Shown here: piece by piece, positions 1 to 64,000 of the stretch | Layout of the letters: each line of letters begins with the position of its first letter | How positions within the stretch are numbered: position 1 is the stretch's first letter | DNA from: a virus | Virus record (IMG/VR): IMGVR_UViG_3300045988_144682 | Reading direction: 5' to 3' (one strand) | Length of the DNA stretch: 64,000 nt | Program-made: the position numbers and the translations under genes | The notes under the pieces: model-generated | Told to the model about the DNA's origin: nothing | The model's database searches: none | What the model saw: only the letters and a program-made list of their open reading frames with translations

Positions 1-145
1 TTACAGCATCAATGTTTTCATCTGTTATTATTCCAAGTTTAATAAGTTCATTGACAACAGAACTTTTTATTTTATCAGGAACATCATCTAAATTTTTTTC
101 TCCATTTTTAACAAGGTTAGTCCAAAAATTTGTTAATTGAATCAT
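1..145 (-). CDS. hypothetical protein, C-terminus cut by window edge
   Basis: ATG at 145-143 lies six nt after GGAGG (rc of 152-156). Frame stays open to position 1 (MIQLTNFWTNLVKNGEKNLDDVPDKIK...). Confidence 0.4.
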   Translation of the reverse strand, partial: MIQLTNFWTNLVKNGEKNLDDVPDKIKSSVVNELIKLGIITDENIDAV

Positions 146-155
146 ATAATCCCTC

Positions 156-428
156 CTATAATAAAGAACTCATTTCGATAATGCAGCGTTTCATTTTTTC
201 CATTTCTGTCATTTCCCGAATGATAAATCTTGTATGACCGTCTTCTTGCCAAATATTTGTACATATCATATCGGCATAGTCAACGCCACCTATATTAACT
301 GTTGTTAAATTGTTATCAGACAAAAGTTCCATATTAACCACATCGTCTGTTATATAATTGTTTCCATTCATTGTGGCGTGAATCTCTGTTTTGTCTGCGA
401 GGATAATATTGTAAATAGTATTTTCCAT
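156..428 (-). CDS. hypothetical 90-aa protein downstream of DGR RT
   Basis: ORF with GGAGG 8 nt upstream of ATG 428. Overlaps the RT 3' end by about 95 nt. No recognisable domain. Confidence 0.55.
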   Translation of the reverse strand: MENTIYNIILADKTEIHATMNGNNYITDDVVNMELLSDNNLTTVNIGGVDYADMICTNIWQEDGHTRFIIREMTEMEKMKRCIIEMSSLL

Positions 429-1656
429 CTATAAAACCTCCAAATAAATCAAAATAAAGAAGATTCAAATTATCTCGTTGTATTTTACTCATTAAATGAG
501 CATGACCGCCCATCCATGCACGAAACATATTCTCAACTTCTTCTTGTGTACGTTCTCCACGTATAACTTTTAGACTAAGTTTCTTTAATTTTCGCCTCAT
601 ATCAACAATTCTTCTTGGATTTATTTTTCTAATAACCCTACCAGTATCGGTAAGAGAATAGGTGATTTGCAGAAATTTATAGTAATCTGATAATTTTACG
701 ATTCTTGTCTTTTTGCGATTGAGAGTCATACCTAATTCTTTTGCTTTTTCTGCAATTTCTATTTCAAGCTGTACTAAAAATTCTCTGTCACGGTGGATAA
801 CATAACTGTCATCCATATACCTTCCATAAAATTTCTGACTTTTTACAATTTTTACAAAATTATCTACAGGTGTTGGATAAAAGATACCTATAATTTGAGA
901 ACATTGATCCCCAATATTTACAGATTTGCGCATATACTTTTCGCCAGTATGAGCAGATTTAGGAATTTTCAATCTATATTCAGTTGAATTAAATGGAACA
1001 TTCATACAATTTGAAAATTCTTCATCATTCATATACGAAACATCAATTTTAAAATTATCAAAAATCTGTTGTAACAACCAAAGAGAAAATTCATCATTCA
1101 CATGCTTGGCAATTTCTCGATAAGCTATATCATGTGGAATATTATCGTAAAACTTACTATAATCCATCAATAAAATATATCCGTCATTACCATACATTCG
1201 ATAATATTTATGTAAATGTTCTTCAAAGCGTTTTCGACTAAAATCAATGCCTTTGCCCTTAAGAGAAGCACCATTATCATAGATAAGATAATCTATGAGA
1301 GATGGAGATAAAACGTTATCACAAAGAGAATGACGAATTACTCTGTCAGACATTTGTAGTCCTGTAATTGGTCGAACTTTACCACGTTCATTGATAATAA
1401 ATTCAGAAGATGGTTTTGAATGATATTCTCTATTCTTTAACAAATCCTTGGTTGATACAATATTAGGCAAAAAGTCAATTCCATACTTTTGTACTTGTGG
1501 TTTCCAATCAGAATCTTTCTTGGCTGCGAGAAATGCAGAATATAATGAGTTCAAATCATATACAATATTATCTACATTGTCTTGAGCATTTTCTTTATTC
1601 ATTTCATAATCTTTTCTTTCATAATCATATTTATTTATATTTGACGTATATAGCAA
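334..1656 (-). CDS. DGR reverse transcriptase
   Basis: 440-aa ORF with RT motifs, including the DGR-type IGDQCSQ and YMDD. Lies immediately downstream of the template repeat. Start uncertain (TTG 1656 or ATG 1602). Confidence 0.9.
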   Translation of the reverse strand: MLYTSNINKYDYERKDYEMNKENAQDNVDNIVYDLNSLYSAFLAAKKDSDWKPQVQKYGIDFLPNIVSTKDLLKNREYHSKPSSEFIINERGKVRPITGLQMSDRVIRHSLCDNVLSPSLIDYLIYDNGASLKGKGIDFSRKRFEEHLHKYYRMYGNDGYILLMDYSKFYDNIPHDIAYREIAKHVNDEFSLWLLQQIFDNFKIDVSYMNDEEFSNCMNVPFNSTEYRLKIPKSAHTGEKYMRKSVNIGDQCSQIIGIFYPTPVDNFVKIVKSQKFYGRYMDDSYVIHRDREFLVQLEIEIAEKAKELGMTLNRKKTRIVKLSDYYKFLQITYSLTDTGRVIRKINPRRIVDMRRKLKKLSLKVIRGERTQEEVENMFRAWMGGHAHLMSKIQRDNLNLLYFDLFGGFIDGKYYLQYYPRRQNRDSRHNEWKQLYNRRCG

Positions 1657-1778
1657 TCAGTCGTAACGAATTGCATCGTCTTTATCTTTTTGCGTATTAT
1701 ATAACACACGCAAGGACAACTTCTCCTTTCTTCGTTTCCTGTATCTGCATATAGCATAGTTAAACAGGCAGAAGAAAT

Positions 1779-1891
1779 CGGGCGAACACCATTAGAATTA
1801 GAGGCGTTGTTGTTGTTCGCATTACCGTTGTTGTTCACATTAGCGAAGTTAGTCGCACTCCTCACACCACGAAGCCAATAGTTGAAGCGAC
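1779..1891 (-). repeat. DGR template repeat (TR)
   Basis: 113 bp matching 2671-2783 at 99/113 positions. All 14 mismatches are at T on the plus strand, i.e. A on the coding strand. Rich in AAC (Asn) codons. Confidence 0.9.
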
Positions 1892-1935
1892 AAAACAGTA
1901 CATAAACATGTAGAAGTAGCCCTAATAAAACAGAA

Positions 1936-2565
1936 TTATGAGGTTGATAAATCAGGTGTTATGATAGTCACCCATAATTCTTTTAACAAATTATAAGATT
2001 TACGCAACTTACTTTCAGTAAGCTGCCCAGTTAATTCTTTCTCAAGAATCTTCTTACGAACCTTATTATCAGATTTACGCCATCCTTTAATAAGTTGTTG
2101 TTCATGAACAATCATTTTTGTGATTGTCTCATATTTTTCTATATTTACATGAAGAGTAGTAATAACATACTGCAATTCCTGGATCAAATTTTCACAATAT
2201 CCAATTGCTAAATCTTGGTGAAGTCTACGTTCATCGCATTCACAAAGATGTTGCGGATATATTTCATTTGCAAGAAATATTTCATGAATCATATTTCTGC
2301 ACAAATTTAATATTGATTTTTGTTCATCTGGTATGAACCATTCAATGAACGCTTCATAGCGTTCCTTATTCTTTGCTACAGATTTATCATAACCATCCTT
2401 TTGTTGTTGACTCCATTTACTGTATGTTTCTGGTTTAGGCTTTTCAACGTATTCTTTTAATCCAAATTTACGAAGTGCTAAATCAGTTATTACAGTTCTA
2501 ATTTTATATGCATAATGTTCAACTTCAAAAGGAGAGGGCTTTTGATTAGCTTTTAGTACAGACAT
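1936..2565 (-). CDS. DGR accessory protein candidate (Avd-like by position)
   Basis: 209-aa helical ORF with an AAGGAG RBS, sitting between the target gene and TR as in canonical DGRs. Longer than typical Avd; homology not verifiable by eye. Confidence 0.5.
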   Translation of the reverse strand: MSVLKANQKPSPFEVEHYAYKIRTVITDLALRKFGLKEYVEKPKPETYSKWSQQQKDGYDKSVAKNKERYEAFIEWFIPDEQKSILNLCRNMIHEIFLANEIYPQHLCECDERRLHQDLAIGYCENLIQELQYVITTLHVNIEKYETITKMIVHEQQLIKGWRKSDNKVRKKILEKELTGQLTESKLRKSYNLLKELWVTIITPDLSTS

Positions 2566-2587
2566 TTTAATCTCCTTCGATTTGTAG

Positions 2588-2625
2588 CTGTAACACCACC
2601 CACCTAAAGGTGGATGGGATTACAG
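2588..2625 (-). promoter_or_regulatory. hairpin downstream of VR (possible DGR cruciform/homing enhancer)
   Basis: CTGTAA-CA-CCACCCACC-TAAA-GGTGGATGG-GA-TTACAG. About 15 bp of stem, 4-nt loop, no T tract. Starts 27 nt past the target stop. Confidence 0.45.
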
Positions 2626-2652
2626 ATATTGTTTTATATTTCCGTCAACATC

Positions 2653-3585
2653 TTAATTAACGAAGAAGAGCGGGCGAACACCAAAAGAATGAGAGGCGTA
2701 GCTGTCGTCCGCATCACCGTCGCTGTTCACATCAGCGAAGGCAGTCGCACTCCCCACACCACGAAGCCAATAGTTGAAGCGACGGTGAATGTATTCTGGT
2801 GCTAATGCAAACAATGGAAGCTGAGAGTTGATACATCCAACTTCATAGCCACTATCAGCCCATACTTTAGTTCCATATACCATTACTTCTGACATCAGTT
2901 CAACTTTGCAGTCATACCACGCCCAACCCGAAGATTGTCCGTCAGCAGTAGCATTCGGTAAAATATCTCTGTATGATATAACATGAGAAGATCCAAAATC
3001 ATTTACAATTTTCTGAGTAGCTTGTGCAAGGTTAGATGTTCTCATATCTGAGTTTGCATATGCACCAGTTGTATTATTTGCTGTGCTTCCAGATTCATAC
3101 TGTCCGCTATCTGTATTATGCATTTGTGCGTTATATAAAGCAGAATCAGGAACAAGGCACATATTATTACCAATTGACACATTATCACCACAGTTTTTAA
3201 TAATGTTAAAACCAGCAATTCGGTAAACAGTACCATTGATCGTCAGATAATCTCCAACATATAAATCATCAAAAGTTCCATCTTGAATAGCTTTTGACAT
3301 AGCTGAAGTATAAGAAGTCCCAAGATTCTTGCCTCTAAAAATAGAGTTGTGACCAGCAGCACTGTTTCTTACAGAACTTTTATAAAGTTCATTGACAGCC
3401 GTTGGTAACGTTTTTGTACCTTGATCGAGTCCATAAGTTTTTGAAGATAATTTGTTTAAAATTGTTGTTGCGAGATTCGCCAAAGTGATACCTTTAGTTC
3501 CGTTTGCGCCATCGACAGCAATGACATCAGAATCGGAAGGAGTGGTAACACTAGAAAGATCTTTTATTCGAGTCGTATTTGCCAT
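2653..3585 (-). CDS. DGR target: tail fibre / receptor-binding protein with C-terminal variable region
   Basis: 310-aa ORF with GGAGG RBS and a phage-fibre-like N-terminus. The last 38 codons (YWLRGVGSATAFADVNSDGDADDSYASHSFGVRPLFFVN) are the VR copy of TR. Confidence 0.85.
   Translation of the reverse strand: MANTTRIKDLSSVTTPSDSDVIAVDGANGTKGITLANLATTILNKLSSKTYGLDQGTKTLPTAVNELYKSSVRNSAAGHNSIFRGKNLGTSYTSAMSKAIQDGTFDDLYVGDYLTINGTVYRIAGFNIIKNCGDNVSIGNNMCLVPDSALYNAQMHNTDSGQYESGSTANNTTGAYANSDMRTSNLAQATQKIVNDFGSSHVISYRDILPNATADGQSSGWAWYDCKVELMSEVMVYGTKVWADSGYEVGCINSQLPLFALAPEYIHRRFNYWLRGVGSATAFADVNSDGDADDSYASHSFGVRPLFFVN
2671..2783 (-). repeat. DGR variable repeat (VR)
   Basis: Counterpart of TR 1779-1891 with 14 adenine-specific substitutions. 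Ends 16 nt before the stop codon. Confidence 0.9.
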
Positions 3586-3603
3586 AGTATATTTCCTCCA
3601 TTT

Positions 3604-5520
3604 TTATATACCAAGTATCTTTTCGATATTTTTTAAGCGTTCATCATACGCTTGCAATTTCATCTCATCGTAAAGCAATCTGACAATTAAAAAATGAGTA
3701 TACTCAATACAGTAATACTCATCTTCATCATCAGGATTAAGTTTTCTTGTATCTAACATAAGTAACTTATCGGCTACTCCATGTTTTTGAAATGATCGTT
3801 GTAGATCTTGTGCCAAAATACCGACATAAAGTACCTCATGGTCATAATCTGGTGCAGACATTCTAAATTGTTTGAACGGCACTTCTCCTACTGCGTCTAT
3901 GATATTTTGTACAATTGGTTCAATATCACGTTTCATTCTTCTATCTGAAAGTGAACCACTCCATGTTCCATCAAGAAATCCCTTTCCATTTTCTGCTTTG
4001 ATATGTATACCATCAGAATTTGCGTAGATACGCCCACGTTTTCCTTGAGTTCCATTATTATTATAGTACCAATCAGACCATCCATATCCACCGGGTGTAT
4101 TTTCATTCATTAGATTTACACCTTTAAAAATACGCATCAGCATAGCACAATCAAAACCAGAGCGATTAGCGGTTTTTCCAAACGCAATACCATCACCACC
4201 AGCTTTATAATCCATAGTTGCGAAGCCGTTTGATAATGTCATTGTGGCTGTGGCTTCACGACCTGCTTTATCTCGAATGACAATTCTGATATCGTATGCT
4301 TCAGTGTCCGAAACAGCGATAACACGAATATCATTAAGAGATAAGGAACTTGTACTGATATCTAGGTTTGTCCAAGCGGATTGCCCTGCAATTCTGTATT
4401 GTAGGACAGGAGTGAGCGTGTTGCCGGATATACTGCTTACAGAACCTTTGGCAACGATTTTAGCATGATCTCCAGTATCGTCTGATACGAAATTACTGGT
4501 AGTTGTTCCAGTACCACGAGATGCTGTGATAGAAGCGGATGGGAGACTATAATCAACTACCGTAACATCTAATGCAACAAATGCAGAACGACCTCTACTA
4601 TCGGTAGCAGATACTTTGACAACTTTTGTTCCTGTCTTTGTAAACGCATCGAATGTATATTCCGTTCCGCTTGATGCTGTTTTATCTGACATATCAGTAA
4701 CGGATATCTTCAGTGTTTTTATGGATGACCCGTACACACCAGAAGCAGTAGGTTTTACCTTAACTCCAGAAAGCAACTTCGCATAACATCCAAACGTATT
4801 ATTCGTATTGGAAAGCGATGCAATATTGCATGTAGGAACTACGGATGCCGGGAGATAAGCAGTAACTGACACAGTTTTCGTACCAATCTTTGTGCTTCCA
4901 TTCATCGTATCAACAGTGAATGTTAATGTTCCGCTTGTCGCATTCGGTATCTGACCAGCATATTTTGCTATCGTAAATCCATTCCATACGACATTATCCA
5001 CACAAGAGTTCGTTACTACTTCTGACTTATTTCCGAATGTAGCTGTTACCTTATGTGTAAAGTTCGCTTTCTTGTTCATATGTATGGTTATTTGATCGCC
5101 AATGTTTACCGAAGATACGCTTGAAGGCCAGTTGTTTACAGAGGGCTGCGATGCTCTTGGTATGGTGTCAAGAGACCAGCTACCACTTCCGTTTCCAGTA
5201 CCATCTGCGTAATAGTAAATAGCACTAGAAATACTTGCTGAAAAAGATTGCGTACCATTACTGTTATGACTAACAGTAACAGATCCACTACACAGCTTTC
5301 CTTTATATTGTTTCCATCGACCAGTGTTGTTATAAACTATGTTCCCGGCAACAACTACCTTACATGGTCCAGTCATATACCATCCAGCACTACCTCCTAT
5401 AGCTTCGACAGTATAAGAGATTGTAGATGTATTTGCGCCAACATTTTGTGAAGCAGTCCAGCTGAATTTCCAGCATCTTCCTTCGTATCCACTGGTCGTA
5501 AAACTTCCGCTTAAAGCCAT
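3604..5520 (-). CDS. tail fibre with C-terminal S74 intramolecular-chaperone (autoproteolytic) domain
   Basis: 638-aa ORF with GGAGG RBS. C-terminus carries LSDRRMKRDIEPI...ILAQDLQ, typical of the peptidase S74 chaperone. N-terminus resembles siphovirus DUF859-type tail proteins. Confidence 0.8.
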   Translation of the reverse strand: MALSGSFTTSGYEGRCWKFSWTASQNVGANTSTISYTVEAIGGSAGWYMTGPCKVVVAGNIVYNNTGRWKQYKGKLCSGSVTVSHNSNGTQSFSASISSAIYYYADGTGNGSGSWSLDTIPRASQPSVNNWPSSVSSVNIGDQITIHMNKKANFTHKVTATFGNKSEVVTNSCVDNVVWNGFTIAKYAGQIPNATSGTLTFTVDTMNGSTKIGTKTVSVTAYLPASVVPTCNIASLSNTNNTFGCYAKLLSGVKVKPTASGVYGSSIKTLKISVTDMSDKTASSGTEYTFDAFTKTGTKVVKVSATDSRGRSAFVALDVTVVDYSLPSASITASRGTGTTTSNFVSDDTGDHAKIVAKGSVSSISGNTLTPVLQYRIAGQSAWTNLDISTSSLSLNDIRVIAVSDTEAYDIRIVIRDKAGREATATMTLSNGFATMDYKAGGDGIAFGKTANRSGFDCAMLMRIFKGVNLMNENTPGGYGWSDWYYNNNGTQGKRGRIYANSDGIHIKAENGKGFLDGTWSGSLSDRRMKRDIEPIVQNIIDAVGEVPFKQFRMSAPDYDHEVLYVGILAQDLQRSFQKHGVADKLLMLDTRKLNPDDEDEYYCIEYTHFLIVRLLYDEMKLQAYDERLKNIEKILGI

Positions 5521-5541
5521 ACAATACCACCTCCTTTATGG

Positions 5542-8500
5542 CTAAGAATTTATTGCCCCCCCCAAGTACCTAAATGACAGGTTGCCATTTGAACGTGGGA
5601 TAAAAGCAAATTTTCCAAGTTGCAATCTATCTAAGATTTCAGCATCCGTTACATACAGCTTATTGTTACTGAAATAAGCAACTTCATCTGTTCCTTGGTA
5701 GAAACTTAACTTTTGCTCGCTCAACAGCATTGATAACTGCATAGACGGATCTTGGCTAGAAATCTTTCTTGTAATACGCAGTCCGGCATCTTCCATAGAG
5801 AAACATTCAGTCGTTTGCTCTATACTTTCAACTCTTCCGTTTATGGCATCAACACGAACAATGTATGTATTGACATCAGTTTGTACCTTATCAACTTGTT
5901 GTTGTGTCGTGACATTACTTTTCCGGATTTCTTCTATACGCCCATCTTCGCCGACCAAATCATCAAAGTCTTTTCTATTTGAAACAACATCATTGATTAC
6001 ATCAGAGATAATCTTCTTCAATTCGTCAGACATATCACCAGTAATCTTATCTGCGTAATCTGTTAAATCCTCTGGAGCAGGGTAGTAGTCTGTAGGACGG
6101 TTTCCTTTTTCCAACTGGATATAATCAATTGCATAATAGTCATTACTGTTCATGTTATCTGTAATTCTAAGCACATTTGATGTCACCCCAACATTGCCAG
6201 TAGAAATCAACTGACCTGAAGATGTAACAAACATGTCACGATTGTCAGATACAATATCAAACTCTGTATCTTCTAAAGTCAGGACGGTGTAAACCTTGTT
6301 CCATCCAGATGTAAGCTGTATCTGTTGCATATCAGTTGTCTGCATTACACCATTCGTATTTGCAAGGCAAACATTGAGTGTCATATTTTGACGAGAATAT
6401 ACATTCATTGATACCGTCAGTTTCGTTCCAAGTTCCGTAGCAACCAAATTGTCCGTATATACTTCGTAGTACACAGCCTTGGCAGCATTTGAGCCAGTTC
6501 CAGGCTGTACCTTGATTACACGCTTTGCATCAATTTCAGCTTCAGAAATAGAATATACTTTGTCAGTTCCATAATAATGACAACCTTCAAGCTGGTTCGA
6601 TTTCTTCAACAGGTTTCTTGCTCCGATAAGCATGTTTGAACTATCAACTAAGATAGGAACTGTCTGAATATCAAGTAGATTATCTTCAGTTGGAATTTGA
6701 TTAGCTTTGTGCATTTCTATAGTGTAAAAAGCTGGCATGTTAGCCTCACCATAAATAGTAAATATTTGTTCGGAAATATTATTTGATGAACTTATAATTT
6801 CTTCTGTACGATTATCACTATAAGTTTTTGATATAATAAAACGGCATGGGTAAACAACTCGATCACCATCCCCATCTCTATAATATCCTTTTGCTTTTAT
6901 CGTATCTGGTGTGATAATATTATTTCCGTCAATTTTTACAGCACTTGTATCAAGTTCTAAGAAATAAGTTCTTCCGGCATCACCAACATCACCTTGTTTT
7001 GCATTAGTATATGAGACAGTAGAGTTGCCATCTGAATATTGAACGGTTGTTCTTGTCCAAAGGTACATGCCATCTACTAAATCAGGGATTTCATCTGACC
7101 ATTTATTCGTTACGAATAAATTAGAAGAATTATCAATCAATGATTTTCCATCATTTGTAACAAGCTCAACTGATTCTGGAGGAACAGAAGAATTTTCTGT
7201 TGTGGTGATATATTCTACTTTAGTAGAAGTGATAGTAACATCATCACCCTTGATTTTTGACCAAGTGTAATCTGTGGGATTTTTACTATCTGTCTCAATA
7301 TTGTCAGTATATTGTCCGATATATTTTTTATTTGTTCCATTAACTGTATCAAAACCAGTTTTACCGTCAGAGGAATCGGCATAAGCTATATGAATATATC
7401 CGTTTTCACCAGGAACGCCATTTTCACCTACATATTTAGACCACTTATATTCGCTTGATTTTGTTGGTGCGATTGAAGTGGTAGTTGATGCTATACCAAC
7501 ATATTTTGTCGTTGATGATGGAGTTGCAGTCATTCCAGTACCATTTGCATCAGTAGCATAACGTACCCAAAGGTAAGAAGATGTACCATCGAAATAATCT
7601 ACACCCTTAATAGGTGTCTTTCCGTCCGTTCCTTTAATTAAAGTCCACGTATATTTTGTCGAATCATCACTATCGGCTTCAATATTATCGGTATATTGAC
7701 CAATGTATTTTTTACCCATTCCAACTGTTTTACTAAATCCAGTTTTGCCATCGGCAGAGTCAGCATAAGCAATATGAACATATCCATTCTTTCCAGGAGT
7801 TCCGTTTTCGCCTACATATTTCGACCATTTATAATTGCTTATTGTAGTTGGCGCAGTGTTTGTTGTGGTAGTCGCAGTACCTATATATTTTGTATCTGCA
7901 CTTGGAGTCGTAGTCATACCACTTCCATCAGAATTAGCGGAGTAACGAATCCATAAATATGAAGATGTACCGTCAAAATAGTCAACACCTTTTACTGGTG
8001 TTTTACCATCATCACCCTTGATTTTTGACCAAGTGTAATCCTTATAATTTCCACTGTCTGCTTGTGTATTGTCGGAATATACTCCAATATAAATTGCACC
8101 AGTAAATTCGGATTTAGAGAATCCTTCCTTACCATCAGCACTCATGGCGTAAGCAAAATGGACATAACCATTTTTACCTGGAATACCATCTTCACCATCT
8201 TTACCAGCGAACTTAGACCATACATAAGAATTTGCAGAGTCAGGATCTTTTATTACATCGTTGACACAAATACCTATATAATCAGAAGGAATTTCTGAAA
8301 TTTGGTCATCTGTAGGATTTGGATAAGCAGAATATTTTATATGGACATAATTACTTGAACCATCTCTACCATCACGTCCATTGATACCGTCTTTACCGTC
8401 AGTTCCATCAATACCTTGTCTCGATACACTGTATGTGACGGTCGAATTTCCGTCTGAATAATTTACAGTAGTTCTCGTCCAAAGATAAGAACCTTCAATT

Positions 8501-11500
8501 ACATATGGAATAGAAGATAACCATTTATTCGTTGCAATTTCATTTCCATTACTATCAACAATATTTTTGCCATCACTGGTAGCAAGAGAATTTGCTTGCG
8601 GTGGTGTAATTCCGTTATCGCTAGGAATATATACAACTTCCGTAGAAGTAATATATATACTATCTCCGTCTTTACCATCATCGCCCTTAAATTTTGACCA
8701 TGCATATTTTTTATAATCTGTACTGTCTGCTTTGATATTGTCAGTATATACGCCTATATAGGTTGCACCTTCATACTCACAAACGTTAAAGTTTACACTT
8801 CCATCGGCAGATTGAGCATATGCGAAATGCACAAAAGAATCTTCACCATCTTTTCCATCTAAACCAGGTGTTCCATCAGCACCGTCCTTACCTGAAAAAC
8901 GACTCCAAGTATAAGAACTTGCAGTAATAGGATCGTTTAAATTTGTATCAACACAAATACCAATGTACGCAGCCGGAACTTCTGTCAACATATCATCAGT
9001 AGGATTTGCTACAGAACTATATTTAATATGAATATAAGTGCTAATACCATCCTTACCATCTTTTCCTGGAATACCTTGTATTCCTTGTCCACCAGTTGCA
9101 CCAGCTTTAAGTTTTGCAATACGCAGCTTTTTACTTATGGCAATTTTACCCATATAAATGAGATCAAATACTACTTCTCCACGGTCGGTAGACAGTCCCT
9201 TTAAGGTGTAGCGATATTTAGTTTTATCCCATTCACCAGTAACACCACTTGTTGCAGTGATTGTCCAAGATAAGTCTGATGACTTTGTGATATCAGTGCT
9301 TCCAGAAAATACAGTTACATTTGTATAGCAATCCGTAAAATTACCACCATTACCATTGGAATCAGTCGTAATGCCTATATATTCATTGTCAAGTTGAACC
9401 ACAAGAGCAGATGCTTCTTGCTTGATTGTTTTATCAATATAAGAGCCAAGATCATCACTGGTTGTCATCTGAATATGTTTGCCGTTAATTTTGATATTTC
9501 CATCATCATCGACATATACATATTTAGTGTAAGATCCATCTTCGTTCTTTCGTTGCAAAGTAAACAAATCTTTATTTGTATCGTTTGCGTCCGAAGTAAC
9601 AGTAAAACCATTTTCGTCAATTTTTACTGAACCAGAAGTGTTATAGATTCCAACTTTATTTCCGAGAATAATGTTACCGACAATTTTATGAGCGATAATT
9701 CCATAGTCCTCTTTGTATGTACCAGATTCAGGATCAAAGTAAATATACTTACCAAGTCCAGTTTGAACAGTCTTCCAACCATCGTTTGTATAGTAAAAGC
9801 CATGATTGATTATTTTTGTTTGCTCAGAACTGTAATCATCACCAAACTCATTTTTTTCACGCATGAGCAAACCAGTCTCATCCACAACCATATTTTGATT
9901 GTCTGCAGCATTTACAATTTTCTTGTTAGTAAGGTTTAATCCATTTTCAACCATATCCATGATTTGTTTGTTGGCATTATTACCCTTATTCGCTTGATGC
10001 TGCACCATTGAATATGATGTTGACATAGACTGAGCTTGTGATAAGATACTCTGGATATCAGAAGCAGAATTTAATCCATAGGTTACATCAGAAAATTCTA
10101 CATTCAAAGAATCAAGATTATCATAATCAATCTTATATGAAGTCAAACGCAATTTATAAATTGTTTCATCAATCTCTATACGAACCCAATTACCAACATC
10201 AAAATTTACTAAGAGTGGAGAAAATGTTGCATCACCTTTCACGAAATATAATTGATCGTGTGACACAATATTTACACCAGCCAAAGTAACAATTGGAACA
10301 GGAGATGATTCAACATCTTGTTCTTTTACGAGTAAAAAGTTACTCAAATTACAACTAATGGTGTGTTGCAAAGTAGCAGATTTTACAATTTCACGTTCCG
10401 CATTTTTGATAAATTCTTTGGCTTGCATAATAAGTTCTTTGTCTGACAATCCATCAGAAATGAAATTATCATTCTTATATGTGTCATCACGTCTAAATGA
10501 ACAAAACTCAGTCCAAAGTGAATTCCCAAGATAAGTATGCAAATCCAAATTATTCGCAATAACCTGACGCTGCTTTTCGATATAATCAAGAACACCTTCT
10601 GGATTACTTTTAGAACCACGCAATTTCAGAATTTCAGATTCACGTTCCCTCAACTCATCTTCAATCCATATGCTTTTACTGTAATATGGATAATACATTG
10701 ATTCATACATATCATTTTCTGGATCAGCAATACCTTGTTGAATTAGAATGTCTAAACAACCTCTTACAATACTTGCAAGAATATTCAAATTATCGACACT
10801 ATAAAAGGACAAAGCCTTTTTGAATTCAGCCTCGTCCTTTTTAAATAAAGCAACTGTTCCAGTAGCATCAACATCATTTTTTTTCATTGCTTTTTCAAGC
10901 TGACATTTAATAAAATCCGATGTAGCATCTGATACATATATTGTTATAATTGATGTGGTTGCCTTATCATTCTCATCTGCATAACTTGATAGAGTGATAG
11001 TTCCTTTCCAAACATTCCCACTGTATGAATCATTTGTTGCTGTAATTCTATACAATGATGTGTCTACAAAAACTTTCGCATAATTTTGTAGAGCCAAAGT
11101 AACCGTAGATACAGACGCTTTATTGGCATTTTGAATACCAAGAGGTGAAAGCGTATTGGTAGTCAATTTCTTGATTTCTTGTGCAGCCGTTGTTTTCGTC
11201 CCACGTTCTGAGACTGGTGCAAGAGTAGTTTTTAATAAACTGTAAAAATTTAAAGCAGAATAATATAAATCTGTTAAAGAAGAATACCCTACAATTGGAT
11301 ATTTCACATTCATTAAAGAACTATCGTACAACTTATATTTATTGATTAGTGTATTGTAATCACTAATAACAGTAGATGGAATATCAATTTTTTTATCTGA
11401 TGAATATGAAGCATATTCTTTTTCGTAAGTAGATAATTTGTCACGTAATGTTTTTGACATATCGGCACGAACAGAATCACTAAAATACCAAATATATTGA

Positions 11501-12420
11501 CTTCCGCTTGGATTTATATTTCTAATTGTGGCTGTCATTAAATCATCACCAGCGACCAAACGAAAACAGTTTTTTACTTCATCCTTATTTGAAGAATACG
11601 AAATATTTCCGGCGAAATTTTCATGGCTTAAAAAGATACCACTATCTGAACCATATCCAAATTTAATATTAGCAGAGTTACATTTGGTACACATTTTGTT
11701 TGTGAATGTTCCACGTTCTCCACATTCCATACAAACATCGTTTAAATCATAAACAGAAATTGTCCTGTGGATTTTTCCATCATTATTGACAGATTCGCCA
11801 TAAACAAACAAACATTCTACTTCATTTGCGATATCATCAAATGCGCCTTTTATAGTAGAACCATCCCATGAAAATGTTCTTTGCAAATTAGCGATAGAGG
11901 AATCTACATGAACAATTGTATAATGGGATGCTTTATCTTTTAAAATTCTATCTAATGCAGATCCTTCTGGATTAGTTGGATCATATATAATAGTAGGGGT
12001 GTAATCGTCCCTTGCAATATCATCCTCTGTGTTGATTTCAATATCATTTAAACTAAGCTGTCCAAGTTCAGCTTCTTGTAAATGAACACCTTGACAGTGT
12101 TTTATAGTAGCATCATCCTCATCTGTTTCAACGGAAAGTTCATACCACGGATTAAAAGATGCTGTGTCAAGATGTGGGATATAGATCAATCTAAAGTCTC
12201 TAATGTCGTTCCATAATTCACATGTAACATTATCAACCTTTTTATAAACATCAAAAGTAATTTCAGCAGCTTGTGCAAGATCATTTTTATTGGTAAGTGA
12301 TTGAACATTATGAATAATTCCTTGTTTTGTCCCACCACGATAAGCCAATACGAGATCAGGTGCAATAGGCTGTCCATCTGGACTTATTTCTATAAGACCA
12401 CCATATAAAGAAGTATTCAT
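5542..12420 (-). CDS. giant tail-associated (Tal-like) minor structural protein with collagen-like repeats
   Basis: 2292-aa ORF. Its start overlaps the Dit stop (TAATG). The N-terminus follows Dit as in siphovirus baseplates. Gly-X-Y runs (GIQGIPGKDGKDG) and duplicated ~190-aa modules are present. Confidence 0.75.
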   Translation of the reverse strand: MNTSLYGGLIEISPDGQPIAPDLVLAYRGGTKQGIIHNVQSLTNKNDLAQAAEITFDVYKKVDNVTCELWNDIRDFRLIYIPHLDTASFNPWYELSVETDEDDATIKHCQGVHLQEAELGQLSLNDIEINTEDDIARDDYTPTIIYDPTNPEGSALDRILKDKASHYTIVHVDSSIANLQRTFSWDGSTIKGAFDDIANEVECLFVYGESVNNDGKIHRTISVYDLNDVCMECGERGTFTNKMCTKCNSANIKFGYGSDSGIFLSHENFAGNISYSSNKDEVKNCFRLVAGDDLMTATIRNINPSGSQYIWYFSDSVRADMSKTLRDKLSTYEKEYASYSSDKKIDIPSTVISDYNTLINKYKLYDSSLMNVKYPIVGYSSLTDLYYSALNFYSLLKTTLAPVSERGTKTTAAQEIKKLTTNTLSPLGIQNANKASVSTVTLALQNYAKVFVDTSLYRITATNDSYSGNVWKGTITLSSYADENDKATTSIITIYVSDATSDFIKCQLEKAMKKNDVDATGTVALFKKDEAEFKKALSFYSVDNLNILASIVRGCLDILIQQGIADPENDMYESMYYPYYSKSIWIEDELRERESEILKLRGSKSNPEGVLDYIEKQRQVIANNLDLHTYLGNSLWTEFCSFRRDDTYKNDNFISDGLSDKELIMQAKEFIKNAEREIVKSATLQHTISCNLSNFLLVKEQDVESSPVPIVTLAGVNIVSHDQLYFVKGDATFSPLLVNFDVGNWVRIEIDETIYKLRLTSYKIDYDNLDSLNVEFSDVTYGLNSASDIQSILSQAQSMSTSYSMVQHQANKGNNANKQIMDMVENGLNLTNKKIVNAADNQNMVVDETGLLMREKNEFGDDYSSEQTKIINHGFYYTNDGWKTVQTGLGKYIYFDPESGTYKEDYGIIAHKIVGNIILGNKVGIYNTSGSVKIDENGFTVTSDANDTNKDLFTLQRKNEDGSYTKYVYVDDDGNIKINGKHIQMTTSDDLGSYIDKTIKQEASALVVQLDNEYIGITTDSNGNGGNFTDCYTNVTVFSGSTDITKSSDLSWTITATSGVTGEWDKTKYRYTLKGLSTDRGEVVFDLIYMGKIAISKKLRIAKLKAGATGGQGIQGIPGKDGKDGISTYIHIKYSSVANPTDDMLTEVPAAYIGICVDTNLNDPITASSYTWSRFSGKDGADGTPGLDGKDGEDSFVHFAYAQSADGSVNFNVCEYEGATYIGVYTDNIKADSTDYKKYAWSKFKGDDGKDGDSIYITSTEVVYIPSDNGITPPQANSLATSDGKNIVDSNGNEIATNKWLSSIPYVIEGSYLWTRTTVNYSDGNSTVTYSVSRQGIDGTDGKDGINGRDGRDGSSNYVHIKYSAYPNPTDDQISEIPSDYIGICVNDVIKDPDSANSYVWSKFAGKDGEDGIPGKNGYVHFAYAMSADGKEGFSKSEFTGAIYIGVYSDNTQADSGNYKDYTWSKIKGDDGKTPVKGVDYFDGTSSYLWIRYSANSDGSGMTTTPSADTKYIGTATTTTNTAPTTISNYKWSKYVGENGTPGKNGYVHIAYADSADGKTGFSKTVGMGKKYIGQYTDNIEADSDDSTKYTWTLIKGTDGKTPIKGVDYFDGTSSYLWVRYATDANGTGMTATPSSTTKYVGIASTTTSIAPTKSSEYKWSKYVGENGVPGENGYIHIAYADSSDGKTGFDTVNGTNKKYIGQYTDNIETDSKNPTDYTWSKIKGDDVTITSTKVEYITTTENSSVPPESVELVTNDGKSLIDNSSNLFVTNKWSDEIPDLVDGMYLWTRTTVQYSDGNSTVSYTNAKQGDVGDAGRTYFLELDTSAVKIDGNNIITPDTIKAKGYYRDGDGDRVVYPCRFIISKTYSDNRTEEIISSSNNISEQIFTIYGEANMPAFYTIEMHKANQIPTEDNLLDIQTVPILVDSSNMLIGARNLLKKSNQLEGCHYYGTDKVYSISEAEIDAKRVIKVQPGTGSNAAKAVYYEVYTDNLVATELGTKLTVSMNVYSRQNMTLNVCLANTNGVMQTTDMQQIQLTSGWNKVYTVLTLEDTEFDIVSDNRDMFVTSSGQLISTGNVGVTSNVLRITDNMNSNDYYAIDYIQLEKGNRPTDYYPAPEDLTDYADKITGDMSDELKKIISDVINDVVSNRKDFDDLVGEDGRIEEIRKSNVTTQQQVDKVQTDVNTYIVRVDAINGRVESIEQTTECFSMEDAGLRITRKISSQDPSMQLSMLLSEQKLSFYQGTDEVAYFSNNKLYVTDAEILDRLQLGKFAFIPRSNGNLSFRYLGGAINS
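7000..9105 (-). repeat. internal duplicated modules of the Tal-like gene
   Basis: Repeated protein units (collagen run - YVHIKYS..NPTDD - YIGICV - WSKF - GYVHFAYA - YIGVY - YTWSKIKGDDG; LWTRTTVxYSDGNSTV). An exact 32-nt repeat occurs at 7241-7272 and 8009-8040. Confidence 0.75.
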
Positions 12421-13220
12421 TATGCAATCACCACCTTCGCTATTGGGTTATATGAAATTGAGTATGTACAAGGTAAGTTAAATGTCAGTTTATTAACTGT
12501 TTTGCCATACTCATTGTTAATTCGTATAAACTTATAATTAAAATCATCACCCAACTCATGAGAATTATTACTTGACATAATTTGCAAAAGATGAGTGAAA
12601 GTCAAAGTTTCACCAGATGAGCAACCACGCACAACAGTTGTCCGTTTATCGTACTCATTAGTGATTTTTAAATCACCAGCAGATTTAAGCGTTATTGTAA
12701 TATCAGGATACAGATAACCTTCTTCATCGCTTGTGTCATTGATACTAATTGATCCGTCCTTGTCAACAGATCCACTAAAATTCAATTTATCCTTATAGCC
12801 GAACGGGGCAGTGGCAGTAAATGTTAGATGAAAGCCTATACAGCCAAAAGCATAATGAATTTCTTCTATATTAAATGTACCATTCCAAAAGTAACCATCA
12901 TATTCATCACTACATAACCGCAGCTCAGATGCATTTGGAGATCCAAGCCATCTTTTTATAACTGCACATTCAGTTGGAGAAATTAAATTTTTATTGTTTT
13001 TATCGCCTATTTTACATATTGAGAATTCCATAACTAATTGGCTGTTATATGTATAATATAAAATAGGAAAATATTTACTTCCAAACATTGAAATAGAAGT
13101 AAAATCTCTTTGAGAGTCAGTAGTCGCAGTATTTGCAGACGAAGCATCATCAAAATCGCATACCATATATCCATGACTACTTAATTTTTCATCACGAAAA
13201 ATAAAATCATAACCATACAT
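12420..13220 (-). CDS. distal tail protein (Dit) candidate
   Basis: 266-aa ORF with GGAGG RBS, positioned between the tape measure and Tal. Confidence 0.6.
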   Translation of the reverse strand: MYGYDFIFRDEKLSSHGYMVCDFDDASSANTATTDSQRDFTSISMFGSKYFPILYYTYNSQLVMEFSICKIGDKNNKNLISPTECAVIKRWLGSPNASELRLCSDEYDGYFWNGTFNIEEIHYAFGCIGFHLTFTATAPFGYKDKLNFSGSVDKDGSISINDTSDEEGYLYPDITITLKSAGDLKITNEYDKRTTVVRGCSSGETLTFTHLLQIMSSNNSHELGDDFNYKFIRINNEYGKTVNKLTFNLPCTYSISYNPIAKVVIA

Positions 13221-13258
13221 AATAATTCCTCCATTAGTTTATTGTGAAAAATAACTGT

Positions 13259-13561
13259 TTACTTTTGACGTTTCATATTTTTTACTAAGTCATCCATTTC
13301 TTTTTTATATTTTTTCTTCATAGAATTAACAGACATAATTGCCTGAGAATATTTTTCTTTTAGTTCCTTTATATCCGCTATACCGTCACGATAGATTTGC
13401 TCGGATTCTTGTATGTCAGATATAACTTTTTCAAGAGAGGATATCTTCTGTTTCAATATAGTATTTTCTTCGATAAGTTCTTTATTTTTGAGTATTAAAG
13501 AATCATTCGATTTCAGAAGTCGTTGAATTTTTCTTTTTTGCATTTCTTTTTCTAAAATCAT
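13259..13561 (-). CDS. hypothetical coiled-coil protein
   Basis: 100-aa Lys/Glu-rich ORF with an AGGAG RBS. Confidence 0.5.
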   Translation of the reverse strand: MILEKEMQKRKIQRLLKSNDSLILKNKELIEENTILKQKISSLEKVISDIQESEQIYRDGIADIKELKEKYSQAIMSVNSMKKKYKKEMDDLVKNMKRQK

Positions 13562-13573
13562 GTTTTACTCCTA

Positions 13574-13605
13574 ATAAAAATGAAGGGCGTATTACAGCCC
13601 CTCAT
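13574..13605 (-). terminator. intrinsic terminator after tape measure
   Basis: Minus strand reads ATGAGGGGC-TGTAATA-CGCCCTTCAT followed by TTTTTATT. Confidence 0.5.
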
Positions 13606-16600
13606 TTACCACTTATATTTATTTTTGGCTAATGTGCTTTTACCAGCAACAACACCAATCGTCATAGCTTGAATCATATCTTCAAACTTTTCATCCTTTT
13701 TTGCACGATTCATAAATTCCTCATAGTTTGTTACATTTGGCAGATTAAATGTAACTTCACCTATGCTGTTATTATTTACACGCATATAAGGTTCAAGACC
13801 AGAAAGAATACCATTATTAAACAAGTTCCCACTAATAAATCCAGACGGATCGCTTGCCATATCCCATATGTTTCGTGTGGCATCGGCGGTAAGCACACTG
13901 TCACCTTTTGCGATATGAGTTACAATAGCGTTCTCAGATGGCTTGACAATAGATTCACTACCAAGCTCATTTACCCACGCATTTTCAGCTTTCGGAGCAT
14001 TTTTCAGACCGACAGCATATTTATTGTAATGATATGGTGAAAGATCACGGATTCCCTGGTATCTACCAACCCACGCACCAGAACGTACATAACCTTCTCT
14101 GCCCATCTGATTTACGATACTTTGAACTCTATTGGCATCAAAACCTTTAGCTTGCAAACGGCTAACTCTGGTATTTCCAGTTCCCCAACCATAGTTACCG
14201 TTCCAAATAGCAAGAGCAACACCATAGTAATCCTTATCGGTTCGTGCCGGTTTTAATGGTGTAGAAGGAGTATTGTTTGACGGTTTTGAAGGTTGACTTG
14301 CTGGTTTACTTGCTTCCGTCTGTTTCTTTGTGGCTTCCGCTTTAGCTTTCGCCTCTGCATCTGCCTTTGCAATCAAAGCATCAGTATAAGCCTTAATACC
14401 AAGAATCGCATTCAATGTAGAAGTATTCTGTGTTAAGAACTGATCGCCATATTTAGAAATAACAGTGAAAGCACCACCATCATTCGTCCAGATAGAATTC
14501 ATGGTTTCTGACAATGTATAGCCAACATTTGCACATTCTTGTTGAATTGTATCGCTAATAGAAGATGAATTTGCATTGATTGAATCAATCATGTCAGATA
14601 AAAAAGCATCAACGTTATCCAATCTTGCATTAAGAGATAACTCATATTCATTATACAAATCATCTAATAATTTTTTCTGGTCTGTGATGTATCTGTCATA
14701 CTCTGTTTCTTGCAATTCTTCCATAGCTTTTGATAAATCAACCTGAATTTTCTGAATTGTAGCTTTAGTTTCCTCTGAATTATCTCCGGCATAAGCTGAT
14801 AACTGTTTCTGCAAAGAAGCAATTTCATCAGATTGTTCTTTTACCTTTTTCTGATAATCATAGAGGTCTTTTGCACTATCCAATGAATCTGTATAAGCAT
14901 CTATCAAATCTTTGAGAGAATCAAGCTGCGCTTCAATTCCGTCTTTTACCAAATCAATCATAGCCTGTTTTTCATCTTCGGCAGCAAGAATAGATTTTCT
15001 CTGTAATTCGAGAAGTTCCTGTCTACGTTCAATGAGGTCAGTGTTATATGGATCTTTAGCAATTTCCGCATTTAACTCTTTGATAGCTTTGGCATATTGG
15101 TCAGCTTGTGCCATATCGACATTGTAATTCTGTCCATGTAATCCCATAGTTGCCATGCCGGTATCTGTCATTTGACCTTTATCATCAAATAACTTTCCAT
15201 TTGCCATTAAGTCAATGAGAAAATCTGCTTCATCGGTAATATTTGATATACGGTCTTCCATATAATCAAAATATTCCCAATCAAGCTCACGCATTGTTTT
15301 CTGATATTCAAGCAGCGAGAGATTAGATTCATCAATTGCCTCTTTGACATCATTGATGCTTTTCTGCATCTCATACCATTGCTCAGAACCCTTTTCGATT
15401 TCACCAGAAGCCATTGCCTGATTGAAAGATTCCGTTAAATCAACTAATTCTTTTTGGAGAATTGCCTGATTTTCTTTTTCAGCTTTTTGGAGAGCTTGAT
15501 AATAAACCTTGCTTCCTTTTAAGCCTTTTGCTTCCAGTGTATCAAGCCCAGTGTTATATGTATCAGTCAAATGTTGTACAAGAGCTAACTGGTTATCAAA
15601 ATCAGTGGAAATGTTACTGAATCTGTCAGCATATAACTGGGCGATTTCTTCATGCAAATCGGCTACAGCGTCTTTTGCTTCAATCGCTTTTTCATAAAAG
15701 TCTTGAAAATCCTTAATCTTATCAGACAAGTCTTCATCAGTAATCGTGGATATATCAATCGTGCCATTCTTTACCTTGTCCATCCAGTCAGATGATAAAC
15801 CGACAGAATTAGCCTGTTGCATATATCTGGTGTATGCTTGATTCTGAGTATTGATTTGCTGAGTGATTAAAGAGATTTCATCGGCAGCAGTACTATTACG
15901 TTTTACCAACGTTTTGAATGCACTTTCTGCTTTTACTTTTACTCTGTCAATCGCTTCACTGATTCGATTTATGGCAATTTCAATCCAGTCAAATGTTTCT
16001 TCAAAATCTTTTTCTGTTGAAGAACTGCTTGAACTAGAACTTGATTTACTAGAAGAAGATGATCTTCCACTAGAACCGCTTGATTTTCCAGAAGACTTAC
16101 TACTTGATTTTCCAGAAGACTTACTACTTGATTTTGATGAAGAACCGCCACTTGTAGAAGGAAACCTCCAACCACTAGCATAAGCAGTACCACCAAGATA
16201 AGAACGTCCCCTAGAGTTAATCTTGCCACTTGATAAAAGTTGGCGTGATTGCTCTGCATCGAATACAATAGAACCTTCTGGAATATGGGCAAATTCAGCA
16301 CCACGATCTCCGACAGTCCACCATTGATTACCATTGACAACAATTTCTTGTCCTTTTTCACCGGTTAAAGCATCTTCAGATACTTTTGTCTTCCAACTGT
16401 CTTTAAGCCAACTTGTATCAAACAATGTTCCAGAAGCTCTTGCCGTACCACCATAACGAGCAGTACCAAGTAATTTACCCTTTCCAGTAGAAGAATATGT
16501 ATCTATATGATGCGTATAGATATACATATTTGAGGTTTTGCCATTTACACCATTCAAAGCAGAAGCAGCACTACTAGCAACAGAAGTTGCATTTTCTGTA

Positions 16601-19340
16601 GCTGTAATATTTGCCTTTGGTGATAATTTCGGTTGCAAAGAATTTAAAGCATTGTCTACAGTCTGGATTTCGCCAGTTGCAGTATCAGTAATGGAAATTT
16701 CACCATTCAAATATGCTTCTTTTTGTTCTGGTGTAAGAGAATTCCAAGTATTGATAACCCATGTTGCTTGATCTTCGGCAGACAATGATGCAAATTTTGG
16801 ATTTGCACTTGCATCATTCCATAACTGAATCAACTGAGTTGCATAATCTTCTGAGTATAAAGCACAAGTTTTAGAAATTAACTCACGTTTATTAACATCC
16901 TCGATTACAGGTGTTGCTTGATCTTCCGCAAGAATATTAAATGTGAGTGTATTATCTTCACCTTGTAAAACCTCTATTTTTTTCTGAACACCATCAATTT
17001 CGGCGGTATAAGTAATCGTACCGTCTTGATTTTTAAGAGCCTTTACTTCATCCTCAATGCCATCGCCATCAACGTCAGCATTAAATGTAATAGAACTTCC
17101 AGAAGCAAGTTGCTCAAGTTGTGATTGAATTTCATCAGTTGAAAGTTCCGCATTAACATGAAGCTCTTGAGGTTTGCTAAAGAAATCTTCCCATGCACTT
17201 TGTACTTCTTCTATAGAACTGTCAGTATTGATTTCTGGGTGAGTTTCAGAAAAAGCATTGAGTATGGATTTTTGTAATTCTTGAGTATTCTGGATTTTCG
17301 CTTGAATCTCAATAAATTTATTACTACCATATTCCTCTTTTGAAAGCTGGTCGTATAAGTCATTGATTGTATTTTCATTGACTTTTATCTTAGCTTGTAC
17401 TTCTGCAGAAACATTATCAACTTGTAAACCTTGTTTGGCAGTAGTGAGATATTTTTGATTGGCAGCCAATACCTCTGCATTCGTATCTGCATTTTTACCA
17501 CCTTGTCCAGATTGTTTTGCTGTCAGTTCATCAATCTGAGCCTGAATAGTAGAAAGGTCATATACAAATTCGATATGTACAATCTGGTCTTCCGTGAGTT
17601 CTGTCATATCATCTTGATATTTTTGATACTCGTCATCCCAGTTTTCAATAAGACTTCCAAGATGTTTTTTAAGCTGTCCGTCTTCCATATCTTTGTAAAC
17701 AGAATGAATTCCATCAAGTGCAGTCTTATATCTGTTTAATCCTTCAGCACTGAATACAACATCGTCAAATTCAGCACCATAAGATTCAAGACTATGCATA
17801 AGAGACTCAGTAGCCTCAACACTAATTCCAAGTTCTTTAGCAGCAGCAGCACTATTCTTGAATTTCTTTGTCCAAGAAAATTCGCCATTATCTTTTGTGG
17901 CAAATCCGCTCTTAACCAAATCATCGGCAAAATTAGTTACACTCTGAAGTGGGTTATCACTATCAAAGTATCGTTTTATTTTCTGCTGTGCTTTCTCCCA
18001 ATATTCAACATAAGCATCAGCATCATATTTATAATCATCTGGATTTATTTTTCCATATGTCATAAATTGGGCAGCAGTTTGGAAATCATCTGTGCCAACT
18101 TTGCCTTTCTTGTAAAGCTCTTGTGCTTTACTCAAAGCATCTGCCATATCAGTCCAATCTTGATCCTTATTTTTAGAATCCATTGCAGCTTTTACGCCAG
18201 CGATAGAACCATCTACACCAATAATTGCTTCTGAAGCTTCATCGGCACTTGCAGCTAAATCATTGAAATACTTCGCAATATCGGAAGCGTCCACACCATC
18301 AATGGCAATTCCCATACGCTTAATATCATCCGCTGTAAGTTCTGCCTGTTTTGCAGCTTCAAGGAGATTATCTTTAATGAAGTTTTTGCCGGTACTTCCA
18401 TCAAAGAAAGAATTGATTTTATTTAATTTCTTCTCTGCTTCTGATAAATCAACATTATTGTAAGCATCAAATAAATCATTTATACGATTTACAGTGTCTT
18501 CATATCCTGGAAGTACACTACCGTCTGTAGAGAAAAGAGAAGAGTAGTTTGAGTTAATTGTCTCAACATCTTCACTAACTTCTTTTTCCAAGTCACTAAC
18601 ATCTGATTTGAGATTTTTAAGCTGCTTTGTCTTCTGCTCATACTCAGTATCAGCTTGCCAGAAATGCTTATGATATTCCGGCTCCATGTTAGCAATTTCT
18701 TCTTCAAGTTTTACTTGCTCTGCTTTCTTCTCATTAAGTTTTTCTTGTTTAGATGTAGCACGATCAATGATATCACCAGACATATATTCCATGATTGGCA
18801 TACCATTGGTATCAGTCATCATATATCCATTTTTATCTTTAAGGAAATCGCCAGTTTGCCATGTTAAATCTTTCGTCAAAACATGGTTCGCATCTTCGGC
18901 AGCTACACCTTGTTGATAATTAGCAAGTTTCTGTTTGATTGCTAACTGTCTTTCAAGCTGGTCGTTTTCAGCCTGTAACTTTTGTAATTCAGCCTCTTCG
19001 GTTATGGTAAGAGAATCCATAGAGTTTAACTCATTGATTCTGTCCTTTACCTCTGAAAGCCGAGACTCTAAAGATTCTACTTCACTTGCTGTCTGTTCAT
19101 AAGCACTACGAGACTTATCGGCTTTTTCTACGGCTTCATCAAATGATTCTGTGACAAGATCGACTATGGCAACAACAGCAACGATGCCAGCAGCAATAGC
19201 AAGAAAGCCACCTAAAGCAGCAGTAGATATACCTATCGCACTAGCAAGACCTTCAAAACCTAATGATGCTGCAGCAGCAACATCACCTAAAGAAGTTAAG
19301 CCACCAGCAGCGGACATAGCACCAATAAGATCTTTTATCG
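13606..19340 (-). CDS. tape measure protein, exon 2 (C-terminal ~1911 aa)
   Basis: Long ORF without its own RBS. It continues the Gly/Ala hydrophobic segment of exon 1, then long coiled coils, a Ser/Lys low-complexity run and a CW_7-like motif (IWNGNYGWGTGNTRVSRLQAKGFDANRVQSIVNQM). The exon boundary is inferred. Confidence 0.7.
16081..16135 (-). repeat. 24-nt perfect tandem repeat in Ser/Lys-rich tract of TMP
   Basis: TGATTTTCCAGAAGACTTACTACT occurs twice (16081-16104, 16105-16128), followed by a 7-nt partial copy. Encodes the SSKSSGKS repeats. Confidence 0.85.
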
Positions 19341-19347
19341 CCAATAA

Positions 19348-19374
19348 TAATCTTGCAAATAATAATAGTAATAA
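19348..19374. repeat. left arm of 27-bp inverted repeat
   Basis: Reverse complement of 19962-19988 with one mismatch, including 19 consecutive perfect bp (19348-19366 / 19970-19988). Confidence 0.9.
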
Positions 19375-19385
19375 ACAGATTTTTG

Positions 19386-19394
19386 TGATATAAT
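19386..19394 (+). promoter_or_regulatory. extended -10 promoter (TGATATAAT) for the intron-embedded plus-strand gene
   Basis: TGnTATAAT lies 33 nt upstream of ATG 19427. AAGGAG RBS sits 7 nt before the ATG. The -35 is weak. Confidence 0.5.
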
Positions 19395-19426
19395 TATAAA
19401 TAATATCAAACAATAAGGAGAAAAAT

Positions 19427-19960
19427 ATGGCACTTATTAAATGTCCTGAGTGCGGAAAAGAAATTTCCGACAAATCAAAACATTGCATTCATTGTGGATA
19501 TCCACTTGATGAATTAAAAATAAATAATACCAACCAACTCTACAAAATTGTATTAACAGATCATGGCAAAAACAAAGTTCAAACAATTGCCAAAATCCGT
19601 GAATTTACCGGCATGGGATTAGCCGAAGCAAAGAAATTTTCTGAATCTTTACCACAAGTAATTCAATCTGGTATCAACATGGATGAATGTAATTTGATAC
19701 AGTCACACTTTTTATCAGTCGGTGCAACCGTAGAAATTCAGCCAGATAATGAATCTGTTTCAAAAAACACAGTTTTAGAGAATAAACCAATAGCAAAAGC
19801 TATAGTTAAAGACAAAAATGTAATTACTTGTCCGAAATGTGGATCTACTGCTATCGTAACCACAAATAGAGGATTCTCTATAATGACTGGATTTATTGGC
19901 TCTGGCAGTCCACGTAATGTATGTCAAAATTGTGGATTCAAATGGAAACCAAGAGCATAA
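19427..19960 (+). CDS. zinc-ribbon / ribosomal protein L7-L12 C-terminal-domain-like / zinc-ribbon protein
   Basis: 177 aa. N-terminal CPECG..CIHCG. Central region YKIVLTDHGKNKVQTIAKIREFTGMGLAEAKKFSESLPQVIQSGINMDECNLIQSHFLSVGATVEIQ aligns along its length with the E. coli L7/L12 CTD. C-terminal CPKCG..CQNCG. Confidence 0.8.
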   Translation: MALIKCPECGKEISDKSKHCIHCGYPLDELKINNTNQLYKIVLTDHGKNKVQTIAKIREFTGMGLAEAKKFSESLPQVIQSGINMDECNLIQSHFLSVGATVEIQPDNESVSKNTVLENKPIAKAIVKDKNVITCPKCGSTAIVTTNRGFSIMTGFIGSGSPRNVCQNCGFKWKPRA

Positions 19961-19961
19961 A

Positions 19962-19988
19962 TTATTACCATTATTATTTGCAAGATTA
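19962..19988. repeat. right arm of 27-bp inverted repeat
   Basis: Pairs with 19348-19374. Starts 2 nt after the stop of the 177-aa gene. Confidence 0.9.
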
Positions 19989-20047
19989 GATATGCTACTT
20001 CGTGTATTGGACTACAATGACAGTTTGGTTACTGACGAGCATATCAA

Positions 20048-20075
20048 CATGACTATGATATAATCATGTTTTATC
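20048..20075 (+). terminator. probable intrinsic terminator of the plus-strand gene (same hairpin as intron P9)
   Basis: CATGACTAT-GAT-ATAATCATG (9-bp stem) followed by TTTTAT on the plus strand. Confidence 0.45.
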
Positions 20076-20383
20076 CGACTGTCTATCACACTTGCCTATG
20101 GCAAGCGAACTCCCTTACAGTCTGTGAACCTTCCCGTTTATCACAAATTCCAACGTGATACAAACCTATAAAATAGGAGAGGGGATTGGATGCTGACTAT
20201 CCATTGTCCTATACAGTATACTTAGCATTATTTTTTAGCATATATACATTTTGACGTATAGTGTAAATTCAAACTTTTTTCTGCATTTCTGCGACTATCA
20301 CGCCTATCCGTTAGGATTACGTTGTAGCGTTGAATTGTTAGGATTTCCCAGCAGTTTGAAAGTTTATGCATCTATGGACTCGC

Positions 20384-22541
20384 ACCCATAGAGGGCAAAT
20401 TCTTTACCAAAATTTTTAATTAGTGCTACGATTCCAACACCAGCACCTATTGTTCCCAAAGTACCAATGTGGTCGATTACTGTAGTAATTGCTTCCGCAA
20501 TTTCTGTCAGACCAGAAACTACGCCTTTTACGAAACCAGAATCTAAGAAAGAATTTGAAAGTCCTTCCCATGCAGCTTTGAGCTGATTTACTCTTGCTTC
20601 GATAGAATCCATGTATTTTTCGTGTTCTTGCATTGCAGAACCTTCAGAATTCATGGATACATCAAGGGCTTGTCTTGCAATATCAAAGTTCTCCATAAGA
20701 GATGCCATTACATTACCTTGATGTTTTCCGGCAAGCAATTCAGTAATACTTGCCTGTTGAATATCCGTTAAGTCTTTCCATTTCTGAGATAACTCGTCCA
20801 TGATTTGATATGTAGACTTAAAGGTATTTTTATCAAGCATAATATCTACACCTGATAATGCTTTTATTTCTGCTTGAAGTTTAGCGGTAGATTCTGCCAT
20901 ACCATCTGTTTCTAAACCAGCTTCTTCAAGCTCAGTTGTTGCGCCACGTATACGCATTGAGATCGTCTTAAACGCATTACCGACTCTTGGAGCATCCTGA
21001 ACTACTGTATTAGCAGCAGTAATTAACGCTATGGTTTCATCAAGAGTATTATTTGCAGCAGCCATTGAAGATGCGGATCTTGTTAAGGCATCACCAATAC
21101 CGCCGGAACTGATAGCAAATCTGTTACCTACTTCATTGAATTTATCAACAATAGAAATAGCATCATTGGCTTGTATACCGAATGCTTGCATTGTTGAAAT
21201 TACACTGGAACTTGCTTCATCAATGCCAGAAATTTCGTCACCAACAACACTATAGATATTGGCAACTTCTGAAAGCTGTGTAGCGTCAGCCATTGAGTAA
21301 CCAAGTCGTGCAAAGTTAGCTGTTGAATTTACATAGTCGGTAATAGTCGTGCCAAGTTCTACAGAACGCTTTGAAGCATTTGTAAGAAAGCTAGAATAAG
21401 CGGAGTCCGTTTCATCTGTAACTTTCTTCAATTCTGTCATGGCACTATCAATATTTACTACATTTGAATACATATCTTTCAATCCACGAATGGCGGTGTT
21501 AATCATAGCCCCCATACCAAACAAAGGACTAAGACTTGTCATATTGTCTTTTAATGTAGCAAATACGCCCTTGCCGAGACTTCCAGACGCAGCAGCAGTA
21601 GTTTTTAATTCTGTAAATTGTCTATTTACATCTTTAAGTGCGCTACCAGTAGTGGCATTAGCCAAAGCTGTTTGTATATCTTTCAGTTCATTCTTGTACT
21701 TTCTAGCAGCTATCGTATTTTTGTTCATCCAGGTTTCAATTTGATTACCCAAAACTGTTCTCTGAGATAACAATTGCTGTGATGCTGCAAGAGAATCATT
21801 TTCTGCCTTTGCTTCTTTATAAGCAAGTTTAAGTTTTCCAACTTCTTGTGTTATTCTGTCAAATTCAGCTTGTTGTTTATCTAGTCCAGATATATTACCA
21901 ATACCAGCTAATTCAGATTTTAATTTTGACAGTTCTGCAGAATAACTATTTGTATCACCTTTCAGCTTTACAAACCCAGCATTAAGTGATGCAATATCGG
22001 AGTTTAATTTTGACACATCCGCACCAGTAAACATCTGCCTAAAAGATTCACGTACTCTGGAAGACGTATTTATCAAATCACCAGTTTGTGCGCTGAATGA
22101 TTGCATAGCTGTTACTGCACGACCTAAATCATCCACACCAGTTACAGTAACATTTAAGCGATCACCGTTTAATTCGTGACTTATGCCAGTTACAGTAACT
22201 TTTAAATTATCCAATTCCTTTGTAATATTGGATATGGAACTTTTATTAAAACCAAAATTCTGCAATGAATTTTGTAGATTTTTTATTTCTGTTTTCGTTC
22301 TACTTAAATCAATACTGTTTAAAGACGCATTAGCATTTCTGGCGAAATTATTGCCAGCAACATTACCAGCCTGACCAAATTGTGATTTTATCTGATTCAA
22401 ATAGCCGTTTATATTTCCATTTTTGGACACCAAATTTACATCAACATCAATTTTGTGCTTTGCATTTGTGAAAGCATTCATTTGTTGCTGTGCCTTGGCG
22501 GTATCAAGCTCCGCTATAACGTGAGCAATAAAATCTGACAT
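20384..22541 (-). CDS. tape measure protein, exon 1 (TP901-type core)
   Basis: GGAGG RBS. Contains the TP901-family TMP core (…LGYSMADATQLSEVANIYSVVGDE…NRFAISSGGIGDAL…). The genomic ORF runs on to a TAA at 20364, inside the proposed intron. Confidence 0.8.
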
Positions 22542-22555
22542 AACTTCACCTCCCC

Positions 22556-22984
22556 TTATCTAAAGAAACTACTAAATGTACTGTCTAAGTCAGATTGAAT
22601 TTTCTGTTCTGATCTTGCCCAGAAACCAGAACGACCTTTGATATTTGCTGTACCAGCTTCGGCAGCATCAAATACCATAGGGGTTGAAAAATAACTTGAA
22701 AATCCTTTTTCTATAAAGTCTGGATTTGGAACTACATAACTGTAAGTTCTATCCAACCAAATATAGAAATGAACATTTTTTCCGTATTTAGAAACACCAT
22801 AGTTCCTAACACTTTTTCCAAGTTTTCCAGTTCTTTTATAAATACTAGGAGAACCCTGCGAATAGAAAGACTGGACTTCGTTCTCTGTATCTTTGAGAGA
22901 TTTTGAATGTACAACCGTCATGGCTTTTTGCATCTCATTCAAGATCAACTGTTCAAGTTCTGCCATGCTATTTGCTTTTTTCAT
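22556..22984 (-). CDS. HK97 gp10-like tail/neck component candidate
   Basis: 142-aa ORF with GGAGG RBS. The YKRTGKLGKSV motif resembles the gp10 family. Call is weak. Confidence 0.4.
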   Translation of the reverse strand: MKKANSMAELEQLILNEMQKAMTVVHSKSLKDTENEVQSFYSQGSPSIYKRTGKLGKSVRNYGVSKYGKNVHFYIWLDRTYSYVVPNPDFIEKGFSSYFSTPMVFDAAEAGTANIKGRSGFWARSEQKIQSDLDSTFSSFFR

Positions 22985-23010
22985 GGTAGTCCTCCTTTAT
23001 TATTGCTTAT

Positions 23011-24045
23011 TTATAGATCACTTAAAGACGAACTCTTACCTTCCACAATTCCATCTTTTGTGAAATACTTACTGAATTCTTCGGAAACCTCACTATCGTT
23101 GTAGAGATTAACCATGTCCGAACTACTCCATCCGAAAAATTCCTGAACAACATTTGCCGGGATATTCAGCTTCAATAATTTTGTGTTGAGATAATGTCTC
23201 ATGCAGTGCCAGTAAAAATCCACACCTAATTCATTTGAGAAGATGTTCGCCCAACTATCAAGAGTACTGACTTTCATTTGTGCATAAGAACCATCACCAC
23301 ATCTATGTACAAAAAGCCATTCGCTCTCAATGCCTTGTTTCTTACGTTGTTCCATCCATAAATCAAGGTATTTCTTAAACTCATAAAGCACATATTTATT
23401 GAGCTGTTTACCTGTTTTACCAGCTCCCTTAGTTTTGATCTTAGGAGTCTTATATAAACCACCATAAACAATATTGTTCTCATCGAAGTATTCAACTTTG
23501 AATCTCAACAATTCTGATTTTCTAGCACCACTCATTGCAGCCAAAGCAAAAGCACATGCCTGTTGGTATCGTTCTTCACTAACCAATTTATCTAAGAATT
23601 TATCTACGTCATCATCTGGGATAATGGTTTTCTCACGAACAGCTTCGTTCTTCGGGGATTCAATCTTTCCAATAATGGATCGGAAATTCTCAAAATCTTC
23701 GTCTTCGTCCTGTAAAATATTTTCAATATAATTTGACATGCTACTGATAGCAGATTTTACCCTACGAATTCTTTTCGGACTCCAACCCCATTCATTGATT
23801 GCATATCCCTGGAATCGTGCAAGCTCACGTTTCTTGATATCAACAAAAAATTTATTGTTGTTGTACTCTAAGTTCCAGCAGAAGAAAATTTCTAGGTCGT
23901 TTCTGTACCCGTTAATTGTAGAAGGGGCACGATCAATAGACGCAAGATATTCAAGAAAATCTTCACAAAGTTGTTTATTGTTTGGATTGATTTTCTTGAT
24001 AGATTCTTCGTTTGTAATTTTGTTATAAATTGTTGTTCTACCCAT
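23011..24045 (-). CDS. tyrosine recombinase (phage integrase / XerC-D family)
   Basis: 344 aa. SAM-like N-domain (INGYRNDLEIFF). Catalytic ARKSEL (R), HCMRHY (HxxR), GWSS and LY (Tyr). Confidence 0.85.
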   Translation of the reverse strand: MGRTTIYNKITNEESIKKINPNNKQLCEDFLEYLASIDRAPSTINGYRNDLEIFFCWNLEYNNNKFFVDIKKRELARFQGYAINEWGWSPKRIRRVKSAISSMSNYIENILQDEDEDFENFRSIIGKIESPKNEAVREKTIIPDDDVDKFLDKLVSEERYQQACAFALAAMSGARKSELLRFKVEYFDENNIVYGGLYKTPKIKTKGAGKTGKQLNKYVLYEFKKYLDLWMEQRKKQGIESEWLFVHRCGDGSYAQMKVSTLDSWANIFSNELGVDFYWHCMRHYLNTKLLKLNIPANVVQEFFGWSSSDMVNLYNDSEVSEEFSKYFTKDGIVEGKSSSLSDL

Positions 24046-24071
24046 GTTACTAACCCTCTTTCTTAAAAGCG

Positions 24072-24103
24072 TAAAAAATAGAAGAGGGGAGTAACCCTCT
24101 TCT
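24072..24103 (-). terminator. intrinsic terminator between chaperone gene and recombinase gene
   Basis: Minus strand reads AGAAGAGGGTTACTCCCCTCTTCT followed by ATTTTTTAC. Confidence 0.5.
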
Positions 24104-24657
24104 TATTCGACTTTAGTATTGTCTTGTTCTTTTTGAGAATTCTCATACGCTAAAATTCCACGAACTACATCATCTTGTGGCATTTTTGCAAGCTCTGCTA
24201 CATTCTGTAGTTTATTCATGAAATCATCAGTGTTTAAATTCTCTAATGTGGAAGAATATTTATTGGCGATAGAAATTAACACCTCAAATAATTCGTCCAG
24301 TTTTGATGTATTGACAAGTTTGCTCCGCTCAAAATCAATTTTTCTTTCAGCAGCATCAATAACATCTTTTATATTAACTGTTTCTTTGATAACCTGTCCA
24401 ATGCGTGTTTTCTCGATGAAATCCGCACTTTCAGTAAAAGACTCTGGCAATGCAATATCAGTCAGATTATTTACAAGAGAAACAGCTACAAAATAATCAA
24501 ACAGAATAGGCTCATACCCTACGGTATCATTGATAACACCGTGAACGATATCATCAACAATGTCCATTTTCTGTGAAAGAGTAGGAGAGGACACATATCT
24601 AAAAACTATGTGTTTTCCGTTTAATTCAAATGTTGATTCATCAGTATATTTTCTCAT
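24103..24657 (-). CDS. tail assembly chaperone candidate
   Basis: 184-aa acidic ORF downstream of the major tail protein. Called on position and composition only. Confidence 0.45.
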   Translation of the reverse strand: MRKYTDESTFELNGKHIVFRYVSSPTLSQKMDIVDDIVHGVINDTVGYEPILFDYFVAVSLVNNLTDIALPESFTESADFIEKTRIGQVIKETVNIKDVIDAAERKIDFERSKLVNTSKLDELFEVLISIANKYSSTLENLNTDDFMNKLQNVAELAKMPQDDVVRGILAYENSQKEQDNTKVE

Positions 24658-24660
24658 AAA

Positions 24661-24957
24661 TTACACCTCTGTACTTTCTTTAGCAAACTGTGAATAGTTG
24701 TTTTCCAGGAATCTACGGCTCTTATCGGAAAGAGTTTTAGAAACACTATAAATTTCTTTGTTTTCTTTCTTGCCAATAGTATATGTACATGTAGGACACG
24801 CACAAATATTCGTACCCTCTACCCAGTTCATCGGCTGTTTACATTTCGGGCACATCAGGATTTTTTCCATGATTTCTTTAGCCTTACGTTTATTCTTCAT
24901 TGCTCTACTTTTCTCTGTATTCACATTGAACATTTTTGCTACTTCTTTAATAGTCAT
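24661..24957 (-). CDS. zinc-ribbon protein
   Basis: 98 aa with an AAGGAG RBS and CPKC..17..CPTC. Confidence 0.55.
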   Translation of the reverse strand: MTIKEVAKMFNVNTEKSRAMKNKRKAKEIMEKILMCPKCKQPMNWVEGTNICACPTCTYTIGKKENKEIYSVSKTLSDKSRRFLENNYSQFAKESTEV

Positions 24958-25023
24958 AATTTAGATCTCCTTTTGTAAACGAACTTTTTAATAATTATGG
25001 TGGATAAACATTTGTATAATTTG

Positions 25024-25085
25024 CGATAAAAAATGATACCCATTAAAAAAGCCAAAACAGTTTTTAACCTCTTTAATAGGTATCA
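25024..25085 (-). terminator. intrinsic terminator
   Basis: 14-bp stem (25034-25047 / 25072-25085, one G.U) followed on the minus strand by TTTTTTAT. Confidence 0.55.
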
Positions 25086-25122
25086 TACACAAGTGCAGTG
25101 CTTAATAAAAACACCACACTTG

Positions 25123-25305
25123 CTAACAATCCTCGTAATATTTACAATGCATTTTATCTTGATTATGTGGGATATAACAAGATTTGTCTTTACAATATCT
25201 TTGGCAGATACATAAACCTTCTGAGTTTATCTTCACACCACCAGAACAATAAATCATATTCTGCTTAGTTTTTTCATTAAGCTGAATGTATGCATATTTA
25301 CACAT
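25123..25305 (-). CDS. Cys-rich 60-aa protein
   Basis: 9 Cys residues. Start overlaps the upstream stop (TAATG). Confidence 0.4.
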   Translation of the reverse strand: MCKYAYIQLNEKTKQNMIYCSGGVKINSEGLCICQRYCKDKSCYIPHNQDKMHCKYYEDC

Positions 25306-25574
25306 TATTTCTTCTCAACTTTAAAATTCGGAGAATGAATATCTCCCGAATATTTGACAGAAATTTTATTACCAGGATTTTTTGATATACCAGTTAATTC
25401 ATACCCGAAACCATCAAAAGAAATGATAGCGGTATTAGTACGCTCATTGTATACTAATACGTCACACTCTTTGGTAAGAGATGCTTTTCGTTTCGGTGTA
25501 CTTGATTTTGTTTCAACTTTATTTTTTCCTTTATCTTGAACAATCTCAGTTGTATTTTCTTTTACATCTGTCAT
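25305..25574 (-). CDS. hypothetical protein
   Basis: 89-aa ORF with an AAGGAG RBS. Confidence 0.55.
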   Translation of the reverse strand: MTDVKENTTEIVQDKGKNKVETKSSTPKRKASLTKECDVLVYNERTNTAIISFDGFGYELTGISKNPGNKISVKYSGDIHSPNFKVEKK

Positions 25575-25594
25575 AATCTCAGCTCCTTCTTCCT

Positions 25595-25629
25595 AATAAA
25601 AATGTAGGCAGGTATAAACCCACCTACAT
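25595..25629 (-). terminator. intrinsic terminator after major tail gene
   Basis: Minus strand reads ATGTAGGTGGG-TTTATA-CCTGCCTACAT followed by TTTTTATT. Same CCTAATAAAAATG context as at 13574. Confidence 0.55.
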
Positions 25630-25642
25630 ATAGTTACTGAAA

Positions 25643-26668
25643 TTATTTTGTTACAGTGATCTCAATTGTATCTTCGAGTCCATTGTAAACGGCTTTGACT
25701 GTTGCTGTACCAGATGCAGTTGCACCACTCACAACACCCGTTTTTACACCTACAGTCAATGCAGTGTTTCCGGCATCTACGATTGAGAATGTACAATCCT
25801 TTGGATCAAGCTCTGTAGGTTTATACATAACTCCGATAATACCAAGAACTGAAAGTGTCATGTTTGCACCAGTCTTAATTGTTGTAGCCGGTGCAGAGAT
25901 AGCGATTTCAGAAACAGCCATATCTGTATTATCATCATCAATTTCAGAGATGTATGCATATACGGCACTACCATCTTCACAAGCGTCACCTTCGACAGCA
26001 AGGGCACTACCAGATAACTTTGTACTTACTACACCATCAGGTGTGAATGAGATATCAAAGTTACCGTCAAGTGAGTAAGACGGAATTACGATTTCAACGA
26101 CACCAACTTTACCTTTCTTACTGTTATGCTTGTCTGCCTGAAGAACAAGTTTTCCAATGTAAGGTGTTGATTCCGCATCAATAGTAATACGTTTTGAAAT
26201 AGCATTGTACTGATATGTACATTTTACTTTTTCAGTTGTAAGACCATATGATGTCAAGTCAATTGAAGTACCATCGGCAGTAACTTCTACGAATGTACCG
26301 TTTGGAAGTTCTACACCAACTTTTGCACCAGTCAGAGGTGTATGGTCAATTGTACCTTTTCCAGCTACAAGTGTTACGCACTCATTAAGACTATATGAAT
26401 CTTTGAGTCCTTTAGAAATTTGAGAACCAGCCTGTAAAGCAATGTACTCAAGTTTCCAGTCAGCAGCTTCAAGTTCTGCTGTAAGTTCTCTACCATATTT
26501 GTATGAGAATACTTTCTTATTACCTTTACCAGCATTTACAGCCTGTTCCTGCATAGATACAGAAATAGAAGAACTAAGGTTAGTCACTCCTGTACAAGCT
26601 AATACACCATTGATGTAAAATGCAAAGTCGGCAACTGAAACAACGAATTCTTTTCCCTTTGTATTCAT
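25643..26668 (-). CDS. major tail protein with C-terminal Ig-like (Big_2) domain
   Basis: 341 aa with GGAGG RBS. C-terminus ...TIKTGANMTLSV...GTATVKAVYNGLEDTIEITV is Big_2-like. A terminator follows. Confidence 0.7.
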   Translation of the reverse strand: MNTKGKEFVVSVADFAFYINGVLACTGVTNLSSSISVSMQEQAVNAGKGNKKVFSYKYGRELTAELEAADWKLEYIALQAGSQISKGLKDSYSLNECVTLVAGKGTIDHTPLTGAKVGVELPNGTFVEVTADGTSIDLTSYGLTTEKVKCTYQYNAISKRITIDAESTPYIGKLVLQADKHNSKKGKVGVVEIVIPSYSLDGNFDISFTPDGVVSTKLSGSALAVEGDACEDGSAVYAYISEIDDDNTDMAVSEIAISAPATTIKTGANMTLSVLGIIGVMYKPTELDPKDCTFSIVDAGNTALTVGVKTGVVSGATASGTATVKAVYNGLEDTIEITVTK

Positions 26669-26695
26669 TGCAAATTCCTCCTGATTTATAAATCA

Positions 26696-27463
26696 TCAGC
26701 CACTAATCATTTTCTTTAATGACATGGCATCTGTTTTCACATCTTTGAACTTATCGCTCTCATCAAGTTCAGTCATCCAATACTGGACGGGTTCTTTGAA
26801 TTTTACAAATCCCGTACTTTCAGCAGATTTCATAACATTGAAAATATCACGCTTATTTATTCGTTTAACATATCGCCAGAACTTACGAATAGTTAGCCCC
26901 TTAACTTTTTCTTCAGTTAAGTCCATTCCAACACAAACAGAATCAATATAATCTTCAAGAGAGGCTTTATCTTTGCCAGATATAGCATCCTGGGCTTTCT
27001 TTAATTCCTGTTCAGTGTCGTAGTGAATGAATTCATCAATGTCAAAATCAATACCATTTTGTAGGATAATAATTCTCCGAATATCATCGAACTGATCGGC
27101 GGTTATAACATTGCCATTTATTCTGAATCCCCCTTGTGTAGAACTAGCCAATACCTCTTGATCCTTAAATACAAGCTGTAAAAGACGAAGTGCAAAAGAA
27201 TAGTAGTAAGGGAGAAATGGCATGTTAAATTCTTTTGCTAATTCTACGTTGTTATGACAGTAAAATAAAAAATCAAGATATGGCATCTTGATGATTTTCT
27301 TTACTGGAAATATACTGTTTTTGCGAACAATAATACTTGACTTATATAAATTGAAATCAAGCACATTACCCATTTTTACAGGGTATAAAACTAAATCTTC
27401 GGTATAATAAATTGGTGAGCTATATATAAGGTACTGATATAAAGATTCGTTACTGATGTCCAT
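26696..27463 (-). CDS. neck/tail-completion protein candidate
   Basis: ORF trimmed to ATG 27463, which has a GAAGGA RBS. Called on position only. Confidence 0.45.
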   Translation of the reverse strand: MDISNESLYQYLIYSSPIYYTEDLVLYPVKMGNVLDFNLYKSSIIVRKNSIFPVKKIIKMPYLDFLFYCHNNVELAKEFNMPFLPYYYSFALRLLQLVFKDQEVLASSTQGGFRINGNVITADQFDDIRRIIILQNGIDFDIDEFIHYDTEQELKKAQDAISGKDKASLEDYIDSVCVGMDLTEEKVKGLTIRKFWRYVKRINKRDIFNVMKSAESTGFVKFKEPVQYWMTELDESDKFKDVKTDAMSLKKMISG

Positions 27464-27935
27464 ATGATTCCTTCTTTGCAGTAAACGTAAGTATTCTGCA
27501 TGGGTATTCATAGTACAATACTTCCTCAGTATTGCTTGCACATGTCAATTCACCAATCCAATTTGTTTCCATTCCAGATAAAGTTTTTTTCAATTCTTCA
27601 CCCAAAATATCAATAACTGTACCCGATAGATATTCCTTTGTTTTATAGCTCTGCACTCTTTGTGCCATTGCCTTTTCATGGCAGACAATATATATGACCA
27701 CTTTTATCTCTTCCAAAAAATATTGTTGGTTTCTCACATGATCGACCTTGAAACAGATGAATGGAGAGGTTTTCTCAATGGTCTTTGGATTCTGCAAATA
27801 AGGGAAAATTTTCTTATAAAGCAGACCACCACCGGCATCTATATATTCCTTATCGAGATTAAAAATAATCTCGTTATTTTCGACAATTGTATTTATTACC
27901 GCAGATTTAAAAGAGTTAATGTCAAAATCTTCCAT
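27450..27935 (-). CDS. head-tail connector candidate
   Basis: ORF trimmed to ATG 27935 (GAGG RBS). Called on position only. Confidence 0.45.
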   Translation of the reverse strand: MEDFDINSFKSAVINTIVENNEIIFNLDKEYIDAGGGLLYKKIFPYLQNPKTIEKTSPFICFKVDHVRNQQYFLEEIKVVIYIVCHEKAMAQRVQSYKTKEYLSGTVIDILGEELKKTLSGMETNWIGELTCASNTEEVLYYEYPCRILTFTAKKESYGHQ

Positions 27936-27947
27936 AATAAACCTCAT

Positions 27948-28979
27948 TTACCATAAAGCGGTAATCGTAATAACAACAGATGCCAATATTGTATCTACCG
28001 ATGAAAGAACATTTAAGTGGAATTGCTTTCCAACCAAATCACGATTGTTTTTTACAGTAACTTTTACAAAATTGTCACCAGTAGTTAATACCAAATCTTT
28101 CTCATCGAAATCATTATCAGAAATTCCCCAATGATATTCGATATCATCTACCACATTATGTTCATTGTCATAAAATGTAGCAGAGTATTTTTCAAACGAT
28201 GATAAACTGATAGTGTCAGCTTTATATGTAAGTTCGCAAGTATAACCGTACTTTTCAGTAGGCTCAACATTATTTTGTTTATAATCTGCAAGCATCATAT
28301 CAACACTGTCTGTATTTTCATCGTATACAGTTTGAGTCAATGACAAATTTAACAACTTTACATTTTTATTGTTGTTTGTTAAACCATTGAATTTTGTGAG
28401 TTTATATACCAACGGTACATCGTTGGACATTTCCAACATAAATCGCATACCGTCATGAAGCCTTCTTGTATTTTTATCCATTGGCAGTAAAAGGCTATAC
28501 TGCTTATCATAAGTGATAACAATATTTCCTTTGAAGACACCAGAACTATACCGTGTCACATCTTCACACCAATACCAATATTCAAATATTTTCTTGGTTT
28601 CTGGATCTTGCCATCGTAACTGATTGTGACAAACTTTAAGAACTGCCTTTTCATAAAATTTATTATTACTTGGTTCAGAAGCAATAATCCAAATTTCATC
28701 TTCAAAACGAATGTAAGAGTATGTTTGTAAAGTTCCAATCGGCACTAAAATTTGTCTGTCTTCAGCTTTCAATTGTGTGTCTGGCGTAACACTCTGTATA
28801 ATTGCCTTGCCGGGAGTAATAACAGAAAAATCACTGTTTATAAACTCAACATTATCGCACAACATAGTGGTATCAAGCATTTCCTTAAAACCATCTTGTG
28901 CATAAGCGAAAAATTCTTCGCCCTCAAAACCACCATTATAAATAGGTGGTTGATCCATTAAATACCAATCCACAGCCAT
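27948..28979 (-). CDS. structural protein (unknown role)
   Basis: About 343-aa ORF in the head-tail joining block. Confidence 0.45.
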   Translation of the reverse strand: MAVDWYLMDQPPIYNGGFEGEEFFAYAQDGFKEMLDTTMLCDNVEFINSDFSVITPGKAIIQSVTPDTQLKAEDRQILVPIGTLQTYSYIRFEDEIWIIASEPSNNKFYEKAVLKVCHNQLRWQDPETKKIFEYWYWCEDVTRYSSGVFKGNIVITYDKQYSLLLPMDKNTRRLHDGMRFMLEMSNDVPLVYKLTKFNGLTNNNKNVKLLNLSLTQTVYDENTDSVDMMLADYKQNNVEPTEKYGYTCELTYKADTISLSSFEKYSATFYDNEHNVVDDIEYHWGISDNDFDEKDLVLTTGDNFVKVTVKNNRDLVGKQFHLNVLSSVDTILASVVITITALW

Positions 28980-28991
28980 AAATATCACCGC

Positions 28992-29414
28992 CTATGTATA
29001 AGCTGGACATTTTTGCTTTGTGTAAAGGTCTGCAATTTTTGAATCTATTGCATCAGCTTCCGCTCTTGTGTATTTCTTTGTATCACCAGTTCCGTTAAGA
29101 CTGATATCTTTACCGATGATATTATTTAACTGATTTACACGCCTTACCTCTTGTTGCATATAGTAAGACTTCATAATCTCAGCTAGACTCAAAATGACAT
29201 AGTTTTTCAAATCACCATTATCATCGAAAGAATCTGAATCAGAAGAGGGTGGGGTAAATACTAAATCTTGTTTATCGAATCCTAAAGAATCAATATTTAG
29301 TTCATATTCACCTAATGCATTCAAGAACCATTGACGAACTAATCCGTCTGCAAGTACATACTTACATTTAATGATTGATTCAAATGCAGATACAACGTCT
29401 GTATATGATGTCAT
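28992..29414 (-). CDS. head-tail adaptor candidate
   Basis: ORF trimmed to ATG 29414, 8 nt after GGAGG. Confidence 0.45.
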   Translation of the reverse strand: MTSYTDVVSAFESIIKCKYVLADGLVRQWFLNALGEYELNIDSLGFDKQDLVFTPPSSDSDSFDDNGDLKNYVILSLAEIMKSYYMQQEVRRVNQLNNIIGKDISLNGTGDTKKYTRAEADAIDSKIADLYTKQKCPAYT

Positions 29415-29435
29415 TGAATGCACCTCCAATTATTT

Positions 29436-30011
29436 TTAATCGAGATTTAATCCACTGACTGCCTCAATTTCAGCAAGCATATAAGACGGAACTTCATCAG
29501 TGTTGACAGAAGGGTATAAGTCCTTATCTGAACACATAATTGCAATCATTTTCTTTTCTGATTCTGTTACAACCAAAGAAGAAAGTTTATCATGGAATTC
29601 TTTCTTACTCTTAGATGCGAACAAATCATTCACTGCATCCACTGTTAATTGAACCGGCGAAATATCTTCTCCGAAAACATATTCTCTTACGAGTGGATCA
29701 TTGATTTTAAAAGCAGCATGAGAGCCAAGTCCATCAACTCCGCAAAATGCAACATTTCCGACTTTAACTTGTGAATCAATCTCAGCAAGTGTTAATCTTT
29801 TATAATCTTTGATGTTCGGATCAATCTGAATTGATTTTCCATTTTCCTCAGAAACAAATCCGATAGTCCATCCACAAAGATTGTCAATAGAAACTCTATC
29901 GCTTAAAGAGAGATTGTCTACTGTACGTGTCTTTGCTTTTGTACGTGGTGTTTTTGCTTTCGTTGTCTTAGTTACAACATTTTCGCTTTTTTCAATAACT
30001 TTTTCGTCCAT
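29436..30011 (-). CDS. hypothetical structural protein
   Basis: ORF trimmed to ATG 30011 (AAGGAG RBS). Basic N-terminus. Confidence 0.45.
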   Translation of the reverse strand: MDEKVIEKSENVVTKTTKAKTPRTKAKTRTVDNLSLSDRVSIDNLCGWTIGFVSEENGKSIQIDPNIKDYKRLTLAEIDSQVKVGNVAFCGVDGLGSHAAFKINDPLVREYVFGEDISPVQLTVDAVNDLFASKSKKEFHDKLSSLVVTESEKKMIAIMCSDKDLYPSVNTDEVPSYMLAEIEAVSGLNLD

Positions 30012-30088
30012 TGATGTATAACTCCTTTTATAATAAAAGCATGGAGAAAAACAGATTTCCCCATGCTTATACATTTATTTTCGTTTAA

Positions 30089-31201
30089 TTAAGACTGTTT
30101 AGCAAGTAAACCAATCTCAAATTCACGACCTTTTACAACGTCAGCACCAAGTTCAACATCAAAACGAGTTTTGATTGTACCTGTTTCAACGTCTGTACCG
30201 CTCATTGTTGTGATACCACCACGTCTGAAGATATTCAGCGGAGATTTATTACCAGCAGCAGTAAAGTACAGCTCATCATCTGCGTAATAAGTCTCGAATC
30301 CAGACTTGTCAGCAAGCGGTTTTGTATAGTTGAACGGATTTTCAAGTTCTACAAGTGTGCTTCCTTTATAGAATCCGTTTACACCAGCTTTGGCGATTTC
30401 ATCTACCTGTGATGGGCTATAGAATGGAATCTTAGTATCACCAACAGTTTTATATCCGTTCCATCCACTGATTTCCTGGATTAAGCTGTAGTCACCTAAG
30501 ATAGCAACTTTACCCATTTTACGAGTAAATGCAACTCTCTTAGCAACGTCTGCCTCTGTAGGGAGATCACCTGTATATGTGCTATAGTTCTTCACATATT
30601 TAGTGTTGTTTGCAAGAGATTTCTTCAGAACACCAAGAACGTATGCTACACCTTTGTTGTTCATATCAACCTGAACCTGAGCCATTTCCTCTGCAATTGT
30701 TCCATCGAAGTTACCAGAAGCAAGTTCACGGTAATCAATAGCCATACCAGCAGAAATGGTTCTTGTAGCAACAGGATATTCCATCCAGTTTCTTCCAGCA
30801 AAACTTACATCAGAATTTGCAGCTTGCATACGAGCGTCAATTCCTTCGTAGTTGTAAGTTTTAACCTTCGGCTGTTCATGATAAGCAAGTTCATGATAGT
30901 TTCCTAAGAAATCATAAATCTTCATAGCCTCAAGCAGTTTCGGCTCAATAATGAACTTAACGATTGTATTGATTTCAGCTCTAGCTTTGAAATCGCCCAT
31001 AGCTGCAGCTTCTCCAAGTGCAGAAAGTTTCTTTGCTACAGCATCTTTCTGTGTTCCATATTTACCGGCATCTGTACCAGTGAACAGGGCAGAACAGATT
31101 TCAACCATCTGTTTGAATTTAGCCTGATCCTTGATAGTTACATCATCTTTTACTGGATTTGCTAATTCAAAAGAAGTATTTAATTCAACGATATTTCTCA
31201 T
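30089..31201 (-). CDS. major capsid protein candidate
   Basis: 370 aa with GGAGG RBS. Position follows the scaffold and decoration genes. Confidence 0.6.
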   Translation of the reverse strand: MRNIVELNTSFELANPVKDDVTIKDQAKFKQMVEICSALFTGTDAGKYGTQKDAVAKKLSALGEAAAMGDFKARAEINTIVKFIIEPKLLEAMKIYDFLGNYHELAYHEQPKVKTYNYEGIDARMQAANSDVSFAGRNWMEYPVATRTISAGMAIDYRELASGNFDGTIAEEMAQVQVDMNNKGVAYVLGVLKKSLANNTKYVKNYSTYTGDLPTEADVAKRVAFTRKMGKVAILGDYSLIQEISGWNGYKTVGDTKIPFYSPSQVDEIAKAGVNGFYKGSTLVELENPFNYTKPLADKSGFETYYADDELYFTAAGNKSPLNIFRRGGITTMSGTDVETGTIKTRFDVELGADVVKGREFEIGLLAKQS

Positions 31202-31236
31202 TGTTTCGTTCCTCCAATTAGTGTATTAAGTTACAA

Positions 31237-31707
31237 TTAGGCAATAACAACCTCAACAGCAAGTCCTTCACCGTTGAAACTTGTTTTCTCGCTTACTACA
31301 AAATATTCTTTGTAGTCAGCTACTCCTGTGGCTTTCTTTACAGCTTTCAGTTTTCCACTGGCTTCTGCAACAAGGAAATCGCCAACAGCAATATCTGCGT
31401 ATGTGCCATCTACCTGATCCATATCCATGTCAATAATTCTTCCTTTCAGTGAAGTAAGAACAAATAAACGTGGATTCTCACCAACTTCGATTACATAATC
31501 GTTTGGTGTAAGAGTCTCAGGTTTGTCGATAGTGTTCATAACAATTGCAAGCCCTGTTTCTTTTCCATCAGTAGGAACAGCAGCTTTCTTTGTAGCTTTA
31601 TCGAAAGTTACAACATTACCGTTATGCAGCTCAACGTCTGCTGTGCAGTAACCAACATTAACGGCATTTTTGTATGTACCAATTTCTCTAAATTTTAACA
31701 TGGTCAC
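31237..31707 (-). CDS. head decoration-like protein
   Basis: 156 aa with GGAGG RBS, between scaffold and capsid. Confidence 0.45.
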   Translation of the reverse strand: MTMLKFREIGTYKNAVNVGYCTADVELHNGNVVTFDKATKKAAVPTDGKETGLAIVMNTIDKPETLTPNDYVIEVGENPRLFVLTSLKGRIIDMDMDQVDGTYADIAVGDFLVAEASGKLKAVKKATGVADYKEYFVVSEKTSFNGEGLAVEVVIA

Positions 31708-31730
31708 GTTCCTCCATTATTTTTGTTTGA

Positions 31731-32954
31731 TTAAGCAAAACAATCAAAATCGTCAACGGAATTATCATCTTTGACGATAGGATCAATTGCTGACATAATG
31801 CCATCAAATTCGTCTTTCATTGAGTTCATTTCAAGAGATTTCTTTGCATTTTCCTCACGAATTTTCTTATATGCAGTTGCATCAATCTTTGTTACGATTG
31901 AATTGATCTCTACAGAGAACGGATCAGCATTGAATGCTTCGATTTCTTCTTTGGCAAAATCTTTCTGCTCATCTGTATAGTCTGCAAGGGCACTATTTAA
32001 CTCAGCGATTTTATTTGCTTTCTTCAGTTCATTGAGTTCTGTAGCCTGTGTCTCAACAAGGGCATTCAGCTCTTTATTTTTCGCATCAAGCTCGTCTTCT
32101 TTTGCTTTGGCATCACTTTCAGATTTTTCACATTTCTGGTTAAGTTCAGAAATTTCCTCATCCTTTTCTTTGATAGAAGCATTCAGCTCATCAATCTTAG
32201 AATTGAGTTCTGCAACCTGTGATTCAAGACTAGCAACCTGTGAATTTACTTCAACTTTTCTAGTGTCCTGAAATTCTGAAATAATGTCAGTTTTTAAATC
32301 AGAAAGTGCTTTCATCATTTCTTCATTCATTTCAATAACCTCCAAGTTTTTACGATTGAACTGGTTAAGTTCAACTAATACGGCAGTCGAATCGGAAGGT
32401 TTTACGGATAAGATACAATATCCACTATAATCATAAATCATAGGGATACGACCTTGCTCTTTCCAACCGCCATCATAAATTATTTCACCGTCATTTTCCT
32501 TTGTACCAACAAATTCAACACTTCCTCGAATAGTAATGCCATCAGCAATCTTATCCTCAATCCATTTTACGAATTTTGGATATCTTGCTTCATTTATGTA
32601 GCCGACACCACATAAACATCTATGCATTCCGTCTTCCAATTCAATGTCTTCAATCGACCAGTCCTCAAACACACCTACTTGCACAGAATCTTCAAATACC
32701 GGCATATTTTTAATCTGACCAGTCAATCCATGACCATATGGAATTTCTTTATCATTATCCAGGAACTCAGCGCATAATGGCATACCTTTTACGGTATCTG
32801 CATTGTCTCTTGTGTATTGTTCAAGATAGGAGATACCATTGATATTCCAACGTGTGTTATCGGGGTAAATTTCATGCAAAACAATTTTGACTCGTCTGCG
32901 TCCATTTGGGTTGGTGGCTTGTGAAATTTCTAAAAATCTTTTTTCCATTTCCAT
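31731..32954 (-). CDS. scaffolding protein (possibly protease-scaffold fusion)
   Basis: The C-terminal ~200 aa form an acidic coiled coil. Position follows the portal gene. Confidence 0.5.
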   Translation of the reverse strand: MEMEKRFLEISQATNPNGRRRVKIVLHEIYPDNTRWNINGISYLEQYTRDNADTVKGMPLCAEFLDNDKEIPYGHGLTGQIKNMPVFEDSVQVGVFEDWSIEDIELEDGMHRCLCGVGYINEARYPKFVKWIEDKIADGITIRGSVEFVGTKENDGEIIYDGGWKEQGRIPMIYDYSGYCILSVKPSDSTAVLVELNQFNRKNLEVIEMNEEMMKALSDLKTDIISEFQDTRKVEVNSQVASLESQVAELNSKIDELNASIKEKDEEISELNQKCEKSESDAKAKEDELDAKNKELNALVETQATELNELKKANKIAELNSALADYTDEQKDFAKEEIEAFNADPFSVEINSIVTKIDATAYKKIREENAKKSLEMNSMKDEFDGIMSAIDPIVKDDNSVDDFDCFA

Positions 32955-33037
32955 GATATGTACCACCTTTTTGTATAATTTATTGCAATAAAAAAGACAC
33001 CCTAAAGTGCCATTTCTAACAATAACGTAATAAACAT

Positions 33038-33238
33038 CTATTCAGATGTACTTAAAATAGTAGTGAAATCATTTACAAATTTTTCCGTTTCCACAAATAT
33101 GAAAATAGAAGCGTCTGGATTTTCTTTCTTCGGCTTGATATCATAAACAGGATTTCCCATTTTGATTAAATGCCTTGCAACACCAGGCTTAAAAACTGAT
33201 TTGCATTTCACTACAGAATTTGTTTCTGTCATGCACAT
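33038..33238 (-). CDS. hypothetical small protein
   Basis: 66-aa ORF with an AGGAAGGA RBS. Confidence 0.45.
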   Translation of the reverse strand: MCMTETNSVVKCKSVFKPGVARHLIKMGNPVYDIKPKKENPDASIFIFVETEKFVNDFTTILSTSE

Positions 33239-33249
33239 AATCTTCCTTC

Positions 33250-34908
33250 CTAATCTGTACTTGGTTTAGGATTGGTGTTTGAACCAGAAGATTGTGATTG
33301 TATCGTATTTTCATTTGTCGCAAAATCTACTGTTTCACGACCACTTTCTTTACTATCTGCTTCATCACGACCACTCATTGTAAATGATGTAGCATGAACA
33401 GGATATTTGTTTTCAAAATCAGACTCTAACTCATAGTCAAGCAGAGAGATATATGCATCTGGATCAAACCCAGTTGCACTTACCCAAGCGGTCAGAGATC
33501 CCTTACCATGAGAATATAAATCCTGCATGTATTTTACTTGTTTATCTCTGTTTGCAAAGGTTGTAGGTAAAATATAGCAATCAACCACACAAGAAGAATC
33601 CATGATAATATTTGCGTTAATGCATTTATTAAGTTCAAACATGAAATTCTCAACCCATGTGTAGGTATTGCTTGCAACAAGCTCTAAGTTGAGAGAAGCA
33701 GTTGCATAATTACCTTTTGTATTACCGTCAAGACTGGCAGAACTGATACCTAAAGCACCAGGCACAGCGTCCTTAATAGATGCTTCATTTTTCTCATCGA
33801 AAATATCTATATCAACGTCCATTTTGTCTATCTTAGTTCCACTTGCAAGGGAGAAGAAAGATATACCAGACTGACTTCTTCGAGTGATAACAGCCTCTTT
33901 TACTTTTTCATGCTGTTCTCTCTGTTGGTCTTTTGTAAGAGATGACGTTCCTTTTTCTTTTCCTTCCGGGAATGTCATATAAATAATCTGATTATTGATT
34001 GAATCCAAAACTGTACGTTTAGTATTGACAAAATACTCAGCATACATAATATCATCAAAGGCAGTTACAGCCATTGGTACACCCCAGGGCTGGTTAATTG
34101 CAGCATTTACTTTTGTAACGATAGTTTTTGTATCGTCAAGTATAATCCAATTATTGATGCTGCCTTTATTCTGATTATATCCATCACGAATTTCTTTCGG
34201 CATAGCTTGTAATCGTGCTTTTAATTCTCTGTCATTGAATTGATCGAAATATCTCAAATTAAAAGCCATACGATAATGATTACCTACTCTGCCACAAATT
34301 CTACACCAATCAACAGGCAAAGGAATAATAGAAACATCCATACCAATTTCATTTATCTCAACAATATTAGCCATTTGATAATCAGATATGAATTTCTCAT
34401 TGCTAATAGGTCTGTTTGCAGTTTCAAAATAGTAGAAAGCAGTTCCATCATTTGCATTTTTCATCAGATTGTCTCTGATTTGTTGCTTATAATTGATTTT
34501 GTCAAGAACAGATAACATTTTGAGTCTGTTTCTTTCAAAATTTCTCGGACGCTTTTTTCTATTCTTACAAACAATTACCTTATCAAGAGTGTGCATAGAG
34601 CCAATATAATTAACGGCACTCCTTACACTACCGTTAGTGTTATACGCCCACCAAGCCAAATCTCTTAACTGTTTGTTGTAATACTGGGGATTTTTAGAAA
34701 ATGTTCTAATATCCTTTATCGTATATGGGGAGGCATCAAGAAAATCCCCTAAGACAGAATAGATATAAGGTAATGTAGTATTATAGGCATAAGCATTTGT
34801 TTCTACATTATGGTTAGCACGATTATTCGTGTTTGCCTTACGTTTAGGTGCAGATGATCTACCACGCTTTTTGGTAGTAGAAGCTGCCACTTCATTCTGT
34901 TCTGGCAT
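33250..34908 (-). CDS. portal protein candidate
   Basis: 552 aa with GGAGG RBS, immediately downstream of TerL. Confidence 0.6.
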   Translation of the reverse strand: MPEQNEVAASTTKKRGRSSAPKRKANTNNRANHNVETNAYAYNTTLPYIYSVLGDFLDASPYTIKDIRTFSKNPQYYNKQLRDLAWWAYNTNGSVRSAVNYIGSMHTLDKVIVCKNRKKRPRNFERNRLKMLSVLDKINYKQQIRDNLMKNANDGTAFYYFETANRPISNEKFISDYQMANIVEINEIGMDVSIIPLPVDWCRICGRVGNHYRMAFNLRYFDQFNDRELKARLQAMPKEIRDGYNQNKGSINNWIILDDTKTIVTKVNAAINQPWGVPMAVTAFDDIMYAEYFVNTKRTVLDSINNQIIYMTFPEGKEKGTSSLTKDQQREQHEKVKEAVITRRSQSGISFFSLASGTKIDKMDVDIDIFDEKNEASIKDAVPGALGISSASLDGNTKGNYATASLNLELVASNTYTWVENFMFELNKCINANIIMDSSCVVDCYILPTTFANRDKQVKYMQDLYSHGKGSLTAWVSATGFDPDAYISLLDYELESDFENKYPVHATSFTMSGRDEADSKESGRETVDFATNENTIQSQSSGSNTNPKPSTD

Positions 34909-34927
34909 CTATCTACCTCCTAATTTT

Positions 34928-36679
34928 TTAATTGATAAAAGTTGAAAATCCGTATTCGTCTTCAATATTACGCATGTCTCTTTCAAGCTCATTTGCAATA
35001 TAGTTGGCATAGGAGATAGAAGAGTATCTATCCTTTCTCATACCAGCCACTTCAACGACTTTAATTTTTCCGTCAGTAGCAGTGTAGTCCAAGTTAATCA
35101 TTTCTTTAATCATGGCAGTTGTCTGATAAAATGGTTCTTGGAACATTACTTGATCTTCAACTAATAAATTCTGGAAAGCCTTGCTACGATTCAAAATATC
35201 ATTAGAATCTATTTCATTGATAAGAAGTCGTAACTTTCCACGTTTGATACAGTCTCTAAGATATACTGCAGCATCAGAGTTGAATTTAGCAGTAGCCTTA
35301 ATACTGTAGATGACTTTCTCTGCTTCAGGATCTTTACATCTTTCAGCCATTTTGTCATCATTGATACATGACCATGCCGGATATACAGTATTTCTTTCAT
35401 CGTCAACCTGTTCAATAACAAGGTTATCGAATACACCAATACCGACACCATTTGTATCTACGATTATGTAATCACAATCGAAATCCTCAAATAACCGCCT
35501 TGCTTTTAAAGCCTGGTCAAATGTATGACCACCATCTAATGTAGTAATATACAGAACATTTCTAATATATTGATTGCTTGAAGTTGGAAGCAATTGCATC
35601 AGTGTAAAACAAGTAGCGTCATTTTTAGAACCGCCTTGTGTCGCAATATCCATTGATAAAAGACGTATCTCACCATTTCTTTTTGGTTCATACTTATACT
35701 TACTGTCATTCAACAGCGCATAATAAGGCTTCGGATATAATGCTCTCTGAATCTTACGAATCTTATCTACAGTTTCAAAGTTATAGAAAGCCTTTTCAGA
35801 ACTACCAAAGAAAAGAGAATCCATCTCCATTGACCATGCAATGCTATCAAAGTCATCTTCCTGCATTTCTTCACGAATCTGTTCTTCTGGGTAATATCCT
35901 TCATAAACAGGTAATTGATACGGGAATCCAACGACCATGTAGCTTTCGCCTTTAATCATGGATTTAAAAAATGCCTTGAACTTTGCCCAAGACCAATGAT
36001 ACTTGTAGTATGCACTACTCAAATAAATCTCTTTATTAGGTTCTTTTGGATATTTAGCCTTATTTTCTTCAACCTTATCGCTGTATTCTTCTTTATTATA
36101 GAAGTTAGGTCTACGTTGTCCGGCTTTGAATTTTCTCAGTACCTTATCAACGACACCTTTATCAATAAGTCTAAACTCGTCCATTATAATGATATTTGCT
36201 CTGGCAGAACGGGCAGAATCCCTTGCCGTTACAACTTTTATAACAGAACCATTCTTCCAATATATAAATCCCTCTGAGGGAGAAGTATTTGTTTTGAGTA
36301 TCTCATTCCTTAGATTAGGAGATTGTGGCATAAATTCCTCTACAATCTTCAAGAGGACGTTAATTGATTGACCACGTTGACCGGCAGCAATACATACCTT
36401 GACACCAGGATATAGTGTACAATAGGCACATAGGAAAGCAGCAACGATCATGGACTTACCCATACCACGACTCGCAATAGTCATAAAATTATTGAATCTG
36501 AACATAAATGTGATTAGCACTTGTTGGAATGGGCGAATCCACTCCATACCGTAATAATCAATAAGGAATCGTACAGGGTTTGCACGATAGTAGCCTATCC
36601 ATATATTCAGACCACACATTATTTTGTCGTATTTAGAGTCCGATAAACTACCTTTATTCTTTCGTTCCATCAGCGTCAC
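34928..36679 (-). CDS. terL: terminase large subunit
   Basis: 583 aa. Walker A ASRGMGKS and Walker B IIIMDEF, with a C-terminal nuclease-like half. Confidence 0.85.
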   Translation of the reverse strand: MTLMERKNKGSLSDSKYDKIMCGLNIWIGYYRANPVRFLIDYYGMEWIRPFQQVLITFMFRFNNFMTIASRGMGKSMIVAAFLCAYCTLYPGVKVCIAAGQRGQSINVLLKIVEEFMPQSPNLRNEILKTNTSPSEGFIYWKNGSVIKVVTARDSARSARANIIIMDEFRLIDKGVVDKVLRKFKAGQRRPNFYNKEEYSDKVEENKAKYPKEPNKEIYLSSAYYKYHWSWAKFKAFFKSMIKGESYMVVGFPYQLPVYEGYYPEEQIREEMQEDDFDSIAWSMEMDSLFFGSSEKAFYNFETVDKIRKIQRALYPKPYYALLNDSKYKYEPKRNGEIRLLSMDIATQGGSKNDATCFTLMQLLPTSSNQYIRNVLYITTLDGGHTFDQALKARRLFEDFDCDYIIVDTNGVGIGVFDNLVIEQVDDERNTVYPAWSCINDDKMAERCKDPEAEKVIYSIKATAKFNSDAAVYLRDCIKRGKLRLLINEIDSNDILNRSKAFQNLLVEDQVMFQEPFYQTTAMIKEMINLDYTATDGKIKVVEVAGMRKDRYSSISYANYIANELERDMRNIEDEYGFSTFIN

Positions 36680-37715
36680 CGCCGTTTACAATGAAATCAA
36701 AGATATCTTCATCATCAGCTTCTTCTAATTCAGGAATCTCAACTCTGTATTTAGCCATTTCTTCTTCATAAAGAGCTGAGTATTTATTTTTTAATTTCAA
36801 CATCTTGCATAAATGCCCTAAGAAATAGATAGTGATATATTTTACAATACCGTCTACATCTTCCCATTCTGGTCGGCACTTATCTATCGGACGTTCATCC
36901 TCAAACATTTTAATCATTACACCAATTGGTTTTTCAGATGCTTTATCATTTTCATCTTCTTGCTTCGGCTGTAAGTTTGCGGATCTCATAGTCTCTTGAT
37001 ATGTTTTCATCAGCTTTGTGTAAAGCTCAACATTATTATCCTTCAATGCAAGGTTCATCTGTAACTTAATAATACACAGTTCCCTTACAAGGGTTTCTCT
37101 TGTCTTGCCATCAATAACAACCCTAGATTTCCAATCGTCAAACATATCATTCAAAATACCATACTGCTCCGGCTCAAAACCAAATCCCCAAACACCAACA
37201 GCTTTTTTCAACTGAGTAGCATCCAATCCACTATATTCAGCAACGTCATCGGCTGAATTGATAGAGTTTGATTTTTGCTCAATCAAAGTATCGCTATATG
37301 TTTTCCCAGTATGAGGTTTAATCTGTATCTTGCTGATGTATACAGAAATACGACTACGATCCTCACTGATTTTTCTTGATGCAGCAAGGGCACTTTCATT
37401 AAAGTACAAATCAAACAACTGGCATATTCTTTCAATAGCACGTTCTTCATTACCATTGAAAAAATTAGTGTAATGTATAAACAATTCATCAACACAATTT
37501 TTACATGTGTTCATATATCCATCTGTACCGGCATAAATCGGTGACTTAGATGGAGAGAAATTGCCTTTTCTTTTTTTATAGTGCTTACCACAAGTCTGAC
37601 AAACGTAATCATCTGGTTCTTCTTTGGCAGAGATTTTTTCAAGCGTGACATCGCTATTTACTGAAACGTCAGAAGCGAGTGATTTTTCCACTTGCTGTTT
37701 TTTTGTAACACCCAT
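36654..37715 (-). CDS. small terminase candidate / Zn-ribbon DNA-binding protein
   Basis: 353 aa upstream of and overlapping terL. Contains CQTCG..CKNC. Confidence 0.4.
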   Translation of the reverse strand: MGVTKKQQVEKSLASDVSVNSDVTLEKISAKEEPDDYVCQTCGKHYKKRKGNFSPSKSPIYAGTDGYMNTCKNCVDELFIHYTNFFNGNEERAIERICQLFDLYFNESALAASRKISEDRSRISVYISKIQIKPHTGKTYSDTLIEQKSNSINSADDVAEYSGLDATQLKKAVGVWGFGFEPEQYGILNDMFDDWKSRVVIDGKTRETLVRELCIIKLQMNLALKDNNVELYTKLMKTYQETMRSANLQPKQEDENDKASEKPIGVMIKMFEDERPIDKCRPEWEDVDGIVKYITIYFLGHLCKMLKLKNKYSALYEEEMAKYRVEIPELEEADDEDIFDFIVNGGDADGTKE

Positions 37716-37766
37716 TTGTCAAACCTTCTTTCTTTATGCAATTTTTCCACTATAGAATAGTGGGAG

Positions 37767-37850
37767 TAGGAGATGTGGGACTCGAACCCACACGCCAATA
37801 ACGGCACTGCGCCCTTAACGCAGCGTGTCTACCAATTCCACCAATCTCCC
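37767..37850 (-). tRNA. tRNA-Leu, anticodon reads AAG in a standard 7-nt loop
   Basis: Cloverleaf with a Leu-type D arm (GGAATTGGTAGAC), long variable arm and T loop GGTTCGAGTCC. Anticodon stem CTGCG/CGCAG, loop TTAAGGG. G1.U72. Confidence 0.8.
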
Positions 37851-37893
37851 ATATAAAAAAGCATGGGAAGTTTCCAACCCATGCTATAAAAGA

Positions 37894-39336
37894 TTACAAC
37901 GAAATTTTCATTCCTTTATTTGAACATAAGACTCTGAAAGTCTTATTATTTTTAGAAATTTCTTTTCTTAAACTTTCAGATAATGACTTTTTGCTTTCTT
38001 CGCTACCATGAACCAAGATAAGTTTGTTTGTATTCAAAGAACTACCGAACTTAATCAAGTCATCTCTATTGGCATGGCTACTGAAAGTAGAGAGCGATAT
38101 ACAGTCAGTCCTATTTACAACCGGCACTTTATTGATTGTCAGTTTCTTGTAGTCTTTATAGTTCTTGATTCGATAGGAGAGATATGAAGGATTATCGCCA
38201 ACATATCCAGAGAATACAACCATACTGTTTGGATCGGGCAAGAACTTTTGTAAATAGTTTACAATCCTACCATTTGTACAAAATCCAGAGGATGACAATA
38301 CAATCTTCGGAGTAGTATCATTCTGGCACATTTTGGATTCTTCTTTCTCAGATAAAAAAACAACATTTTTCCAATTTCGCACTTTCATCCATAATTCCAG
38401 GTCTTCGCCTTTAAGTATGGTTTCATATAAGTCAGAAATTTCACAGCTAAGTTTTGAATCAACAACTACATCAGCTTTAAATGAATCGTCACAACCAAAA
38501 ATCAAATAGAGAACAGTAAGTAATTCTTGTGTCCGACTAAAACTGAAACATGGCAGCAGAAGAGTACCTTTTCGCTCCAATACAGTATTGACAGCTACTC
38601 TCAAATGCTCAACGTCAAAATCCCTGGTTTTCTTATTTACTTTTTCTCTACTTCCATATGTACTTTCCATAATGGCAACATCATTGAACATTGCCGGAAT
38701 TTCAGTATTTCTTACATAATGATTTTTCGTATTCAAAGCACCAAGATCAGATGTATACAGAATTTTCTTTGTCTTCAATCCATCTGACAAAATCAATTGT
38801 AATTGAGCAGCACCTACACAATGAGAGTTTGGAATCCACTGAAAACTAACTACATCGTCAAGTTGGAAAACAACACCATATTCACTATAAGGTTTAATTA
38901 ACTGCAATGTTTTAGAAACATCATCTTCACTATAAATAGGAGAGTAATTTCTGCTGTAGCGTTTTGAAAGAATTCTTGCTTCATCAGCTACAATAAAAGC
39001 ACAATTAAAAAGCAGCGATTTCATAACCGCTGCAGTGTTAGGTGTAGTTATAATTTTTCCATTGAATCCCTGGGCAACCAATCGAGGAATTAAGCCACAA
39101 TGATCCACATGTGGATGTGCCACAAACAAGTAATCAATCTCACTTGGTTTGAATCCAAATTTCTTTGAATTGATTTTATAGGAATCAAGATAACTATTGC
39201 TTTTGGATTGATATAATCCGCATTCCAGTAATATCTTTTTGCCTCCAAATTGTACAAGGTACTGAGAGCCGGTGACATCTGTTGATGATTCACCTAAGAA
39301 ATAAATTCCATCATTATTTTGTTTGTGTTTAGACAT
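37894..39336 (-). CDS. beta-CASP metallo-beta-lactamase-fold nuclease (RNase J/CPSF-like)
   Basis: 480 aa with an AAAGGTGG RBS. HPHVDH (HxHxDH) motif and a beta-CASP-sized C-terminal half. Embedded between tRNA genes. Confidence 0.7.
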   Translation of the reverse strand: MSKHKQNNDGIYFLGESSTDVTGSQYLVQFGGKKILLECGLYQSKSNSYLDSYKINSKKFGFKPSEIDYLFVAHPHVDHCGLIPRLVAQGFNGKIITTPNTAAVMKSLLFNCAFIVADEARILSKRYSRNYSPIYSEDDVSKTLQLIKPYSEYGVVFQLDDVVSFQWIPNSHCVGAAQLQLILSDGLKTKKILYTSDLGALNTKNHYVRNTEIPAMFNDVAIMESTYGSREKVNKKTRDFDVEHLRVAVNTVLERKGTLLLPCFSFSRTQELLTVLYLIFGCDDSFKADVVVDSKLSCEISDLYETILKGEDLELWMKVRNWKNVVFLSEKEESKMCQNDTTPKIVLSSSGFCTNGRIVNYLQKFLPDPNSMVVFSGYVGDNPSYLSYRIKNYKDYKKLTINKVPVVNRTDCISLSTFSSHANRDDLIKFGSSLNTNKLILVHGSEESKKSLSESLRKEISKNNKTFRVLCSNKGMKISL

Positions 39337-39368
39337 ATAATTCCACCTTTATTATTATTTGTTTATAG

Positions 39369-39448
39369 TAGTAGATACGAGACTCGAACTCGTAAGGTTT
39401 CCCGGCAGTGTTTGAGACTGCTGCGTTTGCCTGTTTCGCCAATCTACC
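39369..39448 (-). tRNA. tRNA-Leu(CAA)
   Basis: Anticodon arm GCAGT-CTCAAAC-ACTGC, long variable arm, T arm ACGAG-TTCGAGT-CTCGT. Confidence 0.8.
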
Positions 39449-39535
39449 ACAATATATAAACAAAGCTACTTGATAAGTGTCAGATAGCTTCGGAATAATT
39501 TATGATTTACACTATTTGATAGTGGTAATTTTTAA

Positions 39536-39618
39536 TGTGGATGATGGGACTTGAACCCATACACCATTAAGATAGCAGAGCTTAAATCTGCTGCGTCTGC
39601 CAATTACGCCACATCCAC
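39536..39618 (-). tRNA. tRNA-Leu(TAA)
   Basis: Perfect acceptor GTGGATG/CATCCAC. Anticodon arm GCAGA-TTTAAGC-TCTGC. Long variable arm. Confidence 0.9.
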
Positions 39619-39696
39619 ATGATATATTGTAGAATTATAGTCTAATTGAAAATGTAATGTTCCATATAATATAATCATTGCATCACACTCTCAATA

Positions 39697-39769
39697 AGCT
39701 GGTAAAGGGACTCGAACCCTTAACCTACTGATTACAGGTCAGTTGCGCTACCAATTGCGCCATACCAGC
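39697..39769 (-). tRNA. tRNA-Thr(TGT), with C at position 33
   Basis: Acceptor GCTGGTA/TACCAGC. Anticodon arm ACTGA-CCTGTAA-TCAGT. T loop TTCGAGT. Confidence 0.85.
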
Positions 39770-40014
39770 AGATGTGTTCAATGAGGTTTACCTAGTGCGC
39801 CCTCTGACAGACAATGAACTGTGCCATCCCCACGTGTATAAATAGTTATAGATTATCCTGGTGACTATTTCGGATACATACATGGTTTCAACCTTAACAC
39901 CAGTTTCGATAAAACATCTACCCATCTATTATTGATATCTGATAATAAATAGACATAGCGTAATATCTAGCGCACTAAAAACCTTCATCCATCGCTTTAA
40001 ACTTTGTGCGTTTC

Positions 40015-40039
40015 AATTGTATTTTGCTTTGTTACAATT
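40015..40039 (-). ncRNA. small hairpin with ACAAAGCAAAA loop (mini version of the array stem-loop motif)
   Basis: Minus strand reads AATTGTA-ACAAAGCAAAA-TACAATT (7-bp stem). Confidence 0.35.
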
Positions 40040-40091
40040 CAAGTTTATTGTTATTTATCTTCAAAGCTAAGACTTTCACATCCACGGTAAA

Positions 40092-40163
40092 CTGGGGTAG
40101 CTGGATTCGAACCAGCGAATACAGGAGTCAAAGTCCTGTGCCTTACCGCTTGGCGATACCCCA
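40092..40163 (-). tRNA. tRNA-Gln(TTG)
   Basis: TGGGGTATCGCCAAGCGGTAAGGCA body. Anticodon arm CAGGA-CTTTGAC-TCCTG. Confidence 0.9.
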
Positions 40164-40170
40164 TTATAAA

Positions 40171-40242
40171 CTGCCCCGGTGGGGATCGAACCCACAACAT
40201 ACAGATTAACAGTCTGCCGTTCTACCATTGGACTACAGGGCA
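40171..40242 (-). tRNA. tRNA-Asn(GTT)
   Basis: Anticodon arm GCAGA-CTGTTAA-TCTGT. T arm GTGGG-TTCGATC-CCCAC. Confidence 0.85.
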
Positions 40243-40309
40243 TTAAAAACTGATAATGACTATGCCAAAATCAGATTTCCTATCTACACATGGTAGATGG
40301 ATAAAAGAC

Positions 40310-40432
40310 AAGTCGCTAAGATCGAAGAAAATCTGATGATAGACAATACACTGAAGATTGTCTGGTCAGATTTTTATGTAAATATTTGCATTACTTACCC
40401 AATTTTTCGTTATAATTTGCTGTATGCGACTT
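40310..40432 (-). ncRNA. array stem-loop module A
   Basis: 7-bp closing stem AAGTCGC / GCGACTT. Loop starts ATACAGCAAATT. Confidence 0.55.
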
Positions 40433-40436
40433 TCAC

Positions 40437-40550
40437 TAGGCTCTAAATGTAAACTATTTCATTCATCAAAAATACTTAGTGTTTGAGGGGAAAATATAAA
40501 ATATTCTTTAATATGTTTTGTTAGTTGTTCATATTTGCTGTGTGAGCCTA
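40437..40550 (-). ncRNA. array stem-loop module B
   Basis: 7-bp closing stem TAGGCTC / GAGCCTA. Loop starts (A)CACAGCAAATA. Confidence 0.55.
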
Positions 40551-40553
40551 TAC

Positions 40554-40706
40554 TAGACACTTTGACAGAGGATATCATTATCTTCTGTTGATTTACAATA
40601 GGATATTAAGGGGAGGAATAATATCCTATGCTTTTTCATATAATTTTCATTTGCTTGTAAAAATAATTTGAAAGAATTAAATCAAAAATTTTGCTGTATG
40701 TGTCTA
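40554..40706 (-). ncRNA. array stem-loop module C
   Basis: 7-bp closing stem TAGACAC / GTGTCTA. Loop starts ATACAGCAAAAT. Begins 2 nt after the tRNA-Ile 3' end. Confidence 0.55.
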
Positions 40707-40708
40707 AA

Positions 40709-40779
40709 TTGGAATAATAAGAATCGAACTTATGTGACCTCCGTATCAGAGAGGCATTCTACCATTGAATTATATTCCA
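40709..40779 (-). tRNA. tRNA-Ile(GAT)
   Basis: Acceptor TGGAATA/TATTCCA. Anticodon loop CTGATAC. T arm ATAAG-TTCGATT-CTTAT. Confidence 0.85.
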
Positions 40780-40791
40780 GTATAATATGAG

Positions 40792-40883
40792 CGGTAAGGG
40801 TGGGCTACGACCCCACGGTACATGACTTAACATGTACGCTAGATTAGCAATCTAGTGCATTAAACCAACTCTGCCACCTTACC
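40792..40883 (-). tRNA. tRNA-Ser(GCT)
   Basis: Acceptor GGTAAGG/CCTTACC. Anticodon arm CTAGA-TTGCTAA-TCTAG. Long variable arm. Unusual T loop GTCGTAG. Confidence 0.8.
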
Positions 40884-40887
40884 ATGA

Positions 40888-40958
40888 TGGGTGTAGTGAG
40901 GCTTGAACTCACGACTTACCGGTTAAAAGCCGGTTACTCTACCAACTGAGTTACACCC
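40888..40958 (-). tRNA. tRNA-Lys(TTT)
   Basis: Anticodon arm ACCGG-CTTTTAA-CCGGT. T arm GTGAG-TTCAAGC-CTCAC. The acceptor-to-D connector looks 1 nt short. Confidence 0.75.
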
Positions 40959-41023
40959 AGATTAAATAATGTACCTATAATATTACATGCCAACCAATCG
41001 CCAAATTGATTATAACTGTAAAA

Positions 41024-41116
41024 CGAAGAGGGTGGGATTTGAACCCACGAACCGCCATCACTGACGGTTGCCAGTTTTCAAGACTGGTGCAATAATCCAG
41101 ACTCTGCCACCTCTCC
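41024..41116 (-). tRNA. tRNA-Ser(TGA)
   Basis: Anticodon arm CCAGT-CTTGAAA-ACTGG. Long variable arm. T arm GTGGG-TTCAAAT-CCCAC. Confidence 0.85.
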
Positions 41117-41125
41117 AAAAATAAA

Positions 41126-41197
41126 CACCCATACTTGGAATCGAACCAAGATCATAGCTTTAGAAGAACCATGTTCTCTCCATTGAACTATACGGGC
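41126..41197 (-). tRNA. tRNA-Arg(TCT)
   Basis: Anticodon loop CTTCTAA. T arm CTTGG-TTCGATT-CCAAG. G1.U72. Confidence 0.8.
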
Positions 41198-41201
41198 AAA
41201 A

Positions 41202-41273
41202 CAGACATAATAGGAATCGAACCTATATCGCACGATTCGTAGTCGTGAACTCTATCCATTAAGCTATATGTCC
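41202..41273 (-). tRNA. tRNA-Arg(ACG)
   Basis: Anticodon arm CACGA-CTACGAA-TCGTG. T arm ATAGG-TTCGATT-CCTAT. Confidence 0.85.
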
Positions 41274-41343
41274 ATGATTATGTTTTCTTCACCATTTCAT
41301 GTATACCTCATATGCCTTTTTATAAGGGCTTTATTTGATTGAG

Positions 41344-41416
41344 TGGGAAGTGGTGGAGTCGAACCACCTACACTTAGGGCTTCAACCTAATGCTCTACCA
41401 GTTGAGCTAACTTCCC
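41344..41416 (-). tRNA. tRNA-Phe(GAA)
   Basis: Acceptor GGGAAGT/ACTTCCC. Anticodon arm TTAGG-TTGAAGC-CCTAA. Confidence 0.9.
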
Positions 41417-41532
41417 AAATGTAGTTTACCCTTGCTATCGTGGAAGGAAAGATCTTCATTACCGCTTGTCGTAAACGCCAATTTCTACCGTTTGAAGTGA
41501 GTCGTTAGAATTGGTAAAGCAACTATCTCACA

Positions 41533-41616
41533 TGGGCGTGGAGGGAGTCGAACCCACTAGATCCCGAAGGCAGCAGATTTACAGTCTGCCCGATCTCCGT
41601 AGTCGTTTACACACCC
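41533..41616 (-). tRNA. tRNA-Tyr(GTA)
   Basis: Anticodon arm GCAGA-CTGTAAA-TCTGC. Long variable arm. One mismatch in the T stem. Confidence 0.8.
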
Positions 41617-41642
41617 AAATATAAAATTGCATAAATGCAAAA

Positions 41643-41715
41643 AGCATCTGACCGGGAATGATCCGGCATCGCCTGGGTGGAAGCCAGGTATGTTATCCAA
41701 TTACACCACAAATGC
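41643..41715 (-). tRNA. tRNA-Gly(TCC)
   Basis: Anticodon arm CCTGG-CTTCCAC-CCAGG. Unusual T loop ATCATTC. Confidence 0.8.
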
Positions 41716-41719
41716 AGAA

Positions 41720-41791
41720 CAGACGCAGTAGGACTCGAACCCACATCTTACAGTTTTGGAGACTGTTGTTTTACCATTAAACTACACATCT
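41720..41791 (-). tRNA. tRNA-Trp(CCA)
   Basis: Anticodon arm ACAGT-CTCCAAA-ACTGT. Acceptor stem has three G.U pairs. Confidence 0.8.
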
Positions 41792-41917
41792 ACAGTTAGT
41801 TTTTACTCGGCTTACACTATAACCCAACAAGCATATCACGTTAATATAACTTGCTACATTTATTTCTCGTTGTAAATGCTAAAAAACGTTTCTGGTTGAC
41901 TGCAGATTCACCAGTAA

Positions 41918-41990
41918 TAGGGTGTATGGGAATCGAACCCATCTCGTAGCCGTGAAAGGGCTATAACTTAAACCGCTTGTCCAACACCCC
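41918..41990 (-). tRNA. tRNA-Glu(TTC)
   Basis: Anticodon arm TAGCC-CTTTCAC-GGCTA. T arm ATGGG-TTCGATT-CCCAT. Confidence 0.85.
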
Positions 41991-41994
41991 ATAA

Positions 41995-42066
41995 CGGTCT
42001 AGGTGGGAATCGAACCCACGACTTCGGAGAGACAATCCGATGTTATTACCACTTAACTACAAGACC
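41995..42066 (-). tRNA. tRNA-Asp(GTC)
   Basis: Anticodon arm TCGGA-TTGTCTC-TCCGA. T arm GTGGG-TTCGATT-CCCAC. Confidence 0.85.
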
Positions 42067-42072
42067 AAAATC

Positions 42073-42136
42073 AAGGCACAATCCACTTAAAATATTCATC
42101 CATTTGAAAGTATAAGTAATTTGCTGTACGTGCCTT
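42073..42136 (-). ncRNA. array stem-loop module D
   Basis: 7-bp closing stem AAGGCAC / GTGCCTT. Loop starts GTACAGCAAATT. Ends 6 nt before the tRNA-Asp 5' end. Confidence 0.55.
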
Positions 42137-42143
42137 ACGAAAC

Positions 42144-42204
42144 TAAGCTCATTTCGGTAGTATTTTTAACAGAAATATCCCAAATAAATTGCTGTATGAG
42201 CTTA
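42144..42204 (-). ncRNA. array stem-loop module E
   Basis: 8-bp closing stem TAAGCTCA / TGAGCTTA. Loop starts TACAGCAATTT. Begins 3 nt after the tRNA-Cys 3' end. Confidence 0.55.
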
Positions 42205-42207
42205 AAG

Positions 42208-42281
42208 AGAGTACAGTTGGATTTGAACCAACGAATACTGATTTTGCAGACCAGTGCATTGCCAGACTTTGCTATGTACTC
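42208..42281 (-). tRNA. tRNA-Cys(GCA)
   Basis: Acceptor GAGTACA/TGTACTC. Anticodon loop CTGCAAA. T arm GTTGG-TTCAAAT-CCAAC. Confidence 0.85.
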
Positions 42282-42368
42282 TTACATAAACGATAGAACT
42301 ATTACGCAATGAATAGCCCCACCGCTTATTAACAAAAACATATAGGACAAAACATAAAACAAGATAAA

Positions 42369-42441
42369 TTGCGGATGGGGGATTTGAACCCTCGACCTCT
42401 TGCTTATGAGGCAAGCGAGCTGACCACTGCTCTAATCCGCA
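42369..42441 (-). tRNA. tRNA-Met(CAT), elongator-like (could be Ile2 if lysidinylated)
   Basis: Acceptor TGCGGAT/ATCCGCA. Anticodon arm CTTGC-CTCATAA-GCAAG. No initiator GGG/CCC stem. Confidence 0.85.
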
Positions 42442-42547
42442 TTATGCATTTATTATAGTTTGATTAAAAGTAAGAGATAAATAGAAGTTTATGGATGGTA
42501 AACCTCTATTTATTTCATTTACTTTATTTCCTGTTCCTTATGTATGT

Positions 42548-42575
42548 ATTATAGCATATATTCAGAAAATGTCAA
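42548..42575 (-). promoter_or_regulatory. sigma-A-type promoter for the tRNA array
   Basis: Minus strand reads TTGACA, 16-nt spacer ending in TGC, then TATAAT. The -10 lies about 105 nt upstream of tRNA-Met. Confidence 0.65.
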
Positions 42576-42588
42576 TACATTTCTACAT

Positions 42589-43008
42589 TTATTTTTGCTT
42601 GTTAAAAATAAAAGTTCCCAAAACAGTAGAAGATAAGTCATCAACAGACATATCTTTTACAAGCTGCGAACTTACTGTATCTTGAACAATTGCAAATTTT
42701 GCTTCGTTACGATACATATTCTCCCCATTATAAGCTGGTTGAATGTAAAGCTCATTTTCTTCTGTAAGAGATAAGACATACAGATCCTTGCAAACAGGAT
42801 CAATATCTGAAAGAATTATATCAATAGAAGCAATAGTAATATCGCTATACTCTGTAATAGCATATTTCAATGCATCTATAATAAAACTTGACTCCCCATA
42901 TAATTTAACCGATTCGTATTCTTCGTGTGGAATTTTTGAATGAATCTCCAAACAATCAAAAATTTCCTTCATGCTGCTAAATGTTCTACATTGTATTTTG
43001 TAACTCAT
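42589..43008 (-). CDS. hypothetical protein
   Basis: 139-aa ORF with a weak RBS, 9 nt after the upstream stop. Confidence 0.5.
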   Translation of the reverse strand: MSYKIQCRTFSSMKEIFDCLEIHSKIPHEEYESVKLYGESSFIIDALKYAITEYSDITIASIDIILSDIDPVCKDLYVLSLTEENELYIQPAYNGENMYRNEAKFAIVQDTVSSQLVKDMSVDDLSSTVLGTFIFNKQK

Positions 43009-43016
43009 TATTAAGG

Positions 43017-44255
43017 TTAATTGAGAACAAATGTATGCTCATCAACTTTTCCTTTTCCAGTTTCAAATATAACAAAAGATGCTGTGGCATCGGCAGTCTT
43101 CCTTATTGACATTGAATAATCATCTGATCCAATAATTGATCCAACACCAATCACCCCTCTACGGACTCCACAGTTTACAAACTCTGAATGGTGTTTATGA
43201 CCAGCCACAAGATAATCTATCTTGGTATCATAAATATCAGAGTAATCTTTAATAGCAGCAGTTAAACTACGGACTTCCCCATGAATCCCTATAACATTAT
43301 ATCCAGCAATATCAGTAAAAATAAAGCCGGATTTATTCGTTATGTAACGGAAGTTGGGATTATCCTCATTTATAATACGAATAATACTTCCAGTAACCAT
43401 TTCAATGTTATCATGTGAATGTTCACCTTTTTTACCATCCAGTAAGCGAAGTTCACCATGATTTCCATTTGTTTGATAGTATTCTATGTCAAATTCATCG
43501 GACAATCTTCTCAGCCATTTACCCATATACTCCCCGTATATAACGGCACTTTCCGGCACACCATACCGTAATGTCCATAATTGTGAATTACGCAAGAATC
43601 CATCTAACGAATCCCCTAAATTAAATACTTTGAATCCTTTGAGTTTCTCTTTGTGTGCATAATCCACCACTTCATTGTAGAGAACTTCCATACGCATAAA
43701 AAATATCTCAGGACTATAAGCATTTACAATTTCATCATTCAGACCATACACTTTGAAATCTTTTCCAAAATGACAGTCTGCTATATTCAAAAGACCATAA
43801 CGAGATGAAAGCATACCACCGATTTTTTGCGGAGGATCTACTTTATTCAGCGTTTCGTGAATAGCAGTAATGACTTTTTCCTCAAATAAATCATCCCTGG
43901 CATCTTCACGTAACCATCTGTTATACTCCAACTTTTCAGTATGAAGTTTCGCACGCTCTTTGATAAGCTCTCTCTTTTTCAATTCAAGCTCTTTCAAATA
44001 ACTTTCAGTATCATCACGGCTTTGATTTTCCATTTTCTCTTTGAAATACTGCATAACTTTATAACCAGAAAATTCAGTTACATTTGCAGCTTTTCGTAAG
44101 CTATCCCTATGGCAGTCTAAATGTAAAAGCGTGACAATATCTTCCCAGTCCAAATCGTCCGGCTTTTCTTCGACCTTTATAGAGATGAGTCTAAGACCAT
44201 ATTCGTAATCAGTCTCATTTTCCAACTTTTTGTACTTCGGATTGATACCAACCAC
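43017..44255 (-). CDS. calcineurin-like metallophosphoesterase (Mre11/SbcD-like nuclease or phosphatase)
   Basis: 412 aa with motifs IADCHFG (DxH), NLGDSLDG (GDxxD), GNHGE and GHKHH. GTG start. Confidence 0.75.
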   Translation of the reverse strand: MVGINPKYKKLENETDYEYGLRLISIKVEEKPDDLDWEDIVTLLHLDCHRDSLRKAANVTEFSGYKVMQYFKEKMENQSRDDTESYLKELELKKRELIKERAKLHTEKLEYNRWLREDARDDLFEEKVITAIHETLNKVDPPQKIGGMLSSRYGLLNIADCHFGKDFKVYGLNDEIVNAYSPEIFFMRMEVLYNEVVDYAHKEKLKGFKVFNLGDSLDGFLRNSQLWTLRYGVPESAVIYGEYMGKWLRRLSDEFDIEYYQTNGNHGELRLLDGKKGEHSHDNIEMVTGSIIRIINEDNPNFRYITNKSGFIFTDIAGYNVIGIHGEVRSLTAAIKDYSDIYDTKIDYLVAGHKHHSEFVNCGVRRGVIGVGSIIGSDDYSMSIRKTADATASFVIFETGKGKVDEHTFVLN

Positions 44256-44337
44256 CCCTTTTTATTTTTTGACTGTTACCATAAAAGCAAGGTTTTATGT
44301 ACGTTCCTACATACTCCCTTATTCATAATAGGGTGCA

Positions 44338-44383
44338 AAAATAAAAATCCTCTGTAAAAAGCAAAGACAGCTAATTACAGAGG
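44338..44383 (-). terminator. intrinsic terminator
   Basis: Minus strand reads CCTCTGTAA, a 17-nt loop, then TTACAGAGG, followed by ATTTTTATTTTT. Confidence 0.55.
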
Positions 44384-44393
44384 AAAAAGATAA

Positions 44394-45377
44394 CTAAATT
44401 GATTCCGTGACATTATTTATATTGGCTTTATTACGCATTCGTTGTTTCCGTTTTCGTTCAGCAGCCAATTTTTTTGATTGAATTTTTTGACATTGTTCAC
44501 ATCTACAAGACTTACGACTTTTTGCGCCAACTTTAAATTTTATGCCACAATCAATACAAATAAGTTCTTGTATATTTTTTTTATGATAACCACGATGCTT
44601 ATAACAATATGCAGAATCTTTTGTTTTACTCTGCTTGAATAATCTGCCACAAAATTTACATGTACCAATTTTTCCACCATTCAATCTATCATAATGCAAA
44701 TTCAAATGGTCATAATCGGTAATGTAATCCAGAACATCATCTGGATTCTCTGCAGTGTCAACGAATTTTACAAACCACGATCTGTATTTATTATTCGTGA
44801 TATCAAACACACCCTCACGATACAAACAACCAAGAGAAAAATTCTTCTCTTCCGCATTTTTAAATCTACATCCACCGGCTTTATAAATATCCCGTTTAGG
44901 CATATGACAATAAAAAAGTGTATCTTCTGTGATAGTGGCAGAATTCTCAATGGAAATACTATGCAGCCTGTGATATTTTGCATCAACAAGCATTACAAAT
45001 AACATTCGGCGGTAATTGTCATTCTCAATTGTGCAAATTTTCTCCCACTCCTTTTTGGTGATAGGAGTAGGGAGTGGCAATTTTAACTTATACAGTCGTG
45101 AGCTGGCAACTGCATTGTCGATATCCTGAAATTTCACAATGTAATTGAAATCAATGTAATACCTATTGCAAAATGCTTTTAGTTCTTTTTCTATTTGGCT
45201 GTCTAATTGTTCCATATCTTCAACAGTGACATTATTGTAGTCCTTCCCGGATTCTGTAATCGCCTTGTATCTCAAATATTTTGCATACAAGAGCAAATCG
45301 GATCTTTTGTATTCGTCAACAGCAGTAGTGGAAGCCTCCATTTCCTGCGCAACGGACAATTCATCGAAATAAATCAT
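44394..45377 (-). CDS. hypothetical protein with C-terminal multi-Cys zinc-finger cluster and basic tail
   Basis: 327 aa with GGAGG RBS. Contains CKFCG..CYKH..CIDCG..CRCEQC followed by KKLAAERKRKQRMRNK. Overlaps the RNAP gene stop. Confidence 0.6.
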   Translation of the reverse strand: MIYFDELSVAQEMEASTTAVDEYKRSDLLLYAKYLRYKAITESGKDYNNVTVEDMEQLDSQIEKELKAFCNRYYIDFNYIVKFQDIDNAVASSRLYKLKLPLPTPITKKEWEKICTIENDNYRRMLFVMLVDAKYHRLHSISIENSATITEDTLFYCHMPKRDIYKAGGCRFKNAEEKNFSLGCLYREGVFDITNNKYRSWFVKFVDTAENPDDVLDYITDYDHLNLHYDRLNGGKIGTCKFCGRLFKQSKTKDSAYCYKHRGYHKKNIQELICIDCGIKFKVGAKSRKSCRCEQCQKIQSKKLAAERKRKQRMRNKANINNVTESI

Positions 45378-48193
45378 ACATTTACCTCCACAACGCTATA
45401 TTTTTTACCGAGATATGATATTGTACCGTTTTTTTCATCCAAAACTGGCATTTTTGGTGTGACAGTAGAGTTCTTTTTCAAGTTTTCTACAATTTGGTTG
45501 CCAAAAATACTCCAACAGAAGTCTTTTGTACGGCTAGGATGCAGCTCATAGCATACATAGATTGCCAAATCACAAGCATATTGCACATCACCGATAAACT
45601 TATCTGTAATTCTGTCTCTGATGGCAAGCGGATATTTGATAAATTCCGATGTCTGAGAGACACTGTGAGTATAATCACTCTTGCGTTTTACTCTTAAACT
45701 GTCTTTTTGTGATTTGTAGTCCAGGTATTGAGCGTTCATGTACTCAATATCTTCTTCAGCAAAGTTCAAATTAGTGCCAGAATACATTGATTTAACCAAA
45801 TGTTCCGGCGTTTTCATATGTCTTTTTCTTTTTATTTCACTTAAATGCTTCTCCATATAGTGACAAATCTTATTCATCCTGCCATTATAATCAATCAGTG
45901 GCGAATAAGGGTAAAATTTATCAATTAGATAATCCCTCTCAGCGTCAGTAAGATCTTCCGGCGCAGAATCCAGAATGTCATAAATTGATTTTTGGAACAA
46001 CATCATGCACACATCGTTCTCTTTATCCAGGTATTTAAGATACTTAGAGTTCTCAGAGCTGTAAAGATAACGGAAGAAGTAAGGTTTCTTGTCTGCAACT
46101 ATTGAATTGTAAAACTCAAAGTCAATATCTTCCACATCGTCTGGCTTTTTAGAAATCTTCCTTGTCCAATGTTTAGGCATTGGCTCAATTTTTATTCCCT
46201 TCGCCTTATCAATCGAATCTCCCTGAGACTTTCTGATAAGTTTGAGGCGTTCCAAAATCTCATCTTGCTCACGCTTGAATGTAATATCACCCTCATAGCG
46301 TGCTAAAATCTCATAGAATGCAGTTGAAATATTCGTAATACGACCAATTGTACTATCGAATGATTGAATGTCTGCTTTGTACAGTTCATCTTCTGAAATG
46401 TACTCTTTATCTACAGTAGATTTTGAGTATGTAATTGGAAGATTGTCGTAACGGCAGCGTAAGAACACTGGATTATCAGTAGTGGCTACAATATCTCCGT
46501 CAAAATCGGAGTCTGCATGAATTATGCAGTCACAACCCCAAACATTATAAACAATGCCACTTGTCAGATATTTGAACCATTTTTCTGTTAATTCATTGTT
46601 CTTCAAGTTAAGTTTATTCACTTCTGAACGCCATGTAAGCGGTGATCTCATAGCAACAACATCAGTTTTTCCACGTTTGTTCCAAAAGTAAGAGTAATGC
46701 TCAAATTCTTTTAATGCACCGGTAACTGTATGACCAAATGCGTGCTGCATAAATGCATACATATCTGGAATCATTACACTAAAATTACCGTCCAGAATAA
46801 GTTTTCCTAAATAAGTTTCTCTGATTTTTTTATTTATGCTCATTATGATATTTGATTTTATATATTCTTCGCTAATCATTTCTGGATTAACAATCAGTGC
46901 TTTCGCAACATTGTCACTTGTCAAGTCAAAAATGTTGTTAAAATCAATATCATCTTTATCACATAGTTTTCCAAGCAAAAATAATATCGCCTGGTTTGGA
47001 TCGTCAATCGAAATACCATTCAGCCACTTTACAGTAGGATCACATAACTCAGCTACGTCATCATCATTTGTGAGATCAATAGCCTGACAGAATTGATAAT
47101 TGGAACGAAAACAATTATCGTCTGTTTTAGGAGTAACTTTTGTAACTCCCCACAAGAAACCATTTTCTTCACATAATCTATCATATTCTTGAATTGAATC
47201 ATAAGCATTCCATAATTTAAACTGTGACTTTGTAAGGATCATATCTGTTTTAGTTATATCTACCAGATTCCCATACAGATCTTTCATTTCTGTAATCCCA
47301 CATTCTGCAGCATACTGTTTGAAATCAACAACGAACACCATACCTTTTACATATGCGCATCTTACACAGAATGCAGATGGGATATAATCTAATTCCAGTT
47401 CATCAGCTACACGCTTTGCGAATTCCACAGAAACAGCACCACATCCATCGAATAAATTAAACGGCAGAGTTTTTATCTCTTCAGAAACTCGCTCATTATT
47501 TGCAATAGCGTCTTTTTCTTCTTTTGGAATCTTTGAAATCCAATCAACTTTCTTTTCCATTTCGATTTCGCAGTCATCAATAAGATAAACATTCGGGTGT
47601 GGAATTGTGTAGGTTGCAGAAGATGAGAGAGCAAAGTAAGCATTGTATTTGTTTTTCGTTATTTTGACGCTTTTTGCCCCACAACGTAATCTTTTCTTTA
47701 ACTCTGCATCAAAATCTTCACGAATTAAGATTACAGTATTTACTCTCGCTTGTCCGGCACTACACATGAGGCGAACATACTTAAATCCATTTATATATAA
47801 TCCATCACGAATGATTTTTCTGTAATGAGAAATATCATCAATGACAACAGAAACATATTCTGGAATGAATAGCATTTCATCAATCTTACCGTTGATTATT
47901 GAGATTTGCCGTTTCGCATAATCATTAAATTGCTTTTTTAAATTTTTCTTTTGGGCGTATAGGTCACTTAATATAGCCGGATCATACCGCATTATATTAG
48001 GGTTACGCTCATACCGTATATTTCTAATAGTTCTCAATGCCTGGTTATCTGCCAGAGCAATCAATTCACCATTTTGCCGAATATCACGAATATGATATCC
48101 CGAATTACCAAGAATCCTCTTTAAGTGATATCCAAACTTATCTAATCTAGTGGAAGAGAATTTCATGATATAAAATTGTTGTAATTTTTTCAT
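45374..48193 (-). CDS. YonO-like single-subunit two-barrel RNA polymerase (RdRP/QDE-1-like fold) candidate
   Basis: 939 aa with GGAGG RBS. Contains HADSDFDGDIV (DxDGD metal-binding loop, as in beta-prime NADFDGD and RdRP DbDGD), with an upstream MRSPLTWRSE segment. Size matches SPbeta YonO. Confidence 0.6.
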   Translation of the reverse strand: MKKLQQFYIMKFSSTRLDKFGYHLKRILGNSGYHIRDIRQNGELIALADNQALRTIRNIRYERNPNIMRYDPAILSDLYAQKKNLKKQFNDYAKRQISIINGKIDEMLFIPEYVSVVIDDISHYRKIIRDGLYINGFKYVRLMCSAGQARVNTVILIREDFDAELKKRLRCGAKSVKITKNKYNAYFALSSSATYTIPHPNVYLIDDCEIEMEKKVDWISKIPKEEKDAIANNERVSEEIKTLPFNLFDGCGAVSVEFAKRVADELELDYIPSAFCVRCAYVKGMVFVVDFKQYAAECGITEMKDLYGNLVDITKTDMILTKSQFKLWNAYDSIQEYDRLCEENGFLWGVTKVTPKTDDNCFRSNYQFCQAIDLTNDDDVAELCDPTVKWLNGISIDDPNQAILFLLGKLCDKDDIDFNNIFDLTSDNVAKALIVNPEMISEEYIKSNIIMSINKKIRETYLGKLILDGNFSVMIPDMYAFMQHAFGHTVTGALKEFEHYSYFWNKRGKTDVVAMRSPLTWRSEVNKLNLKNNELTEKWFKYLTSGIVYNVWGCDCIIHADSDFDGDIVATTDNPVFLRCRYDNLPITYSKSTVDKEYISEDELYKADIQSFDSTIGRITNISTAFYEILARYEGDITFKREQDEILERLKLIRKSQGDSIDKAKGIKIEPMPKHWTRKISKKPDDVEDIDFEFYNSIVADKKPYFFRYLYSSENSKYLKYLDKENDVCMMLFQKSIYDILDSAPEDLTDAERDYLIDKFYPYSPLIDYNGRMNKICHYMEKHLSEIKRKRHMKTPEHLVKSMYSGTNLNFAEEDIEYMNAQYLDYKSQKDSLRVKRKSDYTHSVSQTSEFIKYPLAIRDRITDKFIGDVQYACDLAIYVCYELHPSRTKDFCWSIFGNQIVENLKKNSTVTPKMPVLDEKNGTISYLGKKYSVVEVNV

Positions 48194-48441
48194 TTGTCCT
48201 CCCTGTCCAGTCTATCTTTTATCAGTCTTGCTTTCCATTTCTCCAATTCATATACAGATTTCACATCTGGAATATCGGATATGGTAGCAGTAATGCCAAA
48301 ATCCTTCAGAACAGATATCGCTATCTTCAAATCTTTTTCGGTTGGTTTGGCTTTCACTTGATTTTCAATTCTACGAATTTTATCCCTTTCATAATCAAGG
48401 TTGTCGTAGAGTGTCTTGTCATATACTTTGTCCTGATTCAT
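48190..48441 (-). CDS. hypothetical protein
   Basis: 83-aa ORF with an AAGGAG RBS. Confidence 0.55.
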   Translation of the reverse strand: MNQDKVYDKTLYDNLDYERDKIRRIENQVKAKPTEKDLKIAISVLKDFGITATISDIPDVKSVYELEKWKARLIKDRLDREDK

Positions 48442-48445
48442 TTTC

Positions 48446-48835
48446 TTATTTCTCCTTGCTCACATAAAAAATCCCATTACTCTTTACAACATTCACATCT
48501 GGAACAAACTTAACAATTTCCGTAAGCTGCTCAATTGTAAATACATATCCTTTTGCACCGTTATACACTTCACGTAACGCATCATTCACAACATCCCGAA
48601 ATCCAAGAGCATATTTTCTGGACTTCTTGAGATATTTCTGATTGGCAGGATATGGTGTTGTACTTCGTTTGAGTTTTGGCAAGGTGATATCATAAAAATA
48701 TTCTTGACTACTTCTGGTATGTGGATCTGAATGATATTCTTCAATCGTGTTGGCATTTGCCCCAGATACACATGTGTTATAACAATTCTTCGGTAGCCAA
48801 AAATAATTTAAAACATCTAAATTTGCACTAACCAT
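48446..48835 (-). CDS. hypothetical protein (may start at TTG 48916)
   Basis: ATG at 48835 preceded by GGAGA. First gene after the minus-strand promoter. Confidence 0.5.
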   Translation of the reverse strand: MVSANLDVLNYFWLPKNCYNTCVSGANANTIEEYHSDPHTRSSQEYFYDITLPKLKRSTTPYPANQKYLKKSRKYALGFRDVVNDALREVYNGAKGYVFTIEQLTEIVKFVPDVNVVKSNGIFYVSKEK

Positions 48836-48936
48836 ATTGTTGCGTTCTCCATTTATTATTGTTTGATTATAGAAAACGAAAATAATTGGATCAATCCTTT
48901 TCTCCACAAAATCCAACTATATTCGTTCCTACACTG

Positions 48937-48964
48937 ATTATACCACTAATTCAAATATTGTCAA
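48937..48964 (-). promoter_or_regulatory. sigma-A-type promoter, leftward early/middle operon
   Basis: Minus strand reads TTGACA, 16-nt spacer ending in TGG, then TATAAT. Confidence 0.65.
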
Positions 48965-49021
48965 CATTTATTATAGTTTAATTATAAAAACCAACCAACA
49001 AAGAAAAACTTAAATCGTGGC

Positions 49022-49128
49022 GTTATTTATATTTATATATATTATATATATTTATATTATTATATTATATATAAATAATAAAGAGATATATAAATATTTA
49101 TATAATTGGCTATACGTTAGTATAGACA
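49022..49128. repeat. TA-only low-complexity block (left)
   Basis: About 100 bp with almost no G/C. Shares ATATTATTATATTATATATA-type strings with 50030-50070. CTATAC-GTTA-GTATAG hairpin at its right end. Confidence 0.8.
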
Positions 49129-49139
49129 ATTATGGGACA

Positions 49140-49800
49140 TATTTTGTTTTCAATTTTCGCCACAACATAACGGAGATTCGGTCTTCAGATTGCATTTTTT
49201 TGTAAGTTCGGTAAAGCATCGAGGTCGAAAAGAGCTGGAACGCCGATAAATAGCTTATTTTGGCATAATTTTCTTTCTGGTTGGTTCTTGAATTTATGGG
49301 GCAAAAATGATAGGTAAAAGCCATATTTTTAATTAGTTCGGAAGAAACCTTGATTTATGGGGATTTTAAAGGATTACATCACTATTATAGGTTTAAAATT
49401 GCGTCTTTTTATAATAGTGAAAAAGTCGGGAAATAGCTAAATAGGCTAATTCCATCGAAGTCGGTTACGAGTTCGGAGAGGGTAAAAGAGGGGGTAGACT
49501 GAGATAGACCTCGAAGCGGATTGAAAACGCCGGGAATCGCTGCAAAAATGTAAATATACCCCCCCTGGTACGTTTTAAAATAAAAAAATCGCTTGTAAAC
49601 GGCACTATTAGCGGTTTTCAGTGTACCCCGTTGAATATTACTTTTTGAGGTTAAGTAATATTCAGGCAGATCAGCACACAAAAGCTGGATTTCATCGCCA
49701 GAAATCGCCCCGGAAAATTGCCAGTAAAACCCGGAAAAATCGGAAGCCGGAAGAATTGCGGAGTTCGGAAGCAAAAGAAAAATTTTAGAAAAAGACTTGA
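49140..49800. other. non-coding GC-richer core with iteron-like repeats (candidate replication origin)
   Basis: AGTTCGG(W)A occurs at 49206, 49336, 49471 and 49763. CTTGAWTTTATGGGG occurs at 49287 and 49349. CCGGRAAAWT(T)GC is repeated in 49530-49760. No convincing ORF or RBS. Confidence 0.45.
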
Positions 49801-49974
49801 CTAATAAATTTTATATACTTTCCTGCTCTTTTCTGCTGCTTTTTTTCTTGAATATCACGAAATTACAAATTCAGGTATAAAAATATTATGATCTGTATTT
49901 TGATTGATGGAGTGGGGCGAAACTTAGAATATAAAATACAGAGTTATATATTTATCTTGGATAGATTGAATAAA

Positions 49975-50175
49975 TATTATATACATACACTTTATGATTT
50001 AACTATTTTATATTCTTTATATCTTTAATGTTATAGTTATATTATTATTATATTATATATATTATATATCTATTATCTATATTACTATACTATATATTGT
50101 ATATATATCTATATATCTTGTATACATATACTAGATATAGAATATAGATATAGTGTATATGTATACTGGTATAGT
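49975..50175. repeat. TA-only low-complexity block (right)
   Basis: About 200 bp of TATA / ATAT / TATAGATATAG strings. Confidence 0.8.
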
Positions 50176-50242
50176 GGCGGTAAACTCTACACGCTACAAC
50201 CTCACATGATCCAGACTATACGAAAAAACTTTTAAAAAACAC

Positions 50243-50271
50243 TTGACACATTTATTATTGCGTGATAATAT
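50243..50271 (+). promoter_or_regulatory. early promoter P1 + CA-rich leader
   Basis: TTGACA-17-TAATAT with TGn. About 40 bp nearly identical to P2. Confidence 0.7.
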
Positions 50272-50318
50272 ACAGTCATAACAAACAAACAGACACAACA
50301 AAAACGGAGGAAAACAAA

Positions 50319-50612
50319 ATGAGTATTTTTGAAATTATCGCAGAGGAAACAGTTAAAAGATTTGGTCGTGATGATAAAGCCTATAAGGTATATCAGGATG
50401 GGATTAAACACTATAAAGAAGCTGCAAGTGTGGGTTACAAAGTTTTATGTGAATATTTCAACGGATCAGCAGACCGTACTGGAATAAGTACTGTATCAGA
50501 AGAGAGATGCATTGAGGTTATGGGTTATAATATGATAGAAGGATCACGGGTTCTTGCTATGATGTATGAAATGAATATCACAGAACGTCAAGGTGGTTTA
50601 GTAGTCCTTTAA
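50319..50612 (+). CDS. hypothetical early protein
   Basis: ATG 8 nt after GGAGG. 97 aa. Confidence 0.6.
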   Translation: MSIFEIIAEETVKRFGRDDKAYKVYQDGIKHYKEAASVGYKVLCEYFNGSADRTGISTVSEERCIEVMGYNMIEGSRVLAMMYEMNITERQGGLVVL

Positions 50613-50644
50613 TAAAACGATAATAAACGACAAAATATAAAAGG

Positions 50645-50675
50645 GATTCAGGGCAAAACCTGGATCTTTTTTATT
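50645..50675 (+). terminator. intrinsic terminator
   Basis: GATTCAGG-GCAAAA-CCTGGATC followed by TTTTTTATT. Confidence 0.6.
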
Positions 50676-50722
50676 GTGCAAAAAACATAAACAAACTAAA
50701 ATAAAAATATTTTAAAAATGAC

Positions 50723-50751
50723 TTGACAACTTTATTATTGCGTGATAATAT
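50723..50751 (+). promoter_or_regulatory. early promoter P2 + CA-rich leader
   Basis: TTGACA-17-TAATAT with TGn. Confidence 0.7.
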
Positions 50752-50799
50752 ACAAGTACAAACAAACACAACTTAAAAAAACATATGGAGGTAAATGTT

Positions 50800-51273
50800 A
50801 TGAAGTATTTCAATAATTGTAAAACACTGGAAGAGTTAAGAAAAGAGTATAAAAGATTAGTAAAACAGAATCATCCAGATAACGGTGGTTCTGAGGATGC
50901 TATAAAAGTTATCAATGTAGAATATGAAACAGCATTGAACAACTTAAAAAATGCAGATGAAAATGAAAACGCTTGGAAATATGACAAAGAAAAAGATGAG
51001 CTTTTCCGTAATGCATTAAACAAGATCATCAACTTGGAAGATGTTAAAATTGAAATTATAGGTTGCTGGATCTGGGTTACTGGTAATACATACAATGTAA
51101 AAGAACTTTTAAAGGCTGCCGGTTTCAAATATTGTGGAAAGAAAAAAGCGTGGAGCTGGCACGCTGGCGAAAGATATTATAAAAAATCTAAAAGGGCTTT
51201 AAGCATGGACGAATTGCGCAACCTTTACGGATCAGAAGAAATAGAAAAAGGACATGCTGACAGAATCGCATAG
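50800..51273 (+). CDS. J-domain (DnaJ-like) protein
   Basis: LEELRKEYKRLVKQNHPDNGGSEDAIKVINVEYE contains the HPD motif. GGAGG RBS. Confidence 0.8.
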   Translation: MKYFNNCKTLEELRKEYKRLVKQNHPDNGGSEDAIKVINVEYETALNNLKNADENENAWKYDKEKDELFRNALNKIINLEDVKIEIIGCWIWVTGNTYNVKELLKAAGFKYCGKKKAWSWHAGERYYKKSKRALSMDELRNLYGSEEIEKGHADRIA

Positions 51274-51280
51274 CAGCAAA

Positions 51281-51312
51281 AGAGGGATCAAAAAAGATCC
51301 CTTTTTTATTTT
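51281..51312 (+). terminator. intrinsic terminator
   Basis: AGGGATC-AAAAAA-GATCCCT followed by TTTTTATTTTT. Confidence 0.65.
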
Positions 51313-51345
51313 TACAAACAAATGAAAATAAATTTAAAAAAGTGC

Positions 51346-51374
51346 TTGACAAACAATCAATAATAATGTAATAT
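51346..51374 (+). promoter_or_regulatory. early promoter P3 + CA-rich leader
   Basis: TTGACA-17-TAATAT preceded by TG. Leader AAACAAACACAACTTTAAA. Confidence 0.7.
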
Positions 51375-51421
51375 ATAATTAAACAAAACAAACACAACTT
51401 TAAATTACGGAGGAAAAGATA

Positions 51422-51625
51422 ATGGAAGATATTATTAAAGATATGATTACATATGCAAATGATCATCATGATTATGAAATGGCAGATTTTGCTTATAGGA
51501 TAATGGACGAAATGCAAAGAACTTTTAATTGCCCTTCAAATTGGCGTGATATTGGCGAAAACATGAAAAATGATTTTGCTGGGAATGATTGGATAGAGGA
51601 AAATTGTAAGATGTGGGATTTTTAA
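51422..51625 (+). CDS. hypothetical early protein
   Basis: 67 aa with GGAGG RBS. Confidence 0.6.
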   Translation: MEDIIKDMITYANDHHDYEMADFAYRIMDEMQRTFNCPSNWRDIGENMKNDFAGNDWIEENCKMWDF

Positions 51626-51661
51626 TGAGGTAAAAAATTTAAAAGAAATTATAAAAATCTA

Positions 51662-51690
51662 TTGACAACAAGCAATAATAAATGTATAAT
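51662..51690 (+). promoter_or_regulatory. early promoter P4 + CA-rich leader
   Basis: TTGACA-17-TATAAT with TG. Confidence 0.75.
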
Positions 51691-51740
51691 ACAAACATAA
51701 ACAAACAACACACAACTTTAAATTATCGGAGGTAAAAATC

Positions 51741-52094
51741 ATGATGAACGCAAGATTAAAAAATGTATTTTCTTTGAGTAGCAAGGTAACAGTTTATGTA
51801 CCAGCAACAATTGACATTGACAAGGAAATTGACAATAAGGAATTTGTTGATAGAGCTGCAACACTTCTTTCTGATTGTTTCGGAGGCGCAACAAGTACAG
51901 ATGCCCTGGGTTACTGGACAAGTCCAACAGCTGGACTTGTAAAAGAGAAAACAACAATGGTTTTCGCTTATGCAAGTGAAAAAGATTTAAGAAACAAGCT
52001 GGATCAAGTAATTGATTTATGTGAGGATCTTAAAAAAGAAATGACTCAGGACGCTATAGCGTTAGAGGTCAACGGCGAAATGTTTTTCATTTAG
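51741..52094 (+). CDS. hypothetical early protein
   Basis: 117 aa with GGAGG RBS. Confidence 0.6.
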   Translation: MMNARLKNVFSLSSKVTVYVPATIDIDKEIDNKEFVDRAATLLSDCFGGATSTDALGYWTSPTAGLVKEKTTMVFAYASEKDLRNKLDQVIDLCEDLKKEMTQDAIALEVNGEMFFI

Positions 52095-52160
52095 TAAAAC
52101 AAACTATAATAAATGGGGCGAGCCGTAAACGGCAAGTCCCTATAAATTGGAGGGCGTGCA

Positions 52161-52274
52161 ATGTATCAAGAATTTAATGAAATCTATTTGAAATATAAAA
52201 AGTTTTTACCTCAGAAATTAGCTTTTAAAATGGCATATAAAGCCGTTCAAGGGAGAAAATGCAATGAATAAAAT
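52161..52274 (+). CDS. possible 37-aa ORF
   Basis: ATG 6 nt after GGAGGG. Overlaps the next start. Confidence 0.3.
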
Positions 52275-52563
52275 TATGGGATATAATACGGGAATCGTTG
52301 ACGAATGGGAAAACGTTTTTGAATTGGCTATGATCGTGCCCGGTTTCGCATATTATGCAAATTATGAAGAATCAGACGAAAACGGTAATACAATAGTTGT
52401 AAATGATAAAAACGAAATTTTATCGAATAACATTTTTGCAAATAATGATTTTATGCAAGCATTGGAGCAAGTGAACGCCAGAAAGCTACAAGCGTTATAT
52501 ATTAGCGATAAAATGAAAGAAAATATTGATTTATTGCGTGAGTCTGGTTATTTTGATTCATAA
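52264..52563 (+). CDS. hypothetical early protein
   Basis: 99-aa ORF with a GGGAGA RBS. Confidence 0.55.
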   Translation: MNKIMGYNTGIVDEWENVFELAMIVPGFAYYANYEESDENGNTIVVNDKNEILSNNIFANNDFMQALEQVNARKLQALYISDKMKENIDLLRESGYFDS

Positions 52564-52589
52564 TCAAACAAAAATAAATGAAAACACTA

Positions 52590-52618
52590 TTGACAAACAA
52601 TCAAAAATAATGTATTGT
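52590..52618 (+). promoter_or_regulatory. early promoter P5 + CA-rich leader
   Basis: TTGACA-17-TATTGT with TG. Confidence 0.6.
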
Positions 52619-52662
52619 ATTTATAACAACAAACACAACTTTAAATCATGGAGGTTTTAGAA

Positions 52663-53049
52663 ATGGCAAAATTAACAAGAGATCAGTTAGAAAAATTCAA
52701 CGGGAAATGCAAAAACGGTTTTTCTTTAGATTTGTTTTTCTTTTGCACCTGGGGCGAAAAGAGATGTAAGAAAATCGTGAAAATTGGCGATGATTCAATT
52801 ATTTATGAGGTAATCGTTGAATTTTACGATAAATATGAAAGTTTCAAGAAAGCTGGAAGCGTGCCGACACTTATTATTAACAAGTGTGTACCGACTGGTA
52901 CAGAGGGCGTTTATAGTGTGCATGAGATCCACCGGGAGGAAGTCGGGGAAATGGTAACAAGAAAGACCGTTAAAATCCTTCAGGAGCTTACAGAAGGATA
53001 TACAGACGAAAAACTTGTTGATATGATTAAAATGCTGATTGCAGCATAA
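52663..53049 (+). CDS. hypothetical early protein
   Basis: ATG 8 nt after GGAGG. 128 aa. Confidence 0.6.
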   Translation: MAKLTRDQLEKFNGKCKNGFSLDLFFFCTWGEKRCKKIVKIGDDSIIYEVIVEFYDKYESFKKAGSVPTLIINKCVPTGTEGVYSVHEIHREEVGEMVTRKTVKILQELTEGYTDEKLVDMIKMLIAA

Positions 53050-53066
53050 AAATGGAGGTTTTGACC

Positions 53067-53483
53067 ATGAAAAAGAAGATTTTGACAATATTATCAGTAT
53101 TTAGCATTGTTGCAAGTTTAACCGCTTGCAATAGTGCAACAGAAGCCGTAAAAGAGCCGGAAACAGCGAAAAACTGGGAAGTTAGCACATATTATATGAA
53201 CGGGTATTATAATCCAGAAACAAAAGAACTAGCAACCGTAGATGCTGCCGGAAATTGTGATATTTGGGACAATATCGAAATTTTGGATTTATACAAGGAT
53301 GCAGACTATTGGAAGGATATAGACGAAAACAACGAGGTTTTTGTGTGGGCAAAAATCAGCACAAACGGCACAAAGTCAATAAATGACGATGAAGCGGTCG
53401 TTTTTCCTGGAAATTACAGTGTTTTCAAGGATCACGCAAAAATATTTATATTAGATGGCGAAATCATTGTGAAGGAGAAATAA
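53067..53483 (+). CDS. lipoprotein
   Basis: MKKKILTILSVFSIVASLTAC: signal peptide plus LTAC lipobox. Confidence 0.7.
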   Translation: MKKKILTILSVFSIVASLTACNSATEAVKEPETAKNWEVSTYYMNGYYNPETKELATVDAAGNCDIWDNIEILDLYKDADYWKDIDENNEVFVWAKISTNGTKSINDDEAVVFPGNYSVFKDHAKIFILDGEIIVKEK

Positions 53484-53485
53484 AA

Positions 53486-53647
53486 ATGTTTGGTTTACTG
53501 TTTACTTTAATTTTCGGGATCAGTGATGAAATCAAAATCAGAAAGGATATAAAAAATGAGCGTATAGAGTCAGCAAAACGATGTGCCGACTTTAAACGCC
53601 GGATGAATCAGTGGGAAGAACTAAAAAAGAGAGATTATAGAAGATAG
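53486..53647 (+). CDS. small membrane protein (53 aa)
   Basis: GAAGGAG RBS. Hydrophobic N-terminus MFGLLFTLIFGI. Confidence 0.45.
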   Translation: MFGLLFTLIFGISDEIKIRKDIKNERIESAKRCADFKRRMNQWEELKKRDYRR

Positions 53648-53660
53648 GGAGGATCATATC

Positions 53661-54158
53661 ATGAAGAAAATGAATAATATTGTTATTGTGGCGTTGTGTG
53701 TGGCTATTTTAGGCGTTTTATTGATGGGATGCGGTAAAATATCAAGCAATAATAATAAAGCCGTTAAAAATGAAAATACGGCGTTTTCTGAGGTATTAGA
53801 AGCGGAAGAACTGGAAGCAGAGCAGCCGGAAGCCGTAAAAGACGAAACAGTATTAAAATGCGAAGAAATAGAGAAAGAAATCATTGAAGAATACGGAGAT
53901 TTTGAAATATTTTCAACTTCTGAGTTGACCGGCGAAATGTTAGAAAATCGTATGAACGGCGATAAAGTTATCGTTGAGCGTACAAAAGGAATTGTATTAG
54001 ATGACGAATTAAACGGATCAGCGGAAGATCATTATATCAGTTATAGAAGCGTAGAAGGGGCGCAGCCTGGGGACGAAATTATAACATATTTAGTATATAA
54101 TCCGGCAACAAGCTATATAGATGATATCATTGAACGTTATGACGTTATTGTTAAGTAA
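53661..54158 (+). CDS. lipoprotein
   Basis: MKKMNNIVIVALCVAILGVLLMGC: signal peptide plus LMGC lipobox. GGAGG RBS. Confidence 0.7.
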   Translation: MKKMNNIVIVALCVAILGVLLMGCGKISSNNNKAVKNENTAFSEVLEAEELEAEQPEAVKDETVLKCEEIEKEIIEEYGDFEIFSTSELTGEMLENRMNGDKVIVERTKGIVLDDELNGSAEDHYISYRSVEGAQPGDEIITYLVYNPATSYIDDIIERYDVIVK

Positions 54159-54171
54159 ATACAGAAAAAGG

Positions 54172-54205
54172 GAGATCCGGCGTAAAAGTCGGATTTTCTT
54201 TCTTA
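54172..54205 (+). terminator. probable intrinsic terminator
   Basis: GAGATCCG-GCGTAAAAGT-CGGATTTT followed by a T-rich tail. Confidence 0.45.
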
Positions 54206-54235
54206 TAAACAAACAAAAATAAATGTAAAATGCTA

Positions 54236-54264
54236 TTGACAAACAGGCTAAAATAATGTATTAT
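54236..54264 (+). promoter_or_regulatory. early promoter P6 + CA-rich leader
   Basis: TTGACA-17-TATTAT with TG (or TATAAT with a 20-nt spacer). Confidence 0.65.
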
Positions 54265-54308
54265 AATATTAACAACAAACAACACAACTTTAAACGGAGG
54301 TTTTTGAT

Positions 54309-54845
54309 ATGGTTAATTGGTTAGAGCTTATCGAGGAAAAAGAAGATCAGATTTTAGCAGAGGGCGAAAAAGCATATAAAGAAGCAATAAATAACCCTCA
54401 TTTGCGTTATATCGTTGAAATTGATGAGGACGGCGATGTTTATTCATGGTACGATGTAGCTGGTGGAAATTCTTTTCATGTTTCAACATTTGAGGGAAAA
54501 TCAAAAGAATTATTTGAGCTTTGTTTTCAGTTTTTAGATATTGAAATTTCAAGTGATGCACTGGAAAGTAAATTGATTGAAAAAGGATATAAAAAAGAAC
54601 TTGAAGAACTGGCACAACTGGCAAGTGAAAATCAAACCAGTATTGAAGTTGAAATAATCAACGGTGATAACGATATATTAAAAGAATTTGTTGAAGAGTG
54701 CCGAAAAGAAGAAATTGATTTTATGGTTTCTGAGTATGCAAGATCTGAGTCAGAAAATAAACTTGATTATTTTAAAGAAATATTAAAAAGTTTACAACAA
54801 ACAGACTATAATAATGTAAATTATGAAAATATCGGAGGCATATAA
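54309..54845 (+). CDS. hypothetical acidic early protein
   Basis: 178 aa with GGAGG RBS. Confidence 0.6.
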   Translation: MVNWLELIEEKEDQILAEGEKAYKEAINNPHLRYIVEIDEDGDVYSWYDVAGGNSFHVSTFEGKSKELFELCFQFLDIEISSDALESKLIEKGYKKELEELAQLASENQTSIEVEIINGDNDILKEFVEECRKEEIDFMVSEYARSESENKLDYFKEILKSLQQTDYNNVNYENIGGI

Positions 54846-54847
54846 AA

Positions 54848-55285
54848 ATGAAAGTTAAATATATTGGTTTCGGTGGCTATATGGAAGTTCCTTGTTATCA
54901 GGACGAAAACGGTAAAATCTATTTTGATGAAAATAACGGGCGTAACGGTTTAGACCTTTATACTGGTGCTTATATGGATTGTGGCGAAATTTGCGGAGAA
55001 CCTTGTAGCAGAGTAACAGAGCCGGTAGAGTGCGAAAATCCTTTTGTGAGAAGTCCAAAAGAAAGAGAATACATGCTATTAAACAGATTGCAGCTTGATT
55101 GCAAGTATTATATCAATTGTGCTGGAAAATGCAGATCATCAAGTCTCTGGGCTGATATTGATACCATTATAAAAGAAATGGAAAATATCATGGATTCATT
55201 TACAGAAGAAGAGAAGCCGGAATGGTTGACAGATGTGGATTTTGAAGCACTTAAAAACGAGATAAAGGGGGATTCGATAAAATGA
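54848..55285 (+). CDS. hypothetical protein (resembles LPD-type polyvalent-protein domains of mobile elements)
   Basis: 145 aa. REYMLLNRLQLDCKYYI...SSSLWA...KPEWLT pattern. Assignment is from memory only. Confidence 0.5.
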   Translation: MKVKYIGFGGYMEVPCYQDENGKIYFDENNGRNGLDLYTGAYMDCGEICGEPCSRVTEPVECENPFVRSPKEREYMLLNRLQLDCKYYINCAGKCRSSSLWADIDTIIKEMENIMDSFTEEEKPEWLTDVDFEALKNEIKGDSIK

Positions 55286-55497
55286 AAGGATATACAGTTT
55301 CAAAAGATTCTAAAACAGGTTTATGGTATGCACATATGGAAGGATTTGCATATATACCAGTTTCAGGTAGTTTTTGCGAAAAGAAATCGGAAGCAAGAGA
55401 ATATGCAAAAATGTATATGGGATTGCAGCATAAAGTTGAAGAAATAGAAAAGAAAAAACATGAAAAATTCATAAAAGAGATGGAGTTGATCCGATGA
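55282..55497 (+). CDS. hypothetical early protein
   Basis: 71 aa. ATGA overlap with the upstream gene. Confidence 0.55.
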   Translation: MKGYTVSKDSKTGLWYAHMEGFAYIPVSGSFCEKKSEAREYAKMYMGLQHKVEEIEKKKHEKFIKEMELIR

Positions 55498-55946
55498 AAC
55501 GAAAAACATATAACAATGTATTGAAAGCCGGTAAATTGATCCAAGCAAAAGGATATAGTGAAAAAGAATCATTAGAAATCGCAGTACAGAAGTTTGACGA
55601 ATTGGCAAGTCTTAAAAATGGTATGTCAGTAGAATGGTTGATTGACAGAATGGCAACCAAAACAGAAAGAGAGGGCGAAAGCATGAAGTTATCAGAATCA
55701 GACAAGAACTATTTCAAAAAGTGCGGATATCTTGACCAGGATATCCCACAAATTGAAAAAGCTATTGAAGTGATGCAGTATGAAGACGAAAACGACAAGA
55801 AAGTATCAAGAAAATACGTTCTTGATAATATGGATCGTGAAACCTGGTTATCTGGTATCGGGCGTGCAGCTTTTCATTGGAGTGCAGCAAGAGAGACAAA
55901 AGACGGTAAAACAATCTTTTTTGATGCAAGAAAACTGTTTAAATAG
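55494..55946 (+). CDS. hypothetical early protein
   Basis: 150 aa. ATGA overlap. Confidence 0.55.
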   Translation: MKRKTYNNVLKAGKLIQAKGYSEKESLEIAVQKFDELASLKNGMSVEWLIDRMATKTEREGESMKLSESDKNYFKKCGYLDQDIPQIEKAIEVMQYEDENDKKVSRKYVLDNMDRETWLSGIGRAAFHWSAARETKDGKTIFFDARKLFK

Positions 55947-55958
55947 GGGGCGAAAATC

Positions 55959-56303
55959 ATGTTGAAGTTTGAAAATACAACCACAAAAGAGAGTTTTGAA
56001 AAATCCGTTAAATGGAGCAAAAACAAAATTGAAGAGATGGAGAAACCGCACGAAAATCAAAGATTGTGGAGAATTTCAGATTGTTTCGGGAACGTTTGGA
56101 ATATGTTATTTACTGGTAATATTGACGAGTACCGCATTTCATATAGCGATGAATTTTCAGTTGATATTCTGATGTCTGGTAATATGGTAGAAATTCATAG
56201 AGCTATTAAAGACGGGCGAAATCTTAAAGCAGACAGAAATTTAAAACAGTTCATGCAGTTGGCTCTATTGATGAGCTGTTATAAAAAATTTGGATATTTG
56301 TAG
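55959..56303 (+). CDS. hypothetical early protein
   Basis: 114 aa with an AGGGGG RBS. Confidence 0.55.
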   Translation: MLKFENTTTKESFEKSVKWSKNKIEEMEKPHENQRLWRISDCFGNVWNMLFTGNIDEYRISYSDEFSVDILMSGNMVEIHRAIKDGRNLKADRNLKQFMQLALLMSCYKKFGYL

Positions 56304-56337
56304 TATTCAAGAGAGTTTTAATCGGAGGTAAATAATA

Positions 56338-56580
56338 ATGGATGTAAGCTGTAAAAGTCTTTATAATGCAATAACAGATTTTTCAAATAAATATGGTTGT
56401 CATAGATTTAATGATGAAGAAAATCATAGAGAGTATATGCAACTTGTAGATATGTGCATAGATGCCGGATTGATTCCGAAAGTAAATAGAAATGAGTTTT
56501 CTACACATGGAAGACTAAAAGCAGCAATTATATATACAGATAATAGAATCAGATTTTGCATGGATATGGGAGGTAAATAA
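56338..56580 (+). CDS. hypothetical early protein
   Basis: 80 aa with GGAGG RBS. Confidence 0.55.
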   Translation: MDVSCKSLYNAITDFSNKYGCHRFNDEENHREYMQLVDMCIDAGLIPKVNRNEFSTHGRLKAAIIYTDNRIRFCMDMGGK

Positions 56581-56581
56581 A

Positions 56582-57010
56582 ATGTTAGTTTCATCAAAGA
56601 AAATCGAGAAAATGTTGCGTGATCGTGATAGACTTGAAAGAATGGCAAAAATTGAATACCAGGAAGCAAAGGATCTTTTTAGCGTTGGAAATATGGAATT
56701 CGCTATTGAATTGCAGCTTGCTAATCAGCATTTAGGAGCGTCAAGAGAAATTACAAGAACATTGAAAAATATTGGATATGAAGAATGTAAACGAATGTCA
56801 GAAAAAGAGAAACAGTTGCTTATTGCTGGCATTAAACAAAAATTGTGTGGTATTGGTGTTATTGGTGTAGGTGTAATTTTTATATCTTCTGGGATGCCGG
56901 TTGTATTTATTGCATTGTCAGCAATTGGAAGCACTTTATGCGTTTCAAAAGAAAATGTTGTAACTGTATGTAAAAATAGGCTTGCGTTATTAACAAACGC
57001 AAATAAATGA
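56582..57010 (+). CDS. membrane protein (two C-terminal TM helices)
   Basis: 142 aa with LCGIGVIGVGVIFISSGMPVVFIALSAIGSTLCV. Confidence 0.55.
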   Translation: MLVSSKKIEKMLRDRDRLERMAKIEYQEAKDLFSVGNMEFAIELQLANQHLGASREITRTLKNIGYEECKRMSEKEKQLLIAGIKQKLCGIGVIGVGVIFISSGMPVVFIALSAIGSTLCVSKENVVTVCKNRLALLTNANK

Positions 57011-57012
57011 TA

Positions 57013-57040
57013 TTGACAATAATAGAAATAGTGGTATAAT
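57013..57040 (+). promoter_or_regulatory. early promoter P9 (different leader)
   Basis: TTGACA-16-TATAAT with TGG. Confidence 0.7.
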
Positions 57041-57091
57041 CGTTTTAAGGATGGATATACCACTTATTCTATATTCAGGAGGTAAAAAATT

Positions 57092-57319
57092 ATGAAATTA
57101 TTAAATAGTAAAGTTATGTCATTTGAGGAAGATTGTGTTGAGTACGAAAACGAGCAGGAATATTTAGAAGATCTTGACAGACGAAGAAAAGATGGCTGGA
57201 CACAAGTGAAAACACCAGATTTTGAAAATGGAGTCATGAAACGTGTAAGTAAACAATTACCAAACGGTCATTTTACACAACGTTATAAGCGGTACAATGG
57301 TATTAAATTAAATGTTTAG
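57092..57319 (+). CDS. hypothetical early protein
   Basis: 75 aa with an AGGAGG RBS. Confidence 0.55.
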   Translation: MKLLNSKVMSFEEDCVEYENEQEYLEDLDRRRKDGWTQVKTPDFENGVMKRVSKQLPNGHFTQRYKRYNGIKLNV

Positions 57320-57328
57320 GAGAGAGAT

Positions 57329-57631
57329 ATGGGATCTATATTTTCGTATACTGGAGAAGCAGCCAAAACAAAAGAAATGATTGAAGAGGGGCGAAAAGAT
57401 ATTACTTTAAATACTCTCTACAAGCATTCCAGAGGCTTTTATTGGAAAGTAAATAGCCGTGGTTATATTCATGTTGTATTGCCTGGTAAAGTGACTTTAA
57501 ACGGCGAATTTAGCCATTATGAGGTGCAGGATCATTTACTGACTGGATATAATACATTAAGAGTAAAGAGTGCATACGGCAATTACAACACAAGAAAAGA
57601 ATGTATAGAAGAGATTGAAAAAGAATTATAA
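57329..57631 (+). CDS. hypothetical early protein
   Basis: 100 aa with an AGGAG RBS. Confidence 0.55.
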   Translation: MGSIFSYTGEAAKTKEMIEEGRKDITLNTLYKHSRGFYWKVNSRGYIHVVLPGKVTLNGEFSHYEVQDHLLTGYNTLRVKSAYGNYNTRKECIEEIEKEL

Positions 57632-57641
57632 GGAAGGAAAA

Positions 57642-57923
57642 ATGGACGTAGTAGCATTAAAAGATGGAAGTATTGAAATAATTGGAAATCATAGAGATTT
57701 AGTTGATATTGTCCGGGATAAATGCGGAGATGATATTGCTAAAAGGGTGGAAGAGCTTGATCCAGTATGTTATGACGAATTATATACAGCAAATTCTACA
57801 ATCTGGGAAATAGCTGATATTTTAGAGAATAAGGACGAAGACGGAACATTAACAGCGGATCAAGTTGATAGCATAGAAAACAAGTTTGAAGAATTACAAC
57901 ATTGTATTTCTTCATGTATTTAA
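57642..57923 (+). CDS. hypothetical acidic early protein
   Basis: ATG after AAGGAAGGA. 93 aa. Confidence 0.55.
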   Translation: MDVVALKDGSIEIIGNHRDLVDIVRDKCGDDIAKRVEELDPVCYDELYTANSTIWEIADILENKDEDGTLTADQVDSIENKFEELQHCISSCI

Positions 57924-57932
57924 TAAAAATAC

Positions 57933-57961
57933 TTGACAATCAAACAATAATAATGTATAGT
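57933..57961 (+). promoter_or_regulatory. early promoter P7 + CA-rich leader
   Basis: TTGACA-17-TATAGT with TG. Confidence 0.65.
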
Positions 57962-58011
57962 ATAAATATAAACAAACACAACTTATAAAGTACATTACGG
58001 AGGTATTGATT

Positions 58012-59070
58012 ATGTCAAGTAATAACAACTATTATGAATTTAAGGATGCGAAAGTTGCAATTGCAATGGAGCTTGTAAAAAGAGGTTGGAAACTGTACGG
58101 TTTTCATGAGGATGAAAGTGACTGGATGACAGATTATTGGAGTCCGGCATGGTGGGAAGGAATTGCCACAAAAGATGGCTTTGTAGTAGTTGTTGATTGC
58201 CGTTGGAATGATAAAAGTGGTAAAGAAATCATTCAGCATATCTATAATAGTGAAGAAGTTATTCTTTCAGCGAAAACAAGAAGCCTGATTGAAAGACTTT
58301 CAGAAGTTAGACAAGATCGTGGGGCATCTGCAGCGGAAGAACAGACAGCAAAAGCGAAAATTGAAAAGCTGAGAGCGAAAGCTAGTAACCAGACAGAAAA
58401 AATAAAAGTGACAGACCGTTATCCAGAATATCAGCCGAACCCACCTAGAATGTCGTGGCATGTTGAAAAAGATGGTGTTATCATTGCAAAAGGTAACGGA
58501 GTCGCAAAGTTTTCTGATATGAAATACTTTGATAAAGAAGGTTATGAAAAAGACTTGAAGGAATGCGACAAAGACAGCTATAGATATGAAAGAGCTGAAA
58601 AACTTCTGAAACTGGCAAAACAGTTTGAAAAGTTCATGAATAAAATTGACTCTGCTGCCGGTTGCATGATCGGTGGAAATGGTAAAGCATATGTATATAC
58701 TAATGTTGAGACAGTGGAATATAAAACGGAAAATAAAGCCGTTGAATGCCCTGGATCATTAAGGGCTAATCAGTGTTTTGTCGTAAAATCATGCTTTAAT
58801 CATGGTATTAGCAAAGGTTATGTATACCAGTTAAACGAGCATGAAGGTGTGAACGGCGAAAAGTATTATATTGCATACCGACTTGACAAGAAACTGAAAA
58901 AGCAGTTGACGGGAAACGCTAATCCGGCGAACTGTTTCGGATATATTTCAGGATCTTACAAAGAAAGATTTTTGAAATGGATTGAAACTGGCGCACTTGC
59001 ATGGTGTGAGATTCAGGAAGTTAAAACGCCGTATAAAGTGCAGAAATGTGTTAAAAAGAAAATTGGATAA
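58012..59070 (+). CDS. hypothetical early protein (352 aa)
   Basis: ATG 8 nt after GGAGG. Largest early ORF. No domain recognised. Confidence 0.6.
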   Translation: MSSNNNYYEFKDAKVAIAMELVKRGWKLYGFHEDESDWMTDYWSPAWWEGIATKDGFVVVVDCRWNDKSGKEIIQHIYNSEEVILSAKTRSLIERLSEVRQDRGASAAEEQTAKAKIEKLRAKASNQTEKIKVTDRYPEYQPNPPRMSWHVEKDGVIIAKGNGVAKFSDMKYFDKEGYEKDLKECDKDSYRYERAEKLLKLAKQFEKFMNKIDSAAGCMIGGNGKAYVYTNVETVEYKTENKAVECPGSLRANQCFVVKSCFNHGISKGYVYQLNEHEGVNGEKYYIAYRLDKKLKKQLTGNANPANCFGYISGSYKERFLKWIETGALAWCEIQEVKTPYKVQKCVKKKIG

Positions 59071-59100
59071 AACAAACTATAATAAATGAAAGGAAGATAA

Positions 59101-59130
59101 AAGAGTGGGACAATACCCACTCTTTATATA
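59101..59130 (+). terminator. possible terminator hairpin
   Basis: AAGAGTGGG-ACAATA-CCCACTCTT. The T tail is weak. Confidence 0.35.
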
Positions 59131-59135
59131 GAGAG

Positions 59136-59669
59136 ATGACAGCAAGAACAGCAAGGGTTTTATATGACACAACAAAAACAATCACTGTAGTAAGTGGCAT
59201 TATAGGCGGTATATTAACTTTTATCGCTGCTGGTATTTCAGACAATTATACATTAGTGGGGCAAGCAGTTCCGGGAGATTATGATTTAAAGATAATACAT
59301 ATAGCGTTTTTTATTATGGCTATTGCTATTTTAGGGATTTTTATAATGGATCACGCTTTATTCGATGCAATGTATGACTTGGAAAGAGTGCCGGTTAAAT
59401 ATAGTGAATATATTGGTTGTTGTTTAGAGCGTAACCAGATATTTGATAGACAGATAAAACAAGCACTTGACAGGTACTATAATTTGGATTGGGGTATGGT
59501 AGACCGTTGGGACTCGAAAATAAATGACGATGCGGTAGAAAATGGCTATGATCGTGTCCGTGGGATTTATCAAACCATATTAGGAAAAATATTTATTGTT
59601 ACAGATTCAGAAAGATACGCAACAACTATATATTCTGAAAAGGAATATCTGAAAGAAATAAATTACTAA
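59136..59669 (+). CDS. membrane protein (two TM helices)
   Basis: 177 aa. RBS is weak. Confidence 0.5.
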   Translation: MTARTARVLYDTTKTITVVSGIIGGILTFIAAGISDNYTLVGQAVPGDYDLKIIHIAFFIMAIAILGIFIMDHALFDAMYDLERVPVKYSEYIGCCLERNQIFDRQIKQALDRYYNLDWGMVDRWDSKINDDAVENGYDRVRGIYQTILGKIFIVTDSERYATTIYSEKEYLKEINY

Positions 59670-59682
59670 AGGAGATTGAAAA

Positions 59683-59871
59683 ATGGAAAAAGACAAGAGC
59701 ATTCATAAAACAAGTACAGGAAAGTTATTCCAGTTGATAGATTTAGAAGGGAATCCGATTGACTATGTAAAGTGTAAGGGTATTTTTACACGGTCATATA
59801 TGGCAGCATTAGAAGTTGGTCAGGCGTTAAGATCTTCCGATAACGGTATGATGTTAAAGCGTATTCAGTAG
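59683..59871 (+). CDS. hypothetical early protein
   Basis: 62 aa with an AAGGAG RBS. Confidence 0.5.
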   Translation: MEKDKSIHKTSTGKLFQLIDLEGNPIDYVKCKGIFTRSYMAALEVGQALRSSDNGMMLKRIQ

Positions 59872-59880
59872 GAGGGTTTT

Positions 59881-60471
59881 ATGTCAGCAAGAATTTTAGT
59901 TGCCGGTAGATCTGAAATATGCAGAGAATTATTTAATGATCCAGAAGCATATGGTTCACGTATAGCCGATAGATTATCATGTATCAATAAGCCAGCCGGT
60001 TGTTTATGGGGTTCTACATTACTTCATAATGGAGGATATCCGTCTGATTGGTTAAGATGGGTAGCAAGTGAAGGGTTTATGCTTAATAAGTATAGCAGCA
60101 TGGCGGTCAGCTTCAAATTGAGCAGAAAAGCCAAAATTTGCACGATTGACACAGTAGAAGATTATCATAGATTGATGCGAAAATATGCAAAACCTAAATA
60201 TGAAAATAGTGAGTATAGCAGTTTGTTTAAAGAAAAAGTAATTGACTGGAAAAAGTTATCGAAAGATTATGATGCTTTTCATTTGACAGAACGGGCATTT
60301 TGGGAAATGCGATTACCACTATCTAATATATTGGAGTGTGAGGATGGTAGCGAATTATGTGATTTCTATTCATACGATTGTGAAAGTTGGATTCTTTTCA
60401 ATTTAGATTGTATTAACTGGGGATCGGTTATCAATCAAGATGTGAAAATAAAGTCTTTGTATGATGATTAA
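59881..60471 (+). CDS. hypothetical early protein
   Basis: 196 aa with GGAGGG RBS. Confidence 0.55.
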   Translation: MSARILVAGRSEICRELFNDPEAYGSRIADRLSCINKPAGCLWGSTLLHNGGYPSDWLRWVASEGFMLNKYSSMAVSFKLSRKAKICTIDTVEDYHRLMRKYAKPKYENSEYSSLFKEKVIDWKKLSKDYDAFHLTERAFWEMRLPLSNILECEDGSELCDFYSYDCESWILFNLDCINWGSVINQDVKIKSLYDD

Positions 60472-60497
60472 GGAAAGAACAAGGAGGGAAATAAGCT

Positions 60498-60662
60498 ATG
60501 GAAAAATGTGCAATTTGGAAAGATCATAAAGTCGTTGGTTATATTGATTTAACCGAAGAACAGAAAAGAATCTTGAATAAAGTTCCTGGAATTGGCGTAT
60601 ATTTTGGATTTGACAGAACAACACGCCCAGAGAAGTATGCAGAAAGTTATAAACAAACGTAA
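60498..60662 (+). CDS. possible 54-aa protein
   Basis: ATG 9 nt after AAGGAGGG. Below the ORF-track size cutoff. Confidence 0.45.
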   Translation: MEKCAIWKDHKVVGYIDLTEEQKRILNKVPGIGVYFGFDRTTRPEKYAESYKQT

Positions 60663-60669
60663 ATAAAGA

Positions 60670-60698
60670 TTGACATTACACAACTTATAATGTATAAT
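60670..60698 (+). promoter_or_regulatory. early promoter P8
   Basis: TTGACA-17-TATAAT with TG. Confidence 0.75.
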
Positions 60699-60728
60699 AG
60701 GATTATAAGTTAAGGGAGGAACAAACAC

Positions 60729-61811
60729 ATGAAAAATCAGTTAGAAAACAATGGATCATATTTAGGTTTCACAGATAATAAGACAGCTTTACAGAAAGCA
60801 AAAATTGAGAGCTGCCTAGATAAAGTATTTAGATACAGTAATGGTATTATGGCAAGAAAAGATGCTATGCTTTATGGTCTGAGAAATGGCAAAAAGCCGG
60901 AAGTTGCCGATGAAGTAAGAGGAAACGGCACTGTTAAGAAATCATATCGCATGGCATGGGACAACCTTTATAATGATATCACGAAAACAGAATATGATTT
61001 TTGTATTTATCTGATAGAACATGATCTTGTTTCTGAGGAATCTGTAAATGCTTTTATTGAAGCAGAAAACCAGGAAAAAGAAAGAGCTGCGGAAGAACAG
61101 AGAAAAGCGGAAGAAGCAGCCAAAAAAGAAGCTGAAAGAACTAAAATTGAAAAGGAAGAATTTAAAATCTGGCTTGCAGAGGCTTCAAAAATGTATAGTG
61201 GTACAACCAGAGGAAATTTAGTTGAACGCATTTATCTTGATGTATACGGCGAATTTCGTTTTCCTTTACGAGCTTTTGAATTATTGGTTTGTATTGATAA
61301 TATTGAAAAGGTATTATGCCGGGAAGAGTTACAAGCACGTTTACATACAGATAATAGAGCAAGTCGAAAAGTATTTCAGTGTGTAACAGGTTTGAAGCTG
61401 CCAAACACAAATAGAGATACAATGGCATTTTTGGATAGTGTACAGAAGAGTGACTATCAGGATGCAGTTGAATATAAAACACGTAAGAAGCCAGAAAAGC
61501 AGCCGGAAGCAGAGAAAGAAAAGTTCTATGTGCTTATGGGTACAGAAAAAGGGGAAAGAGAATATGTACCAGTAATAGGCAGTAAAATTGAATATCATGG
61601 TATAGAAATGTTTATTCATGAAACGCCAGACGGTAAAATTGCTATTTCATCTATAAAATGTGGTTTACGGATGGCAACCGGCAATAACAAGACAGAAGCA
61701 ATTAAGGAAATGAAAGAACTTTTTAAGAAAATGGATATTGATACCATAAACAGTAGAATTGATGAGATTGCAAGCTATTATGGTGTTAGCCCATACTTAA
61801 AACAAGCATAA
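60729..61811 (+). CDS. hypothetical early protein with central charged coiled coil
   Basis: 360 aa with GGGAGG RBS. Confidence 0.6.
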   Translation: MKNQLENNGSYLGFTDNKTALQKAKIESCLDKVFRYSNGIMARKDAMLYGLRNGKKPEVADEVRGNGTVKKSYRMAWDNLYNDITKTEYDFCIYLIEHDLVSEESVNAFIEAENQEKERAAEEQRKAEEAAKKEAERTKIEKEEFKIWLAEASKMYSGTTRGNLVERIYLDVYGEFRFPLRAFELLVCIDNIEKVLCREELQARLHTDNRASRKVFQCVTGLKLPNTNRDTMAFLDSVQKSDYQDAVEYKTRKKPEKQPEAEKEKFYVLMGTEKGEREYVPVIGSKIEYHGIEMFIHETPDGKIAISSIKCGLRMATGNNKTEAIKEMKELFKKMDIDTINSRIDEIASYYGVSPYLKQA

Positions 61812-61830
61812 ATAAATGGAGGAATACAAA

Positions 61831-62697
61831 ATGGGAATTGCAGATAAATTCGGAAACTTTCAAATTAAGAAATCTGACAGAATCAGCCAGGAAGATCAAG
61901 CTTGGTTGACTCACAGAGAAGAATTATATAAACGAGCGATTGCAGTTTACAAGTCTGTTTATGATATCTACAAGGCAGAAAATGAATCATATTCAGAAGA
62001 AGACCGCAAAAATTACAAGTATTCTTCTTTTTTAGTCGGGAATTTTGGTGTCCCAAAATCGCTTTCTGATGTTCAGAATAGTTATATAAGTGGTATTTTC
62101 AGTTACTTTTCAAATAAGTATAATGTGCAACTTGAAAACAATTTTGATAGATATGATCTGGATAGAGAATATTACAGATACAATGACTCAGATCATATCA
62201 AAGAGCTTGTTGTTGACTTCATCGACTACCATGCAGTGCTTGACAAAATTTTTGACCAGTTAGGCGGTATGAGTTTTGAAGAAAAGGCTATCAAAGAAGT
62301 AAAAGATAAATTGAAAGAAAAATGTTACAACGGCTATCGTGATACATGGGAAATTAAAGTAAAAGGTAATAAATTCACATATACAGGCGGTTATTGTAGC
62401 AAAGATAAATATTTTGATTATTACAATTTCGGTAGTACAGAATGGTTACGTGCTTTTATTGATGCGTTGGCATTTAACACATATGGAGAAAAAACACAAG
62501 TTTATTCACTGAATCATCTATATAGTTCTTATTCTATAAGACTTGAAGAGGATGATTTTCAAAATGGATTTTCAGCACCAGAGGTCGGAGTCAAGCATGT
62601 CAAACTCTTCAAGAATGGAAGGATTGATGTTACTTTTACAGATGCAGAATTTTGCCGTAAATTTGCAAGAGAATGGTGTGGTTATACACTTATTTAG
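61831..62697 (+). CDS. hypothetical early protein
   Basis: ATG 8 nt after GGAGG. 288 aa. Confidence 0.6.
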   Translation: MGIADKFGNFQIKKSDRISQEDQAWLTHREELYKRAIAVYKSVYDIYKAENESYSEEDRKNYKYSSFLVGNFGVPKSLSDVQNSYISGIFSYFSNKYNVQLENNFDRYDLDREYYRYNDSDHIKELVVDFIDYHAVLDKIFDQLGGMSFEEKAIKEVKDKLKEKCYNGYRDTWEIKVKGNKFTYTGGYCSKDKYFDYYNFGSTEWLRAFIDALAFNTYGEKTQVYSLNHLYSSYSIRLEEDDFQNGFSAPEVGVKHVKLFKNGRIDVTFTDAEFCRKFAREWCGYTLI

Positions 62698-62707
62698 GAG
62701 GAATCAT

Positions 62708-62914
62708 ATGCACGACTATAAATGGCATAAGGTCAGTGAAATGCTGCCGGATAAATGTGGAATTTATGATGTTAAAATCAAGAATTGCTATGATGAAATT
62801 GTAGAAGTCAAAGCATTATATACATATACAGTAGATGAAGGTTTTACATTTTGCCGGTATGGTAGCACGATAACAAATGTAATTGAATGGAGATATACAA
62901 GTCATGAAGTATAA
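62708..62914 (+). CDS. small phage protein, DUF551-like
   Basis: ATG after AGGAGG. The W-x-KVSEMLPD pattern is typical of DUF551. Confidence 0.5.
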   Translation: MHDYKWHKVSEMLPDKCGIYDVKIKNCYDEIVEVKALYTYTVDEGFTFCRYGSTITNVIEWRYTSHEV

Positions 62915-64000
62915 ATGTACCAACGAAGTAATCCCACAGGAAATGAGGGAAGATATCAACACAAAAATTGAATATATTGTAAATAATGATTTGCCAGAAG
63001 CAGAAACAGGCATTTCAAAAGATGATATTTTCAATGCATATACTGGATTAGGTGGGCTTCACGGTTTAGAGTTCAACAACTATGATAGTTACTATGATTA
63101 TCAGAGAGCGAAAGCAGATATTGAGCAAGGGCAGTTCTTTACGCCTTATAAGCTGGTTGAATGGATTTATAATTGCTTACATATTTCAAATACTGATTTG
63201 GTAGCGGATCTTACTTGTGGTCATGGTTCATTTATCAGTTGTGCGCCGGTTGAATCAAATTTTTACGGTTGTGAATTGGACGGAAAACCGTACAGAGTGG
63301 CAAAATACCTTTATCCTGATGCGAAACTGGAAAATACAGATATTCGCTTTTATGAGCCGAAAGTTACATTTGATTATGTTTTGGGAAATCCACCATATAA
63401 TTTGAGATGGAGAAAAGACGATAACAGTTATTTATCAGAATATTATTATTGTCTGAAAGCTGCGGAACTGTTAAAACCAGCCGGAATTATGGCTATTATC
63501 GTGCCTATGTCATTTTGTGCTGATGATTTTTCTGATGGTGGTATGATTGACGGAATGAACGAACATTTCAATTTTATCTGCCAGGTAGAACTTGACAAGA
63601 ATACTTTTAAGCATTTGGGTGTTGAGAACTACAAGACCAAAATAGTATTCTTTCAGAAAAAATCTGAATATACGAAAGAAGTTCCATATAGTACAGAGAT
63701 ACTTTCCGGCGTTACTTCCGATGAAGTATGGGAGCAGTATTTAAAGCCTATTACAGAAGAAAGAGAACAGATTAAAAACAAGATTTTTCTGGAAACTGTA
63801 AGAAATAGTAAAGACGATGAAGCGTGGAGCTTTAAGGTTGAGAAACTTCTGTATGATATCAAACGAAATCCGAAAACATGCAGCCAGTATGCAGAATGTT
63901 GTGAATATGTCAATAGATATAAGATACAGAAAAAGCCGGATCATATCAAATGGGACGAGTGGGAACAACTTAAAATCAAGCCGAAAGACGTTATTAAGCA
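62904..64000 (+). CDS. N6-adenine DNA methyltransferase, 3' end beyond window
   Basis: Frame is open from ATG 62904 to the window edge; I translated it by eye. Motifs: QFFTP, motif I DLTCGHGSF, motif IV GNPPY. Confidence 0.8.
   Translation, partial: MKYKCTNEVIPQEMREDINTKIEYIVNNDLPEAETGISKDDIFNAYTGLGGLHGLEFNNYDSYYDYQRAKADIEQGQFFTPYKLVEWIYNCLHISNTDLVADLTCGHGSFISCAPVESNFYGCELDGKPYRVAKYLYPDAKLENTDIRFYEPKVTFDYVLGNPPYNLRWRKDDNSYLSEYYYCLKAAELLKPAGIMAIIVPMSFCADDFSDGGMIDGMNEHFNFICQVELDKNTFKHLGVENYKTKIVFFQKKSEYTKEVPYSTEILSGVTSDEVWEQYLKPITEEREQIKNKIFLETVRNSKDDEAWSFKVEKLLYDIKRNPKTCSQYAECCEYVNRYKIQKKPDHIKWDEWEQLKIKPKDVIK

Follow-up and report, generated by a model that had tools for sequence, protein, structure and literature searches.

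The stretch of DNA analysed here (64,000 nt, hereafter the window) raises the question of whether a reverse transcriptase (RT) gene and two nearby repeats form a complete diversity-generating retroelement (DGR), whether this element has been active, and which protein it diversifies. Based on the results below, the cassette is well supported as a complete, recently active DGR of a large gut Firmicutes phage. We put the probability at roughly 0.93 that it is a complete DGR of a ~115-kb tailed phage of gut Lachnospiraceae-type Firmicutes and diversifies a small tail-fibre-like protein. On the minus strand the order is target gene (310 aa), Avd-like accessory gene (209 aa), template repeat (TR) and RT gene (422 aa), as the original prediction had it, and none of the three ORFs (RT, accessory, target) is disrupted. 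The claim of a complete element also held: the defining elements that are testable in silico, namely the RT, the TR and variable repeat (VR), the Avd-like gene, a hairpin and population variation, were all found.

The TR (1779..1891, minus strand; 113 nt, of which 30 are adenines) does not code for protein here; 44 nt separate it from the accessory stop codon upstream. The VR (2671..2783, minus strand; 113 nt) covers codons 268–305 of the 310-codon target ORF (2653..3585, minus strand). Together they form a single gapless direct repeat of 113 nt with 88% identity. Our comparison reproduced exactly the predicted repeat positions and the 14 mismatches, 14/14 of which fall at TR adenines in the minus-strand reading. 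From TR to VR the changes were A>G (9), A>T (3) and A>C (2), and the chance of such a distribution with 30 adenines in 113 nt is P = 5.3e-10. Thus, 14/30 TR adenines (47%) are altered in the VR, which matches the misincorporation of ~52% reported for the Bordetella RT, bRT (PMC7826257). The homology has a GC-rich end (IMH), GGTGTTCGCCCG, beyond which the TR and VR flanks diverge. No further sequence matching the TR at its non-A positions was found in the 64-kb window, and the VR is the only one detected there. It had been described as the last 38 codons of the protein; the length of 38 codons is right, but the span 268–305 stops five codons short of the end.

Translated in the VR frame, the TR reads ...NFANVNNNGNANNNNASNSNGVRP and contains nine AAC and four AAT codons, in agreement with the view that it is built from AAC codons. 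All of its adenines (30/30) occupy codon position 1 or 2, in 13 AAY codons and in TAT, AGG, AGT and ACT. Therefore, ~3.7e17 protein variants are reachable, and a stop codon cannot arise from an adenine change at any TR codon.

The RT gene (334..1602, minus strand) encodes a protein of 422 aa, which matched Pfam RVT_1 (2.6e-14) and PHROG 1423, reverse transcriptase (4.7e-58). The reading frame continues upstream as far as a TTG at 1656; translation most likely starts at the ATG at 1602, and the resulting 422 aa agree with the gene predicted in the related contig L001. Motif A (LMDYSKF) is encoded at 1150–1170, and both motifs named in the original prediction were found, IGDQCSQ at 895–915 (residues 230–236) and YMDD at 808–819 (residues 262–265). 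The best PDB sequence match was 8ub7, a chain of 328 aa deposited only as 'Reverse transcriptase', which we take to be the Bordetella phage bRT. In the alignment to 8ub7, IGDQCSQ corresponds to IGSLTSQ, YMDD to YMDD and LMDYSKF to SDFSKF; the signature, YMDD and the Asp of motif A are thus conserved, and R77 and I230 are the equivalents of bRT R74 and I181. The latter two residues promote adenine mutagenesis in bRT, and the DGR RT signature [I/V/L]GxxxSQ replaces QGxxxSP (PMC7826257). Consequently, the catalytic and mutagenesis-related residues are all retained in the RT of the window.

The Avd-like gene (1936..2565, minus strand; 209 aa) is always located between the target gene and the TR in related loci. 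Residues 84–185 of its product matched PHROG 3206 'Avd protein of DGR' (E = 1e-7), as did 29/40 members of the family, and searches of Pfam, NCBIfam and PDB sequences gave no match for the protein. In addition to the Avd-like core (residues 84–185), it has an extra stretch in the conserved N-terminal segment and a variable C-terminal tail, and it is ~80 aa longer than classical Avd (~120–130 aa). DGR cassettes encode accessory proteins of either the Avd type, a four-helix bundle, or the HRDC type.

Directly 3′ of the TR, conserved blocks and the predicted fold indicate a structured RNA domain (1689..1777, minus strand), part of the DGR RNA 'spacer'. Its closing stem UUUCUUC/GAAGAAA encloses a variable inner stem-loop, and the domain further includes an AAGGA/UCCUU hairpin at 1712–1728 and a short GC hairpin (1692–1711), followed by AAA. 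Divergent loci have the blocks CCG-AUUUC and GAAAGGAGA..GUCCUUGC in common, the third hairpin shows compensatory changes, and divergent members share an equal predicted RNA architecture with differing inner-stem sequences. No Rfam family was matched by this domain. By analogy with the BPP-1 ribonucleoprotein (RNP; bioRxiv 10.1101/2023.10.23.563531), it may serve as a scaffold for RT and Avd binding. A search for a TR:spacer priming duplex identified no convincing one.

The intergenic region between the target and accessory genes contains the GC-rich hairpin CCATCCACC-TTTA-GGTGGGTGG (2596..2617, minus strand; 9-bp stem by DNA fold), ~53 nt downstream of the end of the TR/VR homology. Post-VR hairpins whose stem has 6 bp or more without mismatch were present in 24/30 loci, with ~9 distinct, covarying stem sequences; the window and the related contigs L001 and L002 carry a version with a G.T pair. 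An equivalent hairpin was not found after any TR in the 30 loci, and the intrinsic-terminator call for the hairpin was negative, with no T-run. It is known that such a hairpin is required for BPP-1 homing (Guo et al. 2011, PMC3240598), and by analogy we propose the one described here as a candidate DGR target-recognition hairpin or cruciform. In BPP-1-like phage DGRs the hairpins have a GRNA loop consensus (PMC3240598), whereas the loop here (coding strand TTTA, opposite strand TAAA) is outside this consensus. Across the lineage, the target hairpin lies ~16–56 nt past the homology end, and its loops are non-GRNA.

Three features suggest that the lineage could be a distinct mechanistic sub-type of phage DGR: the increased size of the Avd-like protein (209 aa, with an inserted segment), which Pfam does not recognise; the conserved multi-helix RNA domain 3′ of the TR, with its UUUC/GAAA closing stem, AAGGA/UCCUU hairpin and GNRA-type hairpin followed by CUAAA; and the distant, non-GRNA target hairpin. 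We regard this as tentative and rather unlikely; if true, RNP architecture and target-recognition geometry would be unlike those of the BPP-1 paradigm.

The variation among relatives was analysed by comparing related assemblies, not reads within one sample. In 36 close target homologues, the variation was concentrated in the VR codons templated by TR adenines: the 17 VR codons with a TR adenine had an entropy of 2.42 bits, against 0.19 bits for the other 21 VR codons and 0.37 bits for the remaining protein. Over 4982 nt, L002 shares 98.7% identity with the window, and the two TRs do not differ at all; of the 20 differences between the VRs, however, 19 are at TR-A. L001 encodes a 100% identical RT, its TR differs by 2 nt, and its VR differs at 20 positions, 20/20 of them TR-A. 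Since the segments around the cassette aligned with L001 and L002 are 96.5–98.7% identical, 20 VR differences point to very recent diversification. In 30 related loci, 489/508 TR/VR mismatches (96%) were at TR adenines. The check set beforehand, that variation is confined to TR-adenine sites, therefore came out consistently in the 36 homologues, L001, L002 and the 30 loci, and the hypervariability in the population is A-templated. Protein clusters at 90% identity contained up to 2858 distinct member sequences. Judging by the differences between related assemblies, the cassette itself is probably active. A close relative from a cultured isolate, Blautia sp. BIOML-A1 (L052), has lost Avd, the TR and most of the RT and has kept the target, so the cassette is dispensable.

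The target protein (2653..3585, minus strand; 310 aa) was characterized by an AF2 model, Foldseek and its homologues. The model (pLDDT 91.9) comprises an N-terminal beta-hairpin/helix segment (~1–70) and a DUF6273-type globular domain (~75–310) with the VR at its C-terminal end. A Foldseek search of BFVD returned DUF6273, receptor-binding and tail-collar proteins down to E = 7e-28, including ones named 'Receptor Binding Protein' and 'Tail-collar fiber protein'. In the PDB the best match was 9qa6 (E = 6.7e-5), described only as T. ramosa IgA peptidase, an enzyme with a DUF6273 domain at its N-terminus (PMC12402451). The protein itself had no significant Pfam or PHROG match; PF19789 (DUF6273) reached 16.9 bits over residues 268–309 only, under the gathering cut-off of 23.5. 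The same family was matched by 28/46 close relatives (E<=0.01), there are precomputed PF19789 matches in most relatives at 38–49% identity, and the tail-collar fibre domain PF12571 was present in some of the relatives. Thus, the target is best described as a divergent DUF6273 member by homology. In DGR variable proteins of the Mtd and TvpA type, the variable domain has the C-type-lectin fold and the VR makes up its ligand-binding face. For the target, this fold, expected from the sequence, is only indirectly supported: the AF2 model and Foldseek indicate a DUF6273-like domain, canonical C-type lectins gave only weak matches in the structure search, and a C-type-lectin-like character comes mainly from the literature, where DUF6273 is described as a DGR target and as resembling C-type lectins (PMC10743442).

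With regard to its role, the target gene is the last of the tail module and precedes lysis genes in relatives. A homologue with a tail assignment is ORF23 of Lactobacillus phage JCL1032, a 'tail fiber protein' whose C-terminal domain is 41% identical to target residues 76–309; its gene, too, closes the tail module ahead of the lysis cassette. Neither an RT nor an Avd gene or a TR was found beside JCL1032 ORF23, and no repeat pair was detected at that locus; ORF23 shares the scaffold of the target but is not diversified. Position, the JCL1032 homology and the predicted-structure neighbours in BFVD suggest that the target is a small tail-fibre or receptor-binding protein, so the tail-fibre assignment of the original prediction may be kept as a likely one. 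A receptor-binding role would fit this homology and position.

The genes in the context of the DGR include those for a portal, a large terminase and a tape measure protein. Tail proteins are encoded upstream of the DGR, and a lysin downstream of it in relatives. Related contigs have a size of 114–120 kb, and the genome has a cluster of 19 tRNAs. No nucleotide-level match to any phage in INPHARED was obtained, and protein identity to any deposited phage was 27–40% only. Directly upstream of the target gene lies the gene for a tail protein of 638 aa (3604..5520, minus strand) with Pfam DUF859 and a C-terminal Peptidase_S74 domain (PHROG 372 'tail protein', 2e-75); Peptidase_S74 is an intramolecular chaperone domain. 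A tail protein of 2292 aa is also encoded upstream of the target. In comparison with L001 the S74 protein is mosaic: the C-terminal ~200 aa are nearly identical, whereas the N-terminal ~440 residues are strongly diverged, and this between genomes which are otherwise near-identical. It had been proposed that the phage has one fixed and one hypervariable fibre. The S74-type fibre is indeed located upstream, but it is not fixed, as its N-terminal ~440 residues have diverged in the population.

Several other explanations of the locus were considered. The TR and VR could be remnants of an ordinary duplication or gene conversion beside an unrelated RT of a group II intron, a retron or a defence system, and the RT does give weak, generic matches to group II intron and DRT models. 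These matches are far under the cut-offs (56 vs 300 and 23 vs 200 bits), the signature is IGxxxSQ and not QGxxxSP (PMC7826257), and the mismatches are exclusively at TR-A here (P = 5e-10) and at 96% in the 30 loci. The restriction of mismatches to TR adenines, together with the population variation, effectively refutes this explanation. It is also conceivable that the element is a DGR by descent but inactive in this genome, with a frozen VR and with the diversity of relatives being older or derived from other lineages. This genome is represented by a single sequence, and the Blautia relative L052 demonstrates that loss of function occurs in the lineage. Against this stand the three intact ORFs, an RT identical to that of L001, a TR identical to that of L002, the retained catalytic and mutagenesis-related RT residues and the 20 VR differences between genomes 96.5–98.7% identical around the cassette, and we consider inactivity very improbable.

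A recently active DGR may still act on something other than host range, if the target is another exposed protein, such as a decoration protein or one that adheres to mucus, glycans or immune ligands. [quoted passage not shown] However, the target gene closes the tail module after the S74 gene and before the lysis genes of relatives, JCL1032 ORF23 (41% identity in the C-terminal domain) is a tail fibre or structural protein tied to host specificity, BFVD neighbours are named as receptor-binding or tail-collar proteins, and PF12571 is present in some relatives. A non-fibre target is therefore unlikely, although it deserves more weight than an inactive cassette, and we prefer a DGR that diversifies a tail-fibre-like protein.

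Based on the above, we suggest the following scheme for this DGR, in which the priming of cDNA, the RNP, retrohoming and the hairpin's function are modelled on the Bordetella phage BPP-1 paradigm. The RT and the Avd-like protein would bind a transcript that spans the TR together with the structured region 3′ of it. The RT would then copy the TR to cDNA, misincorporating opposite template adenines, and the mutagenised cDNA would replace the VR (codons 268–305 of the target gene), leaving the TR unchanged. The GC-rich 3′ end shared by the repeats and the post-VR hairpin may make the VR, rather than the TR, the recipient. The varied residues would lie in the C-terminal strands of the DUF6273 domain, so that ligand specificity could shift while the scaffold is kept.

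The prototype BPP-1 DGR (mtd-avd-TR-brt) has the same order of target, accessory, TR and RT. It also has a VR at the 3′ end of a tail-fibre gene, TR/VR differences only at TR adenines, an RT with [I/V/L]GxxxSQ, YMDD and the R74/I181 equivalents, a GC-rich hairpin downstream of the VR (PMC3240598) and structured RNA 3′ of the TR (bioRxiv 10.1101/2023.10.23.563531). The differences concern the host phylum (here a Firmicutes gut phage), the target (a 310-aa DUF6273 protein instead of the 381-aa Mtd, which was absent among the top structural matches of the target), the accessory protein (209 aa, detected by a PHROG profile only), the RT (~95 aa longer here) and the hairpin (~53 nt past the homology, with a TTTA and not a GRNA loop). 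DGRs with DUF6273 targets are found in gut Firmicutes phages. The DGRs of the Faecalibacterium phages Roos, Pioen and Lelie (PMC11792537) and of the phages nd4 and nd12 (PMC10743442) act on the same DUF6273 target family, with the VR at the C-terminal end of the domain; nd4 and nd12 have two targets, whereas a single VR was found in 64 kb here. Acutalibacter phage Fontainebleau (ON453893) encodes a 311-aa target with 37.5% identity and an RT with 40% identity, in the same gene order and between the tail and lysis modules, and 16/19 of its TR/VR mismatches are at TR-A. Compared with all these phages, the element described here resides in a much larger genome, as judged from the related contigs of 114–120 kb.

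This kind of system is already well described in gut phages, and the general knowledge of DGRs is unchanged by the present locus. It represents a clean and intact natural case of hypermutation targeted to a protein, carried by a large phage whose hosts are abundant gut Firmicutes, and the population data reveal a receptor-binding-type domain rewritten between otherwise near-identical genomes. In addition, the phage exemplifies the combination of two fibres, an S74 fibre that is mosaic through recombination and a second one diversified by the DGR. The locus may thus be used as a well-documented member of the DUF6273-targeting DGRs, and it provides comparative data on the RNA domain 3′ of the TR and on the VR hairpin outside the Bordetella model.

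The minus-strand cassette at 334-3585 is a genuine and complete diversity-generating retroelement (DGR) that is very probably active, a reading to which we assign a probability of about 0.93. The only long direct repeat returned by a repeat finder in the first 6 kb consists of two copies (1779-1891 and 2671-2783) that align over 113 nt without gaps at 88% identity. On the minus strand, the template repeat (TR, 1779-1891) and the variable repeat (VR) differ at 14 positions, and the TR base is an adenine at 14/14 (A>G 9, A>T 3, A>C 2). Given 30 adenines in the 113-nt TR, the probability that 14 random mismatches would all hit adenines is 5.3e-10. The VR corresponds to codons 268-305 of the 310-codon target ORF (2653-3585(-)). 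Translated in this frame, the TR reads ...NFANVNNNGNANNNNASNSNGVRP and contains nine AAC and four AAT codons. All 30 TR adenines fall at codon position 1 or 2, and a stop codon is unreachable from every TR codon; the theoretical repertoire amounts to 1.2e18 DNA variants or 3.7e17 protein variants. The original prediction had described a gapless 113-bp pair with 14 mismatches, all at TR adenines, and this description was accurate in every countable detail. A search of the 64-kb window for matches at the non-adenine TR positions found no second VR.

The original prediction had made restriction of VR variation to TR-adenine positions its deciding test. A version of that test on public assemblies supported it, through column entropies, two close relatives and 30 loci. 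When the target was aligned with the 35 homologues nearest to it (75-95% identity), the mean entropy per column was 2.42 bits at the 17 VR codons with a TR adenine, 0.19 at the 21 VR codons without one and 0.37 bits at the remaining 267 residues. For the 11 closest sequences, the corresponding values were 1.94, 0.02 and 0.09. The IMG/VR contig L002 shares 98.7% DNA identity with the window over 4982 nt and has an identical TR, while its VR carries 20 differences, 19/20 of them at TR-adenine positions. In the Logan contig L001, the reverse transcriptase (RT) is 100% identical and the TR differs by 2 nt, and all 20 VR differences are at TR adenines. Over the window and 29 related loci with the same cassette, 489/508 TR/VR mismatches lie at TR adenines, and some 90%-identity protein clusters of the target hold >2,700 distinct sequences. 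These comparisons provide strong evidence that the DGR has very recently diversified this lineage, evidence that falls short of proving activity in this one genome. A natural DGR-loss variant was observed in a relative from a cultured isolate, Blautia sp. BIOML-A1 (NZ_WWVR01000005.1, locus positions 4001-5223), in which a target 81% identical to ours is directly followed by only the last ~97 RT codons. That locus has lost its Avd-like gene and TR along with most of the RT, leaving a 'frozen' VR.

The RT gene (334-1602(-)) encodes 422 aa from an ATG, and the L001 gene call begins at the equivalent ATG. The product matches Pfam RVT_1 and PHROG 1423 'reverse transcriptase' (4.7e-58). Among solved structures, the top hit is 8ub7 (328 aa, 'Reverse transcriptase' by deposition), which we take to be the RT of the Bordetella phage DGR (bRT). 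The predicted DGR-type IGDQCSQ and YMDD motifs are both present and align with IGSLTSQ and YMDD of 8ub7, respectively, with the motif A aspartates paired. In the same alignment, R77 pairs with bRT R74 and I230 with bRT I181. The DGR RT signature is [I/V/L]GxxxSQ, and adenine mutagenesis is promoted by bRT R74 and I181 (PMC7826257). Group II intron, retron and defence RTs were considered as other identities for this protein; the respective models scored far under their cut-offs, and PADLOC returned just generic RT similarity (<=58 bits). A 90-aa ORF without a family match (156-428(-)) overlaps the final ~30 codons of the RT gene, and L001 has a 71-aa gene call at the same position.

Between the VR and the TR sits a gene for a 209-aa accessory protein. 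Its residues 84-185 match PHROG 3206 'Avd protein of DGR' (E=1e-7), as do 29/40 of its relatives, which suggests an Avd-like protein. Classical Avd proteins are ~80 residues shorter. No sequence match to the accessory protein was found in Pfam, NCBIfam or PDB, a short, low-scoring stretch of KtrA similarity from the PDB search having been dismissed, and a Pfam scan of the 40 relatives gave no PF05635 or other Avd-type match. Likewise, no signal was seen when hhalign compared the accessory profile with the 128-aa gene that takes the place of Avd in phage nd12. Nor did Pfam recognise as Avd the candidates for the accessory ORF in nd12, Roos and Fontainebleau, three phages with DGRs that target DUF6273 proteins. 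The accessory gene of the window ends 44 nt short of the TR. In distant relatives (P0218, P0222, P0224, P0225 and others; alignment A3), the Avd-like ORF runs through into the TR with the C-terminus ...NFANVNNNGNANYNNASNSNGVRPDF, and thus the TR formally lies within the accessory ORF there.

Downstream of the TR, the blocks CCG|AUUUC and GAAAGGAGA...GUCCUUGC are kept between loci whose proteins are just ~40% identical. RNAalifold on a MAFFT alignment of this region recovered two short helices only, as the inner stems do not line up with one another, with compensatory changes in the last hairpin. The architecture was read instead from per-sequence folds, which share a common plan across loci. 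A UUUC.../...GAAA closing stem encloses an inner stem-loop of lineage-dependent sequence (for example CCUGU/ACAGG, CUUGU/ACAAG, GAUAUCC/GGAUAUC, GGCAC/GUGCC or CCGUGC/GCACGG), followed by an AAGGA/UCCUU hairpin and then by a short GC hairpin, whose cap is often GGAA, GAAA or GUGA, and by CUAAA. A structured 'surrounding RNA' envelops bRT-Avd; it includes Avd-binding stem-loops, which have been described shortly after the TR in 207 DGRs (bioRxiv 10.1101/2023.10.23.563531). By analogy, the domain found here resembles that surrounding RNA. Rfam at gathering and permissive thresholds gave no family within the cassette, this region included. An RNAduplex search for a priming duplex between the TR 3'-end and the spacer gave results that varied from locus to locus, and we therefore propose none.

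A GC-rich hairpin, CCATCCACC-TTTA-GGTGGGTGG, lies at 2596-2617 in the target-accessory intergenic region. In 24/30 loci, the VR is followed by an equivalent hairpin whose stem is perfect over 6 bp or more; the window, L001 and L002 have a version containing G.T. Complementarity is kept in all of the ~9 different stem sequences, and the same search found no hairpin 3' of any TR. Homing in phage BPP-1 needs a hairpin/cruciform after the VR (PMC3240598). The hairpins described here are farther from the end of homology than in BPP-1 (~53 nt away in the window and 16-56 nt in relatives), and their loops (TTTA, TCCG, CTCGT, CTTGT, TTCA, TATAT) fall outside the GRNA consensus reported for the BPP-1 type (PMC3240598). 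The hairpin at 2596-2617 has no T-run after it and was not called a terminator; a promoter and terminator scan was at chance level.

The target alone gave a sub-threshold match to the C-terminal end of the DUF6273 model (16.9 vs 23.5 bits cut-off). Homology searches returned 1801 matches at E<=0.001, and a profile of distant members returned 2482, the majority carrying PF19789. These counts place the target clearly within a very large family of homologues. Sequence and profile searches of PDB with the target family and the accessory family yielded nothing meaningful. An initial AlphaFold model built on just 46 aligned sequences was unusable (pLDDT 59, <35 in the VR region). A second, from 150 sequences including relatives at 38-49% identity, reached pLDDT 91.9 and pTM 0.84. 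Foldseek of this model against BFVD retrieved DUF6273 proteins and proteins with the names 'Receptor Binding Protein' and 'Tail-collar fiber protein' (best E=7e-28). Against PDB, the sole significant match was 9qa6, the IgA peptidase of Thomasclavelia ramosa, listed as the whole enzyme (E=6.7e-5). The N-terminal part of this peptidase (residues 31-322) is a DUF6273 domain (PMC12402451), which is likely the region matched. Lower-ranked matches to the Legionella Lcl C-terminal domain and classical C-type lectins were weak (E 0.1-4). Between the C-terminal domains of the target and of ORF23 from Lactobacillus phage JCL1032, identity is 41%. ORF23 carries an annotation as tail fibre or structural protein with a possible part in host specificity, and no DGR adjoins it. 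This homology is the best available support for a putative tail fibre or receptor-binding role of the target.

The window is phage DNA with portal, large terminase and tape-measure proteins. Upstream of the target lie a 2292-aa tail protein and, immediately adjacent, a DUF859/Peptidase_S74 tail protein (3604-5520(-)); in L001, a Phage_lysozyme2/CHAP/SH3_3 lysin is found a few genes past the RT. The original prediction had envisaged one fixed and one hypervariable receptor-binding protein. This picture calls for one qualification, concerning the fixed part. Compared with its L001 counterpart (1752-3674), the S74 protein is 76% identical overall, 99-100% in the last ~200 residues, with the first ~440 residues strongly diverged (~35% identity in the first 120), while the flanking DGR genes are 96-100% identical. 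The sequence pattern indicates ordinary mosaic divergence of the S74 protein, not variation by the DGR.

Several other features of the window were recorded. The 2292-aa protein (5542-12420(-)) contains G-x-x runs that resemble collagen (GKDGKDG...), together with several modules of ~90-100 aa that recur along it (IKYS...YIGI.../HFAYA...YIGVY...). The tape-measure gene is seemingly split: ORFs at 20364-22541(-) (725 aa) and 13606-19488(-) (1960 aa) match PHROG 4211 positions 223-948 and 974-2384, and the ~875 nt between them (19489-20363) may represent an insertion, intron, intein-like element or frameshift. Just upstream, within the structural module, is a tyrosine-integrase-like ORF (23011-24045(-); PHROG 1 'integrase', E=2e-36), an unusual place for a phage integrase. 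Within ~48000-51000, genes switch from the minus to the plus strand at ~49-50 kb and the GC/AT skew reverses with them; this point marks either a boundary between divergent modules or a replication-related switch. Nineteen tRNA genes for 16 amino acids are clustered at 37766-42441(-) (ARAGORN and Rfam concordant), which fits a large phage of ~115 kb; related IMG/VR contigs are 114-118 kb.

Genome searches matched a 120-kb scaffold from Blautia sp. BIOML-A1 as well as a Ruminococcus MAG. A gut Lachnospiraceae-type Firmicute is the probable host. Megablast of window positions 1-6000 found no match among deposited phages. The closest of these is Acutalibacter phage Fontainebleau (target 37.5% and RT 40% identical). 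There, too, the genes stand in this order between the tail and lysis modules, and 16/19 mismatches in the TR/VR pair of that phage are at TR adenines. DUF6273 targets of DGRs have already been described. The system is a DGR of known type, with protein identity to any deposited phage of just ~30-40%. It departs from that of BPP-1 in the long Avd-like protein, in the placement of the VR hairpin and its loop and in the lineage-specific RNA domain 3' of the TR. These departures are worth recording and do not amount to a new kind of system.

Follow-up and report, generated by a model that had tools for sequence, protein, structure and literature searches.

A probable group I intron bearing an antisense passenger gene in the tape-measure gene of a phage

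The tape-measure (TMP) gene of virus record IMGVR_UViG_3300045988_144682 (IMG/VR) is very probably interrupted by a 1064-nt group I intron at 20405-19342 on the minus strand, which holds in its P9.2 loop a passenger gene that does not encode a homing endonuclease. All positions are those of the window, the whole 64,000-nt stretch of DNA that was analyzed. Splicing of the intron is predicted from a conserved ribozyme core, from splice sites that hold across four intron lineages, and from homologous TMPs that read straight through the insertion site. The phage is probably an SPbeta-like siphophage infecting gut Clostridia. The genes flanking TMP match the SPbeta families YomU_Tube and YomN, and matches to the intron core pattern in genomes are mostly from Lachnospiraceae.

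Organization of the interrupted gene

TMP is encoded on the minus strand and appears as two long ORFs. The first (22541-20364, 725 codons) bears the PhageMin_Tail domain PF10145 (1.5e-23, Pfam) and stops at a TAA at 20366-20364. The second opens at 19488, ends at 13606, and includes a CW_7 repeat (Pfam) near the TMP C-terminus. The gene is interpreted as follows:

22541-20406, minus strand: TMP exon 1, 712 codons with ...ALIKNFG at the end and GGU (20408-20406) as final codon; defined by the ORF and PF10145, its end set by P1
20405-19342, minus strand: probable group I intron, 1064 nt; 5' site U20406/A20405 and 3' site G19342/G19341; matched by RF00028 and by covariation of 48 pairs
19341-13606, minus strand: TMP exon 2, 1911 codons plus stop; first codons GCG AUA AAA (AIK...)

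The spliced TMP is predicted to have 2623 aa (about 290 kDa) and to read ...GVGIVALIKNFG/AIKDLIGAMSAAGG... across the junction, a length that replaces the earlier estimate of about 2630 aa. Without splicing, the exon 1 ORF continues for 13 codons past the 5' splice site (KEFALYGCESIDA), reading through P1 and P2 to a stop codon in J2/3, and its product ends in the C-terminal peptide EFALYGCESIDA. The initial annotation described the downstream ORF as lacking an RBS, and indeed neither a start codon nor an RBS is present at the exon 2 junction. It also described about 50 codons of this ORF as antisense to a plus-strand gene. Within the coding sequence that overlap is smaller and ends after ~21 codons (19488-19427); the stretch from there to 19341 is antisense to the upstream region of that gene.

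Evidence for a group I ribozyme

The intervening sequence contains the following helices:

20392-20371, minus strand: P2, 9 bp with the GNRA loop GCGA; 8 of 9 pairs compensatory; assigned as P2 by Rfam
20363-20358 (ACUUUC) with 20114-20109 (GGGAGU), minus strand: P3; 5 of 6 pairs compensatory
20353-20348 with 20196-20191, minus strand: P4
20344-20341 with 20202-20199, minus strand: P5; all 4 pairs compensatory
within 20353-20191, minus strand: P5 extension of about 140 nt; a covarying GAAA-capped hairpin (20292-20283), then the A-rich stretch AGAAAAAA (20282-20275)
20189-20129, minus strand: P6, closed by CC (20189-20188) and GG (20130-20129), with branched P6a-c hairpins
20124-20076, minus strand: P7, C-A-GACU (20124-20119) with AGUCG (20080-20076) and a bulged A; the interval also holds the P3 3' strand and P8
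20107-20089, minus strand: P8 hairpin; outer pairs covary
20070-20046, minus strand: P9, in the region 20070-19989
20045-20038 with 19996-19989, minus strand: P9.1; 6 of 8 pairs compensatory
19988-19348, minus strand: P9.2, a 27-bp stem (19988-19962 with 19374-19348) around a 587-nt cargo loop (19961-19375)

In P7, a G-C pair lies beside the bulged nucleotide (C-(A)-GACU/AGUCG), as in the G-binding site of group I introns. Only the four nucleotides GUAA (20118-20115) separate the 5' strand of P7 from the 3' strand of P3, so there is no P7.1 or P7.2 and the intron does not belong to subgroup IA. The helices 3' of P7 abut with no spacers between them. The P5 extension, with its capped hairpin and A-rich stretch, presumably resembles the P5abc of IC1 introns.

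The motifs from which the intron was originally proposed (a hairpin, R/P7 and S/P7' boxes, P8, a long stem and a terminal GG) are all present at the positions first given for them. These include the hairpin UCUAUGGGU/GCGA/GUCCAUAGA at 20392-20371, GTTCACAGACT at 20129-20119, GATAGACAGTCGG at 20087-20075 and GG at 19342-19341. With permissive filters, RF00028 (Intron_gpI) aligns end to end (model 1-253) on 20415-20055 of the minus strand, with E-values of 3.4e-7 in a 1.3-kb search and 1.7e-5 over the whole window, but its 35.9 bits do not reach the gathering score of 50. The match is therefore missing from a default Rfam scan of the window, which reports only 19 tRNAs. The score is lowered by insertions in P5 and P6, which amount to about 200 nt. 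By its E-values the match is stronger than chance would give.

Covariation was assessed with intron copies from related TMP genes, designated here by L numbers. The same intron is present in L001, L002 and L024, whose TMPs show 87-99% identity, and a diverged copy occupies the same site in L028, where TMP identity is 49%. L031 has an ORF-less intron of 423 nt at a different TMP site, and a further intron group comprises L020, L030, L033, L035 and L036. The set consisted of 10 copies in four lineages: the window with L001, L002 and L024; L028; L031; and L020 with L030, L033 and L036. The core structure was written on the MAFFT alignment A1 and included P2, P3, P4, P5, P5b, P6, P7 (as pseudoknot), outer P8, outer P9 and P9.1. 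For P6, the count is limited to the two closing pairs (CC/GG). The P6a-c hairpins, several of which register poorly in the automatic alignment, were compared by eye.

Across the 48 pairs and 10 copies, 98.5% of 480 cells are paired, a figure somewhat flattered because the structure was derived from the window sequence, and 31 of the 48 pairs have changed on both sides, a count which that derivation does not affect. None of 500 shuffles reached the observed pairing or covariation, and control structures in which the 3' partners were slid by 1-3 columns paired in 29-39% of cells. All three P5b pairs are compensatory, and the A-rich AGAAAAAA is invariant in A1. In P7, the outer pair changes from C-G to G-C in the L020 group, and the four inner pairs do not vary among the 10 copies. 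Covariation hence upholds the conserved core from P3 to P8, including the P3/P7 pseudoknot. The preservation of core helices by compensatory changes across lineages indicates an RNA under selection, and on these comparisons we take the intervening sequence to belong to a genuine group I ribozyme family. The proposal that an intron of this type and of about 1 kb splits TMP is thus borne out by the covariance-model match, by strong covariation and by the uninterrupted homologues described below.

The gene in the P9.2 loop

The loop of P9.2 (19961-19375) contains a single gene in the window:

19427-19960, plus strand: cargo gene of 177 aa; a ribosomal L7/L12 C-terminal domain between two zinc ribbons
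19386-19429, plus strand: putative cargo expression signals; an extended -10-like box, TGATATAAT, at 19386-19394 and the RBS AAGGAG before the ATG at 19427

The encoded protein matches PF00542 (2.4e-17) and PF13240 (2.7e-09) in Pfam and, in PHROGs, the function-unknown family phrog_2546. Searches of NCBIfam and PADLOC returned no match, defence systems included. As the Pfam domains cover most of the protein (residues 4-28, 40-105 and, more weakly, ~126-171), the remaining stretches are all too short to accommodate a nuclease domain. No LAGLIDADG, GIY-YIG, HNH, His-Cys box, PD-(D/E)xK or EDxHD domain was found in it with Pfam and PHROGs, nor were nuclease domains detected in the cargo ORFs of L002, L003, L028, L030 and L032. 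We read the gene as an accessory passenger and not as a homing endonuclease. The -10-like box, which has the counterpart TGATAGAAT in L002, is a candidate promoter; a simple scan for a two-hexamer sigma-70 promoter by the gene was negative. The antisense orientation suggests that the gene may be expressed while the late operon is silent.

Related genes form a large family in Clostridia (2825 matches), often labelled "ribosomal protein L7/L12" and mostly located outside introns. In nearly every relative with an interrupted TMP, the intervening sequence contains an antisense gene with the same C-terminal zinc ribbon; such genes are present in the window, L002, L003-7, L008, L020, L025, L028 and L030. 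L003-7, L008 and L025 are among them even though their intervening sequences are not recognized by Rfam. The N-terminal and middle parts of these genes differ between relatives. This recurring antisense zinc-ribbon cargo is the unusual part of the TMP intron.

Such recurrence in several intron lineages, all of them without a recognisable homing endonuclease, is what might be expected if the gene were tied to intron biology, for example by providing a splicing cofactor or a new type of factor for homing or DNA targeting, instead of being a passive passenger. We consider this unlikely. Beyond the lack of a nuclease domain and of space for one, members of the family are regularly found on their own: a 91%-identical copy is free-standing and adjoins an HTH repressor and a resolvase, p19 of Clostridioides phage phiC2 is free-standing just upstream of the phiC2 TMP gene, and the L013 copy is free-standing too. 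Conversely, the intervening sequence of L026 holds an unrelated lipoprotein-like ORF instead, and that of L031 no ORF.

For the passenger gene, we tentatively put forward the possibility that in these SPbeta-like phages of the gut the P9.2 loop is a cargo slot for accessory genes that bring their own promoters and run antisense to the late operon. The slot would be occupied repeatedly by one modular family, with a variable middle domain between two zinc ribbons. The product may be a host-manipulation or exclusion factor expressed in lysogeny or early, and is less likely to be an intron-associated mobility protein. With such a slot, the cargo could reside in an essential gene and leave that gene intact, because splicing would remove the cargo.

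Definition of the splice sites

The boundaries of the intron are set by two helices:

20408-20394, minus strand: P1; exon GGU (20408-20406) and intron AAA (20405-20403) against UUUGCC (20399-20394), with the loop GAA
20075-20071 (5' strand GAUAA) with 19347-19343 (UUAUU), minus strand: P9.0, which covaries and ends right before omega-G 19342

The splice-site wobble in P1 is U20406·G20396. Despite differing upstream exons, GGU/A...UGCC is constant across all four lineages, in which P1 consists of G-C, G-C and U·G pairs followed by 1-3 intron pairs. At the 3' end, the conserved omega-G (G19342) is positioned by a P9.0 of 4-5 bp. This helix reads AAUAA/UUAUU, GGGUU/AAUUC, AAUCU/AGAUU or GAAU/AUUU depending on the lineage, always with a G directly after it. 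L002 is informative here, as it has the same intron with another exon 2. Its identity to the window runs through ...GAUUAUUAUUG, after which the window has G where L002 has A; the conserved omega-G is thus G19342 and not position 19341.

When the U20406/A20405 and G19342/G19341 rules are applied, every lineage joins in phase 0 with no stop codons. L031, joined in this way, gives ...AGRAFRG/ILMNLQ..., which aligns gapless across the junction with the uninterrupted PF10145 region of the window (...VGNAFKTISMRI...). In nucleotides, the revised junction of the window is ...AAUUUUGGU joined to GCGAUAAAAG. Exon recognition looks weak, since no more than three base pairs of P1 involve the exon and P10, at 1 bp at most, is weak as well. 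Two neighbouring 5' sites were also tried and rejected: for U20410 (guide GAAUUU), no 3' site outside the P9.2 stem is both in frame and G-terminated, and with U20409 P1 cannot form.

The initial annotation had instead joined U20384 to C19340, removing 1043 nt (U20384/G20383 and G19341/C19340), with the GCGA hairpin as P1 and ...CUAUGGGU joined to CGAUAAAAG. This arrangement does restore the frame, leaving 2630 codons open without stops, and the window does contain its U·G pair (20384·20379). The extra heptapeptide in the resulting ...KEFALYG/SIKDL..., compared with ...KNFG/AIKDL... at the revised junction, is not absurd, given that the TMPs of the L020 group have seven extra residues (EASGVLG) after KNKG. 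The protein segment after KNFG is variable and fits either model, so that aligning the proteins does not by itself discriminate between them. At the RNA level, however, the 1043-nt version is highly unlikely. L002 shares the 5' sequence and, with A at 19341, offers no in-frame G-terminated 3' site; P9.0 ends one base too early for the proposed omega-G. The hairpin at 20392-20371 covaries as an ordinary helix and is P2 in the Rfam alignment, and its closing U·G is replaced by U-A in L024, C-G in L031 and G-C or G·U in the L020 group. In addition, a splice-site wobble that directly closes a tetraloop is atypical of group I P1 helices. The exact junctions had been marked as inferences when they were first drawn.

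For the 1064-nt intron, splicing would proceed as follows. In the late transcript, the ribozyme core would fold as P1-P9, with P1 presenting U20406·G20396, and an external guanosine would attack after U20406. P9.0 (GAUAA/UUAUU) would bring omega-G19342 into the G-binding site of P7. The exons would then be joined in phase 0, yielding a single 2623-aa TMP (...ALIKNFG-AIKDLIGAMSAAGG...). The P9.2 loop would act as the cargo slot, holding the opposite-strand 177-aa gene with its own RBS and -10-like box.

Interrupted and uninterrupted homologues

Several TMPs related to that of the window are uninterrupted. Those of L009, L010-12, L013 and L014 (56-67% identity) read straight through the site, and the distant TMPs of Sundance, Tsamsa and phi3T align across it. 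Close relatives in the protein database are of another kind: nearly all are called as ORFs of 670-845 aa that stop at the intron site (>100 clusters). Taken with the sub-threshold Rfam score, this pattern could mean that splicing does not occur, that TMP functions as two polypeptides (725 aa and ~1900 aa), and that the RNA is a decayed relic. There is very little likelihood of this. The core helices are all intact and upheld by compensatory changes across lineages, the phase-0 junction is kept in every lineage, exon 2 lacks both a start codon and an RBS at the conserved boundary, and homologues with a continuous ORF exist.

Exact-pattern searches of viral contigs, with the original and with the revised junction, did not retrieve an intron-less allele of this particular TMP. 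In metagenomes the revised junction was matched 21 times, by chance in each case, the matches lying in HU/IHF genes (IKNFGTFK) or in other sequence unrelated to TMP. A junction-spanning peptide of 160 aa, used as protein query, likewise gave half-length matches only, with no close intron-less allele, and megablast with the region found no match among GenBank phages. In the intervening sequences of L003, L008, L016, L017, L019, L025 and L026, there is no Rfam group I match; L003 and L008 have only a P5-extension motif in common with the window intron. Core-pattern matches in L029, L034, L037 and several genome contigs were discarded as chance coding matches.

Comparison with known introns

Group I introns in prophage TMP genes are already known; the window intron is of a different structural lineage and from a different host phage group. 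The TMP genes of Bacillus cereus-group prophages carry the group I introns TMP-IVS1, TMP-IVS2 and TMP-IVS3 (Tourasse and Kolsto 2008, PMC2504315). These occupy three insertion sites, belong to subgroups IA1/IA2 and often lack a complete endonuclease gene, and related introns adapt P1 to different sites (PMC2504315). The introns described here likewise occur at several sites within the TMP of siphophages or prophages, but the window intron has no P7.1/P7.2 and a large P5 extension, and the host phages are SPbeta-like and from gut Clostridia. No antisense non-endonuclease gene is reported for the B. cereus-group introns (PMC2504315).

In its core, the intron is similar to the Tetrahymena type (IC1), with near-identical P7 and J8/7 boxes (GUUCACAGACU; GAUAGACAGUCGG), a bulged A in P7 and a GNRA loop in P2. 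It differs in residing in a bacterial virus between protein-coding exons and in having a branched P6 and a gene in P9.2. Like the self-splicing T4 td/I-TevI, SPbeta bnrdE/yosQ and SPO1 pol/I-HmuI introns, it is situated in an essential phage gene and has a peripheral helix from which an ORF is looped out. The ORFs of those introns are sense-strand genes for GIY-YIG, HNH or LAGLIDADG nucleases. The window ORF, in contrast, lies on the antisense strand, and no nuclease domain is present in it. A limited literature search yielded no account of a phage group I intron with antisense cargo of a non-endonuclease kind.

IStrons of Clostridioides and Bacillus, which combine a group I intron with IS200/IS605 transposase genes, also have a 5' ribozyme and 3' non-endonuclease genes and are also found in Firmicutes. 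In the window, however, the cargo is inside the closed P9.2 helix and is followed by P9.0 and omega-G. No IS200/IS605-type or other transposase domain was found in the window or its relatives. The 27-bp stem is a native peripheral intron helix, P9.2, and not a pair of transposon ends. Although its 27-nt arms (96% complementary) look like a perfect inverted repeat and bracket the ORF exactly, an independent mobile element with terminal inverted repeats is scarcely credible, given that no transposase is present, that pairing is kept through G-C to A-U (compensatory in L002) and G·U changes in L002 and L024, that ORF-less L031 has a short hairpin in the same place between P9.1 and P9.0, and that L028, L020 and L030 have other closing stems there, enclosing 3.0-3.3 kb of unrelated genes. 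As a P9.2 loop, the same position ranges from no cargo in L031 to >3 kb in L028 and L030.

Significance

The phage group is widespread, and all database entries examined split its TMP into two ORFs; the corrected gene would encode one 2623-aa protein, which changes estimates of tail length and alignments of the protein family. The intron itself is ordinary for phage biology, and it adds a non-IA lineage to the known TMP introns. The comparative set assembled here covers four lineages and three target sites, each of them preceded by a GGU glycine codon, with cargo from none to >3 kb. It is the cargo pattern that is worth following up: the recurrent antisense zinc-ribbon genes provide a testable lead on how accessory genes may travel inside phage introns.

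Antisense zinc-ribbon genes in tape-measure intervening sequences

The antisense genes located within intervening sequences of the tape-measure protein (TMP) gene have in common a C-terminal zinc ribbon, CPxCGS...CxxCGxKW, which is found across several intron lineages in the window and related contigs (L-numbers). Their N-terminal and middle domains differ. Elsewhere, members of this C-terminal zinc-ribbon family are mostly free-standing.

Antisense zinc-ribbon genes in TMP intervening sequences
Window 19427-19960 (+)
L002 5007-5543 (-)
L003 4976-5536 (-)
L008 ~5087
L020 7819-8268 (-)
L025 6398-6877 (-)
L028 3306-4171 (-)
L030 6301-6768 (-)

In L028, which carries a copy of the window intron, the peripheral stem P9.2 houses about 3 kb of cargo (L028 1300-4260), including a DUF3800 gene on the sense strand. 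Two overlapping ORFs in this cargo (3707-4171 and 3306-3722) look like a single zinc-ribbon/L12 gene that has been split.

Related introns and intervening sequences

A second group I intron interrupts the same TMP gene of L020 farther upstream, at 3255-3579 (+), scoring 73.9 bits, above the Rfam gathering score. It looks IA-like, with an insert of ~60 nt between P7 and P3'. A sister intron subfamily is present in contigs L040, L041, L044, L046, L049-L052, L054, L056, and L057. Their taxonomic assignments are Lachnospiraceae, Hungatella, Clostridium and, surprisingly, a Bacteroides MAG. The P1/P2 module of the window intron is shared by at least L041 of this subfamily (GGU|AGAUC...GAUUUUGCC CUUUAUGGAGGUGACUCCAUA); the core is different.

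Related TMPs are also interrupted at or adjoining the same KN[LVF]x site in L003-L007, L008, L015-L018, L025, and L026, by inserts of 1-1.6 kb that gave no match in the Rfam group I search. The P5-extension motif of the window intron also occurs in L003 and L008 (nhmmer E 0.002-0.007). These Rfam-negative inserts are probably other intron subtypes.

TMP intervening sequences in relatives
L003-L007 ~4530-6120
L025 ~6110-7230
L026 ~6370-7210

Genomic surroundings of the window intron

The minus strand of the window carries 19 clustered tRNA genes (37767-42441); a tRNA-Sec-like match at 41534-41616 is weak and below threshold. Exon 2 of the TMP gene encodes a long Ser/Lys-rich low-complexity run in mid-protein (SSSKSSSKSSGKSSSKSSGKSSGSSGRSSSSSKSSSSSSSSS, ~15000-15150, minus strand), and a CW_7 cell-wall-binding repeat lies close to the TMP C-terminus.

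Among the tail genes of the window is a recombinase gene, the second gene upstream of TMP.

Genes upstream of the window TMP gene
23011-24045 (-), XerC/D-like tyrosine recombinase (PF00589, 1.8e-17)
22984-22556 (-), 142-aa ORF between the recombinase and TMP genes

This location among tail genes is odd for an integrase. The recombinase gene occupies the same place in the relatives L024, L025, and L026.

Follow-up and report, generated by a model that had tools for sequence, protein, structure and literature searches.

To our knowledge, the group I introns of bacteria and phages have been regarded as either empty or hosts to a homing endonuclease gene. In phage T4, homing endonuclease genes are found both within introns (td, nrdB and sunY) and as free-standing members (seg and mob). 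Morons such as lom and bor of phage lambda consist of a promoter and a gene that are inserted together in the late operon and are expressed from the prophage. The ribosomal stalk protein bL12, for its part, binds IF2, EF-Tu, EF-G and RF3 through the face formed by helices 4 and 5 of its C-terminal domain (CTD).

Group I introns, several of them related to one another, interrupt the tape-measure (TMP) genes of B. cereus group prophages at conserved sites (Tourasse & Kolsto 2008, PMC2504315). The intron analysed here is like these in being a predicted self-splicing group I intron within the TMP gene of a temperate phage of Firmicutes, but differs from them in holding, on the opposite strand, an apparently promoter-driven non-endonuclease gene, of a family that is found in every informative relative. 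No description of an antisense family of non-endonuclease genes in a TMP group I intron was found in the literature searched. The antisense orientation itself has a precedent among eukaryotes, where His-Cys box homing endonuclease genes lie antisense in nuclear rDNA group I introns (PMC9548176). Proteobacterial podoviruses and metagenomes have yielded virus-encoded bL12-domain proteins that keep the factor-binding residues (Mizuno et al. 2019, PMC6375957); the protein described below is like these in having the CTD within a larger protein, homologues that lack the domain and signs of independent acquisition, whereas none of them has a Zn ribbon on either side of the L12 module and their description mentions neither an intron nor an antisense context.

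The window, by which we mean the whole 64,000-nt stretch of viral DNA that was analysed, would derive from an SPbeta-like phage of gut Clostridia. On the evidence of its sequence, the TMP gene of this phage is split by a group I intron, and the open reading frame (ORF) of interest lies antisense within the 3' extension of that intron (Table 1).

Table 1. Features of the split TMP gene, its predicted intron and the ORF on the opposite strand.
Feature	Position	Strand	Basis or remark
ORF, Zn ribbon-bL12 CTD-Zn ribbon protein	19427..19960, including stop codon	+	177 aa; open reading frame and Pfam
Shine-Dalgarno AAGGAG	19415..19420	+	6 nt 5' of ATG; within DNA common to free-standing copies
Extended -10 TGATATAAT, inferred promoter	19386..19394	+	outside DNA common to free-standing copies
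N-terminal Zn ribbon, aa 5-27, CPEC..CIHC	19439..19507	+	Pfam Zn_Ribbon_1, E=2.7e-9; nearly invariant in family
bL12 C-terminal-domain module, aa 40-105	19544..19741	+	Pfam, Foldseek, helix 4-5 conservation
C-terminal Zn ribbon, RG[FY]S..GF[IL]GS loop, aa 134-175	19826..19951	+	invariant residues; weak Pfam matches
Group I ribozyme core	20055..20415	-	Rfam RF00028 (Intron_gpI), 35.9 bits, E=7.8e-7; gathering score of 50 not reached
Whole intron, predicted, 1058 nt	19352..20409	-	splice sites after U20410 (5') and G19352 (3'); inferred
Closing-stem 3' arm (intron RNA)	19348..19374	-	covers predicted 3' splice site
Closing-stem 5' arm (intron RNA)	19962..19988	-	inverted repeat
TMP exon 1, PhageMin_Tail domain	20410..22541	-	open reading frame and domain
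TMP exon 2	13606..19351	-	open reading frame

The Rfam match to the ribozyme core is on the minus strand, and the ORF is therefore antisense both to the intron and to TMP, as had been stated in a preliminary description of this DNA. The loop of 587 nt closed by a 27-bp stem, which that description had placed in the TMP intron, was likewise recovered: the two arms are 27 nt each and 96% complementary, with 587 nt in between. In a sister intron (locus L013) the closing stem has one compensatory change, C-G to U-A, together with an A to G change, which yields a U.G pair on the intron-sense strand only. An alignment of the present core with 7 relatives revealed compensatory changes in 32 of the 59 core pairs. 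P1 is formed by AAAUUU (20415-20410) and GAAUUU (20402-20397), giving 6 bp with a U.G at the predicted 5' splice site, and G19352 is the only 3' site that restores the frame (...ALIKN-L-LLLAIKDLIG...), a phase that the L013 intron also fits. With these predicted sites the exon junction of the TMP mRNA would read ...AAUUU/AUUAUUAUUG..., the stroke marking the junction; no clear P10 pairing was found for them. The in-frame junction ...KNF/AIKD... was set aside, since P1 then has only 3-4 pairs, compared with 6 for the phase-2 junction. The long AU-rich stem in the intron RNA would extrude the 587-nt cargo loop and so still allow the 3' splice site to reach the ribozyme core.

A home-made nhmmer profile of the core matched interrupted TMP loci only, leaving uninterrupted TMPs unmatched. 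Rfam scored the L013 core at 38 bits and recognised no intron core of the L014, L092 or L143 types. Of these, the L014 and L092 cores were recovered with the home-made alignment and profile; the L143-type intervening sequence, a putative ribozyme that, judged from the loci without a match, is present at about 45 of 80 IMG/VR loci, gave no match to this profile. A search of IMG/VR with the TMP junction pattern gave no match to an intronless allele, and in distant uninterrupted TMPs the insertion site has diverged too far for the junction to be fixed.

As would be expected of a moron, the ORF appears to have its own promoter, independent of the surrounding late operon. The ribosome-binding site was found exactly as the preliminary description gave it, and the extended -10 lies one base from the position that it implied. 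With 12 occurrences in the window where 7.15 are expected, the motif TGNTATAAT is not significant by itself; its location, however, is conserved, TA[TAC]AAT lying at -45 to -25 from the ATG in 41 of the 44 distinct sequences found upstream of homologues, and the co-directional copies of the family have a full promoter, TTGACT-17-TGTATAAT. A terminator reusing the P9 hairpin, which had also been proposed, was not borne out: P9 (about 20093-20112) is without a U tract, and no terminator-like site was found 3' of the ORF on the + strand. The sole candidate, at about 20046-20070, is a weak hairpin that is rich in AU and has UUUUAU after it. The locus thus shares with lambda lom and bor a sigma-70-type promoter (predicted here), a strong Shine-Dalgarno sequence, a position in the late structural region and a presence that varies from one relative to another, but differs from them in that the insertion is in an intron of an essential gene rather than in an intergenic gap, and in that no terminator was found.

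The ORF is also maintained as a protein-coding gene. Comparison with five homologues gave dN/dS values of 0.15-0.22, and the protein is under purifying selection in all its parts. Synonymous divergence between the ORF and its homologues is not lowered (dS 0.13-0.48), and RNA-level constraint on the coding sequence of the N-terminal ribbon was ruled out, dS being normal there.

The arrangement of the product as an L7/L12 CTD between two Zn ribbons, read earlier from the letters and their translation, held up. The match to Ribosomal_L12 (PF00542), on which the preliminary description had staked this reading, was obtained with E=2.4e-17 (63.5 bits, the cut-off being 25.9; Pfam, aa 40-105), CxxC ribbons lie on both sides, and the AF2 model of the protein aligns with 1ctf at a TM score of 0.92 and an rmsd of 1.0 A (Foldseek). 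The C-terminal CxxC..CxxC region gave weak Zn-ribbon matches in Pfam, and the family alignment identifies C135, C138, R148, G149, G155, G158, C166 and C169 as invariant in this ribbon. With the CTD of bL12 (RplL) the module shares its fold and the NK..I(K).(V)RE.TG.GL.EAK signature of helices 4-5. TIGR00855 aligns at model positions 59-124 only, with 53.3 bits, under the cut-off of 84.4, and aa 1-39 are a Zn ribbon and linker; the N-terminal dimerisation/uL10-binding domain and the hinge of bL12 are absent, so the product cannot join the stalk in the normal way.

The best-conserved positions of the L12 module among 88 members (E. coli numbering) are K65, V66, I69, R73, T76, G77, L80, E82, A83 and K84. 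V66, I69, K70 and R73 are reportedly residues that bind the factors (Helgstrand 2007, Kothe 2004, Diaconu 2005); K70 is Ala in the present allele (IAKIRE vs IK.VRE). The conservation of the helix 4-5 face suggests that the L12 module binds partners of the ribosomal stalk. We also note that the Foldseek search returned 8phj (PDB), a Cami1-ribosome structure in which a defence effector is docked on the bL12 CTD.

In agreement with the preliminary description, the product is probably not the intron's homing endonuclease. NCBIfam, PHROG and PADLOC scans identified no LAGLIDADG, GIY-YIG, HNH, His-Cys box or PD-(D/E)xK family; the best 25 of 44 Pfam families are all Zn-ribbon/metal-binding or Ribosomal_L12, with no HNH, GIY-YIG or LAGLIDADG family among them, and a fold search of the AF2 model gave L12/ClpS-like folds and generic Zn ribbons only. 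The ribbons themselves are 23 aa and about 40 aa long and have no conserved His or acidic residues. As to their function, NCBIfam and PDB sequence searches gave generic ribbon matches only, PADLOC gave one marginal match for the Zn-ribbon proteins (PDC-S64, E=0.0045) and assigned no defence function, and PHROGs matched the family with no function given.

That last match (phrog_2546, E=4.4e-17 over aa 4-158) and the two ribbons identify the product as a member of a family, PHROG 2546, in which the L12 domain is one exchangeable middle module. We refer to this family as ZnR-X-ZnR; its signature consists of an N-terminal ribbon, MALIKCPECG..CIHCG[YF]PL, and a C-terminal ribbon, CP.CGS..RG[FY]S..GF.GS..C..CG.KW, around a variable module. 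Database relatives number 2825 and 970, and the 53 distinct phage proteins comprise several types of middle module, of which the L12-like one occurs in a subset of alleles only; in the family alignment the ribbons are far more conserved than the middle. The commonest non-L12 module has a confident model (pLDDT 82) with no fold match in the PDB. The term mimicry can therefore not be extended to the family, and the idea that every middle module mimics a known host protein is unsupported.

Among 80 family loci of phages in IMG/VR, 65 are antisense inside a split TMP, and there the gene always abuts the 3' splice site. All 24 informative intron-core matches in IMG/VR carry an antisense family member, as do all interrupted TMPs found via exon 1 (L012-L016, L028, L035 and L022). 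The question raised earlier of whether homologous introns carry the same cargo thus receives a divided answer, since the family is present throughout but its L12 module is not constant: the L013 intron, with a core 95% identical to the present one, has a non-L12 middle module. Related introns hold the same Zn-ribbon family with other middles, so that the family, and not the L12 copy, is the constant feature. An L12 mimic as the cargo of the intron, as first described, is therefore right in that an L12 CTD is present and wrong in taking it for the defining part, the ribbons being constant and the module between them swapped; any explanation must cover the ZnR-X-ZnR scaffold.

Members of the family are also found outside introns. 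Free-standing copies with 93% DNA identity lie in XRE-controlled cassettes at prophage ends, next to either an Mrr-type nuclease, which matches the ZorD and PDC-S02 models of PADLOC, or a YpsA-SLOG protein. Homology to these copies is confined to the Shine-Dalgarno sequence and the ORF (19403-19955), and the intron-borne and the free-standing copies have a mosaic relationship (L012 vs L008). Cellular copies are found next to rpsI and also flanked by a pair of aminoacyl-tRNA synthetase genes (thrS and metG, to judge by their Pfam domains), and neither these nor the XRE-cassette copies have an intron nearby. No near-identical DNA was found in cultured phages, and tblastn returned rplL-like fragments only.

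The explanation that we favour, and to which we give about an even chance of being right, is that the ORF is a self-transcribed, moron-like accessory cargo gene whose L12 module binds a protein that docks on the ribosomal stalk. The gene would be driven without the late TMP promoter, by a strong Shine-Dalgarno sequence and a sigma-A-type extended -10 that lies within some 40 nt of the intron's end, and with such a promoter it should be expressed at any time when host RNA polymerase is available, the lysogenic state included. The fast-changing middle module, which recombination appears able to swap, would be held between two Zn ribbons that hardly vary. In the present allele this module keeps the helix 4-5 face, and the protein would most likely act by binding a protein whose usual docking site is the CTD of the stalk. 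Such a partner could be one of the translational GTPases or an effector that lands on bL12, and conflict between phages or between phage and host, or else translation control, would be the likely context. The titration of translational GTPases suggested in the preliminary description gains indirect support in that the helix 4-5 face is the best-conserved part of the domain; since an isolated L12 CTD binds factors only weakly, however, the protein would have to be highly expressed, or tethered through its Zn ribbons, to titrate them. The alanine at K70 and the lack of a recognised terminator count against this explanation, as does the near-obligate link between family and intron (24 of 24), which exceeds what is expected of a random passenger.

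The same near one-to-one link speaks for a role of the ZnR-X-ZnR protein as the intron's own mobility or maintenance factor, in which the Zn ribbons would be essential and the middle module accessory, and which might act in homing in an unconventional way, bring in a nuclease or recombinase of the host, or bind RNA as maturases do. In line with this, most phage family loci are inside a split TMP, the gene adjoins the 3' splice site in every case, the ribbons are much better conserved than the middle module, and the presence of an ORF in a peripheral loop with its own expression signals, along with free-standing members, is the classic pattern of homing endonuclease genes. The resemblance stops there: in place of a LAGLIDADG, GIY-YIG, HNH or His-Cys domain the middle is a ribosomal-protein module or another non-nuclease fold, no nuclease motif is apparent in the short ribbons, and some copies are in cellular housekeeping neighbourhoods or XRE cassettes that have no intron. 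Furthermore, descent from one ancestral intron with its ORF can explain the association, and no near-identical intronless allele was found to show recent homing. We therefore consider such a role rather unlikely. Equally doubtful to us is the idea that intron and antisense ZnR-X-ZnR gene are a co-evolved composite, in which the intron would provide a safe harbour in an essential late gene for exchangeable bait or decoy modules, with L12 as a stalk decoy against Cami1-like defence or toxin effectors that dock on bL12, or in which the scaffold would be a new kind of non-nuclease intron mobility or maintenance factor.

It is also conceivable, but in our view quite unlikely, that the protein is a translation auxiliary rather than a decoy, with Zn ribbons that tether it to the ribosome or an mRNP and an extra L12 CTD that recruits GTPases for phage translation. 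The 19 tRNA genes in the window would fit, such a set being large, as would the conserved factor-binding face and the location of cellular homologues beside rpsI and between synthetase genes; on the other hand, unrelated middle modules occupy the same locus, and the matches of the ribbons to L37e and similar families are generic. Published work on phage bL12 points both ways, since a bL12-domain protein was detected in ribosome fractions but a tagged one failed to co-purify with ribosomes (PMC6375957). That antisense RNA or transcription is the main function, pairing or colliding with the TMP pre-mRNA and thereby preventing its splicing or the synthesis of TMP (in lysogens this could be a fail-safe), with the protein secondary, seems to us very improbable, because the antisense orientation of most phage loci, a predicted promoter that points at the ribozyme core with no terminator before it and an mRNA fully complementary to the 587-nt loop joining core to 3' splice site are set against purifying selection on all parts of the protein, dS values that give no sign of RNA-level constraint, and co-directional and free-standing loci that have the same protein without an antisense target.

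Taken as a moron-like cargo gene, the ORF would have implications beyond this phage. A whole intron lineage, spread over hundreds of gut Clostridia phage contigs, carries an opposite-strand, non-nuclease gene with what appears to be its own promoter, and the middle domain of that gene is exchanged like a cassette. Were it expressed in lysogens, this would mean that an intron can give accessory or conflict genes an insertion-tolerant harbour within an essential gene. Should the L12 module turn out to bind partners of the stalk, it would offer a handle on how phages, or anti-phage defences, manipulate the recruitment of translational GTPases. The uncharacterised ZnR-X-ZnR family, with thousands of database relatives, some of them near ribosomal-protein and tRNA-synthetase genes, merits experiments.

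The tape-measure (TMP) gene in the window is very long and encoded on the minus strand as two pieces, with a group I intron core between them and a gene antisense to both. The preliminary description had placed promoter, ribosome-binding site and antisense ORF in a stem-closed intron loop, and the coordinates and the 27-nt repeat agree with this arrangement, the repeat enclosing exactly 587 nt that comprise promoter, Shine-Dalgarno (SD) sequence and ORF. A terminator reusing the P9 hairpin had also been proposed; this we do not uphold, as P9 lacks a U tract and no terminator-like site was found downstream of the ORF, where plus-strand folding gave as sole candidate a weak hairpin, AU-rich and leading into UUUUAU, near 20046-20075.

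Features of the window and of the loci compared with it
Feature	Position	Strand	Basis or remark
TMP first piece, ORF	20364..22541	-	ends ...GVGIVALIKNFGKEF...*
TMP second piece	within ORF 13606..19488	-	ORF call
Group I intron core, between TMP pieces	20055..20415	-	Rfam, 35.9 bits (under the curated gathering threshold of 50), E=7.8e-7
ZnR-L12-ZnR ORF, 177 aa	19427..19960	+	ORF call
SD AAGGAG, ahead of ORF	19415-19420	+	sequence
Predicted -10, TGATATAAT, ahead of ORF	19386-19394	+	motif
Inverted repeat, 27 nt, 96% complementary	19348-19374 and 19962-19988
L143-type intervening sequence	L143 5850-6330	-	large group, e.g. L127-L177
2.5-kb-insert loci	L092 5798-6811	+	also L093-L097
Free-standing cassettes	L008 1972-4572; L001 5196-6534; L191 1879-5044		beside small serine recombinase

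Another perfect TGATATAAT lies on the cargo strand at 20056-20064 (+), inside the intron P9-region hairpin, probably by chance. The tail module includes, two genes upstream of TMP, a tyrosine recombinase gene (23011-24045, minus strand; Phage_integrase in Pfam at E=1.8e-17, and a SAM-like domain at the N terminus), an odd site for an integrase-type gene; L007 has the same gene. A long low-complexity run rich in Ser and Lys, SSSKSSSKSSGKSSSKSSGKSSGSSGRSSSSSKSSSSSSSSS, lies within TMP exon 2 at ~16000-16200 (-), and the precomputed Pfam annotation of L007 also places a CW_7 cell-wall-binding domain in TMP.

On alignment, eight intron cores from different phages have conserved P3-P8 elements, and of 59 pairs RNAalifold marks 32 as having compensatory changes. 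An nhmmer profile of this alignment matched every compact locus with a ZnR gene, as well as the L092 group, with E-values to 1e-72, and gave no match in uninterrupted TMP loci (L017-L091) or free-standing loci. Judged from their sequences, these introns are real ribozyme relatives. The closing stem of the window differs from that of its close relative L013 by one C-G to U-A double change and by a single A to G substitution, which on the intron-sense strand alone leaves a pair, U.G; we conclude that the stem is selected in the intron RNA and not in the cargo mRNA. A possible 6-bp P1 joins AAAUUU (20415-20410) to GAAUUU (20402-20397), with U20410.G20402 at the predicted cleavage site, and only one downstream G, G19352, restores the frame. 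Splicing there would give ...ALIKN-L-LLLAIKDLIGAM... and release a 1058-nt intron, and L013 is compatible with the same splice phase; neither a convincing P10 at the predicted splice sites nor a closely related intronless TMP allele was found. In the L143 type (about 45 of the 80 IMG/VR loci, by an approximate reading of the nhmmer no-match list) the core is recognised by neither Rfam nor the profile. After exon 1, its intervening sequence opens with a TGACCCAAAA...GGGTT element similar to verified introns and is rich in GNRA-type hairpins, and its exon 2 begins G|TCATTAAGTAAAATCGG, the G being conserved. We infer that this sequence, too, is an intron, perhaps with a decayed ribozyme or one of another class; alternatively, TMP is truly split into two genes in these phages.

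Taken alone, the -10 motif is not significant (12 occurrences in the window versus 7.15 expected). Among the homologues, TA[TAC]AAT lies at -45 to -25 from the ATG in 41 of 44 distinct upstream regions and precedes a strong SD despite differing surrounding sequence, as with TGATAGAAT at the corresponding -10 position of L013. In the window, the -10 falls in the final ~40 nt of the intron, and the -35 region shares sequence with both the closing stem and the 3' splice site; the intron 3' end thus appears to have expression signals built into it. This predicted placement fits transcription by host RNA polymerase independent of the late operon, as in morons.

The product had been described as an L12 C-terminal domain (CTD) between two Zn ribbons and as no homing endonuclease. 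In line with this, Pfam matched Zn_Ribbon_1 at residues 5-27 (E=2.7e-9) and, after it, Ribosomal_L12 (bL12 CTD) at residues 40-105 (63.5 bits against a cut-off of 25.9, E=2.4e-17), and no endonuclease family was among the matches listed for the 177-aa protein; for the C-terminal CxxC..CxxC segment ribbon matches were weak. The AlphaFold2 model (pLDDT 78.7) resembles three beads on a string, the middle one superposing on the E. coli L7/L12 CTD (1ctf) with a TM score of 0.92 and an rmsd of 1.0 Å. A functional bL12 was rejected, as the N-terminal dimerisation/uL10-binding domain is absent and the NCBIfam equivalog score of 53 bits is below the cut-off of 84. Across 88 family members with an L12 module, the best conserved positions (K65, V66, I69, R73, T76, G77, L80, E82, A83 and K84, E. 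coli numbering) form the helix 4-5 face, which reportedly touches IF2, EF-Tu, EF-G and RF3. The window allele has Ala at the K70 position with an adjacent Lys. For other phage bL12 domains a conserved factor-binding face was likewise noted by Mizuno et al. (PMC6375957). Against five homologues, dN/dS was 0.15-0.22 overall and <0.5 per module, and low against intron-borne and free-standing copies alike: the ORF is a real, selected protein-coding gene.

A family-alignment search of IMG/VR gave 515 matching stretches; in 56 of the 80 best loci the gene is antisense and flanked by recognisable pieces of both TMP exon 1 and TMP exon 2, in nine it is antisense beside one such piece, in 11 it is co-directional, ~1 kb upstream of TMP and with a near-consensus promoter (TTGACT-17-TGTATAAT), and in four no TMP was seen. 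All interrupted TMPs found via exon 1 have an antisense member (L012-L016, L028, L035), as does L022, whose member is a distant one of the family. An independent P7-core motif scan of IMG/VR gave 30 loci; with three set aside for too little flank and three for unrelated GC-rich contexts, an antisense member lies 640-1135 nt downstream of the motif in all 24 remaining. The ZnR-X-ZnR family is the regular tenant of this intron lineage. In a distant phage (P0090 loci), a 2.5-kb insert at the same TMP site (...GVGITKFVKSIS*) carries three antisense genes, whose products are ZnR-L12, a DUF2513 protein and a proteasome/HslV-like protein (PF00227); here, too, it is the ZnR gene that adjoins exon 2.

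Whether homologous introns carry the same cargo, a question raised in the preliminary description, has a divided answer: the Zn-ribbon family is shared, the L12 module only in some. L013 is 99% identical to the window in exon 1 and 95% over the first 453 nt of the intron core, and its antisense ORF keeps both ribbons around an unrelated middle segment without Pfam match; in the L014-type intron, where exon 1 is 86% identical, the middle segment is of a third kind. Alignments show two nearly invariant ribbons and a variable middle, with an L12-like module in only a subset of 53 distinct proteins from the IMG/VR loci; the L12 domain is not a constant part of the family. The commonest non-L12 module has a confident predicted fold (pLDDT 82, a beta-hairpin and four helices) with no PDB match. 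Over the whole L12 module a single synonymous change separates intron-borne L012 from free-standing L008, yet their dS is 0.36 in the C-terminal ribbon, and the copies are therefore mosaics formed by recombination. Homology arms for swapping the middle cassette are probably provided by the conserved ends that encode the ribbons. Relative to the window, L013 has a 35-nt insertion (6441-6475) between closing-stem arm and ORF stop, which on the TMP-sense strand holds a GC-rich hairpin (GAGCCT..AGGCTC) and, after it, TATATTTTTA; it resembles a terminator, though on the 'wrong' strand, that perhaps came in with the swapped cassette. Two distant members, in L273 (antisense ORF lying 131-638 nt downstream of its P7 motif) and L022 (3157-3585, -), keep the C-terminal ribbon and have several different CxxC knuckles in the N-terminal part, so the C-terminal ribbon may be the true family signature.

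The contexts of 2825 relatives in a large protein database sort into five groups; hosts in GTDB records are gut Clostridia, e.g. Lachnospiraceae, Oscillospiraceae and Intestinimonas. L007 and L012 share the window's arrangement, and the 11 co-directional IMG/VR loci above make up another group. The genes for proteins P0009 and P0004 (91-93% identical) stand free at SPbeta-like prophage ends, in operons divergent from an XRE repressor and adjoining a small serine recombinase, with a 260-aa paralogue, or an Mrr-type nuclease and a 274-aa protein, upstream. DNA homology between the window and these loci covers only 19403-19955 (SD and ORF, ~93.5% identity), and the -10 box lies outside it. Cellular copies occur directly downstream of rpsI (L187 3291-4513; S9, Pfam 1.4e-48), flanked on either side by an aminoacyl-tRNA synthetase gene (L180 2213-7857; Pfam domains consistent with thrS and metG), and adjoining an XRE gene near iscS/nifU (L183); L191, L192 and L196 have resolvase, XRE and YpsA-SLOG cassettes with a tandem second ZnR paralogue. 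One form of the free-standing cassette has the XRE repressor divergent from the Mrr-type nuclease (matching ZorD and PDC-S02 models), the 274-aa protein and ZnR-L12; the other combines a YpsA-SLOG protein, ZnR-L12 and the second ZnR paralogue. These cassettes look like a defence or conflict island, and their Mrr-type nuclease, SLOG and XRE neighbours are typical of conflict systems.

We give roughly even chances to the gene being a selected antisense intron cargo, expressed outside the late programme, whose L12 module would bind a protein normally docking on the stalk CTD. That partner would be a translational GTPase or an effector using bL12 as a landing pad, for which the Cami1-ribosome complex (PDB 8phj) offers a precedent. 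It seems rather unlikely that the ZnR scaffold serves the intron as a mobility or maintenance factor of its own: the family's association with the intron is near-obligate, but no nuclease feature was found and the cellular copies are intron-free. Somewhat less probable still is a ribosome-tethered helper of phage translation, a role that the 19 tRNA genes arrayed at window 37767-42441 (-; Rfam tRNA matches of 48-71 bits) would fit; the array may bear on a translation-related reading of the L12 module. An antisense RNA as main product is improbable, given selection at the protein level and the existence of co-directional copies.

Earlier work has described group I introns that interrupt TMP genes of prophages (PMC2504315), bL12 domains in phage proteins, some homologues of which lack the domain (PMC6375957), and homing-endonuclease genes antisense in eukaryotic rDNA introns (PMC9548176). 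Our literature search found no account of a non-endonuclease, promoter-bearing family as antisense tenant of bacterial or phage group I introns, of a ZnR-X-ZnR scaffold with cassette-like middle modules, or of a ZnR-L12-ZnR member. The role of ZnR-L12-ZnR is predicted, but the comparative pattern is strong and lends itself to direct testing.
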